Source: a virus
Reading direction: 5' to 3' (one strand)
Virus record (IMG/VR): IMGVR_UViG_3300045988_098109
Length of the DNA: 56,471 nucleotides
A program made the position numbers and the translations under genes. The notes under the pieces are model-generated. The model ran no database searches. It worked only from the letters and a program-made list of their open reading frames with translations, and was not told the origin of the DNA. Of this stretch, positions 1-56,471 are shown piece by piece (within the stretch, counting starts at the first letter, position 1; every line of letters begins with the position of its first letter).

Positions 1-351
1 TACCGGAAAACAAAGAGTGGAAAGATTTTAGTTTTTGTACAGGCTCCATAATCGGAAGCGTCGAGATAATAGACTGTGTACAAAACCATCCTTCCATCTA
101 GGCAGAGAAAGGAGTTTATAACTGGGTACTAGCTAACCCTATTCTCTACGAAAATCCAATTGAGGACGTGAAAGGCAAATTATCCTTTTGGGATTATCCC
201 GGTATCAAAGAGGTAAAGATAGAATGTCCGGAATGTGGCAGTATAGAAATAGCTATTGAGGACTATACAACGGCACCATTCCCAACTTATTTGCATAGGT
301 GTAATAAGTGTGAACATGTGATTATAGAAAGTGAGTGGAAGGAGGTAAAAC
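1..351. repeat. Left arm of terminal inverted repeat (partner 56121-56471)
   Basis: The reverse complement of 56121-56471 equals 1-351 apart from 3 mismatches (left positions 100, 162, 254). The first 99 nt are identical. Confidence 0.95.
3..101 (+). pseudogene. ASCH/PUA-like domain protein, C-terminal fragment
   Basis: Frame 3 reads PENKEWKDFSFCTGSIIGSVEIIDCVQNHPSI and then TAG (99-101). The ORF runs off the left edge. The inverted right-hand copy has TGG at this codon and continues into the zinc-ribbon part. Confidence 0.5.
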
Positions 352-356
352 TATGA
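168..356 (+). CDS. Small zinc-ribbon protein (CPECG..CNKCE)
   Basis: 62-aa ORF with a GTG start and two CxxC pairs. It is 97 percent identical to the C-terminus of the continuous ORF at 56113-56471. Separate expression is uncertain. Confidence 0.45.
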   Translation: MKGKLSFWDYPGIKEVKIECPECGSIEIAIEDYTTAPFPTYLHRCNKCEHVIIESEWKEVKL

Positions 357-463
357 GAGATTTTTATGAACTGATAAACCAATATCCATGGACTACTATT
401 TTTCTTGCTATTTTCATTTATGAAGTGATTAAATGTGTAATGTCTAATTTGAAAAAGAAATAG
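353..463 (+). CDS. 36-aa putative membrane peptide
   Basis: ATGA overlap with the preceding stop and GGAGG upstream. Sequence MRDFYELINQYPWTTIFLAIFIYEVIKCVMSNLKKK has one hydrophobic helix. It is below the ORF-track size cutoff. Confidence 0.35.
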   Translation: MRDFYELINQYPWTTIFLAIFIYEVIKCVMSNLKKK

Positions 464-564
464 CCATGAGCAAACTATACAAAGTAACTATTTTCGGGGA
501 ATCATTCCTAATCGGGTGGTTCCCTTTTTCTTCACGCTAGTATAACAAGCTAAAGATAATCAAA
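464..564. repeat. Second inverted-repeat block (partner 54854-54954)
   Basis: 101 nt match the reverse complement of 54854-54954 with 2 mismatches. Confidence 0.9.
466..540 (+). pseudogene. Truncated copy of the 33-aa hydrophobic peptide gene
   Basis: Reads MSKLYKVTIFGESFLIGWFPFSSR then TAG (538-540). The right-hand copy (54851-54952) has TGG at this codon and continues WYNKLKIIK. Confidence 0.35.
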
Positions 565-573
565 CAACACATA

Positions 574-606
574 ACAAAGTATTGACAAGCCGTGTCAGTA
601 CTTTGT
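574..606. promoter_or_regulatory. Palindrome ACAAAGTATTGACA-N5-TGTCAGTACTTTGT upstream of the ParB-like operon
   Basis: 14-nt arms with 1 mismatch. The TGACA-N5-TGTCA core recurs at 11826-11844. The right arm overlaps a TACTTTG -7-like box. Confidence 0.4.
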
Positions 607-673
607 TTTCCTCATTTTTCCCCTTAGCTCCCTTATTAAGTACCTTCGTTTCTGTAACGCAAAAAAAGCAATT

Positions 674-1264
674 ATGGAAATTATTTACAGAAAACTAGAG
701 GAACTGAAGAAACTGGAAAACAATCCAAGAACTATTTCGGATGAACAGCTGGACAAACTTAAAGAGTCAATCCGAAACAATCCGGATTATTTCGAAGCCC
801 GACCGATCATCCTGTCAGACCGTACTGGCGAATTGATCATTATAGCCGGAAACCAAAGGTATGATGCCTGTATATCGCTAGGTATGCAACAAGTACCGAC
901 CGTTCTTATTCCCAACCTGACCGAGGAAAGGGAACGTGAGCTAATCATACGTGATAACGTTAACAACGGACAATGGGACATAACCAAGTTGTTTGACTGG
1001 GATTGTAACGAGTTGCTTAATTGGGGTATGGAAGGCATCAGCTTTCCTGATCCGACAGATTTTTCAGAAGATATAGAAGACAGTCATAATGTACTCAAGA
1101 ACGCAAACTATGAAGCCGGAGCTCATATCAAATATTTAGTATTTGAGGGGTATAAGATTCCAGTCAGTGAAAGCGAACTGGAAGCACTGAAAGCACGGGC
1201 TTCTGAATATTTGGATAAGAACGGTGTAATGGTTGGTTTTGTTAATAATCTACTTGGCTTATGA
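674..1264 (+). CDS. ParB-like N-terminal (nuclease/sulfiredoxin-fold) domain protein
   Basis: 196 aa with ParB-N type motifs (LENNPRTIS...IIAGNQRYDAC). ATGA overlap with the next gene. Confidence 0.7.
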   Translation: MEIIYRKLEELKKLENNPRTISDEQLDKLKESIRNNPDYFEARPIILSDRTGELIIIAGNQRYDACISLGMQQVPTVLIPNLTEERERELIIRDNVNNGQWDITKLFDWDCNELLNWGMEGISFPDPTDFSEDIEDSHNVLKNANYEAGAHIKYLVFEGYKIPVSESELEALKARASEYLDKNGVMVGFVNNLLGL

Positions 1265-2682
1265 TGGAATACATAGACATATCAATATTGAACCCGGCAG
1301 AATATAACCCACGCCTGCTCACTAATGAAGCACAAGAAGATTTAAAAAAATCCATCAAGGAATTAGGCATTATCAAACCGATCATCATACGTCAATCGGA
1401 TAAACGTATCATGGCAGGACACCAACGTACAAAGACAATGAAGCTGCTTGGGTATACCCATGTTCCAGCCTTTATTCTTGACGGTGTAAACTCCACCGAT
1501 GAAGTAAGGTTCAACCAACTTCACAACTATGCGGAATGTGAGTTGTCGGAAATCCAACCAGAAATCAATGTAAGTCTTCCTAAAGGAACAGAAGGATTTT
1601 ATACTGTATCCAACAAAGATATCTCCATTCTTTCCAAAGGAGGAAACAACTCACGTGTTGTTGACCTTACGAAAATGATTCTCCGTTACGGCCAGTTTGC
1701 AAATGCCATATGTGACCATACCGGGAAAGTGATCATCTCAACAGTATATGCCAAAACGGTAAAACTATTAGGTATGGACCTACTTGTATATGTCCTTCCA
1801 GAAGGGAAAGAAGAAATCGCGCTCAAATACTTCTCTAAGGAATATGGAGTGTTCGAGTATTCCCATCTGGAACGAAAGACCTATATACAGTCTTTTGCCC
1901 AAAAGGCACGGCTACGGCAAAAGAACGGGGTTCCAAGCAAGCGTAGCCATTCAACGTTGTATGAAACGCAGGTTATACCATACATCACCAAGGATATGCG
2001 CATACTCGATTTCGGTGCCGGACAAAAGGATTACGCAACCATACTGAAGAAAAAAGGCTATCTCATTGACGCCATTGAATTCTTCCACCGCAAAGATGGA
2101 GCGGACATCATTGATGAAAAGGAAATCAGGCAAGACTGTGCTTCCATATGCAAGACCTTGTCGGACTACGGGCTGTACGATGTGGTTGTGTGCGATAGCG
2201 TGTTGAACTCTGTGAACTCAGAAGAGGATGAAAAGAATGTCTTACTTTCGTTATCAGCATTATGCAAGCCCGGAGGAATGATATTCTGGTCTGGCATTCC
2301 GCTGCTGTTCGCCCAGAAATCATCTGAACGCAAGGAAACACACGACCATCGTTCTAAAGCCGTATTTCTTGACGCAAAGAACTTCACAGCCAACTTCCGT
2401 TTTGGTGAATGGTACTTCCAGCATTATCATTCCACAGCTGACATCATCAGATTAAACACAGCTTACATCGGAAAGGATTTTAACATATTCGATAAAGGAA
2501 TGAAGATAAGCCCAGAAAAAGAGTTAAGAGGTTCGTCATTTCAAGTAGCATCAACCAACGGAAGGAGCGCAAGTAAGAATGATTATCTGAAAGCGTTGCA
2601 ATATGAATTCACACTTCCTCTTCCCAATAATCGCAAATGGGATCTGGACAAAGAAATTATACCAATCTTTAAAACACTATAA
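1261..2682 (+). CDS. ParB-like N-terminal domain fused to a class I SAM-dependent methyltransferase domain
   Basis: 473 aa. The N-terminus has YNPRLL..IMAGHQRTK. The centre has the SAM motif I ILDFGAGQKDY and VVCDSVLNSV. Confidence 0.6.
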   Translation: MMEYIDISILNPAEYNPRLLTNEAQEDLKKSIKELGIIKPIIIRQSDKRIMAGHQRTKTMKLLGYTHVPAFILDGVNSTDEVRFNQLHNYAECELSEIQPEINVSLPKGTEGFYTVSNKDISILSKGGNNSRVVDLTKMILRYGQFANAICDHTGKVIISTVYAKTVKLLGMDLLVYVLPEGKEEIALKYFSKEYGVFEYSHLERKTYIQSFAQKARLRQKNGVPSKRSHSTLYETQVIPYITKDMRILDFGAGQKDYATILKKKGYLIDAIEFFHRKDGADIIDEKEIRQDCASICKTLSDYGLYDVVVCDSVLNSVNSEEDEKNVLLSLSALCKPGGMIFWSGIPLLFAQKSSERKETHDHRSKAVFLDAKNFTANFRFGEWYFQHYHSTADIIRLNTAYIGKDFNIFDKGMKISPEKELRGSSFQVASTNGRSASKNDYLKALQYEFTLPLPNNRKWDLDKEIIPIFKTL

Positions 2683-2685
2683 ACA

Positions 2686-3228
2686 ATGGCAGCACCTAAA
2701 GGAAATCAGTTTTGGATGTTACGCAGCAAGCATGGCAGGGATAAACTCTTCGCCACGCCTGAAGCGTTATGGGAGGCGGCGTGCGAATATTTCCAATGGT
2801 GTGATGAAAACCCATGGACAACAAGAAAGGCTATACAACGTACCATGCCTGTTAGACGCAAAAAAGGTAAAAGAACAGAAACTGTTAATGAACAGCAAAC
2901 ACAACAAGAAGTTTCACCTACACAGCGCCCCTACTCTCTCACCGGATTATGTATCTATCTAGGTACTTCATCACGTTGGTGGAGTAGCTTCAGAAGTGAA
3001 TGCATGAAAAAAAATGATGAAGATTTTTTGCACGTCATCGCGCGGGTGGAAGAAACCATCGAGACTCAACAATTTGAAGGAGCCTGTGTTGGCGCTTTCA
3101 ATGCAAACATTATAGCCCGAAAGCTAGGGTTGTCCGACAAACAGGAAGTGGATCATACAACACAAGGCAAACCCTTCAACGGATTTGACTTTCTTCCCTA
3201 TACTCCCGAAGCTGACAAATTGAAGTGA
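2686..3228 (+). CDS. terS: Terminase small subunit
   Basis: 180 aa. The N-terminus PKGNQFWMLRSKHGRDKLFATPEALWEAACEYFQWC is typical of phage small terminases. It lies directly upstream of TerL. Confidence 0.7.
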   Translation: MAAPKGNQFWMLRSKHGRDKLFATPEALWEAACEYFQWCDENPWTTRKAIQRTMPVRRKKGKRTETVNEQQTQQEVSPTQRPYSLTGLCIYLGTSSRWWSSFRSECMKKNDEDFLHVIARVEETIETQQFEGACVGAFNANIIARKLGLSDKQEVDHTTQGKPFNGFDFLPYTPEADKLK

Positions 3229-3229
3229 T

Positions 3230-4546
3230 ATGGAGCAAAAGGTTAACTTAAAACAGCGATTGGCATACAATTTTCTTCGTGACAGCAAAACGAAATTTTT
3301 ATTGTATGGTGGTGCCGGAGGTGGTGGTAAATCATGGCTAGGCTGTGAATGGCTGATGCAATGTGCCTACTATCTTCCCGGTACTCGCTGGTTTGTTGGC
3401 CGAAATAATTTGAAGGATAGCCGTGAGTCCGTTACCGTGACCTTCAATAAGGTAGCATCTTCTCACAGCTTCACGGCATACAAGACAACAAATGAAGGGA
3501 TAGCCTTCGACAACGGAAGTGAAATCGTTTATATTGACTTGACGTATTATCCGGTGAAAGATCCGATGTATGAACGATTGGGGTCTAAGGAATATACAGG
3601 AGGATGGATAGAGGAAGCTGGTGAAGTGCACTACCTTGCCTTCGAAGTCTTGAAAACCCGTATCGGCCGCCACATGAACGATGTATACCATGTACCCGGA
3701 AAGATACTTATCACCTGTAACCCGAAGAAAAACTGGCTATACCGTGAATTCTACAAGCCCTGGAAAGAAGACAAATTACAAGCTCCTTATGCATTTATCC
3801 AAGCTTTGGTGCAGGATAATCCTTGGGCAACAGAAGACTACATCGAAAGTCTTCGAAACACAAAAGACCGGGTAACAAAGGAACGCCTATATTTCGGCAA
3901 TTGGGAGTATGATAATGACCCGACTGCCCTGTGTAACTACGACGCTATCTGTGACTTGTTCACGAATGAGTTCATTGCTCCTGCAGGTGAATCTACCGGT
4001 TCTGCAGACCTTGCAATGAAGGGACGAGACAGATTTATCGCCGGTCATTGGAAAGGGAATGTGTGTTTTATCAAACTGGATCAGGAATACAGTACTGGAA
4101 AATCCATTGAAACAGACCTGAAGCGGATGATGATAGAATGCTCAATTCCTCGTAGTAAGATGATTGCGGACTCTGACGGATTGGGGAACTATCTTGAAAG
4201 CTATCTGAACGGTATCAAGGAGTTTCATGGAGGAGCACGACCTATTAATCCTGAATTTGACAATTTGAAATCAGAGTGTGCCTTCAAACTGGCTGAGATG
4301 ATTAACAATCGATTGCTTCGTATCGTATGCACGGAAGCACAGCGGGAACGGATCATTGAAGAATTGTCAGTTCTCAAACAAGCACATATTGATGCAGACA
4401 CACGGAAGAAAGGAATAATCAGCAAAGAAAAAATGAAAGAAATATTAGGTCATTCCACAGATTACCTTGATATGCTGATAATGGCAATGATATTCCGCAT
4501 CAAACCAACACCAAAACGACCAAAAGCAAAAATAGGAAAGATATGA
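3230..4546 (+). CDS. terL: Terminase large subunit
   Basis: 438 aa with Walker A LLYGGAGGGGKSW. Position follows TerS. Confidence 0.85.
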   Translation: MEQKVNLKQRLAYNFLRDSKTKFLLYGGAGGGGKSWLGCEWLMQCAYYLPGTRWFVGRNNLKDSRESVTVTFNKVASSHSFTAYKTTNEGIAFDNGSEIVYIDLTYYPVKDPMYERLGSKEYTGGWIEEAGEVHYLAFEVLKTRIGRHMNDVYHVPGKILITCNPKKNWLYREFYKPWKEDKLQAPYAFIQALVQDNPWATEDYIESLRNTKDRVTKERLYFGNWEYDNDPTALCNYDAICDLFTNEFIAPAGESTGSADLAMKGRDRFIAGHWKGNVCFIKLDQEYSTGKSIETDLKRMMIECSIPRSKMIADSDGLGNYLESYLNGIKEFHGGARPINPEFDNLKSECAFKLAEMINNRLLRIVCTEAQRERIIEELSVLKQAHIDADTRKKGIISKEKMKEILGHSTDYLDMLIMAMIFRIKPTPKRPKAKIGKI

Positions 4547-5079
4547 CAGTAAAAGAATTTTTGATAATAAGCAGCATTGCCACCGAACCCGAGGTCATTA
4601 GAACCAAGTTGGATGAACTGAAAAAACCTTATCAACTAGGGCAGTATAAGACACCAGATACCCTAAACGACATAAATATGGGAGAACTGATGCAACTGCA
4701 ATCCATCGAAACAGAACACGATATATTGTTCGTTCCCTGTACTGTACTGATGGGGCTGAGTAAACGTTATATATCCCAACTTCCAGCTAGCGATGTACTG
4801 GGATTCGTACAATGGGTGGCCAAAGAAGTTGAACGAATAAATAAACTATTCGCGTCGACTAATGTACCACCCACACCCGAAGAGAAGCAAGCAGGATCCG
4901 AATTGCTAAATTTTGGACCTTTCGGCATGATTGATTACTATGCGCAGCGCATGGGTATCACTGATCATGCAGAAGTAGACAGCGTGCCATGGGTCAGAGT
5001 ATATAAATGTCTTGACATGGACGCCAAAAGAGTAAGATTCGAACGTAGATTAAGAAACATATTAAGTAAGAAGAAATGA
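4543..5079 (+). CDS. Hypothetical protein (virion module)
   Basis: 178-aa ORF with ATGA overlap to TerL. No family recognised. Confidence 0.5.
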   Translation: MTVKEFLIISSIATEPEVIRTKLDELKKPYQLGQYKTPDTLNDINMGELMQLQSIETEHDILFVPCTVLMGLSKRYISQLPASDVLGFVQWVAKEVERINKLFASTNVPPTPEEKQAGSELLNFGPFGMIDYYAQRMGITDHAEVDSVPWVRVYKCLDMDAKRVRFERRLRNILSKKK

Positions 5080-5540
5080 CGGTAGAGCAAAAAATTAAAA
5101 AGATAGTAGACTCCATGGAGGGTGTAAGTTACCTTTTTGACAACTGGCAAACAGCCAATATAAGACTGGACAAGATTAAATTGCCGGCAGTGCTTAATCT
5201 CCTTCCTGTAAGCGGAACTTTTAATCTAGGCAGACAGCAGTTAAGAGACTGCCCTAACTGTATGATGGCCTTCATGGATAAAACCAAGTTCGATTTTGAT
5301 GGCACAGAAAATGATGCAGTGATAGAAGGATGCAAGAATAAAGCCAAAGAATTCATATTGCTATTGAACAGGAGTGGGATGTTCAAAGAAATATCAGGAG
5401 ATATCCCTTATTCTGTTTTCTATGACAAGCTGGATGTTAATGTAACCGGAATAGTTATCCAACTTAAGTTAGAAGAGATAATGGGTACTGTTATTTGCAA
5501 CAAGAGCGTGAAAGAGATTGTATATGGCAGCAGAAACTAA
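5076..5540 (+). CDS. Hypothetical protein (virion module)
   Basis: 154-aa ORF, translationally coupled (ATGA). Confidence 0.5.
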   Translation: MTVEQKIKKIVDSMEGVSYLFDNWQTANIRLDKIKLPAVLNLLPVSGTFNLGRQQLRDCPNCMMAFMDKTKFDFDGTENDAVIEGCKNKAKEFILLLNRSGMFKEISGDIPYSVFYDKLDVNVTGIVIQLKLEEIMGTVICNKSVKEIVYGSRN

Positions 5541-6006
5541 AGCCGGAACCCTAAGGATAATAGGTGAAGAGCTGGAAGCGTTACGCAAGCGAATTATAGC
5601 CAACCATGAAGCAGCCGGACAAGTAGCCAGTGGAAGGACAAAGGGCAGTCTGAAAGTAGAAATGTCGGAGGACGGAGGCGTTTTGTGGGGCAGGCAGGCA
5701 TTCGCGGTACTAGAAACCGGACGTGGGCCAGGGAAAGTTCCGAAAGGATTTTACAAGATTATCCGCCAATGGGTGGAAGATAAGGGTATACAAGTAAAGA
5801 AGCCCGATTCCTTCGCCTACCTTGTCGCTAGAAAGATAGCCAAGGAAGGAACGGAACTATACCGAAACAGAAAACATGAGGAAATCTATTCCCGTGATCT
5901 AGAAAATACCGTGGACAATATAGCTAGCAGGGTATCGGCTATATATGAAACAGAAGTTGAACATATAAATCTGAATTTCGACAATGAGAACACATACGAT
6001 AGATAA
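5524..6006 (+). CDS. Hypothetical protein, weak HK97 gp10-like tail-component resemblance
   Basis: ATG at 5524 preferred over the TTG at 5518. About 160 aa, with ...VLETGRGPGKVPKGF.... Confidence 0.4.
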   Translation: MAAETKAGTLRIIGEELEALRKRIIANHEAAGQVASGRTKGSLKVEMSEDGGVLWGRQAFAVLETGRGPGKVPKGFYKIIRQWVEDKGIQVKKPDSFAYLVARKIAKEGTELYRNRKHEEIYSRDLENTVDNIASRVSAIYETEVEHINLNFDNENTYDR

Positions 6007-7075
6007 TACAACAATTGAATATCCTGACCAAATAGGATTCTGCTTTAATCCTGTGATAATAAATATCCTTGGCGGAAACTATCAATCTGTTACTGCAACG
6101 GTAACGGACACCACCACAGCCACATCAGACAGAGAGAACAGAGCGACGTTCGGTGGTTCCTGCTTCTTTGACCTATCATTCTATACGCAGAGCTATTTTG
6201 ACGAATACAGAGAAGTCGATTACAAGTCAACTCACGCCGAAGATAGTAAGTTAGGACGTCTGTTTAGCATAGAGCTTGATATGTATAACGAATCAGGAAC
6301 ACTTGAAAACAGCTTCCAGTTCAACGTATTCATATTGTGGGGAGCCAGTAAGGTTGGAGAGCAGTATAATGGAAGCCGAGTGCTGACATGGTTCAAAAAC
6401 TACCCATTCTCTGTAGGCTTATACTCTGCAACATCAGGGAATGTAAAAGTAACTATAGATGGTTCCGAAAGCTCCCCTATCGCATTATCAGGACAAAATG
6501 CATGGAATATCATTCTTGCTGGAATAGATGCTTCAGACAGGGTGGAATTTTATCTACCTGGAAGTAATACGGCAGCATCTGTTTTTGACCACACCTTTGA
6601 TTTCACCTTCCGAGGGCTGCTCAATATGGCCACAAAGATCACTTGTAAGGTTGACAATTCAGACTGTGGAATATACTTGAGATGGATCAACCGCCATGGA
6701 ATGTGGTGTTACTGGCTATTCATGCAAGGAAACGAGACTTCGCAGGTATCCAATGACGGAGAGTTCATCAGAAACAATATGCAGGATTACAGTTACAAGA
6801 ACGGATACCATGGAGGTAGCGGACGAAAGCAAAGGAAAATGGAAGAAACGACACTTCCCGTATGCGCTCCATTAATAGACAGCATAACTTATGACTTCCT
6901 TTACCAAATGGCCACATCTCCTGTTGTTGATATGTTCATGGGCTATGATGATAACGGTAACGCCAGATGGATGGCCGTAAATGTGTCTGTGGGAAATTTC
7001 GTCAAACAGCGGGTATCACTGCAAGACTTTGAAGCGAACATTATATTACCTGAAACTAACGTGCAGAGCTTATGA
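5984..7075 (+). CDS. Hypothetical structural protein
   Basis: 363-aa ORF in the coupled gene chain. Confidence 0.5.
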   Translation: MRTHTIDNTTIEYPDQIGFCFNPVIINILGGNYQSVTATVTDTTTATSDRENRATFGGSCFFDLSFYTQSYFDEYREVDYKSTHAEDSKLGRLFSIELDMYNESGTLENSFQFNVFILWGASKVGEQYNGSRVLTWFKNYPFSVGLYSATSGNVKVTIDGSESSPIALSGQNAWNIILAGIDASDRVEFYLPGSNTAASVFDHTFDFTFRGLLNMATKITCKVDNSDCGIYLRWINRHGMWCYWLFMQGNETSQVSNDGEFIRNNMQDYSYKNGYHGGSGRKQRKMEETTLPVCAPLIDSITYDFLYQMATSPVVDMFMGYDDNGNARWMAVNVSVGNFVKQRVSLQDFEANIILPETNVQSL

Positions 7076-8916
7076 CAGAACAACTACTATTCATAGATAA
7101 CAAAGCAATGGATATTAATGAAAGTACCAATATCACATTGAATTTTAGAAGTAATATTTTTAGCGATGTAAGCAAGATCACAAGCAACAACACATACTCC
7201 ATCAAGCTACCTTTGACAGTCAACAACTGTCATGTGATTAATTATGCGCATCTCCCATCCCATTCAGCACAATATGCTCGTATCAACCACAAAGGACGCT
7301 ATTTGCGCAATGGGATTGAAATCATACCGGACGCCAGCGTCATTCTTATAGAAATATCCGAAACCATAGATATAGCCATGACATGGGGCAATGTTTCTAA
7401 ATTTGCAGAAATTGTAAATGACAACAAGACATTGCAGGATTTATCGTACGGCAGGACAGAAAACGAAGATTACATCATTTGGAAGAAAGGAGACAATTCG
7501 CCCCGAATACCTAAAATTGATTATGGCTTTAAAAATGATGAGCCGGCTGCCTGGTATCACCCTGTGGTTACAGCTATGTGGGTTTTGAACAAAATAGAAG
7601 CTGATGCCGATATCACCTTTAAATTCCAAGAACAACACTACGAACTGTTGAAAACTTTAGTTATTCCATTGCTTTCAAGAAATAGCGCACCAAAAGAAAT
7701 CGAAGCTCGCACTACAACTTTAACAAATGACGGAATATCTCCATATAATATTCCAGGAGGATGGATTCTCAAAATATTCCAATTTGTGGAAAGTGGATCT
7801 GACTATTATGTGGCTATAACAAAAGATTCGTCAGGCAAGGTAATCGGATTCAAGCCGCAGAAAGAGAACGTACCCCTTAGAATTATTGGAACTATCAATA
7901 TAATAGTCAATACTAGCCAGGAACCACAAAGTTCAGGTGAATATGGTGTTTCTTTCGATATACGGAACAAAGAATCCATAACCAGCAAGTTGAAATTCAG
8001 GTGTAATCCGAGTATATCTTTATTACAAGAAAATCAATACAGGTATTCTTTCGCTATAGATGGGGAGTTTAATCCAGGAGATACAGAGGAACTCAGCGCT
8101 ATACTGTACGATCCTTATGCAGAATTGGGGAATTATACAATAGAAGAAGGAAGCTATGTCAAAATAACGATGCGAGATACTGTCTATTTGAAAGACACTG
8201 ATGAAGCAAACTCCCGGTTCTATTATGTTCCAAACCTACCTGATATAAAACAGATAGACTTTATCAAAGCTATAGCATCTATTTGTGGAACTTTTGCCAT
8301 TCCCGGCAATGGAAATGTCGTAAGCTTCGTTCCTATTGATACCATCATAGAAAATAAGACCAAAGCTCTGAACTGGACCAAAAGAGTTATCGCCTCATAT
8401 AGTGCAAACCGTCCTAAAAATATATCTTTCAAAATTGACGGATTCTCTCAAAGAAATGTATACAAATGGAAAAATGACGACAAATACAATGGAATCATAT
8501 ACGTTGACGATAAGACTTTGGAATATGAACAGGAAACGCTGACATTGCCTTTCGCAGCGTCTGAAATGAAAGGTGGAATCGCAACTATCCCGATATATTC
8601 CTATACATCTGACGGAGCTTTACAATATAACGAAAGTACAGATCCCAGACTACTGGTCCTAAAGAACGACAATACAGCAACTTTTGACGGTCTGGACTGG
8701 AACACTATTATTGAAAACAACTACAAATCTTATCAGAAATATATCAGAGAACCTAAGATTATTACCGAGCTGGTAGAAATCAGAGATCATGAATTACGAA
8801 ACTTGGATATGTCTGTACCTGTTTATCTGGCCCAATATGGAAAATATTACGCAGTCATATCAATAAAAGCAGAGAAAACAGGTATTTGCGAATGTAAACT
8901 TTTTCAATTGGATTAA
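7072..8916 (+). CDS. Hypothetical large structural protein (tail/baseplate-like)
   Basis: 614-aa ORF with ATGA overlap upstream, immediately before the tape-measure-like gene. Confidence 0.5.
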   Translation: MTEQLLFIDNKAMDINESTNITLNFRSNIFSDVSKITSNNTYSIKLPLTVNNCHVINYAHLPSHSAQYARINHKGRYLRNGIEIIPDASVILIEISETIDIAMTWGNVSKFAEIVNDNKTLQDLSYGRTENEDYIIWKKGDNSPRIPKIDYGFKNDEPAAWYHPVVTAMWVLNKIEADADITFKFQEQHYELLKTLVIPLLSRNSAPKEIEARTTTLTNDGISPYNIPGGWILKIFQFVESGSDYYVAITKDSSGKVIGFKPQKENVPLRIIGTINIIVNTSQEPQSSGEYGVSFDIRNKESITSKLKFRCNPSISLLQENQYRYSFAIDGEFNPGDTEELSAILYDPYAELGNYTIEEGSYVKITMRDTVYLKDTDEANSRFYYVPNLPDIKQIDFIKAIASICGTFAIPGNGNVVSFVPIDTIIENKTKALNWTKRVIASYSANRPKNISFKIDGFSQRNVYKWKNDDKYNGIIYVDDKTLEYEQETLTLPFAASEMKGGIATIPIYSYTSDGALQYNESTDPRLLVLKNDNTATFDGLDWNTIIENNYKSYQKYIREPKIITELVEIRDHELRNLDMSVPVYLAQYGKYYAVISIKAEKTGICECKLFQLD

Positions 8917-8918
8917 TT

Positions 8919-11561
8919 ATGGCAGACAAAGTAGAAAAGATACTTGATATCAAAGTGAATTATAATGAGGCTATCAAAGCTATAGCCGAGTATCAGACAA
9001 AAATCGACAAAGCCAAAGAAGCAGAGGCGAAACTGAAGGAACAGTTAAAGGCTGGAGACATAAAAAGGCAGCAGTACAATGAAGAAATGGCGGCATCTAA
9101 AGCCTATATCAACGACTGTAATGATTCGATACGTATTATAACGAAAACAATGCAAAATCAGCTCAAGCAGGAGAAGGCGCAAGAAAACAGCCTTGTTTCT
9201 CTCCGTGCCAAACTGTCAAATCTAACGGCTGAATACGATGCTTTATCCGAAGCGGAACGGAATGCGGCTACAGGCATTAAGTTACGGGATAAAATTAATG
9301 AGGTTACTGATGCTCTGAAGGACGCTGAAGAAGAGACACAGCGGTATTACCGAAATGTTGGCAATTACAAGGAAGCTATAATGGAAGCCGCCAATGCCAA
9401 TATCCCGTTCGTGCAGCAGATAAATGTAATGGTGACCTCCTTGGGTGGAGTAAGAAATTATTTGTCTGGAGTAAAAACAGAAATGCTTACTGTTTCGACC
9501 ACCACAACCGGCTGGATTAAAGTTTTGAAACTGTTGAAAGTTGCTCTACTTGGAACTGGTATTGGAGTATTAATTGTAGCTTTAGGATCTTTGGTATCAT
9601 GGTTCACCAAAACACAGAAGGGCGTGGAAGCAGCCAATAAAATAATGGGGGCTCTGGGTGCCACTGTAAATGTCTTAATAGACCGGGCAGGCAAGTTGGG
9701 AAGTGCTTTAGTGAATCTGTTTACCGGGAACTTCAAACAGGCGGGGAATGATGCCAAATCCATATTCGCTGGTATCGGTGATGAAATAGTCAATGAAACC
9801 AAACAGGCGTGGAAGCTGGCAGAAGTCTTGAATGAGATAGACAAGAGGGAAGTCATGCTGTCCATGTCACGTGCCGCTAACCGAGCTGAAATTGAGAAAC
9901 TGAAAAAAGCTGCAGATGACCAAACCCTATCCACACAGGAACGTATCAAAGCTGCGGAAAAAGCTGCAGCAATGGAAAAAGAGGACTTAAAAATCCAAAC
10001 AGACTTAGCGAAAGCAAGAATTGCCAATATGCTCGGATATACTAAAGTAACAAAGGAAGCCCTTAAGACCATTGAGGACATGCAAAAAGGAGCAATTACA
10101 GCAGATGAAGCTATTGGAAAAATCGGTATATCGGAAAGCACTATTGATGACCTTAGGAAATTAAGCGAAGAAGTAAACAGATTAAGTGAATTGGAAGAAA
10201 GCAGTTACACCCGTCAGACAGAGCAGCAAAACACCCTAAACTCTATCCGCCAGGAAGGTGCAGACAAAGCAAAGGAAGCAAAGCAAACAGAACTGGAAGC
10301 AGTAAGGGCAGCAGAAGATGCTATGCTTGCCTTAGTGAAAGACAAGAGAGAACAAGCACGGAAAGAGATTGAATTGAACTATTCCCGGCAGATTGAGGAT
10401 TTGCAAATCAGTTTAAAGCAAGAAGAGAACCTTACCGCTAAGGCTCGTGAAGCCATCAACGCCAAAATAAAGGCTTTGGAACAACAAAAATCTATGGAAC
10501 TTAGCAAGTTGTCCGATGAGGAGCTGAAAAAAGAACTGGAGAACCGTTTAAAAATGATATCCCTGCAATTGGAATCGGTCAAGGAAGGCAGCGAGCAGGA
10601 GTATCAGTTAAAGATACAACAATTACAAGCACAACAAGAGGCGGAACTTACCAGCACAGAACAAACCGAAGAAATGAAACTGGCCATTAAAGCAAAGTAC
10701 AATACCAAGATAGACGAACTGGCAACAGTTCATGAGCAGGATATTATCAACAAGCAACAGGAAGCCATGCGCATACGCTTTGAAACGGAAATCGCACAAG
10801 CATATGATAACGAAGAGGAAATTCTTCGTATAAGGATGGAACAAAAGAAAGCCGAGCTCGATAGCCTGCAGCAAATGGAAGGTGAAAGTATAGAAGCATT
10901 CAATCTTCGCAAGCTGGAAGCACAGAATGCTTATCTGGAATCCAAAAAAGAACTGAGCGATAAGGAGATTGAAATAGAACAAACTAAATATGAAGCAATG
11001 GAACAGGTGACAAATGGCCTTGTAGCTCTCACAGAACAAATTGGGGAGTCTGACAGAGGATTTGCTATGGCAAGCAAAATGTTGGCTTTGGCAGAGATCG
11101 CCATCAATTCAGGTAAGGCGATCGCAAAAATGGTATCCGCTGAATCAGGGAAAGGTATTCTTGGTATAGCTACAATGGCATCAGGTATTGCAACAATCCT
11201 TTCTAACATTGCAAATGCTGTTAAGATAGTAAAAAGTGCTAAATTTGCAGAAGGTGGTTTGGTTACAGGACCGGGGACAGGAACGAGCGACAGTATTCCG
11301 GCACAATTGTCGAATGGAGAATCCGTTATAACTGCCAAAGCTACGTCCATGTTCGCCCCTATCCTATCATCCTTCAATATGATGGGTGGAGGTGTACCTA
11401 TTAATGTAACAGCAACGAATAATCAAACTTTAGGCGAAGATATGCTGGCCAGAGCAGTCGCCAAAGGAATGATGATGGCTCCTGCCCCTGTCGTTTCTGT
11501 AGAAGAGTTTACTTCAGTTGCGAATAGAATTAAATACATAGAAGAAAGCGGTAGTTTATGA
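8919..11561 (+). CDS. Tape-measure-like protein
   Basis: 880 aa and coiled-coil rich, with hydrophobic segments (WIKVLKLLKVALLGTGIGVLIVALGSLVSWF). The C-terminal GGLVTGPGTGTSDSIPAQLSNGESVI motif is common in tape-measure proteins. Confidence 0.65.
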   Translation: MADKVEKILDIKVNYNEAIKAIAEYQTKIDKAKEAEAKLKEQLKAGDIKRQQYNEEMAASKAYINDCNDSIRIITKTMQNQLKQEKAQENSLVSLRAKLSNLTAEYDALSEAERNAATGIKLRDKINEVTDALKDAEEETQRYYRNVGNYKEAIMEAANANIPFVQQINVMVTSLGGVRNYLSGVKTEMLTVSTTTTGWIKVLKLLKVALLGTGIGVLIVALGSLVSWFTKTQKGVEAANKIMGALGATVNVLIDRAGKLGSALVNLFTGNFKQAGNDAKSIFAGIGDEIVNETKQAWKLAEVLNEIDKREVMLSMSRAANRAEIEKLKKAADDQTLSTQERIKAAEKAAAMEKEDLKIQTDLAKARIANMLGYTKVTKEALKTIEDMQKGAITADEAIGKIGISESTIDDLRKLSEEVNRLSELEESSYTRQTEQQNTLNSIRQEGADKAKEAKQTELEAVRAAEDAMLALVKDKREQARKEIELNYSRQIEDLQISLKQEENLTAKAREAINAKIKALEQQKSMELSKLSDEELKKELENRLKMISLQLESVKEGSEQEYQLKIQQLQAQQEAELTSTEQTEEMKLAIKAKYNTKIDELATVHEQDIINKQQEAMRIRFETEIAQAYDNEEEILRIRMEQKKAELDSLQQMEGESIEAFNLRKLEAQNAYLESKKELSDKEIEIEQTKYEAMEQVTNGLVALTEQIGESDRGFAMASKMLALAEIAINSGKAIAKMVSAESGKGILGIATMASGIATILSNIANAVKIVKSAKFAEGGLVTGPGTGTSDSIPAQLSNGESVITAKATSMFAPILSSFNMMGGGVPINVTATNNQTLGEDMLARAVAKGMMMAPAPVVSVEEFTSVANRIKYIEESGSL

Positions 11562-11794
11562 AAGCATACGAACTATTATATATAAACAGGAACACTCTTA
11601 GGATAATGTCTGAAATGTCATTAGATGCATCAGATATTAAATACCTAGAAATGTATAAAGACTACACCCGTCTTACGGCTGAAGGTCATAAAAAGGCATA
11701 TATCATGCAGTACCTGGCAGATGAATACAGCATTTCAGAAAGGACCATCTATAGAGTCATTGACAGGTTGTCCGTTGACGTTTCAATTCAATAA
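11558..11794 (+). CDS. Small HTH protein, Mor-like transcriptional activator candidate
   Basis: 78 aa. The C-terminal YLADEYSISERTIYRVIDRL resembles the Mor/C-family HTH. It is the last gene before a strong terminator. Confidence 0.4.
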   Translation: MKAYELLYINRNTLRIMSEMSLDASDIKYLEMYKDYTRLTAEGHKKAYIMQYLADEYSISERTIYRVIDRLSVDVSIQ

Positions 11795-11795
11795 G

Positions 11796-11826
11796 GGGGA
11801 AGATTATTCTTCCCCTTATTTTTTTA
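11796..11826 (+). terminator. Rho-independent terminator
   Basis: GGGGAAGA-TTAT-TCTTCCCC forms a perfect 8-bp stem, followed by TTATTTTTTT. Confidence 0.8.
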
Positions 11827-11844
11827 CTGACAAAGCGTGTCAGT
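11826..11844. promoter_or_regulatory. Palindrome ACTGACA-N5-TGTCAGT upstream of the head-gene block
   Basis: Same TGACA-N5-TGTCA core as 574-606. It lies about 45 nt upstream of a TACCTTTG box. Confidence 0.35.
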
Positions 11845-11885
11845 GCTATTATGTTCTGAAATTCTTATAGCCATATACCGTTTTT

Positions 11886-11893
11886 TACCTTTG
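11886..11893 (+). promoter_or_regulatory. Bacteroidota-type -7 box (TACCTTTG)
   Basis: Matches TAnnTTTG and lies 19 nt upstream of the ATG at 11912. Confidence 0.4.
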
Positions 11894-11911
11894 CTTCAAA
11901 ATAGATTATAT

Positions 11912-13042
11912 ATGGCGAAATTATACATCAACAAAGATATTGTTGCGGATAAAGACAAAATGGAAAATTGGTATCTAACTGGTGAAGAGGGATTGTCTTT
12001 TCCCGATATTCAAAATTTCCTATCTTGGATAGATCCGAATGACCACGTTATTGATATTGAGATACATTCATGCGGTGGTGATGCCGTTGAAGGGTATGCC
12101 ATTTATGACGCCTTACGTGCTTCAGGAAAGCAAATCAGCTGTACTGCAGTAGGACGATGTGCATCCATGGCAACCGTGATATTATTGGCCGCTGCAAAAG
12201 AAAGACGTTTTGCTTATCCACATGCAAAGTTTCTTATTCACAAGCCTTATATGGCTTCATACGATGGAGACCTTGATCTTGAAACCCTAGAATCAATAAA
12301 ATCAAACTTGGAGAGTGAAAAAAACAAGATGCTAGCTTTGTATGTAGAACGCACAGGATCGGAAGCCTCAGTTATCGAAGCCCAAATGAATAAAGCCGGT
12401 TGGTTTGGTGGTGAAACAGCCAAACAATTAGGTTTTATCACGACCGTTCTTATGCCTACAACTGCCAAAGGGAGAACTTACACATTTAATAACAAAAAAA
12501 TGAACAAAGAAAAAGAAGTAACAGTGAAGCAGACTATCATAGACAGGCTGCTGGCCAAATGCGGCTATCAAAAAATTGAAGACGTACAGGTCGTATCTAT
12601 GGAATTGACAAATGCCGAAGGTAACACGCTTACCGTGGAAAGAGATGAAGGTGAACCCCAAGTAGGAGATACAGCAAGTCCCGATGGCGAACATGTCATG
12701 CCTGACGGAAAGACTATCATTGTGACAGATGGCGTTATTACAGAAATTAAAGATCCTGATGAATTGGAAGAGGATGAAGTGAAAGCTTTAAAAGCCCGTA
12801 TAGAAGAGTTGGAAACTGAGAATGCTTCTCTAAAGACGAATGCCCGTACCATTGAGGACAACAAGATTCTGAACGCAGTCCGTATGGCCGGGGGCGAAAA
12901 CTGGCTGGCAAAACATTGTAGTACTTATAAAGTGTCAGCTCGTACCCAAACGTTCAACAAGGGTATAAAAGGAGTAGAAGAAAATGAAACGCCTATTCAG
13001 AGAAAACTTCGTGAAGAAAGAGAAAAAAGAAACAACAAGTAA
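11912..13042 (+). CDS. ClpP/S14-type prohead protease fused to a coiled-coil scaffold-like C-terminus
   Basis: IHSCGGDAVEGYAIYDAL...GRCASMATVILLAA...FLIHKP matches the ClpP Ser/His context. The C-terminal EELETENASLK is coiled coil. The ATG at 11912 is preferred over the ORF-track start at 11837. Confidence 0.75.
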   Translation: MAKLYINKDIVADKDKMENWYLTGEEGLSFPDIQNFLSWIDPNDHVIDIEIHSCGGDAVEGYAIYDALRASGKQISCTAVGRCASMATVILLAAAKERRFAYPHAKFLIHKPYMASYDGDLDLETLESIKSNLESEKNKMLALYVERTGSEASVIEAQMNKAGWFGGETAKQLGFITTVLMPTTAKGRTYTFNNKKMNKEKEVTVKQTIIDRLLAKCGYQKIEDVQVVSMELTNAEGNTLTVERDEGEPQVGDTASPDGEHVMPDGKTIIVTDGVITEIKDPDELEEDEVKALKARIEELETENASLKTNARTIEDNKILNAVRMAGGENWLAKHCSTYKVSARTQTFNKGIKGVEENETPIQRKLREEREKRNNK

Positions 13043-13056
13043 TAAAAGGAGGGGAA

Positions 13057-14124
13057 ATGCCTATTTTAGATTTTGACAAACTTACACCTGATAATCAGGC
13101 TGTAAAAGACTTGAAAGACCTTATTCAGTTAACAGTCTTTCAAAACGAGGACATGGAGCGTTTTATGACGTTTATGCCCAATGTGACTAACGGTAAAAAA
13201 GCAGGTTTTATCGGTGAAATGGAAGATATCGGAGTAGCCGGCTCCGGATGCGACCCTGAATATAAAAAAGTGGCTATCGCTGCCGCCCAAAAGGAATGGG
13301 AAATCGGGGATTGGCAAATTCCTTTGGAAATGTGCTATACAGACTTGGAAAACACCATTGCCAAGTACTGCCTTAAAACGGGAACAAATATAGGAGACCT
13401 GACATCGACCGAATATATGGACGGTATTGTACTGCCGAAGCTGTCTGAAGCTATGATGAAAATGATGTGGCGTTTTACATGGTTTGGAGATAAATCAGCA
13501 GCGTCTGTCACTGGAGGTGGTCAAATCACTGACGGAGTAAACATCGAACTATTTAAAACATGTGACGGTTTTTTCAAACGTCTGTTTGCCATCTGTACCA
13601 ACAATGCCGAACAGCACACTGAAATTGCAGCCAACGCAGAAGAATCATATGCATTACAAAAATCAAAGATGAAAGAAACAGGCATTGCCACATCAATATT
13701 CGATGCGATGTTGCAAGATGCCGACAGCCGGATTTTCCAAAAAGACGGATGCGCAATTTTCGCCACCAAGTCAATGTGCGATGCTCTGACTCACGATATG
13801 AAAGAAAAGTACAAGGTAATCATGCCCTGGGAAGTTGTATTTGACGGTGTAGAGGTCAGCAAATACGATGGAACAACCATCGTTAAATGTTCCATTTGGG
13901 ATAGATTTATTCAAGCCTATCAGAACAACAAAACCAAACTTAACTTACCGCATCGTGCTGTTTTATGTTCTCCTGAGAACTTGATGTATGGATGTGAGGG
14001 CACCGAACCGATGTCGGACTTGGATATCTGGTTTGATAAGAAAGCCCGCAAGAACTACATTTATTCAACAGGAAAATTAGGCTCCATGATTGGCGAAGAT
14101 GAGTTGGTACAGGTAGCATACTAA
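13057..14124 (+). CDS. Major capsid protein (probable HK97 fold)
   Basis: 355 aa, immediately after the protease/scaffold. Call rests on size and position. Confidence 0.6.
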   Translation: MPILDFDKLTPDNQAVKDLKDLIQLTVFQNEDMERFMTFMPNVTNGKKAGFIGEMEDIGVAGSGCDPEYKKVAIAAAQKEWEIGDWQIPLEMCYTDLENTIAKYCLKTGTNIGDLTSTEYMDGIVLPKLSEAMMKMMWRFTWFGDKSAASVTGGGQITDGVNIELFKTCDGFFKRLFAICTNNAEQHTEIAANAEESYALQKSKMKETGIATSIFDAMLQDADSRIFQKDGCAIFATKSMCDALTHDMKEKYKVIMPWEVVFDGVEVSKYDGTTIVKCSIWDRFIQAYQNNKTKLNLPHRAVLCSPENLMYGCEGTEPMSDLDIWFDKKARKNYIYSTGKLGSMIGEDELVQVAY

Positions 14125-14139
14125 CGAAAAAGAGCAAAT

Positions 14140-14748
14140 ATGGCAATATGTGATATAACAATCAAAAAGGACATCGCACCATCGTGCGATGATCCTATTG
14201 TTCCAGGATTGGAACAGGAGGGCGTAATAATGAATCGTGCAGAAGTGGATTTCGGTGCGGTTACTTTCAACACGACCCGCAAGAATGTGATAGAAGCTCT
14301 TGCGCTGAAAACAGGTAAAAAAGGTTACAAGGTACAGGTATTCGGTGCAACCCCCTTTACTGGTACCAATACAACCTTGGCAACAGGAACCTATCGTAAC
14401 ACGTTTACTAACACAGTGAACATGGTTGTATTAGCAAATGACCCCGATGTATGCAATGACATTATTGACGGGCTTGCTAACGGTGATTTTGTCGTTGTAT
14501 TGGAAAATAAAGCCAAAGGGTTAAATAAAACCGAAAATCCGGGAGATTCAGCTTTTCAGGTTTACGGTTACTACCAAGGTTTGAAAGCCGCAGAGATCGG
14601 CAATGACAAGTACTCTGAAGAAACGGAAGGGGGATGGAATATCTCTTTGCAAGAAACCAAGGTTCCCAAATCAGCATTATTCTTGTACAAGACATCTTAC
14701 GATGCGACAAAAACACTTGTTGAAACACTGACAAAACCAGCTGAATGA
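14140..14748 (+). CDS. Hypothetical structural protein
   Basis: 202-aa ORF following the capsid gene. Confidence 0.5.
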   Translation: MAICDITIKKDIAPSCDDPIVPGLEQEGVIMNRAEVDFGAVTFNTTRKNVIEALALKTGKKGYKVQVFGATPFTGTNTTLATGTYRNTFTNTVNMVVLANDPDVCNDIIDGLANGDFVVVLENKAKGLNKTENPGDSAFQVYGYYQGLKAAEIGNDKYSEETEGGWNISLQETKVPKSALFLYKTSYDATKTLVETLTKPAE

Positions 14749-15329
14749 TCATGGAATTAAAAGAAGTGGTTGATAAATTAAAGGAGCTAGGAGATCTTCC
14801 CTCCTACTCCTCTTCTGATAAATCGGAGATAGAAAGATTGTACAAGGAAGTATTAGGAAAAGAATTCACCAAAACATCATGTAACGACTGCTATCGCGAT
14901 GCTGTAATCGAAATGACTGTTTACATCAAAAAGAATAACCGTATGAAAGAAAAATGTAATTATATATTAAAAAATGGTGTCCTGCTTCAACCGGAGTTCG
15001 GAAGCAATAAAATGTACACTAATGACAACCTCACTGATGAAGTTGCTGAAAAGTACCTTGCCAAAAATCCGAAAGGTGAAATTTATTTCGCCCATGTACC
15101 TACGGACTGGAAAGAACGTGTTAACAAATGTGGATACAATCAAAGCCTGCTTGATTCAATGGTAGAATCATTACAAGACGGAGTTTCTGAAGAATCCGTG
15201 GCTGACACGTTGAAAGATTTCCAAATCAACGGCAAGAAGATCAGTAAAAAAGCTCTGAATCTGCATCTAAGCAAGGCCATTGAGATTGTGAACGCAATGA
15301 ATGGAGAAGGCGAAGATAAAGTTGAATAA
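14745..15329 (+). CDS. Hypothetical protein
   Basis: 194-aa ORF with ATGA overlap. Confidence 0.5.
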   Translation: MIMELKEVVDKLKELGDLPSYSSSDKSEIERLYKEVLGKEFTKTSCNDCYRDAVIEMTVYIKKNNRMKEKCNYILKNGVLLQPEFGSNKMYTNDNLTDEVAEKYLAKNPKGEIYFAHVPTDWKERVNKCGYNQSLLDSMVESLQDGVSEESVADTLKDFQINGKKISKKALNLHLSKAIEIVNAMNGEGEDKVE

Positions 15330-15362
15330 AAGAAATAAAGGACGAACGTAAACCTCGCGAAT

Positions 15363-16550
15363 ATGAGAGTAAGAGATCTAAAAAAGAAAAGCAGTAACCG
15401 CATTGATACAAGCTATTTACAAAATCTAGGAATTCAAGCCTACGGACAGGACAACCTATATCCGCAGACATTAAAGAATATCATTGCTGCAAGCTCTACT
15501 GCATCTGAATGCTCAGACCGTTTCGCTGACTTCATTGAAGGAAACGGATTCCGTGAGGTTGCTTTTTCCAAATATGTAGTCAATCGAAAAGGTGACACAT
15601 TGGATGATGTGCACATGTTACTATGTAAAGACATGTCCGAACTCAATGGAATAGCAATCCATGTTAACTACAATGTTTTCTGTGAGATAGTGGAGATGCA
15701 GCACGTACCGTTTGAAAATTGCCGTCTGACAGAAGAAGATGAAAACGGTTATGTGGCAAAAATAGCAGTACATCCAGACTGGAGCGGAAAGAAGACACGT
15801 AAAGGGAAAGCTCTGCAGGTCAAGAAAGAAAACATCGACTATATAGATGTTTTTAACCCTCAAAAAGATGTGATACTGGCTCAAATAGAAGCTGCCGGAG
15901 GCATTGAATACTACAAAGGTCAAATCCTATGGGTGTCAATGGCCGGGAAAAATACTTATCCTGTCGGGAAAGGTGACCGAGTGGCTACAGAAATGAGTAC
16001 CGATGAAGGGCTGTCCAATGTCAAGTACAGAAATGTACGAAATAATTTCTTCCCTGGCGCTATGGTATTCACCAAAAAGGGATCGAACATAACCTTTGAC
16101 GAAGAAGGCAACGAAGTGAAAGATACAGACGATGACGACAGTTTCTCAAATACACTCATCCAGTTGCAAGGTGATACGAATGCAGGAAAGATTATGGAAG
16201 TTACTTTAGAAAGCGATGAGGAAAAACCTGAAATAATAAATCTGAACTCACAAAATTACGACAAAGAATTTACCGTTACTGACGCAAGTGTGGTTGAACG
16301 TATTTATTCAGCTTATGGCCAAGAGCCATGGTATTGCATCCGTATTGGTAAAGTCGGATTCTCAGGCGATATTTTGGAAGATGCTTTCGAGTATTACAAT
16401 TCTATCGTAAGCAAGCAACAGCGCTTAATTGAGCGTACCTTTAGCCGTATATTCAGCTATTGGTATGAGGTAGTCAACCCCTCTAATGATTATAGTGTTG
16501 AACCATTAAAGTATGTACGAAATGCAGCAGTATCTAATAACAACAGATGA
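15363..16550 (+). CDS. Portal-like protein
   Basis: 395 aa. The N-terminal region YPQTLKNIIAASSTASECSDRFADFIEGNGF resembles HK97/PBSX-type portals. Its position after the capsid gene is unusual. Confidence 0.45.
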   Translation: MRVRDLKKKSSNRIDTSYLQNLGIQAYGQDNLYPQTLKNIIAASSTASECSDRFADFIEGNGFREVAFSKYVVNRKGDTLDDVHMLLCKDMSELNGIAIHVNYNVFCEIVEMQHVPFENCRLTEEDENGYVAKIAVHPDWSGKKTRKGKALQVKKENIDYIDVFNPQKDVILAQIEAAGGIEYYKGQILWVSMAGKNTYPVGKGDRVATEMSTDEGLSNVKYRNVRNNFFPGAMVFTKKGSNITFDEEGNEVKDTDDDDSFSNTLIQLQGDTNAGKIMEVTLESDEEKPEIINLNSQNYDKEFTVTDASVVERIYSAYGQEPWYCIRIGKVGFSGDILEDAFEYYNSIVSKQQRLIERTFSRIFSYWYEVVNPSNDYSVEPLKYVRNAAVSNNNR

Positions 16551-17031
16551 GGTATCGGCTTTGTCTCGCGGAATGTCTGTACATCTCGATCCTGACAAGA
16601 TAGAAACCTACATCCGTGAGTCGGAGAATATCTACATCAAATCAGCGTTGGGAGACGAACTGTTCCTTGACGTGAAAAAAAATCCTGAAAAATACCAGCT
16701 ACTGCTTGACGGAGGTACTTATGAAACTAAATGTAAAAAGAAGATAATCATCACTGGACTTCGCGTAGCTTTGGCTTATTATACCTATGCCTGTATTGTC
16801 AAAAATGGAGATGGGAATGTATCCCGTTTCGGCTTCGTAAACAAGGAAGGTGAATATAGCAGTCATACAGTATTCAAGGAAAAGATGATGGTGTATAGCG
16901 ATGCATGTAGTATAGCTGACCGCTACCTGAAAGAATGCGTGCTTTACCTAAAAGAATGCGGTATGCCACTTTATAACGGTGAAGGGAAATTAAAATCTAA
17001 TAGAACTGTTTTTCGTGTAATAGGAGAATGA
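16513..17031 (+). CDS. Hypothetical protein (connector or fibre-attachment candidate)
   Basis: 172-aa ORF. The start is uncertain (alternative ATG at 16522). Confidence 0.45.
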   Translation: MYEMQQYLITTDEVSALSRGMSVHLDPDKIETYIRESENIYIKSALGDELFLDVKKNPEKYQLLLDGGTYETKCKKKIIITGLRVALAYYTYACIVKNGDGNVSRFGFVNKEGEYSSHTVFKEKMMVYSDACSIADRYLKECVLYLKECGMPLYNGEGKLKSNRTVFRVIGE

Positions 17032-20000
17032 GCGATTCTGTTGACATATTAAAGAAACTGGCTCTTCAAGTAAGAAACGCATCTACAGAAGGAGAGAATA
17101 CAGCTGAAAGGATTGGGCGCATATTTATCGGGATTCTAGAAAACATGGATAATTCCGATTTAGAAAAGCTCACCAAATACTTTTTGCGCAAAGACAAGGA
17201 GGATTCTACAAATTTTCTTTTATCATTATTGGGCGGAACTGTCATTAAGAAATACGCCAAGTTCGGTGATTTCGTTACTGGTGTATTAGGTGGATACATA
17301 GACGAAAAGGGCAATCTTGAAATGGAAAGCGGTGTATTTCGTAAGCGTTTGTTTGTTCCTGAAATAGCTTATAACCGTACAACCTATTTCAAAGGACGTA
17401 TGGTAAACTCCCCCGGTGGTGGTTGTACCGTATTGTCATACGTGGATAACGGCGATGGAACCTACACCATCACTCCCGATCTGACGGATGCGGACGGATT
17501 GAGCCAGTTTGTTGATGACATCCTTACCACCTATTTTGTGACTAAAAATAGCGAAGGCAAGCTGAACGGCTTTGAAGAAATGAAATTCCGGGTGACTGCC
17601 GCAGATTATACAGCCAAGAAGTTTACTGTCATTCCCCGTCCGGGGCATTCTGACTGGAAACCTGCCGAGCAGATGGTATTGGCACAAACAGGTAACTTTA
17701 CGGACCCGGAACGTCAGACTTATATACTTATTGATTCAGTCAACGGAAATAACTGTATTACATTCTTTGACAATGCCAACACTTGGGACCCGGAGCCGGC
17801 ACAGATGAAGAGCTGGTTCGGCAAGAAGAAGGGTATGACTGTAGCCGGTATTAATGCGGACAGTTACTCAGCCGTTCTTCAGAACATCATCATGACCGGG
17901 CTTATCTTTCAAGTTGATGAGATCACCGGACAGACAGTTCGTGTACCCTTGGACAAGGGTGAATGGGTTTCAGGTAAGTACGCCTACTATGACCGGGTGT
18001 CACATAACGGGGCTTTGTGGTTGTGTGTTGATGATAATGGAACAACAACAGAACCGTCAGATGATAATCCGGCATGGCTGAAACAAGTGGCGGAAGGGCA
18101 AAAAGGTGATCCGGGATTGTCCGTAGTAGGTGGCGGTCATTGGGAATCCTCCAAAACCCCGTACAAAGCCAATACAATGGTCACTCTTGCCAACTGTGTC
18201 TTTTTATCCAAGGTGAAGACATCCAATCCTCCCATCAGGATCGCAAGGTTCAGGAATGGCAGTTATCGTCGCAAAAAGGATAGCGGTTATATCCTTGCCG
18301 GGAAGTCAGCCGACTGGACCGTGCATGAAGATTGGGAGATACTGCTGGACGGTCGTGAACTTAAAGGTGAGAGCATCACCTTTCTAGGTGAGTTCGCATC
18401 CCATCCGTCCAATCCCAAGGAGGGTGACAGCTACCGAAATACGGCTGACCATTGTACTTACATATACCGGAATGGTTTGTGGATGGTCATGGTCAAAGAC
18501 GGAACTGACGGTAAGGACGGCAAAGGTTACGAGTGGATCTACACCCGTACCAACATCATCGGCCTTACCCCTGACAAGCCGGAATCGAAGCAGCAGGATG
18601 ATTATATACCGGAAGGCTGGACAGATGATTTTCTTGGCGTGGATGCCGACCATCAGGTGGAATGGGCGTGCAAACGTGTGAAGCGTGATGGAGTATGGAG
18701 TGAATGGAGCACTCCGGCCCCTGTGCACCGTTGGAGTAAGGACGGGGAGTCGAATGTCATGGCAGACCTTGACAATGAGATGGTGAGCGTCGCTCTTACC
18801 AGTACCGGCGTTACTACTTCCGCACAGTCATGGACTACCCATGTGTCCATGTGGTACGGTACCGAGAAACTCACCCTTGAATCTTTGACAGTCAGCACGC
18901 CTGCCGGTTTCACGGCAAGCACAAGCAAGGCCACCGGAGCGGTGGCGATATCCGTCGCTGCCGGAAAGTCGGTTCCGGAACAGAATACGGTCACCATCAC
19001 ACTGGCTGCAATGAAGAACGGGCAGCTCTATACCCGTGAACTGACTTTCAAGATAACCGGTGTCCGTGGCGGGGCGGACGGTTCCGATGCGGTAATTTAT
19101 AGCCTTGTCACTTCGGCCACGATGGTCAGCAAGAACAAGAACGGCGGTTACAGTGTAGCTTCGGTATCCTGTCGGCGTATGAAAACAGTCGGTGCGGTCA
19201 CTACGGCCACAACGGACGGGGAGTTGAAGTACAGTCGTGACGGTGCGGCCGAGGTTCCCATCGGTGATGGTGTCGGGGTGGCTTCCGGTAATTTTACCAG
19301 TAGCTTGAAGTTCGTGTTCTACGTGAACGGTCAGGCGGTTGATGTCGAAACTGTCCCGATGGTTGTGGACGGCAGTGACGGAAAGGATGGTGAGAGCATC
19401 ACAGCAGCCGGTCATTGGGAATCCGCCAATACTCCGTATGCCAAGAACAGTACAGTATCGTTTGCCGGAGGATCTTACTTAAGCAAGGTTGAAACCTCCA
19501 ACCCTCCTATTAAAATCGCCAAGTTCAGAAACGGCAGACTCCGCAGGAAAAGAGACGGCGGATACATCCTCGCCGGCAGATCTGCGAACCGGACGGTACA
19601 TGCGGACTGGCAGGAGATGGTTGCCCCCGTCGGACCGTCGGCATCCTACTGGCTGGACAGTCCTGTCAGCGTGATCAACTTCACTTCAACAGGCACGCCA
19701 TCCCCGTCTGGATTCCTTGTCACTTGCAAACAGAATGTGGCAGGCAATGTAAGCACGTGCAGCACGCTTTATCTGGCAGCCCGCAAATACAACGGAAGCT
19801 GGCTGGCTCATGTAGGTGCGACACTGAACAGCCAGATATCCGTACCTGCGACAGCCGGATACACCCAGTTTGCCGTCCGGGCTTATAAATCAGCTTCCGA
19901 TGCTGCTGCTTGGAATGACAATTATGTGGCCGAGAAGGGTGTGGGTGTTGCAAATGATGGTTCCATAGGAGCAACAGGAGCTACGGGTGCGTTCCCTTAT

Positions 20001-20711
20001 GACAGAGGTGTATGGGCTTCCGGACAGACATACGTATGGAATGCAAAACAGCGTGACAAGATCATTCACAAAATAGGTGAAGTTTATTACAATTTTCTTG
20101 TGCGCAACTATGGAAGTTCTGTATCAGCGGCTCCTACATCCGCTAACGGAGATTCCAACTGGGAAGCCATGCAGAAATACAAAAGTCTGGTAACCGACAT
20201 ATTCCTTGCTGATAAGGCGAACATAGCCGGATTTATGTTCAAGTTGAACGGATACACATCGGACGGGGCACCTTACGGTATCATGCAGTCACAGGACAGC
20301 ACTAACGGCCAGCCTAATCTGAGGATGGACACAAAGACCGGAGAGATTCTTTGTCAGAAAGCGAATATCACCGGGACTATCATAGCGACAAAGGGGACAA
20401 TTGGCGGATTCAATATCGGTAATAATTTTATCGGCAGCACTAATATGTCGGCTGTAAATGTTGATAATTTGTTGCTGCAATACGACAAATTTGAAATGAA
20501 ATACGAACGGTTCCAGTCAATAGACGGACATTTATACCAAGGTATTTTGGATACAGTAATTAGAAGTGGAAGTATAACTGTATCATCAACCGGGGATGTT
20601 TCAACAGCGAATGATGCTCTGTATGTAAGATGTGGAAGTTATATTTTTTCAGTCGGGCGAAACGGAATTCGCAAGTCAACGAATGGAGGAAGTACCTGGG
20701 TGGATTTATAA
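17028..20711 (+). CDS. Tail fibre / receptor-recognition protein
   Basis: 1227 aa, collinear with residues from about 590 to the end of the 1811-aa protein at 25874-31309 (FLLSLLGGTVIKKYAKFGDFVTGV...). It contains an internal duplicated module, GHWES..TPY..N..V......YLSKV.TSNPPI. Confidence 0.75.
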   Translation: MSDSVDILKKLALQVRNASTEGENTAERIGRIFIGILENMDNSDLEKLTKYFLRKDKEDSTNFLLSLLGGTVIKKYAKFGDFVTGVLGGYIDEKGNLEMESGVFRKRLFVPEIAYNRTTYFKGRMVNSPGGGCTVLSYVDNGDGTYTITPDLTDADGLSQFVDDILTTYFVTKNSEGKLNGFEEMKFRVTAADYTAKKFTVIPRPGHSDWKPAEQMVLAQTGNFTDPERQTYILIDSVNGNNCITFFDNANTWDPEPAQMKSWFGKKKGMTVAGINADSYSAVLQNIIMTGLIFQVDEITGQTVRVPLDKGEWVSGKYAYYDRVSHNGALWLCVDDNGTTTEPSDDNPAWLKQVAEGQKGDPGLSVVGGGHWESSKTPYKANTMVTLANCVFLSKVKTSNPPIRIARFRNGSYRRKKDSGYILAGKSADWTVHEDWEILLDGRELKGESITFLGEFASHPSNPKEGDSYRNTADHCTYIYRNGLWMVMVKDGTDGKDGKGYEWIYTRTNIIGLTPDKPESKQQDDYIPEGWTDDFLGVDADHQVEWACKRVKRDGVWSEWSTPAPVHRWSKDGESNVMADLDNEMVSVALTSTGVTTSAQSWTTHVSMWYGTEKLTLESLTVSTPAGFTASTSKATGAVAISVAAGKSVPEQNTVTITLAAMKNGQLYTRELTFKITGVRGGADGSDAVIYSLVTSATMVSKNKNGGYSVASVSCRRMKTVGAVTTATTDGELKYSRDGAAEVPIGDGVGVASGNFTSSLKFVFYVNGQAVDVETVPMVVDGSDGKDGESITAAGHWESANTPYAKNSTVSFAGGSYLSKVETSNPPIKIAKFRNGRLRRKRDGGYILAGRSANRTVHADWQEMVAPVGPSASYWLDSPVSVINFTSTGTPSPSGFLVTCKQNVAGNVSTCSTLYLAARKYNGSWLAHVGATLNSQISVPATAGYTQFAVRAYKSASDAAAWNDNYVAEKGVGVANDGSIGATGATGAFPYDRGVWASGQTYVWNAKQRDKIIHKIGEVYYNFLVRNYGSSVSAAPTSANGDSNWEAMQKYKSLVTDIFLADKANIAGFMFKLNGYTSDGAPYGIMQSQDSTNGQPNLRMDTKTGEILCQKANITGTIIATKGTIGGFNIGNNFIGSTNMSAVNVDNLLLQYDKFEMKYERFQSIDGHLYQGILDTVIRSGSITVSSTGDVSTANDALYVRCGSYIFSVGRNGIRKSTNGGSTWVDL

Positions 20712-20729
20712 CATTTAAAATATTAAAGT

Positions 20730-21023
20730 ATGAGAATAAATTTTGCACAATTTCCTATTTACGACGGGATTAAGAAAGAAAAACTGATAGCCAACAACAT
20801 CACTGAGGCCTACGGTGACTGGATATACAAGAACGTAGCGGGTTTGAAGGCGCATCTCCTTGCTGAGAAGATATTCAAATCTACTGCTGAAGGTGTCGAG
20901 ATTGACGAAGAAGAGGTGGATATCATAAGACGCTCCACCTCCATGCTGCCCGGTCTGCTGGCTGATTCTTTGAATGATTATTTAGATAAAAAGGAGGAAC
21001 AACATGAAAAAAGTATATTGTAA
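20730..21023 (+). CDS. Conserved fibre-module protein (97 aa)
   Basis: MRINFAQFPIYDGIKKEKLIA... is about 90 percent identical to 25572-25859 on the opposite strand. Confidence 0.6.
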   Translation: MRINFAQFPIYDGIKKEKLIANNITEAYGDWIYKNVAGLKAHLLAEKIFKSTAEGVEIDEEEVDIIRRSTSMLPGLLADSLNDYLDKKEEQHEKSIL

Positions 21024-21423
21024 CAACCTTCTGGCAAAGGTGCTGCTTGCGTTCAGTTCTTGCCATACGATAACAATCGGTCCGTTTGTTTTAAGCAAGC
21101 GACCGGAAGAGAAAATCACTCAGAAAGTGAGAAACCATGAGTGTACCCACGCCCGTCAATGGGTTGAGATGGCAGTTGCCATCGGTACAGTTATCTGGAT
21201 CTTGCTGTTGTGTTTTGACCTTTCCGCCTGGTGGCTGGTACTGGCCGGGCTGGCATTCTATCTCTGGTATGGTGTGGAGTGGCTGGTCAGGGCGGTACGG
21301 TTGAAGGATGCCGGCAGGGCGTATAAGACGGTATCGTTTGAGAGGGAGGCATATTCCAACGAGGATGATCCGAATTATATTGAGAACAGTAATTATTTTG
21401 CATGGGTGAAGTATTTGTTTTAA
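21004..21423 (+). CDS. HExxH-motif membrane protein (putative metallopeptidase)
   Basis: HECTH motif plus a FEREAYSNEDDPNY tail, homologous to 24864-25361 (HETIH...YEMEAYANEGNPDY). This copy carries an inserted hydrophobic hairpin. Confidence 0.5.
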   Translation: MKKVYCNNLLAKVLLAFSSCHTITIGPFVLSKRPEEKITQKVRNHECTHARQWVEMAVAIGTVIWILLLCFDLSAWWLVLAGLAFYLWYGVEWLVRAVRLKDAGRAYKTVSFEREAYSNEDDPNYIENSNYFAWVKYLF

Positions 21424-21439
21424 TTTTAAAATTTGCATT

Positions 21440-22117
21440 ATGGACTTGAATAATATAGTTGGCTTTAAAGCTGTGGATAAAAACGGCAACGAACGACAGG
21501 TGACCGTCGATGAGATGACAGAATTAGTTTCCGCACGGATTGTTTCCGCTGCATCAGAAATATCAACATTTGCTGCCGCTGCGGCAGCCGGAACAGATGA
21601 GTTTGAGGACCAGTTGCCCCAGTCCGACACCTTCTCTTGGCTCCGTACTTTGGACGGTTCCAAGAACCCAACTTTGACATCTTCTTCGGCTGCCGCGAAA
21701 GTCCTGGGAGGACTTTTGCCGCTTGCCAGTATTACATCAAAGGGGCTAATCAGCGGATTGATTGTGTTTAATGCCTACATTTCTTCTACTACGACATGTG
21801 TTTTAATAGAAGGATCATTTAATGAATCAGGAGGTATGGGTGTCGTTAATTTGGATTTCCGACCTTATGGTATGGCATCGTATTCCATTTCATTGTTCAT
21901 TGATTCTGTAGTGAGAGCTTCCGTTATAAACGGAACCAATAAAAATTCTTTTTCCATTTACTATTTAACGGAAGGTGGTTTGATAAGAATCAAAATCATA
22001 TTTATATACGATGGTCCTATATCAATGGTAGCAAGAGGAAACAACACTGTCATTAAATCCATCTCTAAATCCGAAAATTTAGATACAAATGGTTTTAATA
22101 AAGTAACAATATCTTAA
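21440..22117 (+). CDS. Small receptor-binding tip protein A (constant N-terminus plus variable C-terminus)
   Basis: The N-terminus MDLNNIVGFKAVDKNGNERQVTVDEM...STFAAAAAAG is homologous to gene B (24160-24852). The C-terminus after LGGLL (junction 21704) is unrelated. Confidence 0.7.
   Translation: MDLNNIVGFKAVDKNGNERQVTVDEMTELVSARIVSAASEISTFAAAAAAGTDEFEDQLPQSDTFSWLRTLDGSKNPTLTSSSAAAKVLGGLLPLASITSKGLISGLIVFNAYISSTTTCVLIEGSFNESGGMGVVNLDFRPYGMASYSISLFIDSVVRASVINGTNKNSFSIYYLTEGGLIRIKIIFIYDGPISMVARGNNTVIKSISKSENLDTNGFNKVTIS
21704..21714 (+). repeat. Cassette junction repeat J_A (CTGGGAGGACT)
   Basis: Matches 11 of 12 positions of the core CTGGGAG(A/G)ACTG at the constant/variable boundary of gene A. 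Confidence 0.7.
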
Positions 22118-22456
22118 CAAATATCAAAGAAAACCGACCTGGGAGAACTGCTGGAAAATAGATTGGTAAAATATAAGGAAATGAATCTTGGAGCAAATGA
22201 GATAATAGATACTGGTGCGAATACAGGATTAATACGTTTTAAAATTAATGCAACATCTGCATCATGTGTGTTTTTTTGCAATTCAGGATCATCTAATATA
22301 ATGCTAATAACACAGAATGTCGATAATTATTTTACAACCAATAAATCTTCTAATAGTGAGAAAATAGCTATTTATAAAGAGTCTGACAACGGTAACATTT
22401 TAATAAAGAATCTAACAGCCATTAACTATGGAACTTTTGTGTTTTATTACATATAA
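22118..22456 (+). other. Silent tip cassette C1 (no upstream start)
   Basis: The frame opens directly after the gene A TAA stop and reads QISKKTDLGELLENRL.... The only starts are internal (TTG at 22163). Confidence 0.6.
22134..22150 (+). repeat. Junction repeat J1 (CCGACCTGGGAGAACTG)
   Basis: 17 nt identical to J3 at 22772-22788. Confidence 0.85.
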
Positions 22457-22468
22457 GATCTCAGATAA

Positions 22469-22756
22469 CTACTTCTGGGAGGACTGATAGGAATAAATAA
22501 TACGTGGTTTAGAACACGAAGTCAATATAAAGGAAGCATACTACAAGCCCCAACCGGTATATACCGACCTGCCCCGGGCGTTATTACTGACACCCTTTCA
22601 GGGGGTGGACTTATTCTAGTTTTTAGGATGGACGATAATAATGCTTGTGTTTTTCAAGTGACCGGGAATGGCATCTTAGCTGTTCGTACAATGAATGTAA
22701 ACAACGGTAAATGGAGCGACTGGGATACAATAGCTAATCCAAGTTTTCCAACATAA
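22469..22756 (+). other. Silent tip cassette C2 (no start codon)
   Basis: A 95-codon open frame reads LLLGGLIGINNTWFRT...NGKWSDWDTIANPSFPT. Its first ATG is at codon 54. It is absent from the ORF track. Confidence 0.6.
22472..22486 (+). repeat. Junction repeat J2 (CTTCTGGGAGGACTG)
   Basis: Core plus the CTTC-type flank shared with J4 and J6. Confidence 0.85.
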
Positions 22757-22761
22757 TATAG

Positions 22762-23052
22762 TGCCACAAACCCGACCTGGGAGAACTGTTGGGGATAAAT
22801 GATACGTGGTTAAGGTTCAGAGATCAGAAAGAAATAGAATCTCAAGACGAATTAGATCAGATGAATTATAGCGGAATATACTTACTATCACAAAAATCAA
22901 AATTAGAATATGTCCGTAATTGTGTATTAGTTGTAATCGGCAAACCTAATATCTGTTGTATTCAGAATCTATATAATTATAGCGGAGATATTTATAAATA
23001 TCGAGTGAAATGGTTTAGTAACAGTTGGGGTAATTGGCAAACCGTATCTTAG
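22762..23052 (+). other. Silent tip cassette C3
   Basis: The open frame reads CHKPDLGELLGINDTWLRF...WGNWQTVS. The only start is the TTG inside the junction (22789). Confidence 0.6.
22772..22788 (+). repeat. Junction repeat J3 (CCGACCTGGGAGAACTG)
   Basis: Identical to J1. Confidence 0.85.
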
Positions 23053-23060
23053 ACATGATT

Positions 23061-23096
23061 AAAAAACGGGTGGTCCGGTACAAGCCGGTGCCACCC
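23061..23096 (-). terminator. Hairpin terminator at the convergence point
   Basis: GGGTGG-T-CCGG-TACAAG-CCGG-TG-CCACCC. The T-run (AAAAAA on the + strand at 23061-23066) follows the hairpin only on the minus strand. Confidence 0.6.
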
Positions 23097-23145
23097 GATC
23101 CTGATATGCACAACGCCATGTGCGGTGCAAAGGTAATCCATGTTT

Positions 23146-23433
23146 CTAAGAAGCCAATACAAAAGACCTAAAATCTCCCCATTCCCCATTATAATTACGG
23201 CGGAAACCAACAACATCCTCACCTAGACGGAATGTCATTTGAATGACATATCCTTGTCCATCGTTAAAAACTATCATTATGGAATAATTTGAAACAACAC
23301 TAATTCCGTTTCGTCCGAATACATGATACATTCCGCTTGCAGTTGCACTATTTACCTCTTCGTCTGTACTTAATATACCTTTGGGCATAAACGGGAACAG
23401 CTTCAAACCGTTCATTAGTCCTCCCAGAAGTAA
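23146..23433 (-). other. Tip cassette C4
   Basis: Reads LLLGGL-MNGLKLFPFMPKG...NGEWGDFRSFVLAS. An ATG lies immediately after the junction, so it could be expressed alone. Confidence 0.55.
23417..23430 (-). repeat. Junction repeat J4 (CTTCTGGGAGGACT)
   Basis: The reverse complement of AGTCCTCCCAGAAG. Confidence 0.85.
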
Positions 23434-23441
23434 AAAATAGT

Positions 23442-23732
23442 TTACTTGTGCGCAATATTCCTTACTCTGACAGATTCTTCTCCTGATAAAGCCGTTGCGT
23501 ACAAATGGCTTTCTTGTACTCTAAATTTAATCCTATAATTTACTCCTCCTAATACATATGAATTATCGTAATCAATTACGACTAAAGTTGACACGGAATC
23601 TAGATAGGAATTTGAAACGTAATAAACACCAGTACCATTAGCTATTAGTGTTTCTTCTCCTTTTGCTAAAGTGAAAGAACTATAGGTATTCCCAATCAGT
23701 CCTCCCAGGTCAGTGCTATATCTTTTGTCACG
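23442..23732 (-). other. Silent tip cassette C5 (no start codon)
   Basis: The frame opens directly after the C6 TGA stop and reads RDKRYSTDLGGLIGNTYSSFTLAKGEE...RNIAHK. It is absent from the ORF track. Confidence 0.6.
23697..23711 (-). repeat. Junction repeat J5 (GACCTGGGAGGACTG)
   Basis: GACC-type flank, as in J1 and J3. Confidence 0.85.
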
Positions 23733-24159
23733 TCAAGATATTGGTACTTCAATCGCCCCACTAGGAATAGCATTGATTGATTCTATTTTGCTCGTGTTCA
23801 CAAGACCTAATCGTGACACTATTATTTTCGCATACCAATTAGCTTTTATGTAAAAGCAAAATCTTTCTGTATCAACTGTATAATACATATTAATGTTACT
23901 AATTTTGGTTCCGTTTATCAATTTACAAAAGACTTTATTTGCATTCCATCTAATCATAGACACTGCGACTGAGAACGAGTCTCCACCAACATTTGTAACA
24001 CTAATTACAGACTCATTTATTGATCCGGCATTTGGCATAAATACACTAATCTTACAATATTGATTATTATCTTTAGATAATTCTAAAGGTACCATACCGG
24101 AACTCATCAACCCGCTTTTATTTGATGTTGCATTCCCAATCAGTTCTCCCAGAAGTGGA
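23733..24159 (-). other. Tip cassette C6 (long type)
   Basis: PLLGELIGNATSNKSGLMSSG... parallels gene B, KLGELIGTATANKNGLMSK. The only in-frame ATG is downstream of the junction. Confidence 0.6.
24141..24155 (-). repeat. Junction repeat J6 (CTTCTGGGAGAACTG)
   Basis: Core plus the CTTC flank. Confidence 0.85.
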
Positions 24160-24852
24160 TTAATCAGGTGTAGGTGTAATTATTTCACCTGTAATATTGG
24201 AAAAATCAGAAAAGTCTATTGTTAAGAAATTCGGTCTTGTTCTTCTAACTAATGATACCTTATACGAGATGGAAGAATCATCCGACTTAGGTAACACATA
24301 CAATTTACTATTTGCATATTTAAAATCGCACCAATGCGCCCCCATATATTTTATTTCTATGTTTTTAGATCCAGTAGGTATTGACATCACTCTATAAAAT
24401 GCAGTATTAGCTCCCGAATAGACATATATTTCTATCAACGAAGAAGAAGTATATAAACCATTAGAATCAGCTTTATAGTCAATAATCAGACCTTTTCCTC
24501 TTTCTATATCAGTTACTACAAATATTTTACTCATTAATCCATTCTTATTAGCCGTAGCTGTACCAATCAGTTCTCCCAGTTTTGATGCAAGCGACTGCAT
24601 CGTCATTTTTGCCGCATCTCCGCTACTTTGTAAAACTCTTACATTTGCGGCATCCGTCACTGTCGGAAGTTCATTCTCATACACGTCATTTCCTGTTGCC
24701 GCAGCGGCGGCAAATGTTGAAGTTTCAGACAAAGCCATAACCATTCTTGTGGAAACCATATCCACCATTTCATCTACTGTCACATTTTGTTCGTTGCCGT
24801 CTTTATCCACAGCCTTGAAGCCAACTATATTTTCTAAATTCAAATCACTCAT
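24160..24852 (-). CDS. Small receptor-binding tip protein B (constant N-terminus plus variable C-terminus)
   Basis: The start at 24852 (MSDLNLENIVGFKAVDKDGNE) was chosen by homology to gene A. The junction KLGELIG is at 24568-24579. Confidence 0.7.
   Translation of the reverse strand: MSDLNLENIVGFKAVDKDGNEQNVTVDEMVDMVSTRMVMALSETSTFAAAAATGNDVYENELPTVTDAANVRVLQSSGDAAKMTMQSLASKLGELIGTATANKNGLMSKIFVVTDIERGKGLIIDYKADSNGLYTSSSLIEIYVYSGANTAFYRVMSIPTGSKNIEIKYMGAHWCDFKYANSKLYVLPKSDDSSISYKVSLVRRTRPNFLTIDFSDFSNITGEIITPTPD
24568..24579 (-). repeat. Junction repeat J_B (CTGGGAGAACTG)
   Basis: Exact core inside gene B. Confidence 0.85.
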
Positions 24853-24863
24853 AATATCAATTT

Positions 24864-25361
24864 TTATAAAGTTCTTATATAAGTTTTCCACGCTTTAGAA
24901 GTGCCGCCAACCGATTTGTACAGCTTCTTCCTACCACCTTTTATCTTGTAACGGGAAAGGTTGTTCCCGTTATAGTTCACGGGATAATCCGGATTGCCTT
25001 CGTTGGCATACGCCTCCATTTCATACGGAATGGTATAATACGCTGAACTCGCAGGATGGCAGATAGGGTTTCCCTTAACCCATTCGACAAAATACCGCCA
25101 GTAGTATTTTACCCATGAGCCGATAACCTGTGCCTGACGCAGGTGTATGGTTTCGTGCGTCAGGCTTTCCTTACCCGCATAGGTCTGCATATACCTATCT
25201 ATGTTCTCCTTGTTCTCGGCACGGTATATCATCCGTCCGCACCACATCATGAAACGGTATCCCTTGAAAGGATAATGCTTCATGGCAAGCAGCTCAGGAG
25301 TATCAAAATCACCCGGCTTGCTTGAGAACAGCATCTTGATTAATTGCCATAATTCTTTCAT
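24864..25361 (-). CDS. HExxH-motif protein (putative metallopeptidase)
   Basis: 165 aa with HETIH...YEMEAYANEGNPDY. Homologue of 21004-21423 without the hydrophobic insert. Confidence 0.5.
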   Translation of the reverse strand: MKELWQLIKMLFSSKPGDFDTPELLAMKHYPFKGYRFMMWCGRMIYRAENKENIDRYMQTYAGKESLTHETIHLRQAQVIGSWVKYYWRYFVEWVKGNPICHPASSAYYTIPYEMEAYANEGNPDYPVNYNGNNLSRYKIKGGRKKLYKSVGGTSKAWKTYIRTL

Positions 25362-25582
25362 AGCGTTTCTATTTCAGATTCAAGTTCAGCGATATGGTTA
25401 TCAATACACGTGCTCACCTCGCCATTGAAGTTTGCTATATCCAGTTCCACGCATCCGGCACTTGACCGGGCGCTGCTGTAGATACGGACATAGCCTCCGT
25501 TATTCAATGTTTCCTTAGCCAGCTTCAGTTTCGCCAGTTCGTCATTGATCCGGCTGGCACGTTCCAAATTCTCAATCTTCAT
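25358..25582 (-). CDS. Hypothetical coiled-coil protein
   Basis: Start MKIENLERAS preferred. There is no counterpart in unit L. Confidence 0.45.
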   Translation of the reverse strand: MKIENLERASRINDELAKLKLAKETLNNGGYVRIYSSARSSAGCVELDIANFNGEVSTCIDNHIAELESEIETL

Positions 25583-25859
25583 GTTGTTCCTCCTTCTTTT
25601 TATCCAGATAATCATTCAATGAATCGGCCAGCAAGCCGGACAACATAGGGGTAGAACGTCTTATGATATCCACCTCCTCTTCGTCAAGTTCCACACCATC
25701 TACAGTCGACTTGAAGATTTTCTCCGCAAGGAGATGCGCCTTCAAACCCGCTACGTTCTTATATATCCAGTCACCGAAGGCCTCAGTGATGTTACTGGCT
25801 ATAAGCTTTTCTTTTTTAATCCCATCATAAATAGGGAATTGTGCAAAATTTATTCTCAT
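25572..25859 (-). CDS. Conserved fibre-module protein (95 aa)
   Basis: Homologue of 20730-21023. Confidence 0.6.
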   Translation of the reverse strand: MRINFAQFPIYDGIKKEKLIASNITEAFGDWIYKNVAGLKAHLLAEKIFKSTVDGVELDEEEVDIIRRSTPMLSGLLADSLNDYLDKKKEEQHED

Positions 25860-25873
25860 ACTTTATATTTAAA

Positions 25874-28800
25874 TTATCCGCAATAAAACATAACCCAATA
25901 ATTACCCATACACTTAATGAAGCCGGATGCAAAATCCAAATCAATATAAGACACCTCCCGTCCTCCGGGAGCAGGCAGGATCCGTCCTCCTGTCAATCTT
26001 ACTCCGCCGCTCATACGTTTGAAGTATATAGTATGTCCCGGAACATCCGGAGGAAGTGTCACTTCTATATTACCCGTATTAATAAACATCACATTGTCAT
26101 CATTGTTATTCAGGGAAGTGCTGACAGAGATATTCCTCCAGTTGCCAACTATGCCACGAAGAGAAACATAGCTGTCATTGTTCGGATGAAGGAAAATGTT
26201 ACCGCCTTCCACGAACAGGGGAATGCTCGGGGTCTTGATGTGCATCCCGATCATGGCATTCGGACTCTGTATATCAATTCCGGCATCATACTTAATCCCT
26301 TCAATAGTGACAAACTGCGTGTTTCCCCCGATTCTTACGTTTGCAAATGTCCTTTCATTATAAAATTCAATTTGCCCGGCAGACAGGTTGAAACCGACGT
26401 ATTTATTTGTTTCATTTTCATAAAGGATCTTTGAGGACAATACTCCCGAAGCGATGGAGAACGGACCGATACGTCCTTTATCCGCTGTGATTGTTCCTGT
26501 AATCTCTGCATTCTTACATTTGAAATACCCGGTTACGCCATTGATAAGAAGAGTTTCACCTTCATCGTTGTGGGATTTAAGCACATTGTTTTTGAACATG
26601 AAGCCGGCTACATTCGCACCATCGGCAAACAGGGTGTCAGTAGCGATATTCACAAACTTCTGCATGGCTTCCCAGTTCGAATCCCCGTTGGCTGATGTGG
26701 GTGCAACGGTAACGGAAGCACCGTAATTCTTTACAAGGAAATTATAATAAACTCCCCCTATCAGATATATGACCTTATCCCGGTAATCCGCATTCCAGAC
26801 ATAAGTCTGTCCTGATGCGAATACACCTCTGTCACGGGGAAACGCCCCTGTTGCTCCTGTTGCTCCTATGGCACCATCATTAGCTACACCCACCCCTTTT
26901 TCAGCGACAAAATTATTATTCCATGCGTTCGCGTCCGATGCGGATTGATAAGCCCGGACGGCAAACTGGGTGTATCCGGCTGTCGCTGGAACGGATATCT
27001 GATTGCTTAGGGTAGCACCTACATGAGCCAGCCAGCTTCCGTTATATTTCCGTGCGACAAGATAGAACCTGTTCGTATCGCTCACATTGCCGCCTACATT
27101 CTGTTTCATGGTAACGACAAACGCTGACGGTGACGGTGTGCCTGTTGACGTGAAGTTTATCGTGCTTACCGGGCTGTCAAGCCAGTACGAAGCGGACGGT
27201 TCGACACCGGAAGTCATTTCCTGCCAGTCGGAGTTGACAGCCTTGTCCGATCTCTTCCCGGAAAGTATGTAACCGCCATCCTTCTTCCTTAGATAACGTC
27301 CACCTCTCACGCGAAGAAGCGGAAGTGGCGGATTGGATGTTTGAACCTTGCTTAAGTAAGATCCTCCGGCAAACGATACTGTACTGTTCTTGGCATACGG
27401 GGTATTGGCGGATTCCCAATGACCTGCGGCTGTGATGCTCTCACCGTCAGCACCGTCCTTACCGTCAGAAAGCATGGGAACGGTTTCAACATCCACTATC
27501 TGGTCATTCACGTAAAAGATAAACTTCAATGTCTTCGTAAAGTTTCCGCTTGATATGGCTGTATTGTTGTTTATGGTAGCTTCTGCTCCACCGTCTATGC
27601 TGTATTTCAATGTACCGTCTGTTGTGGTGGATATTACGCCTCCCACTGACTTCTGCCTGTAACATGATACGGAAGACACGCTGTAGTTCCCGTTCTTGTC
27701 CTTGCTTACAGAAGTGGCGGAAACGACAATGCTGTATAGAATGGCATCCGCACCATTCGCTCCCCCACGCACACCAGCTACTGTGAATGTCAGATCACGG
27801 GAATACTGCTGCCCGTTCTTTGTAGCCCTGATTGTGATCTTCACCGTGTTTGTCGCAGCAAGAGTAGCTCCGGCAGATACCGATATTGTCACTACTCCCG
27901 TATTCTTGTCTGTCGCACACAGAAGATTTGTGTCAGGTGTACAGGTGATGCTGTCAAGCGTGAGCTTCTCCGTTCCATACCACATACTGACAGTTGTATT
28001 CCAAGTCTGTGAGGATACGACCTTCCCGTCTGAAGTAAGGGCTGCATTGACCATCTCGTTATCGAAGTCCGCCATGATGGCATTCTCTCCGTCCTTACTC
28101 CAGCGATGCACCACGGCAGGAGTGCTGAACTCTGACCATACACCGTTTTCCTTGAAACGCTTGCAGCCCCATTCAACCTGATGGTCTGCGTCCACGCCAA
28201 CAAAATCATCCGTCCAGCCTTCGGGGATATAATCATCCTTCTGCTGGCTGTCAGGCTTTTCAGGAGGATTATCTATGATATTGCCTCTTGTGTATATATA
28301 CTCATAGTCCTTACCGTCTTTTCCGTCCGATATCATAAGCTGCCATCTTCCGTCCTGATAGATGTAGGTAGCACGGTCAGTCGTGTTACGGTATGAATCA
28401 CCGTTTTTCGGATTGGCAGGAGCCGTGGCAAATTCACCAAGGAAAGTGATACTCTCACCTTTCAGTTCACGCCCGTCAAGCAGCATATCCCAGTCTTCGT
28501 TAACCTCCCAGTCCGCAGGTTTCCCGGCAAGATAATAACCACCGTCCTTCTTTCTTAAGAAATTGCCACCTTTGATACGCAATATTCTGATGGGAGGATT
28601 GGAGGTTTCCACCTTGGAGATAAAAACACAGCCCGCCAAAGTGACCATGGTATTGACCTCGTATGGGGTCTTAGAGGATTCCCAATGACCGCCACCTATT
28701 ACAGACAGTCCCGGATCACCCTTGTCACCTTTGGCGGCTGATACAAGCCAGTCCGGATTGTTTTCGGATGGCTCGGAAGTAGTGCCCTTGTCATTGACGC

Positions 28801-31309
28801 ACAACCATGTGGAACCGTTATGGGGCACACGGGAATAATACGCATACTTCCTGCCCGGCTCCCAGCTAGGGAAGTCGATAGGAACGCGGACTGTGCTACC
28901 GGTAATTTCATCAATTTGAAAAATCAATCCCGTCATGATGATATCCTGCAATACTGCCGAGAACCTGTCGCAGTTGATCCCGTTGATGGTCATACCCTTC
29001 TTCTTGCCGAACCAGCTCTTCATCTGTGCCGGCTCCGGGTCCCAGGTGTTGGCATTGTCAACAAGGGTGATGCAGCAGTTACCGTCACGCACGTCTATGA
29101 TGATATAAGTCTGACGCTCCTTGTCGGTGAAGTTCCCCGTCTGTCCGAGACGCATCTCGTTATGGGGAACGAACTCATATCCGGGACGCGGAACCATCAC
29201 GAATGTCTTCTCGTCGTAATCTGCGGAAGTGATACGGTACTGTATTCTCCGGAAACCAATAAAGTCACCGGTAGTGACGCTTTTGTCATGCCAGAAGCCT
29301 AGGAGGATATCGTCCGGCTTCTGTCCCAGCGGTACACCATCCTCCAGATCAGGGATGACAGTATAGCTGCCGTCACTATTGGCGACAAAGCTTTTTATCT
29401 TCAGCCCTCCGCCGGGACTTATAGTATTATATCCTTCAAAATAGGTCTGACGGTTGAAACGAAGTTCTGGTACACTCAGAGAGCTGCGCAGGACCAAAGC
29501 CTCCAGCTCGGCACGGGCGTCCTCACCGATGTAACCTCCAGAAACACCGGTAACGAAATCACCGAACTTGGCGTATTTCTTGATGACGGTTCCGCCCAAC
29601 AGGGATAATAGGAAACCGGTGCGTTCCTCCGTATCCTTGCGCATGAACATGATCAGCGAGCGCAATGCGGAATACACGTTATGGTCTGTTGCTGGGGTGG
29701 AGTCGTGGCTTCCGATCACATACACACCGCTGCCACCACCGCCCGTATAGGTCTGTCCCTTCAGGGTAAGGCTCTCAACCTTTTCCTCCAGCTCCCCGAT
29801 ACGGGAATAGGCGGCGGTTTCCCCGACAGTATAAACAGGTGAGTCAAAGGAATAATCAAGATTGAATTCAAATCCGATAACCCTTGACTGTCTTCCGTTC
29901 TCGAAATAAGCCTTGTTGATAAGGTTGACCTTTTGACCGATGCTATAGAAATTATGAACGCCATCCTCACGGTATGCGTCATTTGACATCATCGTGCAGC
30001 CATAGGTACTCGGGTCTATCTTGGATTTGGCAGCGTACTTTTCAGTCTTTTCCTTCAACTCCTGCTCGGCGGCACCCACAAGCCCCAGCTCGGTTATTTT
30101 CGTACTGTCCCAGCCGGAAAGCACATATTCATCTCCATCCTGGGGAAAGAGCACATCACCGGGAAGCGGTCTGCCATAGTCCTCATTCCTGACTATCTCC
30201 CAAAGCTGTGCCTCAGGGTTCCATCCGCCATCCTCCAATTTCTCCGGCTTTCCCTCAGGATTGAACTTCACGGCAAACTCCAAACCGTTGAGAAGCCCGG
30301 ATGCGAAACGTATCCTCAGCTCCTGACCGGGGAGGATATATTTCTCGGAAAAGTTAACACCCGTGTCCCTAAAGCGGTAGGCATTCCATTTTTCCTCGGT
30401 GGTTGTGCCGTCCTCATTCTCCACCTTGTCCGTCACTTCGATAGTGGTGACATCCGACATGATGCCTGTTCTTCGAGGATAGACTTCATCGAAGATAACC
30501 ACCTGCTCGACGGCTTCCTCGGTAGTCATATCAGGATAAGCGTCAATGTAAGGAGTGCCTTCGGGAAGCATCAGCCTGCGCTGCACCACGCCGTTCACAA
30601 CCACGGTCTCGTCAACCGGACGGTAGTCAGATGGGATATTCTTTGTTGAACCAAAAGCGTAGATACGGGTGGCATAAGTGGACCGGGATTCTGACTGTGA
30701 CATTTCCTGCACGTTTTTCCCGATTTCGAAATCCACCGCATCGCCAGACTCACAACGTCCGAAATGGATGATGTTTTCAGTCACCCAACATTCGCAATCC
30801 CATTTCTTCGCCATCTCAAAACAAGCGTCAAGGATGTTGATGTTATCGTAACTCATCAACTGGGACTTGTTTTCGACTGTGGAATCAATGGAGAAAACAA
30901 AATCCTGTCCTTTGTATGTGTAACCAAGAGCTTTCAAATTTCTAAGGACTATACCGGCTTGTACGTCAAGCGGGGCGGTCAGGTTCCAGGACGCCTCCTG
31001 TCCGGTCGTCTCCGGGGTATATTTGAAGATTTTGTTTTTCCATTTCCAGTAGTAGGCGTCAAGTCTTAATTCGTAATCGTAGCCGGCGGTATTGGTGTTG
31101 AATGCGGGCTTCTGCAAGTCGCACATCTCGAACAATCCGAAGTTACATTCCACGTATGAGCCAAGTTTGAAATATATGGGATTCTCTAAGGAGAACTTTA
31201 ACATGATGTAGTCCTCCTTCATCAGAGTGAACTTACGCTTGCAGCCTTCATTGATCAAAGTTGTAAGCTGGATAGCACCGGATATGTCTTTGATGTCGAT
31301 TTGTTCCAT
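25874..31309 (-). CDS. Tal-like tail tip protein fused to a long fibre
   Basis: 1811 aa from the ATG at 31309; the ORF-track start at 31366 overlaps a terminator. The N-terminal roughly 570 aa are Tal/tail-tip-like. The remainder is collinear with 17028-20711. Confidence 0.75.
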   Translation of the reverse strand: MEQIDIKDISGAIQLTTLINEGCKRKFTLMKEDYIMLKFSLENPIYFKLGSYVECNFGLFEMCDLQKPAFNTNTAGYDYELRLDAYYWKWKNKIFKYTPETTGQEASWNLTAPLDVQAGIVLRNLKALGYTYKGQDFVFSIDSTVENKSQLMSYDNINILDACFEMAKKWDCECWVTENIIHFGRCESGDAVDFEIGKNVQEMSQSESRSTYATRIYAFGSTKNIPSDYRPVDETVVVNGVVQRRLMLPEGTPYIDAYPDMTTEEAVEQVVIFDEVYPRRTGIMSDVTTIEVTDKVENEDGTTTEEKWNAYRFRDTGVNFSEKYILPGQELRIRFASGLLNGLEFAVKFNPEGKPEKLEDGGWNPEAQLWEIVRNEDYGRPLPGDVLFPQDGDEYVLSGWDSTKITELGLVGAAEQELKEKTEKYAAKSKIDPSTYGCTMMSNDAYREDGVHNFYSIGQKVNLINKAYFENGRQSRVIGFEFNLDYSFDSPVYTVGETAAYSRIGELEEKVESLTLKGQTYTGGGGSGVYVIGSHDSTPATDHNVYSALRSLIMFMRKDTEERTGFLLSLLGGTVIKKYAKFGDFVTGVSGGYIGEDARAELEALVLRSSLSVPELRFNRQTYFEGYNTISPGGGLKIKSFVANSDGSYTVIPDLEDGVPLGQKPDDILLGFWHDKSVTTGDFIGFRRIQYRITSADYDEKTFVMVPRPGYEFVPHNEMRLGQTGNFTDKERQTYIIIDVRDGNCCITLVDNANTWDPEPAQMKSWFGKKKGMTINGINCDRFSAVLQDIIMTGLIFQIDEITGSTVRVPIDFPSWEPGRKYAYYSRVPHNGSTWLCVNDKGTTSEPSENNPDWLVSAAKGDKGDPGLSVIGGGHWESSKTPYEVNTMVTLAGCVFISKVETSNPPIRILRIKGGNFLRKKDGGYYLAGKPADWEVNEDWDMLLDGRELKGESITFLGEFATAPANPKNGDSYRNTTDRATYIYQDGRWQLMISDGKDGKDYEYIYTRGNIIDNPPEKPDSQQKDDYIPEGWTDDFVGVDADHQVEWGCKRFKENGVWSEFSTPAVVHRWSKDGENAIMADFDNEMVNAALTSDGKVVSSQTWNTTVSMWYGTEKLTLDSITCTPDTNLLCATDKNTGVVTISVSAGATLAATNTVKITIRATKNGQQYSRDLTFTVAGVRGGANGADAILYSIVVSATSVSKDKNGNYSVSSVSCYRQKSVGGVISTTTDGTLKYSIDGGAEATINNNTAISSGNFTKTLKFIFYVNDQIVDVETVPMLSDGKDGADGESITAAGHWESANTPYAKNSTVSFAGGSYLSKVQTSNPPLPLLRVRGGRYLRKKDGGYILSGKRSDKAVNSDWQEMTSGVEPSASYWLDSPVSTINFTSTGTPSPSAFVVTMKQNVGGNVSDTNRFYLVARKYNGSWLAHVGATLSNQISVPATAGYTQFAVRAYQSASDANAWNNNFVAEKGVGVANDGAIGATGATGAFPRDRGVFASGQTYVWNADYRDKVIYLIGGVYYNFLVKNYGASVTVAPTSANGDSNWEAMQKFVNIATDTLFADGANVAGFMFKNNVLKSHNDEGETLLINGVTGYFKCKNAEITGTITADKGRIGPFSIASGVLSSKILYENETNKYVGFNLSAGQIEFYNERTFANVRIGGNTQFVTIEGIKYDAGIDIQSPNAMIGMHIKTPSIPLFVEGGNIFLHPNNDSYVSLRGIVGNWRNISVSTSLNNNDDNVMFINTGNIEVTLPPDVPGHTIYFKRMSGGVRLTGGRILPAPGGREVSYIDLDFASGFIKCMGNYWVMFYCG

Positions 31310-31328
31310 GTCTTCAAAGTTCGGGGAT

Positions 31329-31358
31329 AAAAAAAAGAGTGCCCAATTTTGAGCACTC
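31329..31358 (-). terminator. Rho-independent terminator
   Basis: GAGTGC-loop-GCACTC followed by T8 on the minus strand. Confidence 0.65.
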
Positions 31359-31361
31359 ACA

Positions 31362-31389
31362 TACACGACAATAAAACCAATGTCGTGAA
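31362..31389. promoter_or_regulatory. Palindrome TACACGACAAT-N-AATGTCGTG
   Basis: Member of the CACGACAAT/ATTGTCGTG palindrome family (also 42517 and 50452). Confidence 0.5.
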
Positions 31390-31806
31390 TTAGCTTCTGT
31401 TTGCCGGATTTGGCTCGTTAAACTTGGCTGAAATTTTTCCGAAAGTTCGGTCTAAACTCTGTGCGTAAGTGACACTCTTGCCAGTATAAATAAGATGGTA
31501 AACCTCGCTACTATTAGCAGGAATCTGAATATCAACCACACCTTTATACAGCTCATCAAAGAAAGCTTTCTTCTTTGCTTGATAATCAGACTGAGAATTA
31601 CTCTCGATAGTGAACGAAAGAGTTATTTCCCTCTCATCGACTTTAGGATTATTGATTATTACCCGTTTCCCATGTTCAAGTCGGCTTTTGTTCTCAATAA
31701 AATCCTTCATGGAAGCGGATGCCCCAATAACATCAAGAAACCCCTCTCCCATTCTCACACCCCATGTTGTATAAGCGTTTTCGCCATTAATTAATAATTC
31801 ATCCAT
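31390..31806 (-). CDS. Distal tail protein (Dit-like)
   Basis: 138 aa, between the tape measure and the Tal-like gene. Confidence 0.5.
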   Translation of the reverse strand: MDELLINGENAYTTWGVRMGEGFLDVIGASASMKDFIENKSRLEHGKRVIINNPKVDEREITLSFTIESNSQSDYQAKKKAFFDELYKGVVDIQIPANSSEVYHLIYTGKSVTYAQSLDRTFGKISAKFNEPNPANRS

Positions 31807-31809
31807 AGA

Positions 31810-34800
31810 CTATAATTTTGCTGTATTCTTTTTAACTTCTGCTATATCTCTTTGCATCTGTTGAATAGGTTTGACGATTGCCCCTGTATTTTCTGAAATC
31901 TGTACCAATTCAAGATAAGATTGTGCTATCAAATCTCGCGTATCATCAGCGATATTCCTTGTTTCCGTATTTATGGAAAGTAGAGCATCTGCTTTTACTG
32001 TCAGTAGATTAAGTGATTGAGATTGAATAATATTCTGATTCTTTATCTCTTCTCCTGCAATCTGCAATGCTGTAAACCGCCCGTTCAACTCTTCGCCGGT
32101 ATCTTGAGACATGGTTTGGAAACCTTTGCTGCTTGCAGACTGGGAAGCTGCTTCCTGTGAAATCTTGTCATATCCGGTTGCTGCGGCAAGCTCGTCACGG
32201 AGCTTCATGGCTTCGTCCACATAACCCATGTATTCATCCATCAGCTCCTTACGCTCATTATTATCAAGCGTACCATCATCCTTCATGGCTTCACCGAATT
32301 TATCATACCATGTCCTCAGTTTGTCACTAAACTGTTCACCGATGGCATTTGACAGCATCGCCTGCATGAAATATTTGGATATGTCATCAGCAAAATCCTC
32401 CGCACTCTTCTCCATATCCATCAGACTGCTTATAAAACTGTCATACATGGAATCGAATGACATTCCGATCAGGCCCTCATAAAGACTGTCGGTCAGTTCT
32501 TCCAGTTTTCCTGCCTGCTCTATATAATCATCCAGCTTGTCGGTAACACGCTCACCGTAACCTCCCTTACCGGAAGATTCCATGATATCCCATAACCATA
32601 CGTCCGACCGTAGAGCCTTCATCTGTTCGGGGGTCAGATTCCACAAGGAATCGGTGCCGGAGAAATCCTGCATGCCGGTAGCTTTTCTTGCGTGTTCCAG
32701 CATTTCATCCGTCCATTTCAGATAATGCTGCCAGCTGCCGTGGCTCTTATGATATCCGGCTTGCTCCTTTGCTATTTGCAGATAGTTTTTATTGACTTCC
32801 TCCTGATACTTTACAGCTTCCCTGTAAGATTCAACCGATTTCATTCCCTTGCTTGCCTTCATCTCGTCAGTCAGATCCTCGATGGCCGTTTGCAAAGTTC
32901 CATTCCTGTCCGTCAGCCTGTCTATCGTTTCCTGTACTTCCTTGGCGTTTCCACCTATTCCAAACAAGGAGTTGAAGCCTCCGAATGAGATTGCGTTCAG
33001 GATGTTTCCTATGCCGTTCCTCAATGACTTGCCGATTGTGACAAACAAATCCCCTGACAAGACATCACCGATAATTCCACTGACAGCGTTCAGAACAGCA
33101 TCAAGCAGACCACCGACAAGATCACTTAATCCGTCTTTGAGTACGTCAATGATGGACAGAATCCATCCGACAATGGGGACCTCCTTAAGAGATTCTGACG
33201 TTTTTCCTATGACATCCTTGAATCCGTTCACGGTTTTGATAATTCCGCTATATGCGTTATACAATCCACCGGATGAAATCTGCTGCAAGCCTCCCAACAA
33301 ATTTTCCATGCTTGCTTTCAGTATGGTGGCAGTATCAGTCACATTACGCTGGGCCTGATTGGCGATATCAGTCTGTGTCTTCACATTGGCGGATGCAATG
33401 TCAGCATTCTGCCGTGCTGTTTCAAGAGCGTTTGCTGCGGCTTGTTTCTCACTTTCCGTTCCGCCCTTCTGCGCTTTGGTGTAATCATCCTGTGATTTCT
33501 TTAGTCTTTCCAAAGCAGCTGTTTCAATCCCTATGGCACTGATACGATTCTGTTCTGCTATTTGATAGGCTTTTACATCCTCTCCAAGTTTCTTGAAGTT
33601 GACTCCACTTGTACCACCCAAAGACTTTTCCATCTGGCTGATGGCGTCAATCAATGATTTTTGGCTTGCCTGATCGGAGTTCTTGAACTTGTCAGTCCGT
33701 ACATATTTTTTCGCTTCGTCCAAGGCAGGCTTTATCATGTCGGAAAACATGGAACCAAACTCACCGAACACAGTAACCCAATCTATATTGGCTTTTATGG
33801 CTTCTGTTTCCTTGTTCTGTATGGCAACATCACGTTGTTTCTCCAGTAACTTTACTTGTGCACTATTAACACCGTTTTCTTCCTGTGCTTTCCTTATTTT
33901 TTCCGCATACTCTTGGGCGATAGCCAATTTCTGCTGCTGGAACGTGCCATATTCTTTCAAGTAGTCGTTCAAAGCCTGTTGTTCGGCTTTCAGCTGTCCT
34001 TCAGTTACATCGGAAATATCTTTATCTCTCATACTTTCGGCATTGGTATAAGCTTCTGAAATTTTCTGTGCCTGCTTGTCGGTCAGCTTACCGTTACCGG
34101 CTTTGCTCCATTCTTCCTCCTGTTTTCTTATCGCATCAATCTGTTTCTGATAATCAAGGTCAATCTGTTTCAACTTCTTTTCCGTGCCTTCTCTCATCAG
34201 GTTGATTTCATCCTGTTGGTTCTGACGGTGAAGTGAAAGAAGTTGTTCGGCTGTCTTTTTTTGTTCTTTTTTTTGCTTTTCAGCAGCTTTTTCCTGCTTG
34301 GTCAAAGAACTACCAGTAATACCGCCCAAATTTTTATAGGCTTTTTCAGTTGTTTCTACTCGTTTCTTAGCTTCTTCATACAGCTTTGAAGTAAACTTGG
34401 ATTTATTCTTTTCTATTTCAGAAAGTTTCTTCTTAGCATCATCCCAGTCTTTCTTCGCTTTCTCATAATCCTGCTTGTAGGTAGTTTTATTCTTCTCTGA
34501 ATCAATTCGGGTTTGCTTGACTGATTTTGCTGTATCTATAAGTGTTTTTATGTCTTTCACATTATAGATTGCTTCATCAGACAAAGTACCCTTAATATCA
34601 ATAGGCAAACGAAGTTTCACAGTTCCATTTTCCCCCTTTCCTCTGATACGCTTCTCCAACTCAGAGATGTAGCGGTCAAACTCATTAGTATTAACATCTT
34701 TAAGATTGGAAATGAACTGTTCGGAGATGCCTTTGCCTTTTTCTTGCAGCATGACATCACGCATAGCACGCAATTCTTTTAGTTTCTTCACATATCCATC

Positions 34801-36633
34801 AACGCCTTGCTGACCGGAAAGAGTTTTCAGCAGATTCTCGTAATATTTGATTTCAGATTCAATGTTAGAAAGTTCCTTGGTTTGCTTTTCTCCGGCACGT
34901 TTCGCATCTTCTTCCGTTATCTGTTGCTTTAGTTTAAGTATATCAGCCAACTTAATGGTTTCGATGTCATATTGAGCGAATATCTTAGGGTATTCTTTTC
35001 TTAACTCCGCTAAACTTCGACCTCTTTGTAAATCCGACAACGCTATATCACGAGAACTTTGTACGAGGGAATCAATCTTCTGTTTGTGTTCTTCTTCTTG
35101 CTTTTTAGCTTCTTCTTGCTGTTCATTAAACCTTCTCTGTGCCTTTTCTGCTTCTGTTGCCGAATCGCGGAAAGCCAACATTGCAACTCCAAGTCCTACT
35201 ACAGCAGTAGCCAACAACACATAAGGATTGGTAAGCATTGCAGCGTTTAAAGCTAACTGCGCTTTTCGTGCCAATAAACGGGCATTGGTAAGTCCAATCT
35301 CCACAAGAGTATGTTTACTTTCGGCAGCAGTAACAAGCATCACTGCGGTCCGGTATGTACCATAAGTAACCACTAATCCAGCCAAGATTCTACCTACTGT
35401 TTCATAATTCTGAATCAACGAAGTTGTCATTTGAATACCGTCCATGATAACACTTTCCGACTTTGTTCCCAATTCGTTAAACACGGAATCCAAAGCATCC
35501 TGCATCATAGACAACTGACCATTGATAGTCTTTGAAGCATTCTCAGACATATTATAGAACTTACCACCTGCGGAAGTTGCATCAATGAATGCCTGTTGAA
35601 CCATTTCAGCGGAAACAGCACCTTTGGACATTTCATCTTTCAAAGTTGCGATAGATTTTCCGGTCTTTTCGGAGATAATCTGTAACGGGTTGAATCCAGC
35701 GTTTATCATTTGATTCAAATCCTGCCCCATAAGTTTACCCGCTGCTGACATCTGTGAAAATGCCAAAGTTAGCGAATTGAACTTACTGGATTCCCCCATA
35801 GAAATATCACTAATGGCTTTCAAGTATTTGATAGTGTCTTCTGCTTGTATGTTAAATCCAAGCATCATCTTTTCTGCTCCAACCATATCTGACATAGTAA
35901 GTGGAGAAATCTTAGCCAGCTCCTTGATTTGCGGAATCAGTTGTCCTGCCATATCCTTTCCAACCATAGTCTCAATAGCGGTCTGCATGGATTGAAATTC
36001 TCCACGAACACGAATCATTTCAGAACCTAATGCCTTTAATACTCCAGCACCACCAATAACCGCCAATGCTTTCTTCCAAGAAATAGCGATACCGTTGTTA
36101 CTCTCTACGATTTCCTTAGCATTATCATTGTAAAGGGCGTATTCATCCCGAAGTTTCTTTACGGAAAGACGCGCTTCGGCTTGTTGTTGGGTTAATCCAA
36201 ATAAAGCTGCCTTTTCTTCATCAAGAGCTTTGCGGGCAGCATTGTATTCTTCTAACTTGCTATTTGCTGATAACGGATTCCTTTTCAATGCTATACGATA
36301 AGCATCCCCAAGTCGTTTTACATCCGCTTCAATATCCTTAACTACCGCTTTTTGAGCAAGAATCTTCTCTGTGAATCCATTCACGGCCTGGGAAGCATCG
36401 AAGATTTTCCTTTTGAATCCCGTTTCCATCTCCGCTCCAGCTTTGGCTGCATTAGTCACCAACTCATCCAATCTTTGGTTGGATGCAGCAAGTTGGGCAT
36501 TCAAAGCCTTGAAAGCAGCAGGAGTCTGCGTGCCATCCATGCTCATTAACTCCTGCTTTAATTTTGCAATTTCATTACGAAGTCTTACAACTTCTTCCCA
36601 GTCACTACCTATCTTAAAATATAATTTTGACAT
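31810..36633 (-). CDS. Tape measure protein
   Basis: 1607 aa with extensive coiled coil and a central hydrophobic segment, located downstream of the chaperone pair. Confidence 0.85.
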   Translation of the reverse strand: MSKLYFKIGSDWEEVVRLRNEIAKLKQELMSMDGTQTPAAFKALNAQLAASNQRLDELVTNAAKAGAEMETGFKRKIFDASQAVNGFTEKILAQKAVVKDIEADVKRLGDAYRIALKRNPLSANSKLEEYNAARKALDEEKAALFGLTQQQAEARLSVKKLRDEYALYNDNAKEIVESNNGIAISWKKALAVIGGAGVLKALGSEMIRVRGEFQSMQTAIETMVGKDMAGQLIPQIKELAKISPLTMSDMVGAEKMMLGFNIQAEDTIKYLKAISDISMGESSKFNSLTLAFSQMSAAGKLMGQDLNQMINAGFNPLQIISEKTGKSIATLKDEMSKGAVSAEMVQQAFIDATSAGGKFYNMSENASKTINGQLSMMQDALDSVFNELGTKSESVIMDGIQMTTSLIQNYETVGRILAGLVVTYGTYRTAVMLVTAAESKHTLVEIGLTNARLLARKAQLALNAAMLTNPYVLLATAVVGLGVAMLAFRDSATEAEKAQRRFNEQQEEAKKQEEEHKQKIDSLVQSSRDIALSDLQRGRSLAELRKEYPKIFAQYDIETIKLADILKLKQQITEEDAKRAGEKQTKELSNIESEIKYYENLLKTLSGQQGVDGYVKKLKELRAMRDVMLQEKGKGISEQFISNLKDVNTNEFDRYISELEKRIRGKGENGTVKLRLPIDIKGTLSDEAIYNVKDIKTLIDTAKSVKQTRIDSEKNKTTYKQDYEKAKKDWDDAKKKLSEIEKNKSKFTSKLYEEAKKRVETTEKAYKNLGGITGSSLTKQEKAAEKQKKEQKKTAEQLLSLHRQNQQDEINLMREGTEKKLKQIDLDYQKQIDAIRKQEEEWSKAGNGKLTDKQAQKISEAYTNAESMRDKDISDVTEGQLKAEQQALNDYLKEYGTFQQQKLAIAQEYAEKIRKAQEENGVNSAQVKLLEKQRDVAIQNKETEAIKANIDWVTVFGEFGSMFSDMIKPALDEAKKYVRTDKFKNSDQASQKSLIDAISQMEKSLGGTSGVNFKKLGEDVKAYQIAEQNRISAIGIETAALERLKKSQDDYTKAQKGGTESEKQAAANALETARQNADIASANVKTQTDIANQAQRNVTDTATILKASMENLLGGLQQISSGGLYNAYSGIIKTVNGFKDVIGKTSESLKEVPIVGWILSIIDVLKDGLSDLVGGLLDAVLNAVSGIIGDVLSGDLFVTIGKSLRNGIGNILNAISFGGFNSLFGIGGNAKEVQETIDRLTDRNGTLQTAIEDLTDEMKASKGMKSVESYREAVKYQEEVNKNYLQIAKEQAGYHKSHGSWQHYLKWTDEMLEHARKATGMQDFSGTDSLWNLTPEQMKALRSDVWLWDIMESSGKGGYGERVTDKLDDYIEQAGKLEELTDSLYEGLIGMSFDSMYDSFISSLMDMEKSAEDFADDISKYFMQAMLSNAIGEQFSDKLRTWYDKFGEAMKDDGTLDNNERKELMDEYMGYVDEAMKLRDELAAATGYDKISQEAASQSASSKGFQTMSQDTGEELNGRFTALQIAGEEIKNQNIIQSQSLNLLTVKADALLSINTETRNIADDTRDLIAQSYLELVQISENTGAIVKPIQQMQRDIAEVKKNTAKL

Positions 36634-36635
36634 AT

Positions 36636-36884
36636 CTATTTCTTTTTCCTACGATTAGCCAATTCCTTACCACTGATTCTATTCACCTTCTGACCACCAT
36701 ATACTGCGCGTAATTTATCCCGTTGCATCATCAGCAGATTCCGATAAGGGATAATCTCAAACACTTCTGTATAACTCAGATGCAGCGTGTCAATCAAATG
36801 GGCTATCTGCCCGAAGAACGTTGTGTTTCCTACTGTTTCGGTCTTGCTGCCAGCATCGACACGTTCCTCATCGAGCTGACACAC
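36636..36884 (-). CDS. Tail assembly chaperone, -1 frame part (gpT-like)
   Basis: Overlaps the 3' end of 36830-37216 in the -1 frame, the canonical G/GT layout. No slippery site could be identified with confidence. Confidence 0.5.
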   Translation of the reverse strand: MCQLDEERVDAGSKTETVGNTTFFGQIAHLIDTLHLSYTEVFEIIPYRNLLMMQRDKLRAVYGGQKVNRISGKELANRRKKK

Positions 36885-37216
36885 TGAAAAGCCGAAATAT
36901 CCATCATAGAGAAACAGACTTCCAAGGCATCTTTGACTTCTTCAAAAGTGCCGTTCTCCAATTCTTTGACCAAACTATCATTCCCGCAGATAAAGCATGA
37001 AATACCTTTCAGCATATCTTCAGTAGCTTCAGGAAGCTCTTTAATAGCTTCCATGACATTATCTCCAGTCATGCCGATATTGGAAAAATGATGAATGGCA
37101 CGACAGATAATTTTAATTGTAGGAGGTTTAATGGTATAAACCATCCCTCCTATCTCCACATTCATGAAATCCAGCCCTAACAAAGCATCAGAAACCGTTT
37201 TTGCTGCTTGATTCAT
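36830..37216 (-). CDS. Tail assembly chaperone (gpG-like)
   Basis: 128 aa, between the major tail protein and the tape measure. Confidence 0.6.
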   Translation of the reverse strand: MNQAAKTVSDALLGLDFMNVEIGGMVYTIKPPTIKIICRAIHHFSNIGMTGDNVMEAIKELPEATEDMLKGISCFICGNDSLVKELENGTFEEVKDALEVCFSMMDISAFQCVSSMRNVSMLAARPKQ

Positions 37217-37221
37217 ATTCT

Positions 37222-37258
37222 TAAACTAAAAGGGGGAATGGTATATATCCATCCCCCG
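37222..37258 (-). terminator. Rho-independent terminator after the major tail gene
   Basis: GGGGGAATGG-TATATAT-CCATCCCCC hairpin, followed on the minus strand by TTTTAGTTT. Confidence 0.65.
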
Positions 37259-37265
37259 GTTATCA

Positions 37266-37475
37266 CTCTTGTGCTTTTACCAATGTTATCTCTTTTTTAA
37301 GAGTGGTATCAACTTCAGAAGGAGTGGTTTTAATATCTCCTGACTGAGTGACGTACCCCACTTTCGACACTTCATAGTGAACGGTAGCCCCAGCATTCAC
37401 CTGCTTTGACTTGACCGTTGCACCGTCCAGCTTTACGGTCGCATCGGAAGGAGTAGGTACAATGATTACTGTAGT
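37266..37475 (-). other. In-frame PEGA/Ig-like extension behind the major-tail TGA stop
   Basis: 70 codons with no start codon, in frame with 37476-38030: TTVIIVPTPSDATVKLDGATVKSKQVNAGATVHYEVSKVGYVTQSGDI... Confidence 0.55.
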
Positions 37476-38030
37476 TCATGCCTGCAAAGCTTTAATCTGC
37501 CCTTCTTCATAGTTATACTCAGAAGAAACACCTTCGATTCCCGGTTCCTGCACCAAGCCTTTTACAGCGATTGCAATTGCCTTATCCGTATTGGCTTCAC
37601 GGGAAACAATACGGCATTTTGGGAAGATGAACCAGACATCATCATCGGTCAGACAGAACAATGCTTTGTTGATAATAACTTTATCCAAAGCACGCTTCCA
37701 ACCTACATCTTTAGATGTTGCCTGAATAACATCGCCACCCATGAACGCTTTCTTGGTCTTCCAGTCATATTGTCCGATAGAGAAAGCGGGCGATACTTCT
37801 CCCGGCACATCATCGTAACGGTAATTCTTTCCCGTTAATTGGTTCTTGTACCCAGTGACGGAGGCTTCCGTTTCCTCAATCTGCCACGTTTCCCCGTGTA
37901 CATTCAAAACCTCATCTTTCGCTTTGATAGCGGCTTGAATCAAAGTCTTTGCGATTTCGGGGGTAATGTCTGCCGTTACCTTATCAATATCGGCAAACAA
38001 GATTCTTTTTATTCCTACTGCTGAAATCAT
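37476..38030 (-). CDS. Major tail protein
   Basis: 184 aa, upstream of the chaperones and tape measure, and followed by a terminator. Confidence 0.6.
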   Translation of the reverse strand: MISAVGIKRILFADIDKVTADITPEIAKTLIQAAIKAKDEVLNVHGETWQIEETEASVTGYKNQLTGKNYRYDDVPGEVSPAFSIGQYDWKTKKAFMGGDVIQATSKDVGWKRALDKVIINKALFCLTDDDVWFIFPKCRIVSREANTDKAIAIAVKGLVQEPGIEGVSSEYNYEEGQIKALQA

Positions 38031-38034
38031 AATC

Positions 38035-38430
38035 TTATAGTTTTACATTTATTACTTCAAATAAAATTCTCACATTCACGTAATGGCATTTCAAAGCTGC
38101 ATCCGCTTCCGCGCCAATTGATTCGATAGAGTAACGATAGGTTGTACCGTCATAGGTGCTTACTACATCATCAAGCAGCTTGTCAGCCTTTCTTTCAAGT
38201 TCGTTAAGCCGGATTGTGTTCGCTTCATTCTCGCTTAAATTGGGTACACATAGATTCACTTCTGCAAAAGATTTCTTCCAATACTTTCCCGGCTGTTGTT
38301 TCTTCGTGTGGATGACAATCCTTTCGGACTTCAATTCACCCGTCAGCGTTTCACCATCAGGCACTATATCTATTCCGAAAGCCTTGCAGTCCCGATAGAG
38401 AATGTTTCCTATGTCGGTAGTTACTATCAT
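38035..38430 (-). CDS. Tail/neck component
   Basis: Start at 38430 (ATGA overlap) preferred. 131 aa. Confidence 0.45.
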   Translation of the reverse strand: MIVTTDIGNILYRDCKAFGIDIVPDGETLTGELKSERIVIHTKKQQPGKYWKKSFAEVNLCVPNLSENEANTIRLNELERKADKLLDDVVSTYDGTTYRYSIESIGAEADAALKCHYVNVRILFEVINVKL

Positions 38431-38927
38431 TCCACAATCTCCCAATCTTCTGCAAATACATCACTGATAGACGGAACCCATGAATCAGCGCGTCCGGTAT
38501 TCTCGTTGTAGATAAGACACTGGCTTGTATAGTCAATAAATCCCTTACCTTTCAGAATAAGGTCTTTTGCCGATTGGGGAAGCGATTGCATCTTAGGGAT
38601 GATGTCGCTTTCGATATGAGCTGGCACTTGTTTGAATACCATCAAACCTTTACCGTTCCAACCACTTCTACGAACAGTCCCACCTTGTTTTAACACTTCG
38701 ATAGCATCACCGAAACAGATAGGAGTTTCTTTCTTGACTTCTCGATATGATTCTTCAAACAGTTCTTTGGGTGACCAACTTTCATAGCCATATTCAGTAC
38801 GAGTGTGATATCCTAGTTTATAAGACTCATTCTCTTCTATTTCACTTTTTACCAAGCCTTTACTGCAAGCTTCACCCAATGTCATAGGTTCTGCTTCAAT
38901 CTGTTTTGTTCCAATGTACTTTTTCAT
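38427..38927 (-). CDS. DUF2829-like (Tad2-family-like) domain protein
   Basis: The C-terminal half FGDAIEVLKQGGTVRRSGWNGKGLMVFKQVP...WVPSISDVFAEDWEIV matches the DUF2829 pattern as I recall it. The N-terminal part is AEPMT...GY..SWSPKELFEESY. Confidence 0.5.
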   Translation of the reverse strand: MKKYIGTKQIEAEPMTLGEACSKGLVKSEIEENESYKLGYHTRTEYGYESWSPKELFEESYREVKKETPICFGDAIEVLKQGGTVRRSGWNGKGLMVFKQVPAHIESDIIPKMQSLPQSAKDLILKGKGFIDYTSQCLIYNENTGRADSWVPSISDVFAEDWEIVE

Positions 38928-39223
38928 TTTTCAAATTCTTCTTTTAATCGTTTCTCCGCAAATAAAGCAGCACTACTCAAAACATCATACCCTTTAGATT
39001 CTACGAATGATGCGTATTCCGCTTCGTTTTTCAATGTCAAACCGTCTTTATTGACATCGTAATCATTGGACGTTCTCAAAGTGAGTGTATGGTCTTGATA
39101 ATCCCCATGTTCCTCTGCGTACTTCACGGCTTCATCGCCTACATCAATCATCTTCTTTTCGACCTCCCATTCTCCTTCATCGAAAAAGGAGTCGACATCT
39201 GAGAAATCGAAATCTACATCCAT
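38924..39223 (-). CDS. Hypothetical head-tail joining protein
   Basis: 99-aa acidic ORF in the connector block. Confidence 0.45.
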   Translation of the reverse strand: MDVDFDFSDVDSFFDEGEWEVEKKMIDVGDEAVKYAEEHGDYQDHTLTLRTSNDYDVNKDGLTLKNEAEYASFVESKGYDVLSSAALFAEKRLKEEFEK

Positions 39224-39537
39224 AATTCCGAGTAGTTAAAGTAGTTTGTACTCTTTACCGTGTAGACTTCGCCTTGACCTCTTACGCCATCACCATCCAT
39301 GCAACGTACTTCATCACCAGCCTTGACAGTAATTCTTTTCTCACATACTACATGATAATTCGGACGATACACAGAGCCGTTATCAGATGAAAACTCTTTG
39401 GTAGTGTTATCATCACAACGGCACTTGCATACCTTCTGCCAGTATTCACCACCTGTTCCGGGAATAGGTCTGCCAAACTCATCCTTGTCCATCGGGGTGA
39501 TAACTTTTACCTGCAATATGTGTGGGGCGAATATCAT
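39214..39537 (-). CDS. Head closure/adaptor-like protein
   Basis: 107 aa in the connector block. Confidence 0.45.
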   Translation of the reverse strand: MIFAPHILQVKVITPMDKDEFGRPIPGTGGEYWQKVCKCRCDDNTTKEFSSDNGSVYRPNYHVVCEKRITVKAGDEVRCMDGDGVRGQGEVYTVKSTNYFNYSELWM

Positions 39538-39848
39538 AAGAAAGTCACTTTAGGTTTGTTACCCAGTTCGTCTTTCAAACCGTACTGTTTACACAGAAAT
39601 GAATAGTAATCCTTAATGCCTTGAATGTTCCAAGACATAGAAAAACCGCTTTCGCTGATGGAAGTGGCACGAAGCAATAGAGAGGGGATGAACTTCGCAA
39701 TTGCCACCGACACCCGTGTTTGGCAATCCTCGTTCATCTCACCCCCTCCGCTTATCTTTGCGTTCAGACATATATCGAAAAGGTCAGCCTCCGACAAGTT
39801 AACGCTGAAGGTCTGAAACTTCTGTAATATATAATCGTTTACTGTCAT
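39534..39848 (-). CDS. Head-tail connector-like protein
   Basis: 104 aa, immediately after the capsid gene. Confidence 0.45.
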   Translation of the reverse strand: MTVNDYILQKFQTFSVNLSEADLFDICLNAKISGGGEMNEDCQTRVSVAIAKFIPSLLLRATSISESGFSMSWNIQGIKDYYSFLCKQYGLKDELGNKPKVTFL

Positions 39849-40927
39849 GCGTTCATCTCACTCAAATCGAAGTTCACAATCAGGTTCGGGTTCGCAATCT
39901 GCGGAATCCATTCGGCTGTGTATTCCAGATAGCGACCATTGCCGTCCTTGTAACCTGAAATCAGCATATCGCCATCTGCCTGAGTGTAATTACGTCCCGG
40001 TACACCATCCACAGCTTCATAAGGAGTGTGGAAGCGCATATAACCGATTTTATCCTGCGGAAGCAGGGAAATACGACCATCTGCATAAATGGGGATATTC
40101 TTACCTGTTTGGTCTACCACATAATCTTCCTTGATTTCAATAGCCGGAAGTCCGATACCTGTAAAAATGGTAGAAGCCAGTTGCGAGGTGATAAGCCCGG
40201 TAGACATATACATTTCATTGCCTGTAAGCTGCATTTTGAACTTATCTCCAAATTCACTTGAACCGATAATATTCTTGATGAATGTGCCACGGCTCATAAT
40301 CATCTTGGGGAATGTGCCGTAAATAGATTTCAGCTCATTCAGTTTCTGCTGCAAGTAAGTGACGAAATAGTCTTTATCCTCTGTGTCCGGCTTGATAAAC
40401 TTAAACGGCAAGTCGATGTTCAATAAGTCAATTCCTCCGGCATTGTCGTCCTTGTTCTTCACGCTTGCTGCTCCAGTCATCAACAGAGAGCCTACGATAA
40501 TGTCCATACGCTTGTGCGGTGCCAGCAATACCTGACGGTAATCGTCATAGATGAAGTCCACGATGTCACGCATGGCTGCTTTCTGGTCTTCCGGTTTGGC
40601 GGCATTATACTTATCTATCAAGTCCTGCAAGTCAGACAAACGGTCGATTGAGATTTGATAGCGGTCACCCAAATAGGCAATCTCACCATATCCGGAACCG
40701 ATATTCCTGCGTTCACGGATAGGCTTTTCGCCATAACGGGAGTTGATGGAACCAGCCATCACGCCAGTAACCTGACCGATGTAGTCTTTAAATACACGAG
40801 TAGTAGTCCTACGGAAGCCCAAATACTGCTGCCAATAAATTGTGTCCTTTCTTGTCTTGAGGACACGCTGAATCACTGCATTTACAATGTTCGGGTCATT
40901 AAACAATGTATGAATAGTTAGCATCAT
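39845..40927 (-). CDS. Major capsid protein
   Basis: 360 aa. Its size and position after the scaffold and decoration-like genes resemble the lambda gpE-type arrangement. Confidence 0.6.
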   Translation of the reverse strand: MMLTIHTLFNDPNIVNAVIQRVLKTRKDTIYWQQYLGFRRTTTRVFKDYIGQVTGVMAGSINSRYGEKPIRERRNIGSGYGEIAYLGDRYQISIDRLSDLQDLIDKYNAAKPEDQKAAMRDIVDFIYDDYRQVLLAPHKRMDIIVGSLLMTGAASVKNKDDNAGGIDLLNIDLPFKFIKPDTEDKDYFVTYLQQKLNELKSIYGTFPKMIMSRGTFIKNIIGSSEFGDKFKMQLTGNEMYMSTGLITSQLASTIFTGIGLPAIEIKEDYVVDQTGKNIPIYADGRISLLPQDKIGYMRFHTPYEAVDGVPGRNYTQADGDMLISGYKDGNGRYLEYTAEWIPQIANPNLIVNFDLSEMNA

Positions 40928-40945
40928 ATATTAGTCCTCCTTTCT

Positions 40946-41797
40946 TTATTTTGCCATTATACCTGCGTTTTTCAACGCTGTCAATAATCCGTTAAAGTTT
41001 TCTACCGACACCGTACCAGATGCATCATTCACTTTGGCTGCCTGCTTTACACCTCCAAAAGCAGAAGTCGTAGCTGCTGTTAAAGTATACTTGTTAGCTT
41101 GTGCTGCAACCCCATCCAATTTGGCTTTATCTTCCTTACTCATCAAACCGTCCTGACTAGAAGAAGCCTTAGGAATAGATACGGCTTCTTTTTCTTGTTT
41201 GACATCCAAAGCGTTAAACTGGAAGTGCGGCATATTCGCCTTGTCAATATCTGCGAAAGGCATTACCAGCTTGGTCGGTTCGATTTCAAACGCACGCATC
41301 AAAAGGGAAACCAATACTATGCCATCCTCTACCTGCTTCCTTTCATACAGAGCTGAATTTGCGATAACTTTGGGCGTTGTACCGTCTGCGGCTGTCGCTT
41401 CGTAAAGAACTGTTCCAGCTTCTAGATTTTCTCCAAAGTCTGCCGCTAACGTCAGCTTATCAAAAGCTTTGTCAGCCTTGTCAATAGCGTTGATTGTCGC
41501 TCCATGCGCACCGTTACCCAAGTGCATACCTTTGTAAGCCAAAGAACGTTTCTTGATTTTCAATGTGGTATTGGAGCCTGTTGTAAACTTCTCATATACT
41601 TCCACACGGATAGCCACTTGGGATGTTTTCTTCACCAAGTCAGCTGCAATCGGTGTGAATGAGGGCAAGTACGAGCCGACAACGAGGTTGGTTGTGTCCA
41701 ACTTGTACGGACCTCTGCGTCTGCGTCCGGTTTCTACGTCGTAGCGTTCTTCCTGCTCAACTTCCGGTTCAAGATTATACTTAAATCCTGCTGCCAT
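40946..41797 (-). CDS. Head decoration/auxiliary capsid protein with fibre-like C-terminus
   Basis: 283 aa. The C-terminal GLMSKEDKAKLDG motif is typical of phage fibre repeats. Confidence 0.45.
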   Translation of the reverse strand: MAAGFKYNLEPEVEQEERYDVETGRRRRGPYKLDTTNLVVGSYLPSFTPIAADLVKKTSQVAIRVEVYEKFTTGSNTTLKIKKRSLAYKGMHLGNGAHGATINAIDKADKAFDKLTLAADFGENLEAGTVLYEATAADGTTPKVIANSALYERKQVEDGIVLVSLLMRAFEIEPTKLVMPFADIDKANMPHFQFNALDVKQEKEAVSIPKASSSQDGLMSKEDKAKLDGVAAQANKYTLTAATTSAFGGVKQAAKVNDASGTVSVENFNGLLTALKNAGIMAK

Positions 41798-41801
41798 AAA
41801 A

Positions 41802-42437
41802 TCACTGTTTTTGTTGTTCTACAATTTCTTTAGTGTCGTCTGCAATCATTTTCGCAAACGACTGAGTCTCATTCTCCAGTTCTTTTTTTGCTGTATCTGG
41901 AGGAACTACACCCTTAAAGCCGTCATTCGCAAACTCCTGCTTCAAGTCCTTGAAGTATGCGTCCAAGTCCTCATCGTCCTTAATGGCGCATCGTTTGGCG
42001 TAGTTTTCGGGAATACCATACTCCTTTGCCTTTGCCAAAATCTGCTGGCTACGTGTTGTTTGAGCCTTTTCCGTTTCTAACTGTGTTAGCTTATCAGAAA
42101 GGTTCTTGTTGGAGTCAATTAAAGCTTGCGCCCATGCAGGCACATCGTCTTTATTCTCTTCCGTTTTGGTGGTTGTGGTAGTCTCGATTGGCTTACCGTC
42201 TTTAAGGTTATGCCTCTTCTCGTAGTTAGTCACTGCCGTTTTTGAAGCATCCCCGGCACGGAAATCACCATAGGAATTAAGCACGTCCGAAAAACTGATA
42301 CCCTCAACAATGGAGTTTACTTTTGTCTCGTCCGTTACACCCTCTGCCTTTTTGGTGGCAATGCGGGTAAGAATAGCAGTGTCCACCCCAGCGAATTTCT
42401 GTTGTAGCCCTGCTAAGATTTGTTCTAAGATTGTCAT
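41802..42437 (-). CDS. Scaffolding protein
   Basis: 211 aa, acidic and coiled coil, upstream of the capsid genes. Confidence 0.55.
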   Translation of the reverse strand: MTILEQILAGLQQKFAGVDTAILTRIATKKAEGVTDETKVNSIVEGISFSDVLNSYGDFRAGDASKTAVTNYEKRHNLKDGKPIETTTTTKTEENKDDVPAWAQALIDSNKNLSDKLTQLETEKAQTTRSQQILAKAKEYGIPENYAKRCAIKDDEDLDAYFKDLKQEFANDGFKGVVPPDTAKKELENETQSFAKMIADDTKEIVEQQKQ

Positions 42438-42516
42438 ACCGTATGAATTTGATTTATAAATTTCTACGGTAAATTTCGTTATTTATAAAGAAGGTGAAAA
42501 ATTATCAGATAGGTGA

Positions 42517-42541
42517 TACACGACAATAAAACGATTGTCGT
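42517..42541. promoter_or_regulatory. Palindrome TACACGACAAT-N6-ATTGTCGT
   Basis: Perfect 8-nt arms between the HigBA terminator and the scaffold gene. An extra half-site, ATCACGACAAAAAC, lies at 42591-42605. Confidence 0.5.
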
Positions 42542-42551
42542 AAAATGGTAT

Positions 42552-42582
42552 AAAAAAAGGCGTGAAACCGAATGAATCACGC
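42552..42582 (-). terminator. Rho-independent terminator after higA
   Basis: GGCGTGA-loop-TCACGCC followed by T7 on the minus strand. Confidence 0.7.
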
Positions 42583-42611
42583 CTAAAATATATCACGACA
42601 AAAACTTATAC

Positions 42612-42977
42612 TTATACTCCCAACACTATATTTGCATCAATATTTAGCTTCCGGCTTATCTCACGAGCAACTTTCAAGGTTGGTTCACATTTACCAGATA
42701 TATAATCACTTAATCGTGATGGGCTGACACCAACTAACTTTGCAAGTGATTTTTGATTAAGCCCCATTTCGTACATACGAAGTTTAAGAACATCCACAAG
42801 TGTTGGTTCTCCCAATGCAAAATGTTCTTCGGAATAATCAGCAACCAAATTAGAAAGAAGCTCCAATTCTATGCTATTTGGGTCATTCAAAGGAGTATCA
42901 TCTTTCACTAATGGAAGAAGTTCCTCTACTCTTTTCACCGCCCATTCATATTGGGCTTGATTTTCTATCTTTGTCAT
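42612..42977 (-). CDS. higA: HigA-type antitoxin (XRE HTH)
   Basis: 121 aa with the HTH LNQKSLAKLVGVSPSRLSDYISGK, immediately downstream of the HigB-like toxin. Confidence 0.7.
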   Translation of the reverse strand: MTKIENQAQYEWAVKRVEELLPLVKDDTPLNDPNSIELELLSNLVADYSEEHFALGEPTLVDVLKLRMYEMGLNQKSLAKLVGVSPSRLSDYISGKCEPTLKVAREISRKLNIDANIVLGV

Positions 42978-42981
42978 AATC

Positions 42982-43275
42982 CTAAATATTAGCGCAATCT
43001 ATTTTATCATATTCTTTATGAGTACCAATAAAGCGAATATACACAAACTGAATAGTGAATTTAATCACTACTACCAAACGATAGTTATTGCCTTTGATAT
43101 TGAAAACATAGTGTTGATTACCTACATTATCAACGCTATTAAACGTTTTCTTAATATCGGCAAAACAGGTCCACTTGCTTCTTTTCACAATGGTAGTCCA
43201 TTCTTGCAAAGCGACCTTTGAATCGGGATGGTTCTCTGCATATTCTTTTAATGCTTGTTCGGTAAATATTCTCAT
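42982..43275 (-). CDS. higB: HigB-type mRNA interferase toxin
   Basis: 97 aa. ...VFNIKGNNYRLVVVI.....VYIRFIGTHKEYDKI is the HigB-family signature. Confidence 0.7.
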   Translation of the reverse strand: MRIFTEQALKEYAENHPDSKVALQEWTTIVKRSKWTCFADIKKTFNSVDNVGNQHYVFNIKGNNYRLVVVIKFTIQFVYIRFIGTHKEYDKIDCANI

Positions 43276-43359
43276 TGGTTACTCAATTATCGTGTGACAA
43301 AAATACATATATAATTCTATAATTCAAAATTATATTCTAATATTTACAATTTAAAGAGC

Positions 43360-43390
43360 AAAAAAATAGCGGCAACTCCAAAGAGTCACC
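43360..43390 (-). terminator. Rho-independent terminator after the portal gene
   Basis: GGTGACTC-TTTG-GAGTTGCC followed by T7 on the minus strand. Confidence 0.6.
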
Positions 43391-43444
43391 ACTAACTATC
43401 CTATTTTCCCTATCAAAAAATTATAAATCCCGTAATTTTTCTGA

Positions 43445-44938
43445 CTAAGAGGCGTTTTTCTGTCCCTTATTTCCGATTTGCTCATTCTTTGCCACCTGTT
43501 CCTCTTTGATTTCCTTCAGCTCTTCATCAATGCGATCCGCGTTCCCAGCAAACATAATGCCCTCACGTCTTGACCATACACCACCACTAACAGCGGAGAC
43601 AGCCGTAGTAACCTTATCATTCAAATCATCAATCATATATGGAACCAGTTCTGTTTCTATGTCAATGGTCTGCGATGCCTTGCTAAACTCGGTTGGATTG
43701 ATAGAGCCTAAAGCGGAAACAATGAAATTTACTCTCCGCTGCAAGAACTCACCGATAACCTCACCGTGATTTTCTACCGCCATATGTGCACCCATAAACA
43801 TGAAGCGGAAAGCAGTGCCGGAAGCCTTGCCTATGCCTTTCAATGTCTCAAACGATATTCTTGGAGTGTTTGACATATCATAAGCCATATTAGTGAGTGT
43901 TTCTGCTTCAAAACGTACCGTATCCGGAACTTGGTTCCACGTCAGATACTGGGCATCCGCACCTTCACCTGTAAGTTTGACCATTCTATCCTTAACCTTA
44001 CCCATGAAACCCTCTACATCTCCAATTAGCTTCAGCAGTGGGAAGAAATGGTAGTCTATACAATCAGCATAATTAGATAACAGTTTTTCCAGCCGGACAC
44101 GGAATGTCTTTATCTTCTTGCAATAAGGTTCAGGACGATAAGCATAAAGAACCGGTAGTTTTGGGAATCCATGAGCAAAAGGCGTTCTTTCTTCATACCC
44201 TTTAGACAAATCCCATTGATAAACCATTTTGTCCGTGATAGTCATAAAGCAGGTGACCTCCGAATCATCCATGAGCTTCTTTTTATACTCACGTGAGAAA
44301 GCAATCATTTTACCTTCGTCGTTAAAGAACGGGTATAGTTTATCACCTCTGAATGGAGACCATAACACGCTTTTCAGTTTCTTGGTGGGCTTGACCTTGC
44401 CACCGAACGTAGTCTTAACTTTCTTCCAAAACTTTGCCCAAAACGAATCATCATCGGTAACATACCAATATTCTGCCGCTTCTTGTTCGGAGAGCCAGGC
44501 ACGGACAATCTTCTTGTTTTGGTATTTGATTTTGTTGGATTTAAATACAGCCTTTACCGCATCCAGCAGCTTCTTTTCATCATCATCAGTTGGAGTGCAA
44601 TCCATAGACGGTTCTGTGCCGACTGTAAAAGCAGTTTGGATGTTCACGATATCCTGTTCCAATGGAATGGAGATACGGTTCACCGGTTCAGTCTTATACT
44701 TTGCTTCGATTTCATAAGTCTTACCCGTTTTTTCATCGAAGTGCTTCTCTGCTTCTTTTTCAAGAACCTTTCTGTCCGGATATTTCTTTTTGTCAACCAT
44801 GATTTCATGTCGTTCCGGATTCCAATCATCCCAAAGTTTGCAACGGTCGGGAAGTTCAGTCTTCCTACCTTTCTTCAGGTAGTTTATCTTCTGCCCGATG
44901 TCAGGCAATGCTAATATTTCTTCTAAATTCAATGGCAT
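43445..44938 (-). CDS. Portal protein
   Basis: 497 aa, directly downstream of TerL. Confidence 0.7.
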   Translation of the reverse strand: MPLNLEEILALPDIGQKINYLKKGRKTELPDRCKLWDDWNPERHEIMVDKKKYPDRKVLEKEAEKHFDEKTGKTYEIEAKYKTEPVNRISIPLEQDIVNIQTAFTVGTEPSMDCTPTDDDEKKLLDAVKAVFKSNKIKYQNKKIVRAWLSEQEAAEYWYVTDDDSFWAKFWKKVKTTFGGKVKPTKKLKSVLWSPFRGDKLYPFFNDEGKMIAFSREYKKKLMDDSEVTCFMTITDKMVYQWDLSKGYEERTPFAHGFPKLPVLYAYRPEPYCKKIKTFRVRLEKLLSNYADCIDYHFFPLLKLIGDVEGFMGKVKDRMVKLTGEGADAQYLTWNQVPDTVRFEAETLTNMAYDMSNTPRISFETLKGIGKASGTAFRFMFMGAHMAVENHGEVIGEFLQRRVNFIVSALGSINPTEFSKASQTIDIETELVPYMIDDLNDKVTTAVSAVSGGVWSRREGIMFAGNADRIDEELKEIKEEQVAKNEQIGNKGQKNAS

Positions 44939-44949
44939 AGTTTATATTT

Positions 44950-47145
44950 TTAATGTGTGAATATTCCTGTTAAATCTTTCGGCTTCTGAATCTTACCAAG
45001 AAGCTCACCCAATACATAGTAACGTACAGCATCTATACAATTATGCACGAGAACCCCATTAGCAAAATATTCATGTTCACCTTCAATGGTCAAATCATAT
45101 ACCTCGCAATAGCTTTCACTTATTGTTTTTACGTCTGTTACTTGCTTGCAGTTTATGTGCGCATTCTTTTGAACAGCATTTGGGCTTAAGATACTTGTTC
45201 CCCATGAATGTGATTCCGCAGTATTGGCACACCATTTCTGTCGTACATTTAGGCGAGGTGTACTGCCATTTGTGATGGCATTTCTTTGAGCAAAATCGCT
45301 GATGAACATTTGTTGCTGTGAATCGTCCGCCACATTGCTCGCACACTCTCTCTTCGCTCTGTAATCGGGCAATTGCCTTAATTCTTCTTTGATTCCAATT
45401 TGATTTTGTATATGCGCCTTTTGTGTTAAGACCCATTCTGACAATATTGTCAATTTTCTCCGGATGTAGCCTATTATGTTCACTTCTTGAAACCGCTTCA
45501 AGGTTTTCAATCGAGTTATTGAGCGGATTGTGGTCAATGTGGTGGATAATCTTTCCATTCGGAATTTCCCCATGATAGAATTTGTAAACGGCATGATGCA
45601 GCATCTCGCTCTGTTTGTTTCCGTGTCCAAATTTCCAATAGTAATAATTGGGGTGTTTCCCATTTGGATACCGTTTGTACACTCTCCCGTTAAATTCGAT
45701 AGAACAAACAACTTGTCCCCTTTTGTTAATTTTCCGTACTTCTTCCATTTTCCGTTTGCGTTAAATTTATGTTCTAAGGTAGCAAAAAATGTTCGTTTTT
45801 CAAAGCCTATAAAGACTTCTTTTTCAATTACTTTTCTTACTCCGTTATTGTGTTTCTTAAGCACTTTTTTATAACCATTTCGTGTAAGAACATAATCCCC
45901 GACCCGAATATCCTTGATAGGAATATCGCCATTTATGGTAGTAATCAGTGTGTCTCCACGAAAGCAGTGGTTGTTTGCATCCACTGGAGTGTTTATATAC
46001 CTTCCGTCTTTATCTTTATCCCATACATAATTCCTCAGCTCATTTTGCAGGTTGTATGAACGCTTGGTTACGAAAATTTCAAGACTTTGCATTTTGTCAA
46101 TTCCTGCATTGATTGATCCAGCACCTTTTTCGACGGCATATATCCTTATTCCCCCGTTATGGATTTCTTGTATCAATCTCGGATCTGCGCTATCGGCAAT
46201 AGTTTTCATGCCCCAGGGTCTAAGCGATTTGACTATATCGGTTGAAAGCAATCCGGTTCGGTAATCTACTTCGTCAAGATATAGTCTATTATCCCATATT
46301 CCGCACCTAACTATCGCTGTGGGGTCCATGCTATACCCAAAGTCCAGCCCTATGCCAACTTTTTTGCATTCAGCCGGGAACTCGTCAACAATTCCCCACT
46401 TCTTGAACACAGCACCTTCTGCAACGTCAGCCCACCGGCCGATAACCACATGAGCATACTTTTCAGGATTACTCACCTTCATATCTTCCACCTCTTTCAG
46501 GAACTCAGGAGAAAGGTTATCCAAGTTATCAAAATACGTAGTATGGATATGGAGCACATTCGGATGAGTGGAAACCTGAACCTGCACACCGTCAATCTCT
46601 ACCAGCTTGTGAGTTTTCTCAATGTATTTCTTGTAGATGAAGTGATTGGAATCGCATGGGTTCATTATAATGATAATCCGGTTCTGAATACCCTTCTTGC
46701 GAATGGAGAGCATTATCTTGTCGAACTCATCTTCGCTTGTCCACTCTTCCGCTTCATCACAGACAAAGGTTGTAATGCCTTGGATAGATTTCAGTTTGGC
46801 TGTCTGGTTCCCGGAAGAAGTCTTGATACCCCGAAACATGATACGACTGCCGGTCATGCGGTTTACTATATCTGTCTTGGTAGTCTTAAAATATTTAGTT
46901 GTTCCGTCCAAATCTATCTTTTCCATCATCTCTGGAATAATAGACATACCAGCCGACACCATTGTGTAACGGGTATAAAGAATCTGATGGACTATTTTCT
47001 CTGTAGGAGTCATTTCAAATGTCAGCCGCTCAATGAAAGTAGAAGCATTGAAAGACTTTCCTGAGCCACGACCTCCAGTGATGAGAATGATAAATTTCTC
47101 GTCATCGGTGTATAACGGATGATATATCTCTTGGGGAACAATCAT
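44950..47145 (-). CDS. terL: Terminase large subunit interrupted by an intein
   Basis: Walker A LITGGRGSGKSF. The extein junction ..PVDANNH/C...HN/CIDAVRYY restores the NH-x-DAxRY nuclease motif. Confidence 0.85.
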   Translation of the reverse strand: MIVPQEIYHPLYTDDEKFIILITGGRGSGKSFNASTFIERLTFEMTPTEKIVHQILYTRYTMVSAGMSIIPEMMEKIDLDGTTKYFKTTKTDIVNRMTGSRIMFRGIKTSSGNQTAKLKSIQGITTFVCDEAEEWTSEDEFDKIMLSIRKKGIQNRIIIIMNPCDSNHFIYKKYIEKTHKLVEIDGVQVQVSTHPNVLHIHTTYFDNLDNLSPEFLKEVEDMKVSNPEKYAHVVIGRWADVAEGAVFKKWGIVDEFPAECKKVGIGLDFGYSMDPTAIVRCGIWDNRLYLDEVDYRTGLLSTDIVKSLRPWGMKTIADSADPRLIQEIHNGGIRIYAVEKGAGSINAGIDKMQSLEIFVTKRSYNLQNELRNYVWDKDKDGRYINTPVDANNHCFRGDTLITTINGDIPIKDIRVGDYVLTRNGYKKVLKKHNNGVRKVIEKEVFIGFEKRTFFATLEHKFNANGKWKKYGKLTKGDKLFVLSNLTGECTNGIQMGNTPIITIGNLDTETNRARCCIMPFTNSIMGKFRMERLSTTLTTIRSITRLKTLKRFQEVNIIGYIRRKLTILSEWVLTQKAHIQNQIGIKEELRQLPDYRAKRECASNVADDSQQQMFISDFAQRNAITNGSTPRLNVRQKWCANTAESHSWGTSILSPNAVQKNAHINCKQVTDVKTISESYCEVYDLTIEGEHEYFANGVLVHNCIDAVRYYVLGELLGKIQKPKDLTGIFTH
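45040..45966 (-). mobile_element. Class-1 intein (309 aa) in the TerL nuclease domain
   Basis: Begins CFRGDTLITT (block A), has TLEH (block B) and ends VYDLTIEGEHEYFANGVLVHN followed by +1 Cys. Confidence 0.8.
45116..45748 (-). CDS. HNH homing endonuclease, nested out of frame inside the intein
   Basis: 210 aa. HHIDHNPLNNSIENLEAVSRSEHNRLH plus two CxxC...C..C zinc-ribbon repeats. The ORF is offset by 2 nt from the TerL/intein frame. Confidence 0.8.
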   Translation of the reverse strand: MEEVRKINKRGQVVCSIEFNGRVYKRYPNGKHPNYYYWKFGHGNKQSEMLHHAVYKFYHGEIPNGKIIHHIDHNPLNNSIENLEAVSRSEHNRLHPEKIDNIVRMGLNTKGAYTKSNWNQRRIKAIARLQSEERVCEQCGGRFTATNVHQRFCSKKCHHKWQYTSPKCTTEMVCQYCGITFMGNKYLKPKCCSKECAHKLQASNRRKNNK

Positions 47146-47657
47146 TTCAACTTGTCTTTAATCCACGAATCAATATTGATTCCGTGTTCAATATCTTTAG
47201 GTATATCGGCATCTTCATCTTGTCGGCGTTCAACCTTTCTCCATTCTTCATCATGATGGTATAACCAAACGGACATTGCCTGAAGGTTTGGAGCCAGTTC
47301 ACTTTCACTTACCTGAAGTTCTTCTTCACCAGTCAAGTTGCCTTCTTGGTCTTTCAGTTTTCTTACCACGGTGCTTTTGGTTTTTATGCCACCGAGAGCC
47401 ATTGCAAGGAATTTAGCCCTTACAGTGGCATTGATTGTCGCGCGCCCACGCGCTAAGACTTCGGATATTTCGGTGTACTCACTTTTCTTTTCGCAGAATG
47501 TTTGAGGCAAAATCCCTATGGCATAAGCAATTTCCTTGTCAGTGAATCCCTTTTTGGCATACGATTCCACGAGAGAAAGAAATTCCTCGCTTGTATAATC
47601 AAACTTAGGCTTTCTTCCTCCTTTACCTTTTCTATTTTGAGATTCACTATTGCTCAT
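47142..47657 (-). CDS. terS: Terminase small subunit
   Basis: 171 aa with an HTH-like FTDKEIAYAIGILPQTF. ATGA overlap with TerL. Confidence 0.65.
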   Translation of the reverse strand: MSNSESQNRKGKGGRKPKFDYTSEEFLSLVESYAKKGFTDKEIAYAIGILPQTFCEKKSEYTEISEVLARGRATINATVRAKFLAMALGGIKTKSTVVRKLKDQEGNLTGEEELQVSESELAPNLQAMSVWLYHHDEEWRKVERRQDEDADIPKDIEHGINIDSWIKDKLK

Positions 47658-47658
47658 A

Positions 47659-47802
47659 TTACTTCTTTAATTTTCCACATTTCTCACATTGTTCATACCT
47701 GAACTCAGAGAACATCACACTACCTTTCCAAACATAATGATGAACACAAAACAGGTTTTGCTTTAGAACATTCCTTATCCAAAGTATAAAATCGCCAATC
47801 AT
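47659..47802 (-). CDS. Small Cys-containing protein
   Basis: 47 aa from the ATG at 47802, ending CEKCGKLKK. Confidence 0.35.
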   Translation of the reverse strand: MIGDFILWIRNVLKQNLFCVHHYVWKGSVMFSEFRYEQCEKCGKLKK

Positions 47803-47806
47803 AATT

Positions 47807-47992
47807 TTAACCGTTATTGTTACCCATATATACACGGCGAGAAATTGGCTTGTTTCCATAGACATCAACCCCTCTTTTTGAGAAATAGCTATCTATTTTC
47901 TCAGCATATCTTCCCATTATGGATTTCGTTCTATCCCTTATGTTTCTTTGTCTTGCAGAACCTAACCCGTATTGTCTTCCAGCGTTGTACAT
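47807..47992 (-). CDS. Small arginine-rich protein, paralogue P3
   Basis: 61 aa. The C-terminus SRRVYMGNNNG parallels SRRIYMGLTNG of 48802-49020 with synonymous codon differences. Confidence 0.5.
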   Translation of the reverse strand: MYNAGRQYGLGSARQRNIRDRTKSIMGRYAEKIDSYFSKRGVDVYGNKPISRRVYMGNNNG

Positions 47993-48027
47993 TATTCGTC
48001 TGGACTGCTGATATAACTGGCTATATG

Positions 48028-48053
48028 TTTTCTTTCTAACTCAGCTTTCCTCC
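48028..48053 (-). repeat. Conserved motif copy M3 (GGGAGGAAAGCTGAGTTAGAAAGAAAA)
   Basis: One of three copies of GAAAGCNGAGTYRSAAGAARAA, each preceding a small basic ORF. Confidence 0.6.
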
Positions 48054-48059
48054 CAATAA

Positions 48060-48809
48060 TTAATCTATTCTTTCTACTTGTTCATCAAAAACTTCTCCCT
48101 TTATAAACTTCATATCTGGTTCATACCCGAACCTTTCGCAGAAAGCGGCTTTAGCTTCATAGGTATCGAAGGACAACATCACATAGGCATCCATGTTCTC
48201 AGCTTGCTTCTGTGCGTTTTCTTTCACCTGATGCTTGACCTCTTTCATGTGGGCTACCTTTTCAGCACGTTCCAACTGCTTGGTGGCTTTATCGGCTTCT
48301 TTCTGTTCTGTTACAGGCGACATCATGCTTTCCAGTTCGTCAGCAATGGAGCTTTCTTCTTCGGTCTGCAAAAGGAAATCAACCCCAATCATATTCAAGT
48401 CGGCATCCGTCAATCCTGCATCTTTCCAGTCAATATCAGGAACAATACGGGCAAGAGCGTCAAAATCCCAAGAACCTTGTGCATTAGGGTTGTTCATTAG
48501 AATATTCAACTCCTTTTCCTGCTGTTCGTCCACGTCAATGACATCGACACGAATGCGATAGTCGTTATCGGGAAACTTTTGCAATTCGTCCATGACAGAC
48601 AAACGCTGGTGCCCGCTAACTACGGTAAGCCCGGTACGCTTATTCACAACTATTCCACCTACCAATCCGAATTTCTTGATACCACGCTTTAATGCTTTGC
48701 GTGATTCATCGGAAAGTTTTCTCGGATTGTAGTCTGCAAAACGAATGGCAGAACGGTTAAGTTCCACCGATTCGCTCTTTATGTATTTTGACAATTCCAT
48801 ATCATCCAT
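48060..48809 (-). CDS. ParB-like N-terminal domain protein (IbrB-like)
   Basis: 249 aa with YNPRKLSDESRKALKRGIKKFGLVGGIVVN...VVSGHQR. Confidence 0.7.
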   Translation of the reverse strand: MDDMELSKYIKSESVELNRSAIRFADYNPRKLSDESRKALKRGIKKFGLVGGIVVNKRTGLTVVSGHQRLSVMDELQKFPDNDYRIRVDVIDVDEQQEKELNILMNNPNAQGSWDFDALARIVPDIDWKDAGLTDADLNMIGVDFLLQTEEESSIADELESMMSPVTEQKEADKATKQLERAEKVAHMKEVKHQVKENAQKQAENMDAYVMLSFDTYEAKAAFCERFGYEPDMKFIKGEVFDEQVERID

Positions 48810-49020
48810 TAGTTAAACCCATATAAATTCTTCGAGATACTTTTCTTGCGCCATCTTGTTGTTTCCCCTCGTTATACCCAAAGGTTCGTTCAATGTATCG
48901 AATATACTTTCTTGCAATAGAGTTTACTCTGTTCAGCCTATTACCCGTTAAAGTACGAGATAGTCTGTATCTTTGCTCTGCAATATCATCAATTGATTTT
49001 CTTCTGACTCGGCTTTCCTT
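48802..49020 (-). other. Arginine-rich paralogue P2, open frame without a canonical start
   Basis: 72 sense codons in frame behind the TAA-TAG of the upstream gene. There is no ATG, GTG or TTG before codon 67. Homologous to P3. Confidence 0.4.
48997..49020 (-). repeat. Conserved motif copy M2 (AAGGAAAGCCGAGTCAGAAGAAAA)
   Basis: See M3. Confidence 0.6.
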
Positions 49021-49023
49021 CTA

Positions 49024-49698
49024 TTATTTTTGTTGATTATGATACTCCCAAAGTACTCTTTCAGCCATCGGGAAAGTTTTGTAAATTCTCTGTAAGTCCT
49101 GTGGATAGTTCTTCTCCATCCAAAGCATACAATCAAGATTAAAGCCTACTCCCGAACTGGCTTTCAATGAATACCGAACTGGTTCGGGTAAATTATGCTG
49201 CCTCATATAAGCAAGAATATCCTTTTGTGTCCAATCAGCTAAAGGATAAACCATACCGTTATTCTCGTAGTCGTTTACCTCATACCCTTTCAACATAAGT
49301 CTACGATTCATACCGTCAGCTTTTTTCATACCCAAGAATGTATAATAAACTCCATGAGTAAGTTGCATAGCCTTTACCACATCTGCCAACTTCAACAGCT
49401 TTACTTTCGGGTTTGGCACACAATACATACCGCCACGGAGAATATAAGTGAGATTCCAATGTGGTACTTGAACAAACTCTATTTTCGGATATTTGGCTTT
49501 AGTCCAGTTTATCCAACGGTTAATATGTTCCAAATTCTTGACGAAATACATGAACACGCAAACAATCCGGTCAAACTTCGGATAGACTAAATCAAGCAGA
49601 ACAAGCGAATCTTTACCAAGTGATAAAAACAGTAAAGCCTCATTCGATTTTACCCGAATGAGGTCTATATATTGACTCGCTTGTTCTACTTTGTTCAT
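49024..49698 (-). CDS. PAPS-reductase/PP-loop family protein (IbrA-like)
   Basis: 224 aa with the PP-loop LSLGKDS and VYPLADWTQKDILAYMRQHNLPEPVRY. Confidence 0.7.
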   Translation of the reverse strand: MNKVEQASQYIDLIRVKSNEALLFLSLGKDSLVLLDLVYPKFDRIVCVFMYFVKNLEHINRWINWTKAKYPKIEFVQVPHWNLTYILRGGMYCVPNPKVKLLKLADVVKAMQLTHGVYYTFLGMKKADGMNRRLMLKGYEVNDYENNGMVYPLADWTQKDILAYMRQHNLPEPVRYSLKASSGVGFNLDCMLWMEKNYPQDLQRIYKTFPMAERVLWEYHNQQK

Positions 49699-49700
49699 AG

Positions 49701-49829
49701 CTAGCCACCACTTAAACCAAATGAAGTACGAAGATCACTGTAACGCTGTCTGCGTGATCCTAACTGTGTGGCACTTGCTGTACCTCTACGATTGGCAACC
49801 AATCTACCACCTGCCCCTGCACCATTCAT
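49701..49829 (-). CDS. Small Arg/Gly-rich protein, paralogue P1
   Basis: 42 aa: MNGAGAGGRLVANRRGTASATQLGSRRQRYSDLRTSFGLSGG. Confidence 0.35.
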   Translation of the reverse strand: MNGAGAGGRLVANRRGTASATQLGSRRQRYSDLRTSFGLSGG

Positions 49830-49860
49830 ATTTCTGCGAGGCCCGGCTACTCTGTTAATT

Positions 49861-49886
49861 CTTCTTGCGACTCTGCTTTCTAATTT
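49861..49886 (-). repeat. Conserved motif copy M1 (TTAGAAAGCAGAGTCGCAAGAAGAAA)
   Basis: See M3. Confidence 0.6.
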
Positions 49887-49901
49887 TAAAAGTTAAACAA
49901 A

Positions 49902-50291
49902 TCAATCTATATATTTCTCTAATATCTTGCCCAAAGTATAATCCATTTGTGCGGCAAGATATTCTTCGCCTTGATGTTCGTAAACAATATCATTACCGTT
50001 TTCATCTGTGAGAATTACTGCTTCTGCGTTCTTTACCTCTACAATGATATAAGGACGCTTGCCCGTATATGCACCTGTCAGAAGCTTGATTGCATCGTAC
50101 TTGATAGGCTTCAATTCTACCTCACCTTCTTCAGGCAGTTCTGCATCAGCCGGATATTCTTTACCGCCACATAGGTAAGTGATATACTTCTTAGCGTTAG
50201 TTGGTCTGATTTCACGGTATTCGTGGGTTTTCTTGCCTGCCAAGATTTCATCGAAATACTTCTGTTTGATGCTTAATGTAAGAATGTTCAT
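49902..50291 (-). CDS. ASCH (PUA-like) domain protein
   Basis: 129 aa. The N-terminus LSIKQKYFDEILAGKKTHEYREIRP is the ASCH signature. Confidence 0.65.
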   Translation of the reverse strand: MNILTLSIKQKYFDEILAGKKTHEYREIRPTNAKKYITYLCGGKEYPADAELPEEGEVELKPIKYDAIKLLTGAYTGKRPYIIVEVKNAEAVILTDENGNDIVYEHQGEEYLAAQMDYTLGKILEKYID

Positions 50292-50323
50292 AATCGTGTC
50301 AAATTTAAATTAATACTCAATAG

Positions 50324-50395
50324 TTGCGGGGGGCTGAATCGAACAACCGACCTTCACCAAGTCAAAGTGAAAAGCTACCACTGCTACACCCCGCG
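50324..50395 (-). tRNA. tRNA with initiator-type acceptor stem and GAC (Val-type) anticodon
   Basis: Manual cloverleaf: CGCGGGG-TG-TAGC-AGTGGTA-GCTT-T-TCACT-TTGACTT-GGTGA-AGGTC-GGTTG-TTCGATT-CAGCC-CCCCGCA-A. There is a C1xA72 mismatch and no encoded CCA. Confidence 0.6.
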
Positions 50396-50451
50396 ATAGT
50401 ACCCCAAAGGTACTACCACAACCAAAGATAACGAAATATCTTCAATCGTTA

Positions 50452-50478
50452 TACACGACAATTGGCTTATTGTCGTGA
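50452..50478. promoter_or_regulatory. Palindrome TACACGACAAT-N6-ATTGTCGTG
   Basis: Perfect 9-nt arms overlapping the stop of 50467-50673, upstream of the tRNA. Confidence 0.5.
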
Positions 50479-50673
50479 ACTAAGCCATTTATCCCGTCTT
50501 TCTCTACACGCCTCTAAGGTAGGCGCACAACAAGCAAAGAGTTCACCACTTTCAGTACGGTAATCGTACTGGTACATTCTCACTCTTTTACCTCTCAACC
50601 TGGTGTTGTAGGTAGTGTAATTCTCTTTGCCGGGCTGGCATACGCTGCAACCGTTTACATTTATTGAGTTCAT
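50467..50673 (-). CDS. Small Cys-rich protein
   Basis: 68-aa ORF with CSVCQ...CCAPTLEAC. Confidence 0.5.
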   Translation of the reverse strand: MNSINVNGCSVCQPGKENYTTYNTRLRGKRVRMYQYDYRTESGELFACCAPTLEACRERRDKWLSSRQ

Positions 50674-50810
50674 AATTCAAGTAATTGTTTCGTTTTATCC
50701 ACGTCTACAAAACTCGTCCACCCTGCTTTATGCAGCTTTATAGCTGCCTCTCTGATTGTGATTTTGCCACTCTTGACACTTTCTTTCAAAGATTCTAATA
50801 CATTCTTCAT
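50670..50810 (-). CDS. Small hypothetical protein (46 aa)
   Basis: MKNVLESLKESVKSGKITIREAAIKLHKAGWTSFVDVDKTKQLLEL with ATGA overlap to the next gene. Below the ORF-track cutoff. Confidence 0.45.
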   Translation of the reverse strand: MKNVLESLKESVKSGKITIREAAIKLHKAGWTSFVDVDKTKQLLEL

Positions 50811-50812
50811 TC

Positions 50813-51037
50813 TTAATTCATTTTTACGTTCAATCTTTCTTCACTCGTATAAGCCACTACAAGCCCTGTTTCATCATGCTGTATGGTGATGTACTTTTCA
50901 CCCCTCTCTATAGTAGAGAAGTCATAAGGGGTTACCATCTTACCCAATACCTTGCCCAGTTGCTTCATCAGTGGGGCTTCAGGGCTGATAACTAAAACTA
51001 AATCTGCTTTCATAATCGTGTATATTGTGGTAGCCAT
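50813..51037 (-). CDS. Hypothetical early protein
   Basis: 74 aa. An alternative start at 51013 is preceded by ACACGATT. Confidence 0.5.
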   Translation of the reverse strand: MATTIYTIMKADLVLVISPEAPLMKQLGKVLGKMVTPYDFSTIERGEKYITIQHDETGLVVAYTSEERLNVKMN

Positions 51038-51049
51038 AAGGCTACCGGA

Positions 51050-51307
51050 TTAGAACTCAACCAATATCAATCTTTCTAAAGAACCTGATGCTTGCACCCA
51101 CATATGATTATGTCCGAAACCATAATCGAAAAACAGTTTAAAATAAGGGTGTCTTACTATTAAAGAGCTCATACAGCCTCTTAACTCGTCTTCTGACATA
51201 CAAGAAGTTATTTCATTGATAATTTGAACGAAAAGGTGTAAAACTTCTGGTTCATTATTCAATAACGGTTTTTCTATAACTGCTTTTAAAAATATATTTT
51301 CTTTCAT
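51050..51307 (-). CDS. Hypothetical early protein
   Basis: 85-aa ORF. Confidence 0.5.
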   Translation of the reverse strand: MKENIFLKAVIEKPLLNNEPEVLHLFVQIINEITSCMSEDELRGCMSSLIVRHPYFKLFFDYGFGHNHMWVQASGSLERLILVEF

Positions 51308-51322
51308 ATTCTTCTATATTGC

Positions 51323-51340
51323 GCAGGGCTTTCGCCCTGC
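51323..51340 (-). repeat. Intergenic GNRA hairpin H1 (GCAGGGC-GAAA-GCCCTGC)
   Basis: One of three copies, each about 15 nt upstream of the next ATG. Confidence 0.8.
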
Positions 51341-51349
51341 CGATTTATG

Positions 51350-51559
51350 TTAATGCGTTTTATCCTCATGTAATAACTCGCAGTAAACTGGTGTTGTGGC
51401 ATCTGTGTGCTTATTGGCTATAAGAACCTCATTACTATCCCAGTTAATATATACCTGTGTAGCAAATGCACCGAAAAACTGAATTTCTTTCGTGCCAAAC
51501 AATACCACCGCGTCATCATTTACATTTGCAAGTGCTGCAATTAATTCTTTCTTGGTCAT
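51350..51559 (-). CDS. Hypothetical early protein
   Basis: 69-aa ORF. Confidence 0.5.
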   Translation of the reverse strand: MTKKELIAALANVNDDAVVLFGTKEIQFFGAFATQVYINWDSNEVLIANKHTDATTPVYCELLHEDKTH

Positions 51560-51574
51560 ATTCTTTTTTGTTGC

Positions 51575-51592
51575 GCAGGGCTTTCGCCCTGC
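51575..51592 (-). repeat. Intergenic GNRA hairpin H2 (GCAGGGC-GAAA-GCCCTGC)
   Basis: Identical stem-loop to H1. Confidence 0.8.
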
Positions 51593-51598
51593 TGGTTA

Positions 51599-51982
51599 TT
51601 ATGCTATCTTTAGCTCTTTAAGTCTCATATCTACCAATGATTTCAGCTTGCGAGTATCAAATAGTGGACTTCTATACCCATCTTTGATAAGCTGTATCAT
51701 TTCTTTATAACCAACCTTACATACAACCTCTGTCTTCATGCTGTTATCATAAATAGCAGAATTGCAAGCGGTTATTGTGAATGCCATTGTTTTGTAACCT
51801 TTATCCTTCTTCATGATAGATGCAAACAAATACATATATACAGCATTTTTCATGCTATTCAAGGCATCTTCTTGACTGGCATTTACCTTTCTACCACCTA
51901 AAAAGTCACCACATTCAATTTCTTGACCTTTTTTGATAATAGACAATGTACTGATGTACATTTTAATATCTGTTGCTTTCAT
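51599..51982 (-). CDS. Hypothetical early protein
   Basis: 127-aa ORF. Confidence 0.5.
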   Translation of the reverse strand: MKATDIKMYISTLSIIKKGQEIECGDFLGGRKVNASQEDALNSMKNAVYMYLFASIMKKDKGYKTMAFTITACNSAIYDNSMKTEVVCKVGYKEMIQLIKDGYRSPLFDTRKLKSLVDMRLKELKIA

Positions 51983-51997
51983 AATCTTCTATGTTAT

Positions 51998-52015
51998 GCA
52001 GGGCTTACGCCCTGC
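51998..52015 (-). repeat. Intergenic GNRA hairpin H3 (GCAGGGC-GTAA-GCCCTGC)
   Basis: Same stem with a GTAA loop. Confidence 0.8.
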
Positions 52016-52024
52016 TGGTTAAAC

Positions 52025-52273
52025 TTATAATATTTGAATCTCTTTGTTACCTATCTCTGTATCTACATTCAGAACCTCGTACTTTTGAGCCTTGTAATTA
52101 TAAACGACTTCACAGGTATTGAAACCTCTACCATCTTCTCTTTGGTCATAAACAGTATTTATATGCTGATACATTTTATTGCCTAACATGAAGTTTATCT
52201 TACCTGATGTACAGAAGTAGAATGCTACTGCATACTTCAATGTTTTCTTTTCATCAATCTTCTTTGTTGCCAT
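52025..52273 (-). CDS. First gene of the leftward early operon (Cro-position protein)
   Basis: 82 aa from the ATG at 52273. The ORF-track N-terminal extension runs through AT-rich promoter DNA. Confidence 0.5.
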   Translation of the reverse strand: MATKKIDEKKTLKYAVAFYFCTSGKINFMLGNKMYQHINTVYDQREDGRGFNTCEVVYNYKAQKYEVLNVDTEIGNKEIQIL

Positions 52274-52316
52274 GATCGTATATCTTTTAATTGTTATTAC
52301 TTCGTTTCTGATGATG

Positions 52317-52337
52317 CAAATGTAATGATTAAAATCA
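52317..52337 (-). promoter_or_regulatory. Leftward -7 box (TACATTTG) with adjacent operator TGATTAAAATCA
   Basis: CAAATGTA on the + strand at 52317-52324. The palindrome lies at 52326-52337. Confidence 0.45.
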
Positions 52338-52367
52338 TACATACAATAAATAAATATACTATTTGTA

Positions 52368-52414
52368 TGATTATTATCACATATTAACAAAACAGCATAA
52401 GTATGATTATAATC
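52368..52414. promoter_or_regulatory. Two operator-like palindromes (TGATTATTATCA, GATTATAATC)
   Basis: Both are preceded by GTA, giving the GTATGATTA half-site shared with the flanking operators. Confidence 0.4.
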
Positions 52415-52489
52415 TAAATATATTTTAATACAAATGACTATATTCAATCAAAACAAGCTGATTTAATTTGTTTATTCGATTTTTACCCC

Positions 52490-52513
52490 TATATTTGCAT
52501 CTGATTAAAATCA
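52490..52513 (+). promoter_or_regulatory. Rightward -7 box (TATATTTG) with operator TGATTAAAATCA
   Basis: The box is at 52490-52497. The 16 nt TGATTAAAATCATACA are identical to 52326-52341. The ATG is at 52521. Confidence 0.45.
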
Positions 52514-52520
52514 TACACAC

Positions 52521-52820
52521 ATGGAAGTAAAGACAATAATCAAGCAGAAAGGCTTCACAATGGAATCCGTTGCAAAAAAAATGGGTATAACAAGGGTTAC
52601 ACTTGCCCAAAACCTTAGTAGAAATCCAACAGTAGGAACATTACAGAAGATAGCAGATGTTATTGGATGCAAGGTTGGTGACTTCTTTGTTGATGATATG
52701 GATATAAAAGATGATGCCAACACCATCACCTGCCCCCACTGTGGAGGTAAAATACATTTTGACGGAGAACCACATATGCCGGAACACAAGAATATACGAG
52801 GGAAAGAATACTATAAATAA
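52521..52820 (+). CDS. XRE-family HTH repressor candidate with C-terminal zinc ribbon
   Basis: 99 aa with the HTH FTMESVAKKMGITRVTLAQNLSR and CPHCGG. It is divergent from the early operon. Confidence 0.65.
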   Translation: MEVKTIIKQKGFTMESVAKKMGITRVTLAQNLSRNPTVGTLQKIADVIGCKVGDFFVDDMDIKDDANTITCPHCGGKIHFDGEPHMPEHKNIRGKEYYK

Positions 52821-52826
52821 AAAAAT

Positions 52827-53216
52827 ATGGAACTAAAAGACTTTATAAAAGAAACACTTAGTCAAATAATAGATGCTGTTTCAGAAACACAAGAAAAATA
52901 CAAAGATAAACATGTCCTAATTTGTCCCGATGATATTCAATCTGAAAAAGGAGAATATTATATTGACAATGAATCTCATTATGAATATTATAACCGAAAG
53001 ACCAAAGTACAAAATATAGAGATGGACATAGCTATTTCCGTTACCGAAAAAGAAGGTAATAAATCAGGAATAGGAATCGCCAAAATTATAAATGTTGGTA
53101 CTTCGTCAGAAAATGCAATACAAAATGAAAGTGTTAGTAAAATAAAGTTTTCCATTCCACTTGTTTTACCAACAAGTAATACAAGAGAGTATTACCAAAA
53201 ATATGTGAAAGATTAA
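52827..53216 (+). CDS. Hypothetical protein co-transcribed with the repressor (possible trypco2-like domain)
   Basis: 129 aa. An N-terminal helix and then IEMDIAISVTEKEGNKSGIGIAKIINVGTSS...SKIKFSIPLVLP recall the trypco2 family. Assigned from memory only. Confidence 0.45.
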   Translation: MELKDFIKETLSQIIDAVSETQEKYKDKHVLICPDDIQSEKGEYYIDNESHYEYYNRKTKVQNIEMDIAISVTEKEGNKSGIGIAKIINVGTSSENAIQNESVSKIKFSIPLVLPTSNTREYYQKYVKD

Positions 53217-53350
53217 AAGTAAAGCCAGAGCATTAAACTCCGGCTTACTCATTGATAACCTCATTAAAAGCAATAAAAGCGCACCAAAATGATGCGCCTT
53301 CTGTTGTCAATTAGTTCTTGATTTTATATCAGAGCCTCACGGCTAGAATA

Positions 53351-53755
53351 TCAGAATCTGACAGCTTCCATTCTTCTGAGAAGATTATTATATCTCTCTT
53401 GTATAAGAGCTCTTTGTTTATCGGAAGCTGTTACAATCTTTCCCTTATATTTCCGCATGACAGATTCATTCATGCCAATTTCCTTTGCAAACTTACTGGC
53501 ATTTATGAAAGGAAATGCCTCGAAGAATCCGCTTAAATCATATATGTAATCAACAGAATACCCAGACTTATACCACACAGGAAAGTCTCCATGTTTTTCT
53601 TTATAATATTCGGCCTGCTCCTCAAGTACGGACATAAAATCATCTTTCGCTTCCTGCTCTGTAAGCCCAAAACCGTACGCTCCGTTCACATCCTCCGAAT
53701 ATACGGAAATACCCCCATCATTCGCCTTTTCAATAATTGCCTTAATCTTCTTCAT
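53351..53755 (-). CDS. hicB: HicB-family antitoxin
   Basis: Start MKKIKAIIEKANDGGISVYSEDVNGAYGFGLTEQEAKDDF is a HicB N-terminal fold pattern. It lies downstream of hicA. Confidence 0.65.
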   Translation of the reverse strand: MKKIKAIIEKANDGGISVYSEDVNGAYGFGLTEQEAKDDFMSVLEEQAEYYKEKHGDFPVWYKSGYSVDYIYDLSGFFEAFPFINASKFAKEIGMNESVMRKYKGKIVTASDKQRALIQERYNNLLRRMEAVRF

Positions 53756-53811
53756 AATCGTGTATTTTAAATTCGTCAATTAAAGCACCCACCGAAGTGG
53801 GTGCAGTCCTT

Positions 53812-54012
53812 TCACTTCTTTAACCCTGCCTTTTTCAACATACTGTCAAGAGTACCATTGGGTATCTCTTGAGACTGATGTCTGCCAACAGGAATAAAGT
53901 AGTCAAAGTCGGGATGAACATATTTATAATGTTTCTTTCCCTTTTTGATTGTCCAGCCAGCTGATTCAATCAATTTGTAAAACTCTGAATACTTCATAAA
54001 ATCAAAGAACAT
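53812..54012 (-). CDS. hicA: HicA-family mRNA interferase toxin
   Basis: 66 aa with ...AGWTIKKGKKHYKYVHP.....IPVGRHQSQEIPNGTLDSMLKKAGL. Confidence 0.7.
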   Translation of the reverse strand: MFFDFMKYSEFYKLIESAGWTIKKGKKHYKYVHPDFDYFIPVGRHQSQEIPNGTLDSMLKKAGLKK

Positions 54013-54027
54013 TTTTAATTGACACTA

Positions 54028-54092
54028 CAAAAGTAACATATTTGTTACAATAAAACAAACAAAGATGAAGAAAGAAATAACATATTTGTTAC
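54028..54092. promoter_or_regulatory. hicAB promoter with two operators (G)TAACATATTTGTTAC
   Basis: Minus-strand -7 box TACTTTTG (54028-54035). The palindromes are at 54033-54048 and 54078-54092. Confidence 0.5.
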
Positions 54093-54111
54093 TTTTAACA
54101 CCGTGTACACA

Positions 54112-54140
54112 TAACAAAAGCCGGAGCACTAAACTCCGGC
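54112..54140 (-). terminator. Rho-independent terminator
   Basis: GCCGGAG-loop-CTCCGGC followed by TTTTG on the minus strand. Confidence 0.55.
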
Positions 54141-54143
54141 TCA

Positions 54144-54581
54144 TTAATTGATTAGCCCTTTGATTCTTAACCGATTTACGATTTCGGTATAAAGATACTC
54201 TATATCCCCGCTGAAATCCCCATAATTCTGATAGAGAAACACGACATCAGCGCAGTTGTCGGAAATTGTACTCTTGGACTGAACCCCAAGTACCCTTGAC
54301 ATCTCTTCGCGTAACCCAGCTGTCATTTTCCCACCGGCAAGCGAACTTGGAGAAAACAGGTACAGGATAATGAAAATGAACTTCTTCCGCTGGGTAACAC
54401 TGTCAATATTCGGTGGACATCCTCTCTCATTCAGTAACTTAACAAATATTTTATAGATTTCATGGATAAGGCTTTTGTCTTTCAGAACCGGGGCAGTCAA
54501 GGCATTCTCTTCTTCTGAAAGTTCTGATTTCTCAATTCTAATCTTTTTAAGGCGAATTATTTTGTTAAAATCCAGTTCCAT
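54144..54581 (-). CDS. Hypothetical early protein
   Basis: 145-aa ORF. Confidence 0.5.
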   Translation of the reverse strand: MELDFNKIIRLKKIRIEKSELSEEENALTAPVLKDKSLIHEIYKIFVKLLNERGCPPNIDSVTQRKKFIFIILYLFSPSSLAGGKMTAGLREEMSRVLGVQSKSTISDNCADVVFLYQNYGDFSGDIEYLYTEIVNRLRIKGLIN

Positions 54582-54582
54582 A

Positions 54583-54629
54583 ACACGATTATTTTAAAAG
54601 TAAATAGTATATTTGCATCATAATCGTGT
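54583..54629. promoter_or_regulatory. Inverted repeat ACACGATTAT-N27-ATAATCGTGT
   Basis: Perfect 10-nt arms immediately upstream of the ATG at 54581. The spacer contains TATATTTG on the + strand. Confidence 0.45.
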
Positions 54630-54671
54630 AAGGAAGAGCTGATTCATGGTCGTGCGTGGGTTGGCTCTTTT

Positions 54672-54854
54672 TCATTCTTCCCCATTCGTGCTGACGAATG
54701 GTTTCTTTTCCAAATCATAGCAGGTGATATATACCCGTTTCCCATTAACATCACATAGAGCAAGGGCATATCCTTTCTCCAGTATTTTAACCGGCTGATT
54801 GTCGCAATAGACAGTACTTCCAACCGGAACTCTTATAAAATGACGTACTATCAT
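54672..54854 (-). CDS. Hypothetical early protein
   Basis: 60-aa ORF, coupled by ATGA. Confidence 0.45.
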   Translation of the reverse strand: MIVRHFIRVPVGSTVYCDNQPVKILEKGYALALCDVNGKRVYITCYDLEKKPFVSTNGEE

Positions 54855-54952
54855 TTGATTATCTTTAGCTTGTTATACCAGCGTGAAGAAAAAGGGAACC
54901 ACCCGATTAGGAATGATTCCCCGAAAATGGTTACTTTGTATAGTTTGCTCAT
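54851..54952 (-). CDS. 33-aa hydrophobic peptide
   Basis: MSKLYKVTIFGESFLIGWFPFSSRWYNKLKIIK with ATGA overlaps at both ends. It is conserved (inverted) at 466-540. Confidence 0.4.
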   Translation of the reverse strand: MSKLYKVTIFGESFLIGWFPFSSRWYNKLKIIK

Positions 54953-54954
54953 GG
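54854..54954. repeat. Second inverted-repeat block (partner 464-564)
   Basis: See 464-564. Confidence 0.9.
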
Positions 54955-55188
54955 ATTTTTCTTTTTAAGTATTTCAACACATTCCTTTATCCCATCATCG
55001 AAACCATGCTTATAGCCTTTAGTATATTCCCCTATAGTATATACCGCCATTGACAACACAAACAGGATGATACCTACAGGCTTATACCAACCGGGAAGTG
55101 ATATAGAAAACGGCTTAAATGTAATTGTGAGATCTCCGACCCATAATAGGGAAATAACACATATAATTGTAAATAATATTGTTTTCAT
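54949..55188 (-). CDS. Small membrane protein (2 TM)
   Basis: 79 aa with two hydrophobic helices. Confidence 0.5.
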   Translation of the reverse strand: MKTILFTIICVISLLWVGDLTITFKPFSISLPGWYKPVGIILFVLSMAVYTIGEYTKGYKHGFDDGIKECVEILKKKNP

Positions 55189-55197
55189 AATTTTCTC

Positions 55198-55455
55198 TTA
55201 TTGATTTAACTCTTTGTACCAATAAGGTTTCGGGAACCTATCAGAGAAGAATATCTTATTCACTTTTTCAATATAAACATCAGATGCTTCTGGCCATAAA
55301 TTCATCAGTTCATCCATGTCATTAACATAAGCGACTAAAATAAAAAATCTGTCATTCTCACCTGTACACCAGTATGGGTATTGAATGGGCCATATTAATG
55401 GACGATAATCTCCATCACATTTTTTCTTTTCTACAAAAAATCTTGCTCTAATCAT
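55198..55455 (-). CDS. Hypothetical early protein
   Basis: 85-aa ORF. Confidence 0.5.
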   Translation of the reverse strand: MIRARFFVEKKKCDGDYRPLIWPIQYPYWCTGENDRFFILVAYVNDMDELMNLWPEASDVYIEKVNKIFFSDRFPKPYWYKELNQ

Positions 55456-55457
55456 TT

Positions 55458-55604
55458 TTATATACTTTTACACATAGAACAAAATCTAAACCTTTTGCAA
55501 TCCACAGCATTCCTGTGATATCTATCTGCGCATGCAGCAAAGAAAGTGCAGTTATGACAATCTCTTTTAAATTTTTTCTTTTTCTTTACTTTAGGATATT
55601 TCAT
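55458..55604 (-). CDS. 48-aa Cys-rich basic protein
   Basis: MKYPKVKKKKKFKRDCHNCTFFAACADRYHRNAVDCKRFRFCSMCKSI. Below the ORF-track cutoff. Confidence 0.35.
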   Translation of the reverse strand: MKYPKVKKKKKFKRDCHNCTFFAACADRYHRNAVDCKRFRFCSMCKSI

Positions 55605-55625
55605 TTTTCACTCCTTTCTAATCAG

Positions 55626-56111
55626 TTATTCGTTAATTGGTAGTTTCATAAAGCACATCCACATAGTCTTGCCATGTCTTCCGGTGGTGTGACCGAACAA
55701 CGGCTGCCGTCCGATGGCTTTCAATACTTCTTTAACCGTTATCTGGTCTTCATTCCATTTGAAAATGAGAACGCCGTAATTTTCAAGTACTCGAAAGCAT
55801 TCATCAATTCCTTTTTTTATCACCCTTGGCCAATCTTCGGGAAGTTTACCATACTTCTTGGCCAACCAACTTTCTTTACCCACATTTAAAAGATGGGGCG
55901 GATCAAAGACTACCAGTTTAAAAGATTCATTTAGGAATGGCATATTGGTAAAATCAGATACAATATCCGGATGAACTTTCAGACTTCGACCGTCGCAAAG
56001 AGTATGCTCTTCATCTCTGATGTCAGTAAATAAGACCAAAGGGTTTTCTTTATCAAACCAAAACATCCTACTGCCGCAACAGGCATCTAATATGATTTTT
56101 GCTTCACTCAT
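55626..56111 (-). CDS. Small SAM-dependent (probable DNA N6A/N4C) methyltransferase
   Basis: 161 aa with ILDACCGS (motif I-like) and VVFDPPH (motif IV DPPY-like). Confidence 0.55.
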   Translation of the reverse strand: MSEAKIILDACCGSRMFWFDKENPLVLFTDIRDEEHTLCDGRSLKVHPDIVSDFTNMPFLNESFKLVVFDPPHLLNVGKESWLAKKYGKLPEDWPRVIKKGIDECFRVLENYGVLIFKWNEDQITVKEVLKAIGRQPLFGHTTGRHGKTMWMCFMKLPINE

Positions 56112-56112
56112 T

Positions 56113-56471
56113 TTATTTTTGTTTTACCTCCTTCCACTCACTTTCTATAATCACATGTTCACACTTATTACACCTATGCAAATAAGTTGGGAATGGTGCC
56201 GTTGTATAGTCCTCAACAGCTATTTCTATACTGCCACATTCCGGACATTCTATCTTTACCTCTTTGATACCGGGATAATCCCAAAAGGATAATTTGCCTT
56301 TCACGTCCTTAATTGGATTTTCGTAGAGAATAGGGTTAGCTAGTACCCAGTTATAAACTCCTTTCTCTGCCCAGATGGAAGGATGGTTTTGTACACAGTC
56401 TATTATCTCGACGCTTCCGATTATGGAGCCTGTACAAAAACTAAAATCTTTCCACTCTTTGTTTTCCGGTA
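56113..56471 (-). CDS. ASCH-like domain plus zinc-ribbon protein, 5'-truncated by the window edge
   Basis: A continuous frame runs from the window end: PENKEWKDF...IIDCVQNHPSIWAEKGVYNWVLANPILYENPIKDVKGKLSFWDYP...CPECG...CNKCE. Confidence 0.6.
   Translation of the reverse strand, partial: PENKEWKDFSFCTGSIIGSVEIIDCVQNHPSIWAEKGVYNWVLANPILYENPIKDVKGKLSFWDYPGIKEVKIECPECGSIEIAVEDYTTAPFPTYLHRCNKCEHVIIESEWKEVKQK
56121..56471. repeat. Right arm of terminal inverted repeat (partner 1-351)
   Basis: See 1-351. Confidence 0.95.

Follow-up and report, generated by a model that had tools for sequence, protein, structure and literature searches.

A two-ended tail-fibre cassette array, probably a hybrid of two BV01-like phage shufflons of Phocaeicola vulgatus

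Organization of the locus

The window, by which the whole 56,471-nucleotide stretch of viral DNA analysed is meant (IMG/VR virus record IMGVR_UViG_3300045988_098109), contains two full structural modules (two terminases, two portal-type genes) and is bounded by an inverted repeat whose right copy is the reverse complement of the left at 99.1% identity, the outermost 99 nt being exact. Between two tail modules lies an array of eight cassettes flanked by the convergent genes A and B (Table 1), each of which comes after large fibre genes. The N-termini of A and B are homologous, as the sequence-only reading had proposed, with 53% amino acid identity across about 88 aa and about 75% identity in DNA. 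The A constant region is 96-100% identical to those of many A-type contigs, which bear other cassettes past 21714; many contigs end 20-60 nt past the B constant region. The gene order of the left tail module precedes the array likewise in isolate genomes, and that of the right module recurs in B-type prophages.

Table 1. Features of the cassette array, its flanking tail modules, and the ends of the window
Feature	Coordinates	Strand	Remarks
Terminal inverted repeat S, left copy	1-351		3' end of ASCH gene common to both phages; bounds contig
Left tail module upstream of A	17028-21423	+	1227-aa fibre, 97-aa protein, 139-aa HExxH protein (phrog_15610)
Gene A constant N-terminal region, 88 codons	21440-21703	+	Expression site of left A-type phage arm; ORF 21440-22117
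Site JA (21704-21715) and cassette Avar, now fused to A	21704-22117	+	Core match, in-frame frame
Site J1 and silent cassette C1	22139-22456	+	Core match, in-frame frame
Site J2 and silent cassette C2	22475-22756	+	Core match, in-frame frame
Site J3 and silent cassette C3	22777-23052	+	Core match, frame; half of tail-to-tail unit C3><C4
GC-rich terminator-like hairpin at C3/C4 tail-to-tail junction	23067-23097		T-run then on - strand
Silent cassette C4 and site J4 (23416-23427)	23146-23427	-	Core match, in-frame frame
Silent cassette C5 and site J5 (23697-23708)	23442-23708	-	Core match, in-frame frame
Silent cassette C6 and site J6 (24141-24152)	23733-24152	-	Core match, in-frame frame
Cassette Bvar and site JB (24568-24579), now fused to B	24160-24579	-	Core match, in-frame frame
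Gene B constant N-terminal region, 91 codons	24580-24852	-	Expression site of right B-type phage arm
Right tail module upstream of B	24864-31366	-	1830-aa fibre, 95-aa and 85-aa proteins, 165-aa HExxH protein
Terminal inverted repeat S, right copy	56121-56471		Partner of 1-351

Matches to CTGGGAGRACTG with at most one mismatch start at the eight site positions of Table 1, four on each strand, with J4 beginning at 23416 and not at 23417 as first given; two unrelated one-mismatch matches lie elsewhere in the window. The core CTGGGAGRACT(G) is present in eight copies within 3.4 kb, compared with 0.22 by chance (shuffles: mean 0.22, maximum 2). Read from the core, all eight sites lead into an in-frame LGE/GL... 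frame, 88-139 codons long and closed by a stop, and in the list of open reading frames C1-C3, C5, and C6 have either no start codon or just internal ones; the earlier description of an eight-core array with start-poor cassettes between convergent genes is thus upheld. The cassette bodies are also unrelated, as had been claimed, with no kinship detected by BLASTP except that C6 and Bvar have their first 27 aa in common and C2 and C3 their first 17.

The Leu and Gly codons of the core are fixed in all eight window sites, an observation that concerns these eight, the sites of related loci having been chosen by exact core match. The conserved part of the site is asymmetric, 11-14 nt long, and has no dyad, and the left arm is variable. 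The alternation of GACC and CTTC 5' flanks is only apparent and does not belong to the sites themselves, since GAC and CTT are the 3' tails of the preceding cassette modules, with which they move. Core positions 8 and 12 go with the cassette and not with the 5' flank, placing the exchange within CTGGGAG. At the junction of C3 and C4, folding of 23045-23150 gives -40.7 kcal/mol (z = -4.7), and none of 200 shuffles is as stable.

Permutation of cassettes among related arrays

The window cassettes recur, at 93-100% identity, in 139 related arrays in other orders, in other orientations, and behind other constant regions, and every breakpoint among related arrays falls in the core. Homology of the window to related contigs ends exactly at cores (e.g., at 21714 and 24563-24579), and the junctions reveal modules, each composed of the right part of the core, a cassette, a stop, and a tail, that are recombined at the core, with only about 11-20 identical nt shared at breakpoints. 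Many contigs break at sites, and modules that are 99-100% identical are permuted across samples. The layout, a constant region followed by forward and then inverted cassettes, const> (>)n (<)m, is violated by none of the 139 distinct arrays, and L003 and L031 (L numbers denote related loci) are exactly one inversion apart, between the constant-region site and an inverted cassette site. Comparison of related genomes, suggested earlier as a check, yields permutations and inversions and no static order, and the identical modules, the confinement of breakpoints to the core, and the L003/L031 pair support the shufflon reading. There are at least 72 cassette families. Complete arrays, from constant region to recombinase (n = 52), contain 2-14 cassettes each, a range which indicates that loss and gain also happen by some route.

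The proposal that the two expression sites share one pool of cassettes is likewise substantiated. Avar, fused to A in the window, is a silent cassette in the B-type arrays L002, L266, L268, and L272 and is fused to B in L464 and L467; Bvar, fused to B in the window, is fused to A in L008-L012 and is silent in many arrays. By count, 15 cassette families are found on both constant types. For C6, fusions to B are present in L049, L051, and L429, and fusions to A in L262, L419, and L432; C1 is seen elsewhere in fused, silent plus-strand, and silent minus-strand states. Most related arrays with C3 and C4 have the two side by side and pointing at each other, in one orientation or the other, the exceptions being a few arrays in which one has another partner (e.g., C3><F49 in L059 and C4><F24 in L039). 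Hybrid A/B constant regions, switching at STFAAAAA, are also present among the relatives.

The array-adjacent recombinase

No recombinase domain was found in any sizeable window ORF with Pfam, no Resolvase (serine recombinase) domain in any window ORF scanned, and no match to the recombinases of relatives in a tblastn search of the window. In ordinary relatives the array ends at a tyrosine recombinase of 406-414 aa (PF00589) with Arm-DNA-bind_5, Phage_int_SAM_5, and Phage_integrase domains, and in most complete arrays 60-525 nt separate it from the terminal site; beyond it are lysis genes and then a second, att-side integrase beside host genes. The recombinase types adjoining the terminal site are only 56-99% identical among themselves, and the gene tables list PF00589 recombinases only, with no serine recombinase next to related arrays. 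NCBIfam searches gave XerC/D-type matches below threshold, a weak tyrosine-invertase match (E = 7e-6), and no match of the array-adjacent recombinase to a named invertase family above cut-off. Its adjacency to the arrays makes this tyrosine recombinase the candidate enzyme acting on the sites. The earlier suggestion of an off-window enzyme is supported, and that enzyme would be the phage tyrosine recombinase next to ordinary arrays and not a serine invertase. BV01 codes for three PF00589 genes, the att-adjacent one being the excision integrase (PMC8354205). At L256, a 65%-identical recombinase is located beside a host SusC/SusD pair abutting the phage array; no site common to this SusC/SusD locus and the phage array was found.

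A probable shufflon of BV01-like phages

A tail-fibre shufflon of BV01-like (Salyersviridae) phages of P. vulgatus is described in a Res Sq preprint of September 2026, in which a directional 10-bp motif, TGGGAGAACT, separates the cassettes (PMC13596623). Inversion at this motif is shown at read level, so the shufflon is active, and all configurations are present in reads within single experiments; the array covers 1.7 kb and has a single expression site, three cassettes, and six variants (PMC13596623). All eight window sites contain TGGGAG(A/G)ACT. The prophage locus of ATCC 8482 (L287/L411), which is BV01's own array, has an A-type constant region and a C4><C3 unit in the order A> F5> C4> <C3 <F12 <F28 INT>, and aligns to the window fibre regions and the protB/const segment at 85-95% and to C3><C4 at 97%. 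We consider it probable, at roughly three chances in four, that BV01-like temperate phages of Phocaeicola vulgatus carry this locus as a multiple-inversion system (shufflon) and that the window carries a two-phage hybrid array.

In the mechanism proposed, a tyrosine recombinase would exchange DNA inside the invariant heptamer CTGGGAG, which codes for the LG of LGE/GL, using as partners the site that ends the constant region and any oppositely oriented site before a promoterless cassette. The product is a small distal tail-fibre protein whose first 90 aa or so are constant, and with each inversion it would gain a different C-terminal domain, 85-145 aa long. These domains are presumably receptor-binding and set receptor specificity, a role taken from gene position and the preprint annotation (PMC13596623) because the structure model of B has a pLDDT of only 37. 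Ordinary genomes have the order const> (cassette>)n (<cassette)m, after which come the recombinase gene, the lysis genes, and, separately, an att-side integrase. In the window, by contrast, a B-type array with all eight cassettes would have acquired, at its far end, an A-type tail arm with its constant region. The same kind of site-specific recombination, here between arrays belonging to two prophages or phage genomes present together, would have made the join; the window's lack of a recombinase would be a consequence of this hybrid nature. Both expression sites would use one pool, with recombinase genes elsewhere acting in trans, and the hybrid array would probably still be active.

Origin of the two-ended layout

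Two-ended arrays depart from the usual design of the family and are probably derived, as hybrids between the arrays of two phages. In L266 and L268, which are single-ended B-type arrays, every one of the eight window cassettes is present, along with F5, F7, and F12. Arrays with a constant region at each end (const-const) include those of the window type (L242, L243, L245, L265, and L516) and L246, L362, L432, and L467. They were assembled with MEGAHIT, SPAdes, and Logan, and since they recur in at least five configurations, in independent samples and with three assemblers, the layout is probably real. All examples are metagenome contigs or scaffolds, none having been found in a closed isolate genome, and the exact A-Avar junction is absent from the JGI-based metagenome collection and from IMG/VR. 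One array, L278, is of the INT-INT type expected as the reciprocal product; this sole INT-INT contig folds back on itself at the right end and could in part be an artefact.

There is an even chance that the shufflon sites are recombination points between phages and not just within one phage. If so, the recombinase crosses over between the arrays of two BV01-like prophages in one P. vulgatus cell, so that receptor-binding cassettes are pooled and const-const and INT-INT hybrid arrays are made, the chromosome segment between the prophages is inverted or deleted, and tail, lysis, and integration modules are reassorted. This would explain the mosaic pairing of constant types with recombinase types in the relatives.

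The shufflon could also be real and its two-ended form a frozen relic, left behind when a deletion joined two directly oriented sites, one in each of two prophage arrays lying tail to tail, with loss of both recombinases, lysis modules, and integrases, such that the fused element no longer shuffles or excises. No recombinase, lysin, or integrase lies between the window arms, the window-type arrangement is 99.9-100% identical in L242, L243, and L245, which come from several samples, as for a stable clonal lineage, and array sizes of 2-14 show cassettes gained and lost. A relic is nonetheless unlikely, as const-const arrays with the same or 96-100% identical A and B constants occur in at least four orders (window, L246, L432, and L467), and L246 and L432 hold cassettes foreign to the window array (F5, F7, F12, F22, and F42), which would require more exchange, with some other array, or else several independent origins. 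P. vulgatus genomes also often have more than one such prophage (L256 and L257 share one chromosome), which makes a recombinase acting in trans plausible. It is more doubtful still that the layout is an assembly chimera, in which the assembler crossed between co-occurring phages via near-identical cassettes such as C3><C4. The duplicated structural modules, the ending of both window edges in a repeat common to the two phages, the single-ended, recombinase-bearing form of most relatives, and the absence of the A-Avar fusion from IMG/VR would be in keeping with this, but the arrangement was recovered at 99.9-100% by both MEGAHIT (k119_1443, 56.7 kb) and metaSPAdes (NODE_1272, 11.6 kb, cov 23) and occurs in Logan (ERR525736) and in a 98-kb scaffold (L516) from different studies. 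Other samples supplied four more const-const configurations, one of them L432 with a coverage of 107. De Bruijn unitigs halt at branching repeats and do not pick a path, and the A-const/Avar partners share about 12 nt, too short to mislead assemblers at k >= 31.

The fallback offered earlier, in which the short motif serves homologous recombination or gene conversion and no dedicated site-specific recombinase takes part, is very improbable. Constraint on the protein could keep the motif conserved, since it is coding (LGE/GL), and the hybrid A/B constants show that homologous recombination does occur nearby; however, the identity shared at breakpoints (about 11-20 nt) is a poor RecA substrate, and the Leu and Gly codons are fixed in the eight window sites. 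The layout kept in 139/139 arrays is that predicted by inversion-only site-specific exchange, a tyrosine recombinase gene is conserved beside the terminal site across types only 56-99% identical, and all configurations appear in reads within single experiments (PMC13596623).

Biological implications

Gut Bacteroidales hosts have phase-variable capsules and surface proteins, and a phage-side shufflon with dozens of interchangeable, presumably receptor-binding ends would be a direct counter-strategy. Such shufflons are very common in human gut metagenomes, and in the index of the contig collection the genes neighbouring the array appear in thousands of sample blocks. To judge from the two-ended arrays, prophages living in one cell may be able to pool and swap receptor-binding ends at the same sites, which would provide a route for host-range exchange between phages and a source of large chromosomal rearrangements and of prophages unable to excise. 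In practice, assemblies break at shufflon loci, and both virus binning and host-range prediction may be misled by them.

Comparison with known inversion systems

The R64 shufflon has asymmetric sfx sites with a GTGCCAA core, the Rci tyrosine recombinase, and PilV C-termini as its target. The arrays of the relatives share with the R64/IncI1 system a tyrosine recombinase gene adjoining a clustered multiple-inversion region, whereas the window lacks it in cis. Also shared are asymmetric sites with a short invariant core, one partly conserved arm and one variable arm, the fusion of alternative C-terminal segments to one constant N-terminus by inversion, and the inversion-only behaviour reflected in the 139 arrays. 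In contrast to R64, the target here is a phage tail-fibre protein and not a conjugative pilus adhesin, the recombinase has Bacteroidota-type Arm-DNA-bind_5/Phage_int_SAM_5 domains, the core (CTGGGAG) is unlike that of sfx, and exchange would also take place between arrays on different replicons or prophages.

Mu G/Gin, P1 C/Cin, and p15B Min similarly switch the C-terminal receptor-binding part of a tail fibre by inversion between opposed sites, and p15B Min also has multiple sites and cassettes. Gin, Cin, and Min are serine invertases with 26-bp sites and a Fis-dependent enhancer, whereas no serine recombinase is present in the window or beside related arrays, where the adjacent enzyme is a tyrosine recombinase. 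The sites also differ, being asymmetric, 11-14 nt long, and without a dyad, compared with the 26-bp imperfect-dyad Gin/Cin/Min/Hin sites with a 2-bp overlap. Host Bacteroidales systems (Tsr-type invertases, SusC/SusD, and type I R-M hsdS shufflons) share the phylum, the recombinase superfamily, and the swapping of parts of surface or specificity proteins, but the present system is phage-borne and acts on a virion protein.

Closest is the BV01-like shufflon (PMC13596623), which shares the phage group, the host, a recombinase flanking the array in ordinary genomes, and the target, the 3' end of a small tail-fibre gene downstream of a large fibre; TGGGAGAACT falls inside the window core CTGGGAGRACT. 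The window differs in having eight sites, eight cassettes, two convergent expression sites, and two phages, with no recombinase in cis, and the relatives here have up to 14 cassettes and at least 72 families, compared with the three cassettes of the preprint (PMC13596623). The kind of system is already known, and the two-ended hybrid, the at least 72 cassette families, and the proposed inter-phage exchange are the new details.

An eight-site cassette array between two probable tail-fiber genes

The interval spanned by the convergent small, putative tail-fiber genes A and B (21440-24852) contains eight copies of the core CTGGGAGRACTG with at most one mismatch, compared with a chance expectation of 0.22 on average and a maximum of 2 in dinucleotide-preserving shuffles of the window. 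Translation from every core gives an open frame that starts LGE/GL and continues for 88 to 139 codons up to a stop. Two of these frames are the variable parts of A and B (Avar and Bvar), joined to constant N-terminal regions, and the remaining six, the silent cassettes C1 to C6, have a start codon that is absent or internal only. These core counts and start-less in-frame frames confirm the cassette array proposed in the sequence-only reading, and seven of the site positions are as it listed them, with only site J4 shifting, to 23416 from 23417. The N-termini of A and B are homologous, as claimed, with 53% identity over 88 to 91 residues. The cassette bodies had been described as unrelated to one another and none are related by BLASTP, but the first 27 residues are common to C6 and Bvar, and the first 17 to C2 and C3. 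The array is divided by one tail-to-tail junction, where C3 meets C4; all plus-strand sites are to its left and all minus-strand sites to its right, and it contains a strong hairpin rich in GC (-40.7 kcal/mol, z = -4.7). Scanning the region for sigma-70 promoters and terminators gave no excess over the shuffled background, Bacteroidales promoters being outside the scope of the scan.

Features of the cassette array and of the two arms of the window
Feature	Position (nt)	Strand
Gene A, 3' part a core-opened frame	21440-22117	+
Core sites, left of the C3/C4 junction	21704, 22139, 22475, 22777	+
Core sites, right of the C3/C4 junction	23416, 23697, 24141, 24568	-
Gene B, 3' part a core-opened frame	24160-24852	-
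Left arm, start: ParB-like genes, small terminase, 438-aa large terminase		+
Left arm, next: tape-measure-like protein, ClpP-type protease, capsid-like protein		+
Left arm, end: DUF6712 protein, 1227-aa fiber, 97-aa protein, 139-aa HExxH protein, then A		+
Right arm, as listed: intein-containing large terminase, SPP1-type portal, head fiber		-
Right arm, next: Tad2-like protein, 1607-aa tape measure, Dit-like protein		-
Right arm, end: 1830-aa fiber, small proteins, 165-aa HExxH protein, then B		-
Right-arm large terminase	44950-47145	-
Right-arm Tad2-like protein	38427-38927	-
Right-arm head fiber	40946-41797	-
Terminal inverted repeat	1-351 and 56121-56471	
Second stretch common to both ends	452-564 and 54854-54966	

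Cassettes are permuted among related loci

Searches of IMG/VR, ENA, NCBI, Logan, and JGI contigs with A, B, the neighboring proteins, and the recombinase as queries recovered several hundred related loci. INPHARED phage records gave no match (megablast of 20700-25900; tblastn of B), and BV01 relatives are apparently absent from that collection. A scan of GTDB species representatives yielded only one short P. vulgatus contig (L241), which is consistent with assemblies breaking at the array. Many contigs stop no more than a few tens of bases from a core, and contig ends clustered at a site are the usual assembly signature of within-sample heterogeneity.

The window cassettes are present in these relatives with 93 to 100% aa identity, in other orders and orientations and with other constant regions upstream. 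Junction sequences show C6 after the Bvar tail in the window, Avar there in locus L002, and C4 in L003; the C1 tail leads into C2 in the window and into C6 in L001. The compared sequences diverge exactly at the core in all of these cases. The mobile unit is thus the right part of the core together with the cassette, its stop, and a short tail. The sequence-only reading had noted alternating GAC and CTT flanks 5' of the cores; the flanks are present, but each is the end of the preceding module's tail, which accounts for the apparent alternation. Homology of the window to single-ended relatives, which have a constant region at one end and the array-adjacent recombinase gene (INT) at the other, stops at 21714 on the A side (JA) and at 24563-24579 on the B side (JB).

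There are 139 distinct arrays with two or more cassettes, and none (0/139) violates an arrangement in which the constant region is followed by cassettes in its own orientation and then by cassettes in the opposite one. Complete arrays, running from constant region to recombinase, number 52 and contain 2 to 14 cassettes (median, 6). Cassettes over all loci form at least 72 families at 70% identity, with those other than the window's carrying F-numbers. Fifteen families, including Avar, Bvar, C4, and C6, are fused to constants of both the A type and the B type, the two phage types that contribute the left and right arms, and 41 different cassette starts are joined to the A-constant flank and 25 to the B-constant flank. 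Loci L003 (B> Bvar> C4> <C3 <C6 <F33 INT>) and L031 (B> C6> C3> <C4 <Bvar <F33 INT>), with > and < denoting orientation, are one inversion apart, between the constant-region site and the inverted site before C6, which is exactly the event predicted by a shufflon model. That model also requires C3 and C4, whose 3' ends face each other with no intervening site, to stay together during inversion inside one array, and they do so in most arrays having them, in either orientation; in a few (L059, L039) C3 or C4 is paired with another cassette. The permuted order anticipated in related genomes is therefore found, and together with the breakpoints at cores and the L003/L031 inversion it supports the proposed shufflon-like nature of the array. 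In loci L033 and L020 the constant regions are hybrids, A-type over the N-terminal half and B-type over the C-terminal half, with the switch at STFAAAAA; this pattern indicates that homologous recombination acts inside the constant part, beside site-specific exchange.

The crossover site

The invariant part of the site, as selected, is CTGGGAG-R-ACT. Position +13 is a T in 98% of sites, and the 5' side is conserved at -3/-2 only (GA or CT), and because this conservation is one-sided the site is asymmetric, with no dyad. Conditional entropy at core positions 8 (A/G) and 12 is 0.35 and 0.12 bits, respectively, given the cassette body, and 0.85 and 1.31 bits given the 5' flank. These positions segregate with the cassette and not the 5' flank, which places strand exchange inside the heptamer CTGGGAG, and a length of 7 nt suits a tyrosine recombinase overlap region. 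The sfx sites of R64 likewise have a short invariant core and one conserved arm.

The window joins two phage arms

The window is not one ordinary phage genome but two convergent phage structural arms, and the left and right tail modules are diverged inverted copies with 71 to 87% identity. Its ends are reverse complements of each other over 351 nt (99.1% identity, the outermost 99 nt exact). The repeat corresponds to the 3' end of an ASCH gene, located upstream of the late genes in both phage types. The window is apparently one complete JGI metagenome contig, as a 243-aa form of B is on record with a longest contig of 56,471 nt. De Bruijn assembly of a unique stretch flanked by inverted repeat copies gives a contig ending in the repeat on both sides. 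The second stretch common to both ends is 96% identical.

The arms and their relatives have several further features. The right-arm large terminase (731 aa) contains an intein after the nuclease domain (Intein_splicing, PT-HINT, Hint_2), and the B-type early region has intein-bearing NinG-like genes as well. A 166-aa protein coded amid the structural genes has a Tad2-like (Thoeris anti-defense 2) domain (E = 3e-18), and a very strong match to the phi29-type head fiber family (PF11133; E = 3e-109) is located within what is a Bacteroidales siphovirus-like arm. Among A-type prophages, L252 has an SNF2 helicase gene split by a group II intron reverse transcriptase (954-2762), and L258 has an IS110 transposase between the fiber gene and the 97-aa gene (8552-9517).

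Origin of the two-ended array

All eight window cassettes, together with F5, F7, and F12, are present in the single-ended B-type prophage array L266 (NCBI GCA_964242095.1), which is organized as B> Bvar> C1> Avar> C3> <C4 <F5 <C5 <C2 <C6 <C5 <F7 <F12 INT>, and all eight are also in a second single-ended B-type array, L268. Avar, which had earlier been named as A's C-terminus, is thus a cassette of the B array. Among the loci collected here, fusion of the A constant to Avar occurs only in const-const contigs, those with a constant region at both ends, and the exact junction has no matches in the JGI-based metagenome contig collection. One crossover joining JA from an A-type phage to an inverted site in a B-type array would generate exactly the window structure, and could occur through inversion between two directly oriented prophages, deletion between inverted prophages, or cointegration of two circular genomes.

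It is unlikely that the two-ended layout is an assembly artifact, as the window-type arrangement is recovered at 99.9 to 100% identity by three assemblers (MEGAHIT ERZ27239384 k119_1443, 56,684 nt; metaSPAdes ERZ1742040 NODE_1272; Logan ERR525736) and in a 98-kb scaffold (L516), there are four other const-const configurations, and the partners have only ∼12 nt of sequence in common at the junctions. The other configurations are L246 (A> Avar> C4> <C3 <Bvar <C6 <F5 <B), L432 (13 cassettes, with A fused to C6, at a coverage of 107), L467 (B fused to Avar and A fused to F22), and L362, which has different arms and cassettes. A crossover origin also predicts a reciprocal product, an array bounded by a recombinase gene at each end, and L278, the only such contig, hints faintly at it; after the recombinase, its right end (9132-12479) contains the lysis module and a second copy of the recombinase 3' end, reversed, and represents a fold-back chimera or else another rearrangement.

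Arrays with the same or nearly the same (96 to 100%) A and B constants differ in cassette order, and F5, F7, F12, F22, and F42 are present in some const-const arrays with matching constants, which suggests that exchange may have continued, catalyzed in trans. Several independent origins of const-const arrays are possible. In the low-coverage contig L244 (1-1724), an opposite-strand ECF sigma-factor gene abuts a truncated left-arm DUF6712 gene, suggesting that a truncated or rearranged version of the A arm is joined to the same const-const array.

The array-adjacent recombinase

Domain searches identified no recombinase domain in any sizeable window ORF, and there is no homologue of the array-adjacent recombinase in the window; the relatives carry this tyrosine recombinase next to the array, in agreement with the earlier suggestion of an off-window enzyme. 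In L003 it is a 414-aa ORF with an R...HxxR...Y signature that starts ∼60 nt past the terminal cassette site, and homologues with 56 to 99% identity are in the same position in most complete arrays. In genomes from isolates and long reads their annotation lists the domains Arm-DNA-bind_5, Phage_int_SAM_5, and Phage_integrase, and the enzyme falls in no named NCBIfam family above cut-off. From its adjacency we infer that this gene codes for the shufflon recombinase. To its 3' side are a small gene, an endolysin (Peptidase_M15_3, or GH108 plus PG_binding_3), and more small genes, beyond which a second integrase (384 to 413 aa) is coded on the other strand, adjoining host genes (DUF4286, RuvC). 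This gene order places the array-adjacent enzyme internal to the prophage and distinct from the att-side integrase. BV01 is reported to have three PF00589 genes, of which the att-adjacent BVU_RS14130 is the one needed for excision (PMC8354205).

The recombinase-proximal flank was considered as a constant-less second expression site, with ATG-CTT before the core giving MLLGGL..., and was rejected because the ATG is present in one of ∼6 flank types. Two loci depart from the usual organization at the distal end. In L256 (13700-20420), from the 2.84-Mb P. vulgatus chromosome GCA_024789925.1, the array abuts a SusC/SusD gene pair followed by a tyrosine recombinase with 65% identity to that of the phage, replacing the usual recombinase and lysis module, and no core sites were found beyond the array. 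In L269 (7000-16987), the array of a B-type arm is shortened and the arm continues directly into a type I restriction-modification locus. This locus has two HsdS genes and a small tyrosine recombinase of its own, and so resembles a second shufflon, of another kind.

Host, function, and relationship to the BV01-like shufflon

We give the host as Phocaeicola vulgatus on the basis of source names and one genome match. An IMG/VR contig from genome 640753008, which we take to be P. vulgatus ATCC 8482 and so BV01 itself, has the array A96> F5> C4> <C3 <F12 <F28 INT> and aligns with both window tail modules at 85 to 97%. A and B are likely distal receptor-binding components of the tail fiber, judging from gene position, C-terminal variability, and the preprint annotation "carbohydrate-binding tail fiber protein" (PMC13596623). 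Pfam and PHROG contain no family for A or B, and the only match for the HExxH neighbors is phrog_15610, annotated as "protease"; modeling of B with AlphaFold2 on an alignment of 11 sequences (pLDDT 36.7, pTM 0.33) gave too poor a structure for use.

The family is the recently described BV01-like tail-fiber shufflon. [quoted passage not shown] The TGGGAGAACT motif is the centre of the window core, and the BV01-like shufflon is presumably driven by the adjacent tyrosine recombinase exchanging within CTGGGAG. The kind of system, its basic mechanism, and this very motif are thus already known, if very recently. The size of the cassette pool, like the evidence for exchange between phage arrays, goes beyond the preprint, and what is new is a two-ended hybrid array that joins the tail modules of two different phages, without a recombinase in cis.

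Follow-up and report, generated by a model that had tools for sequence, protein, structure and literature searches.

A phage terminase intein, predicted to splice, with an HNH_3 endonuclease gene nested out of frame between its splicing lobes

INTRODUCTION

Endonuclease ORFs lying out of frame within inteins were described in 2025-26 for several endonuclease families. In actinophage inteins (2025), the region between the splicing blocks also encodes, on that strand but in the third frame, an endonuclease VII-like ORF of the IPR004211 family, and the host frame stays open and unstructured; many of the hosts are terminase large subunits, and the proposed origin was a free-standing endonuclease gene that invaded an intein. 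For this out-of-frame class the report presents neither codon-level nor dN/dS nor start-site evidence. In cyanobacteria, a dnaX intein carries a LAGLIDADG endonuclease in the +2 frame, with the endonuclease frame under purifying selection and a raised dN/dS in the host frame (Phillips, DeSimone & Gogarten, bioRxiv 10.64898/2026.09.14.751524). Related in another manner is the ShiLan element, an out-of-frame HNH hidden in actinophage DNA methylase genes, with a stop-free host frame and a disjunct, homing-like distribution; it has no HINT splicing domain, and the read-through peptide is therefore retained in the methylase (Arsenault et al., Genes 2025, PMC11855218). In fractured genes, an independently translated endonuclease gene lies between the N- and C-terminal parts of an intein, and the host gene consists of two ORFs whose products are united by trans-splicing (Dassa et al. 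2009, PMC2677866). Canonical HNH inteins, finally, combine HINT with an HNH-type endonuclease that is part of the intein polypeptide (Dalgaard et al. 1997).

The window analyzed here, meaning the whole 56,471-nt stretch of virus record IMGVR_UViG_3300045988_098109, holds a complete same-strand endonuclease ORF between the splicing blocks of a terminase large subunit (TerL) gene, with the host frame uninterrupted. A third-frame position, an open and unstructured host frame and a terminase host are shared with the actinophage inteins, and the +2 overlap offset and pattern of selection with the dnaX intein. The enzyme, however, is a Pfam HNH_3 endonuclease with two zinc ribbons, its hosts are phages of Bacteroides, Clostridioides, Acinetobacter and Tetrasphaera together with many uncultured viruses, and the gene is a phage terminase, whereas dnaX is a cellular replication gene. 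In contrast to ShiLan, a complete intein surrounds the read-through, whose removal is predicted; unlike in fractured genes, one 731-aa ORF reads through; and the HNH occupies the same loop position as in the canonical HNH inteins, but as a separate, out-of-frame gene. An earlier sequence-only reading of this DNA had held that intein endonuclease domains are normally in frame, which the reports of 2025-26 have made out of date; the case is for that reason less unprecedented than was then assumed.

RESULTS

A predicted class-1 intein in the terminase large subunit gene

The TerL precursor ORF of this Bacteroides phage (44950..47145, minus strand; 731 aa plus stop) matched Pfam Terminase_3 (E=1.3e-25) and Terminase_3C. 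Its N-extein, TerL aa 1-393 (45967..47145, minus strand), ends in ...PVDANNH and is followed by a 309-aa insert, TerL aa 394-702 (45040..45966, minus strand), which begins with CFRGDTLITT, has the block B motif T-L-E-H at intein residues 63-66 (T456-L-E-H459 in TerL) and closes with ...EYFANGVLVHN. The C-terminal His-Asn pair, H701-N702, thus directly precedes the +1 Cys, C703, encoded by TGT at 45037..45039, which is also residue 1 of the C-extein (aa 703-731, CIDAVRYYV...; 44953..45039, minus strand), the segment that completes the nuclease motif. Removing the insert in silico gave ...DANNH-CIDAVRYYV and a predicted spliced product of 422 aa. Pfam also gave matches to Intein_splicing (above its cut-off), PT-HINT and Hint_2. 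The ORFs and their boundaries agreed with the sequence-only reading, which had placed a 309-aa insert at these residues, with its CFRGDTLITT start, a TLEH about 65 residues in, a Cys following and a nuclease motif restored by excision. The coordinates and the same-strand overlap given there also held; the strand, left unstated, is minus for both ORFs.

Among 39 relatives, C394, T456, H459 and N702 were invariant and the +1 Cys was present in at least 90%, and 37 of the 39 representative host ORFs carried Intein_splicing, most of them together with terminase domains. In an AlphaFold2 model of the intein both HINT lobes were confidently folded (pLDDT 92-97): an N-terminal splicing lobe with blocks A and B (TerL aa ~394-483; 45697..45966, minus strand; pLDDT 94-96 over model residues 11-100) and a C-terminal splicing lobe with blocks F and G, ending in EVYDLTIEGEHEYFANGVLVHN (45040..45156, minus strand; pLDDT 92-97). 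Foldseek matched this model to the mini-inteins gp41-1 (TM 0.80), RecA (0.79) and DnaB, with target TM of 0.68-0.80. The TerL-frame spacer of ~180 residues between the lobes (aa ~484-663; 45157..45696, minus strand) was mostly modeled at pLDDT 38-61; no Pfam domain was found in it, nor any Foldseek match beyond the HINT lobes, an endonuclease fold included. It also contains one long isolated helix of moderate confidence (pLDDT 77-88), with no signal of amino-acid conservation.

On the evidence of motifs and structure model, 45040-45966 is a class-1 intein with predicted splicing. HNH ORFs being typical of phage group I introns, such an intron was considered for the insert and rejected: the sequence is open in the TerL frame, every HINT motif is present, the HINT fold is modeled with confidence, and no Rfam intron family was matched at E≤1, leaving the intron reading a negligible chance.

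A complete HNH_3 endonuclease gene in the third frame

Nested within the intein, in the third frame at +2 nt relative to TerL, is a 210-aa ORF plus stop (45116..45748, minus strand) encoding an HNH_3 endonuclease with two Cys4 zinc ribbons (E=1.4e-16; 60.3 bits against a curated cut-off of 24.8 bits). HNH_3 was its sole Pfam match at E≤0.1, and by that measure the protein is neither endonuclease VII-like nor LAGLIDADG. Residues H69, H70, D72, N78 and H95 were invariant among relatives, N82 and H91 were present in at least 90%, and all eight zinc-ribbon Cys were conserved along with the catalytic His/Asn. The structure model of the enzyme (pLDDT 91.7) had the homing endonuclease I-HmuI as its best PDB match (1u3e; probability 0.98, E=1.4e-3), a local similarity with a global TM of just 0.21-0.24 because the model is elongated and multi-domain.

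The complete HNH ORF of 210 aa, offset by 2 nt, was as the earlier reading had it; one detail needed a small correction. The ORF does not end exactly at the start of the C-terminal splicing block: judged from the structure model, it runs ~12 codons into the HINT C-lobe, over the first strand there, just as its first ~17 codons overlap the last N-lobe strands. In most relatives the C-terminal splicing block comes 12-31 aa past the HNH stop. Directly upstream of the start codon, moreover, is an A-rich leader, ATAAATTTAACGCAAACGGAAA-ATG (45749..45770, minus strand), of a type common to other Bacteroidota-type loci, and the two HNH-frame TAA stops that had been reported 4 and 6 codons upstream do exist in it, at 45761-45763 and 45767-45769; as codons -5 and -7, they lie acceptably near the reported positions.

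The nested arrangement is widespread

A survey seeded by the HNH motif pattern found third-frame nesting (HNH+1 register) in 87 of 106 loci with an HNH homologue, a proportion of nested to free-standing forms biased by that seeding and a count overstating the independent cases, as the loci lack independence: an HNH protein 100% identical to that of the window is present in 13, ~17 represent one other allele group, and ~39 diverged representatives remain. Relatives in IMG/VR number about 500. None of the loci used the +2 register. A single host ORF read through the HNH gene in all 87 nested loci, and the offset persisted at protein identities as low as 17-30%. Carriers of the arrangement include the cultured phages TJE1, phiCDHM19 and Highwayman; the nested loci come from phages of Acinetobacter, Clostridioides and Tetrasphaera and from contigs binned to Corynebacterium, Planctomycetes and archaeal MAGs, and the element was seen in several unrelated TerL families at no fewer than three insertion sites. 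Other forms were also encountered, namely an HNH-less mini-intein (P0048), a decayed relative (P0046) and a distant intein with the HNH in frame (L105). Three database variants of the window's own intein (P0039, P0003 and P0001) have frameshifts expected to disrupt TerL; around HNH codon 62 the reading of P0039 passes from the TerL frame into that of the HNH, and in P0003 there is a switch back at codon 124. Either errors or decaying copies therefore exist.

Annotation of the nested loci by gene callers varies between a single long terminase, an HNH gene by itself and 'hint domain protein' fragments, so that many such inteins have probably been mis-scored as decaying or mini-inteins. No literature was found linking an intein with TJE1, phiCDHM19, phiCD119 or Highwayman. 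With the HNH proteins of the window and of TJE1 as tblastn queries, no Mycobacterium, Gordonia or other SEA-PHAGES-type actinophage was among the matches listed, where the only actinobacterial phage was Tetrasphaera TJE1, itself a carrier of the element. Homology to the actinophage 'endonuclease VII-like' ORFs, considered through this tblastn comparison alone, was rejected, as no such phages were among the matches listed.

The two frames are under different selection

Across the 210 codons of the HNH overlap the window has no TerL-frame stop. When HNH codons were redrawn from the codon usage of the phage itself, a mean of 6.4 TerL-frame stops resulted, with P(0)=1.8e-4, and permuting the synonymous codons of the HNH ORF gave P(0)=0.017; the corresponding frame of the window's other genes contains 0.0625 stops per codon, hence 13 expected per 210 codons. 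At all 16 positions where a Leu, Ile or Val codon could create a TerL-frame stop, NTT or NTC was used exclusively. These codon choices indicate that the TerL frame is held open through codon choice, and the earlier judgement that ~210 codons would hardly stay open by chance is confirmed under genome codon usage. Expected stops were 2.5-5.3 in the +1 register compared with 19-37 in the +2 register; in the former, stops arise only from NTA or NTG codons followed by A or G, which can be avoided synonymously, and the +1 register is thus the sole cheap one for an open host frame.

Close pairs had synonymous to nonsynonymous ratios of 11:2, 9:4 and 3:0 in the HNH frame, and omega was 0.11 in more distant pairs, whereas the TerL frame within the overlap had omega of ~0.8-3 in relatives, yet never a stop (omega values are simple Nei-Gojobori estimates, and rows L018, L085, L031, L037, L046 and L059, with differing N-termini, were left out of the group alignments). 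Purifying selection on amino acids, as estimated from these alignments, acts on the HNH frame (omega ~0.1) and is absent from the TerL-frame spacer (omega ~1). The sequence-only reading had proposed selection on both frames and an alignment of homologues as the check; both frames are indeed selected, but differently, the one for its amino acids and the other against stops. Its further suggestion, that the linker stays open only for TerL to be translated and spliced, is likewise supported.

These data also bear on whether TerL is here a pseudogene of a defective phage, in which a mini-intein received a free-standing HNH gene and the TerL frame is open as an undecayed leftover. Free-standing HNH homologues do exist, and the frameshifted copies P0001, P0003 and P0039 could be instances of decay as well as errors. 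However, the 11 free-standing homologues have 3-14 stops in the frame equivalent to that of TerL, against zero in 87 deeply diverged nested loci; TJE1, phiCDHM19 and Highwayman form plaques, need TerL and yet carry the arrangement; the splicing residues are all invariant; and the remainder of the window, 72% of which aligns, shares ~96% identity with the cultured Bacteroides phage BS-TP2. The pseudogene explanation, which the earlier reading had named as a way in which it could be wrong, was rejected on the strength of the free-standing controls and cultured carriers, and we hold it to be very unlikely.

Internal initiation is the favoured route to the HNH protein

Counted back from the HHxD motif, the HNH start, an ATG (GTG in three loci), is 49-79 codons upstream, for the most part 50-69, and an HNH-frame stop usually lies 0-10 codons before it. 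A Shine-Dalgarno core precedes the gene in 24 of 38 non-Bacteroidota loci compared with a background of 8.8%, an enrichment whose p-value, through the same non-independence of loci, overstates the independent cases. The leader of the window lies where other host groups have this motif; Bacteroidota do not use Shine-Dalgarno-led initiation, and the evidence for the start in the window consequently consists of the conserved ATG, the A-rich leader and the upstream stops.

Translation of the HNH by either internal initiation or frameshifting had been left side by side in the earlier reading. By the latter route, programmed -1 frameshifting out of the TerL/intein frame would yield an N-extein-HINT(N)-HNH fusion in which the HINT part might aid targeting of the enzyme, and the offset (+2, equal to -1), constant in all loci, fits such a slip. 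That constancy is explained by stop-codon arithmetic in the +1 and +2 registers, though, and a shift site would have hardly any space, since in most loci an HNH-frame stop precedes the conserved start by 0-10 codons. Inspection by eye found no X_XXY_YYZ slippery heptamer in 45700-45770, the segment from the HNH-frame stops to the conserved N-terminal strand, and what is conserved instead is the ATG or GTG with its Shine-Dalgarno motif. The sequence features hence point to internal initiation, and frameshifting appears quite improbable.

An identical element in diverged hosts and a cultured intein-less relative

DNA identical to that of the window's intein was found in eight full-length IMG/VR contigs, and in two further contigs it differed by 1-5 substitutions with no indels. 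It could be asked whether the HNH is truly in frame and two compensating indels in the assembly have displaced it, a possibility that the sequence-only reading had itself raised, considering that in-frame HNH inteins are known, with one distant case here (L105), and that one-frameshift database variants of this intein exist (P0039 and P0003). Such an artefact, by assembly or sequencing error, was rejected and is scarcely credible in view of these ten contigs, of an offset repeated in 87 loci including three independently sequenced cultured phages, of an HNH ORF with its own start and stop and in-frame stops flanking it, and of a codon choice that specifically avoids TerL-frame stops.

The N-exteins of the contigs sharing this intein are only ~94% identical (dS ~0.25), and an identical intein amid N-exteins so diverged is, at the level of sequence, the signature of recent horizontal spread. 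BS-TP2 provides an intein-less allele: its TerL (422 aa) is shorter by exactly 309 codons at the junction of NH and GIDAVRYY, and the spliced TerL predicted for the window aligns to it without gaps at 90.5% identity. The empty site reads ...GACAATCAC directly followed by GGAATAGATGCT..., and the protein ...DHDNH-GIDAVRYYV, in line with the motif restored by excision in the window; the +1 residue is Gly (GGA) instead of Cys. Polymorphism for presence of the intein and an identical element in diverged flanks together make up a population signature of the homing type.

These observations likewise concern the idea that the HNH is a packaging accessory and not a selfish enzyme, in the manner of the HNH proteins that HK97-like cos phages encode beside their terminase genes and that promote cleavage by terminase; its location in terL would then serve co-expression. 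Terminase-adjacent HNH genes are common and functional in packaging (PMC3592412), and the nested gene is by construction co-transcribed with terL. Against this role, the close relative BS-TP2 is viable with neither intein nor HNH; diverged hosts carry identical copies, as would be expected of a mobile element; it is always accompanied by a HINT domain, in its several unrelated TerL families and sites; and the PDB structure most similar to the HNH is that of a homing enzyme. We therefore consider an accessory role unlikely.

DISCUSSION

Taken as a whole, the locus is very probably a mobile intein of the TerL nuclease domain, with two separately translated parts on one stretch of DNA, which is in keeping with the mini-intein and separately translated endonuclease of the sequence-only reading, given the HINT domain and an HNH under selection of its own. 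As we picture it, ribosomes translating TerL would pass straight through the insert, whereupon the HINT lobes would fold, self-excise and ligate ...DANNH to CIDAVRYY..., giving the 422-aa terminase. The non-conserved spacer of ~180 residues would have a single requirement, that of containing no stop codon. The I-HmuI-like HNH with its two zinc ribbons would be translated separately from the ATG at 45748, and we infer that it cuts intein-less TerL alleles of co-infecting phages, after which repair would copy the entire intein and HNH unit into the cut allele, i.e. homing.

We also entertain, as a tentative idea that is on balance doubtful, that the overlapped layout is an old, stable and selected end-state and not the transient accident of an endonuclease gene landing in a mini-intein. 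The element would then be a pan-phylum composite mobile element, one that has passed among at least three TerL families, several sites, and bacterial and archaeal viruses and stays in one dual-coding register, and nesting may tie production of the endonuclease to the late translation of terL, for instance by ribosomes exposing the internal start as they move over it. If true, this would be a living example of an intein origin in which the splicing domain comes first and the endonuclease invades later, with all stages extant, from the free-standing gene through the nested out-of-frame, distant in-frame and decayed forms to the mini-intein.

The out-of-frame intein type is extended here from actinophages and cyanobacteria to the HNH_3 family, as a new and widespread form, spread over phages of Bacteroidota, Firmicutes, Proteobacteria and Actinobacteria and contigs of archaeal MAGs. 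Here selection against stops is by itself enough to keep up a protein-coding spacer whose DNA encodes a conserved enzyme out of frame, and the difference between registers offers a simple rule for the third-frame position of nested endonucleases. With free-standing, nested, decayed and mini forms at hand together with the cultured intein-less BS-TP2, the family is a tractable system for the study of homing and of the origin of intein endonucleases.

RESULTS

A nested HNH ORF in the terminase intein

The large terminase (TerL) is encoded by a 731-aa ORF at 44950..47145 on the minus strand, as seen in the ORF listing and translation, with Pfam matches to Terminase_3 (E=1.3e-25), Terminase_3C, Intein_splicing and several HINT families. 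According to the splicing motifs, TerL residues 394–702 (45040..45966, minus strand) form an intein that starts with CFRGDTLITT, carries T-L-E-H at intein positions 63–66, ends in VLVHN followed by Cys703, and is predicted to splice. Within it, on the same strand, lies a 210-aa ORF at 45116..45748 identified by Pfam as HNH_3 (E=1.4e-16), offset from the TerL frame by 2 nt ((47145-45748) mod 3 = 2) and preceded by two TAA stops in its own frame (45761-45763 and 45767-45769, minus strand). The statements of a sequence-only reading on the intein and its nested ORF were all borne out, with the feature on the minus strand. That reading also had the HNH ORF abutting the C-terminal splicing block exactly, whereas in structure models the ORF overlaps structured HINT strands by about 17 codons at its start and about 12 at its end. 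A 171-aa ORF (47142-47657, minus strand) overlapping the TerL start by 4 nt gave no match in Pfam; its syntenic gene in BS-TP2, a cultured Bacteroides phage with an intein-less TerL, is annotated DUF5681, and its position makes it a candidate small terminase subunit.

The HNH ORF was modelled confidently (pLDDT 91.7, 34-sequence alignment), with the homing endonuclease I-HmuI as top PDB match (probability 0.98, low global TM), and its catalytic His/Asn and all eight zinc-ribbon cysteines are conserved across homologues. The TerL-frame model (329 residues) contained two HINT lobes (pLDDT 92–97) that superposed on the mini-inteins gp41-1 (TM 0.80) and RecA (0.79). The TerL-frame stretch between the lobes, about 180 residues, was mostly below pLDDT 60 with one long isolated helix, and structure search of the model gave no endonuclease-fold match for it.

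Selection on the two reading frames

Synonymous-codon permutation of the HNH ORF left the TerL frame, which is +1 relative to it, stop-free in 1.7% of trials, a null that uses the ORF's own codons and hence already includes the codon bias in question. With codons redrawn from the usage of 33 other window genes, the mean was 6.4 TerL-frame stops and P(0)=1.8e-4, while ordinary window genes have 0.0625 stops per codon in this register, or 13 expected per 210 codons. At all 16 sites with Leu, Ile or Val before an A- or G-starting codon, the HNH ORF uses NTT or NTC only; genome-wide, about one-third of Ile is encoded by ATA, and NTA/NTG codons account for some 70% of Leu and 55% of Val. Free-standing HNH homologues (n=11) carry 3–14 stops each in the +1 register.

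Within the overlap, close pairs in the allele group of the human-gut contig MT838676 had synonymous:nonsynonymous counts of 11:2, 9:4 and 3:0 in the HNH frame, with an omega of 0.11 in more distant pairs, whereas the identical substitutions scored in the TerL frame gave 1:12, 2:11 and 0:3 (omega 0.8–1.05). Together with the conserved HNH residues and the models, these patterns show that the HNH frame is under amino-acid selection and that the TerL frame in the overlap is selected only for openness. The earlier proposal that a chance open frame was unlikely, and that both frames were selected, thus held.

Recurrence of the arrangement

Using tblastn with the HNH against GenBank phages, we found matches inside the annotated terL of three cultured phages, i.e. 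Tetrasphaera phage TJE1 (host group Actinobacteria), Clostridium phage phiCDHM19 (Firmicutes) and Acinetobacter phage Highwayman (Proteobacteria), and a further match inside MT838676; in all four, TerL reads through an HNH ORF of 200–230 codons in equal relative register. A scan seeded with a motif, run over IMG/VR and a single genome for each GTDB species, added 102 loci, giving 106 in all. An HNH+1 ORF spanned the entire HNH in 87 of these (256–1159 aa, the shortest cut by contig ends), while none did so in the +2 register, save one chance 57-residue match. The nesting thus recurs, and a sequencing artefact is ruled out by the equal register in cultured phages and in these 87/106 loci, together with the identical or near-identical intein DNA in 10 contigs.

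In most of 81 distinct host ORFs, the intein block ...VYDLxVExxHEFFANGILVHN followed by C lies 12–31 residues after the HNH stop. Intein_splicing matched 37 of 39 diverged representatives (17–69% identical), most of which also matched Terminase_3, Terminase_6N or GpA_ATPase. The C-extein junctions vary (CIDAxRY, CDAxRY, CRYA, CVWGLTDL, CDPxxL), so that the element occupies several sites and terminase families. Host labels included Bacteroides, Corynebacterium, Planctomycetes, Allohahella (two prophage copies) and Thor-, Woese- and haloarchaeal MAG contigs. The archaea-binned contigs L097 (Halobacteriales), L088 (Thorarchaeota) and L098 (Woesearchaeota) show this nesting too and may be archaeal viruses or binning contaminants; the L097 host ORF, of 1159 aa, has Thr instead of Cys as its +1 residue. 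Annotation of such loci in GenBank phages is uneven (e.g. Lactobacillus phage CL2 and Acinetobacter phage BP10), giving either a single long terminase or an 'HNH endonuclease' alone, and Vibrio records such as Vibrio phage 1.245.O (MG592610) split the locus into several 'hedgehog/hint domain protein' entries, so that inteins of this kind are readily overlooked or misclassified.

The offset is constant in the surveyed loci because +1 stops are avoidable and +2 stops are not. A +1 stop requires an NTA/NTG codon before A or G, which synonymous codon choice can avoid, whereas a +2 stop requires NNT before AA, AG or GA, which is unavoidable in proteins rich in Lys, Asn, Glu, Asp and Arg; shuffling at five loci gave 2.5–5.3 expected stops in +1 versus 19–37 in +2.

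Mobility and intein states

The window comes from a Bacteroides phage and shares about 96% identity with BS-TP2 across 72% of 24 kb, and the BS-TP2 TerL is shorter by exactly the 309 intein codons, with Gly in place of the +1 Cys. The intein DNA was 100% identical in 8 full-length IMG/VR contigs, with 1–5 base differences in 2 more, but their N-exteins were only about 94% identical (dS about 0.25), and in 3 contigs divergence restarts inside the final 78 nt of the intein. Recent homing, with conversion tracts that vary, would be expected to leave such identical inteins in diverged exteins. Spliced TerL compared with BS-TP2 is a mosaic in nucleotide identity, with 99–100% at nt 450–720, 63–80% over about 370 nt before the intein site (45967-46340) and 96% after it; the low-identity N-extein tract may have been co-converted along with the intein, from a diverged donor.

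Homologous inteins, 41–57% identical in the HINT lobes, are inserted at another position in TerL, DFGF[TS]/CDPTA, which is the first motif of the nuclease domain. These comprise an HNH-less mini-intein of about 120 residues (P0048), an HNH-less decayed form retaining the tail of the overlap region (P0046) and a full form with spacer (P0040), which suggests site switching within the terminase. About a dozen HNH homologues are free-standing genes that lack neighbouring intein blocks, and one distant homologue (L105) lies in frame within an intein. Proteins resembling the gamma/tau subunit (DnaX) of DNA polymerase III, 489–558 aa long (P0112-P0117, P0130, P0131), have HINT lobes similar to the window intein (33–41% identity over about 23–32% of the query) and appear to carry mini-inteins.

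Three metagenome variants of the window intein (45040-45966) have one frameshift each. P0039 leaves the TerL frame for that of the HNH around HNH codon 62; P0003, which represents 16 sequences on 3 contigs, changes at codon 124 from the HNH frame into the TerL frame, through an apparent 1-nt deletion deduced from the protein; and P0001 has a presumed deletion of about 16 nt, out of frame and close to the end of the HNH. Each would break TerL, and either homopolymer errors or decay of the copies may account for them.

Directly after the portal gene, on its downstream side, the window has a toxin–antitoxin pair of HigB (PF09907, E=2.5e-32) and HTH_3 (42612-43275, minus strand). In BS-TP2 this place is taken by a free-standing endonuclease gene with NUMOD4 and HNH_3, which runs on the opposite strand (L107:5760-6338, in the BS-TP2 comparison sequence); accessory or selfish genes thus appear to be exchanged at this slot.

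Expression of the HNH

Among 58 distinct loci, the HNH starts with ATG (GTG in three) 49–79 codons upstream of HHxD, 50–69 in most, usually with an HNH-frame stop 0–10 codons before the start. A GGAG/GAGG/AGGA core was found at −17..−4 in 24/38 partly non-independent loci outside the Bacteroidota-type group, against a background of 8.8% in the same terL ORFs. In its place, an A-rich leader (aaatttaaaac...ATG) precedes the HNH in the window and in its relatives. Bacteroidota initiate translation without Shine-Dalgarno pairing, and the leader fits such initiation. No slippery heptamer was found near the HNH start in the window. Of the two routes initially considered, internal initiation and frameshifting, the conserved start, nearby upstream stops, Shine-Dalgarno enrichment and lack of a slippery heptamer favour internal initiation as the probable one.

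DISCUSSION

Three related systems have been described, all by one group: actinophage inteins, many in terminases, whose 'endonuclease VII-like' enzyme is encoded in reading frame 3, an arrangement that the authors call previously unreported; ShiLan, a zinc-finger HNH that lies out of frame in methylase genes, without a splicing domain (Arsenault et al., Genes 2025, PMC11855218); and a dnaX intein of cyanobacteria in which purifying selection acts on a LAGLIDADG in the +2 frame (bioRxiv 10.64898/2026.09.14.751524). The window element shares its architecture with the first, its enzyme type with the second and its selection pattern with the third, and the stop arithmetic probably also explains the 'third frame' of the ShiLan and actinophage cases. 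Pfam, and tblastn with the window and TJE1 HNH, gave no detectable sequence link between the window HNH_3 and the 'endonuclease VII-like' class, and no paper in the literature searched linked inteins with TJE1, phiCDHM19, phiCD119 or Highwayman. Being a single ORF, the element falls outside the definition of split-intein fractured genes, and with its HNH out of frame it lacks the defining feature of canonical in-frame HNH inteins; a group I intron is ruled out, as no intron family matched in Rfam at E<=1.

The interpretation as a mini-intein whose linker is held open, with the HNH coded in a second frame, is supported by the frame, selection and recurrence evidence. The out-of-frame HNH inside the TerL intein is real, selected and widespread, and adds a variant in the HNH_3 family to a general type known since 2025.
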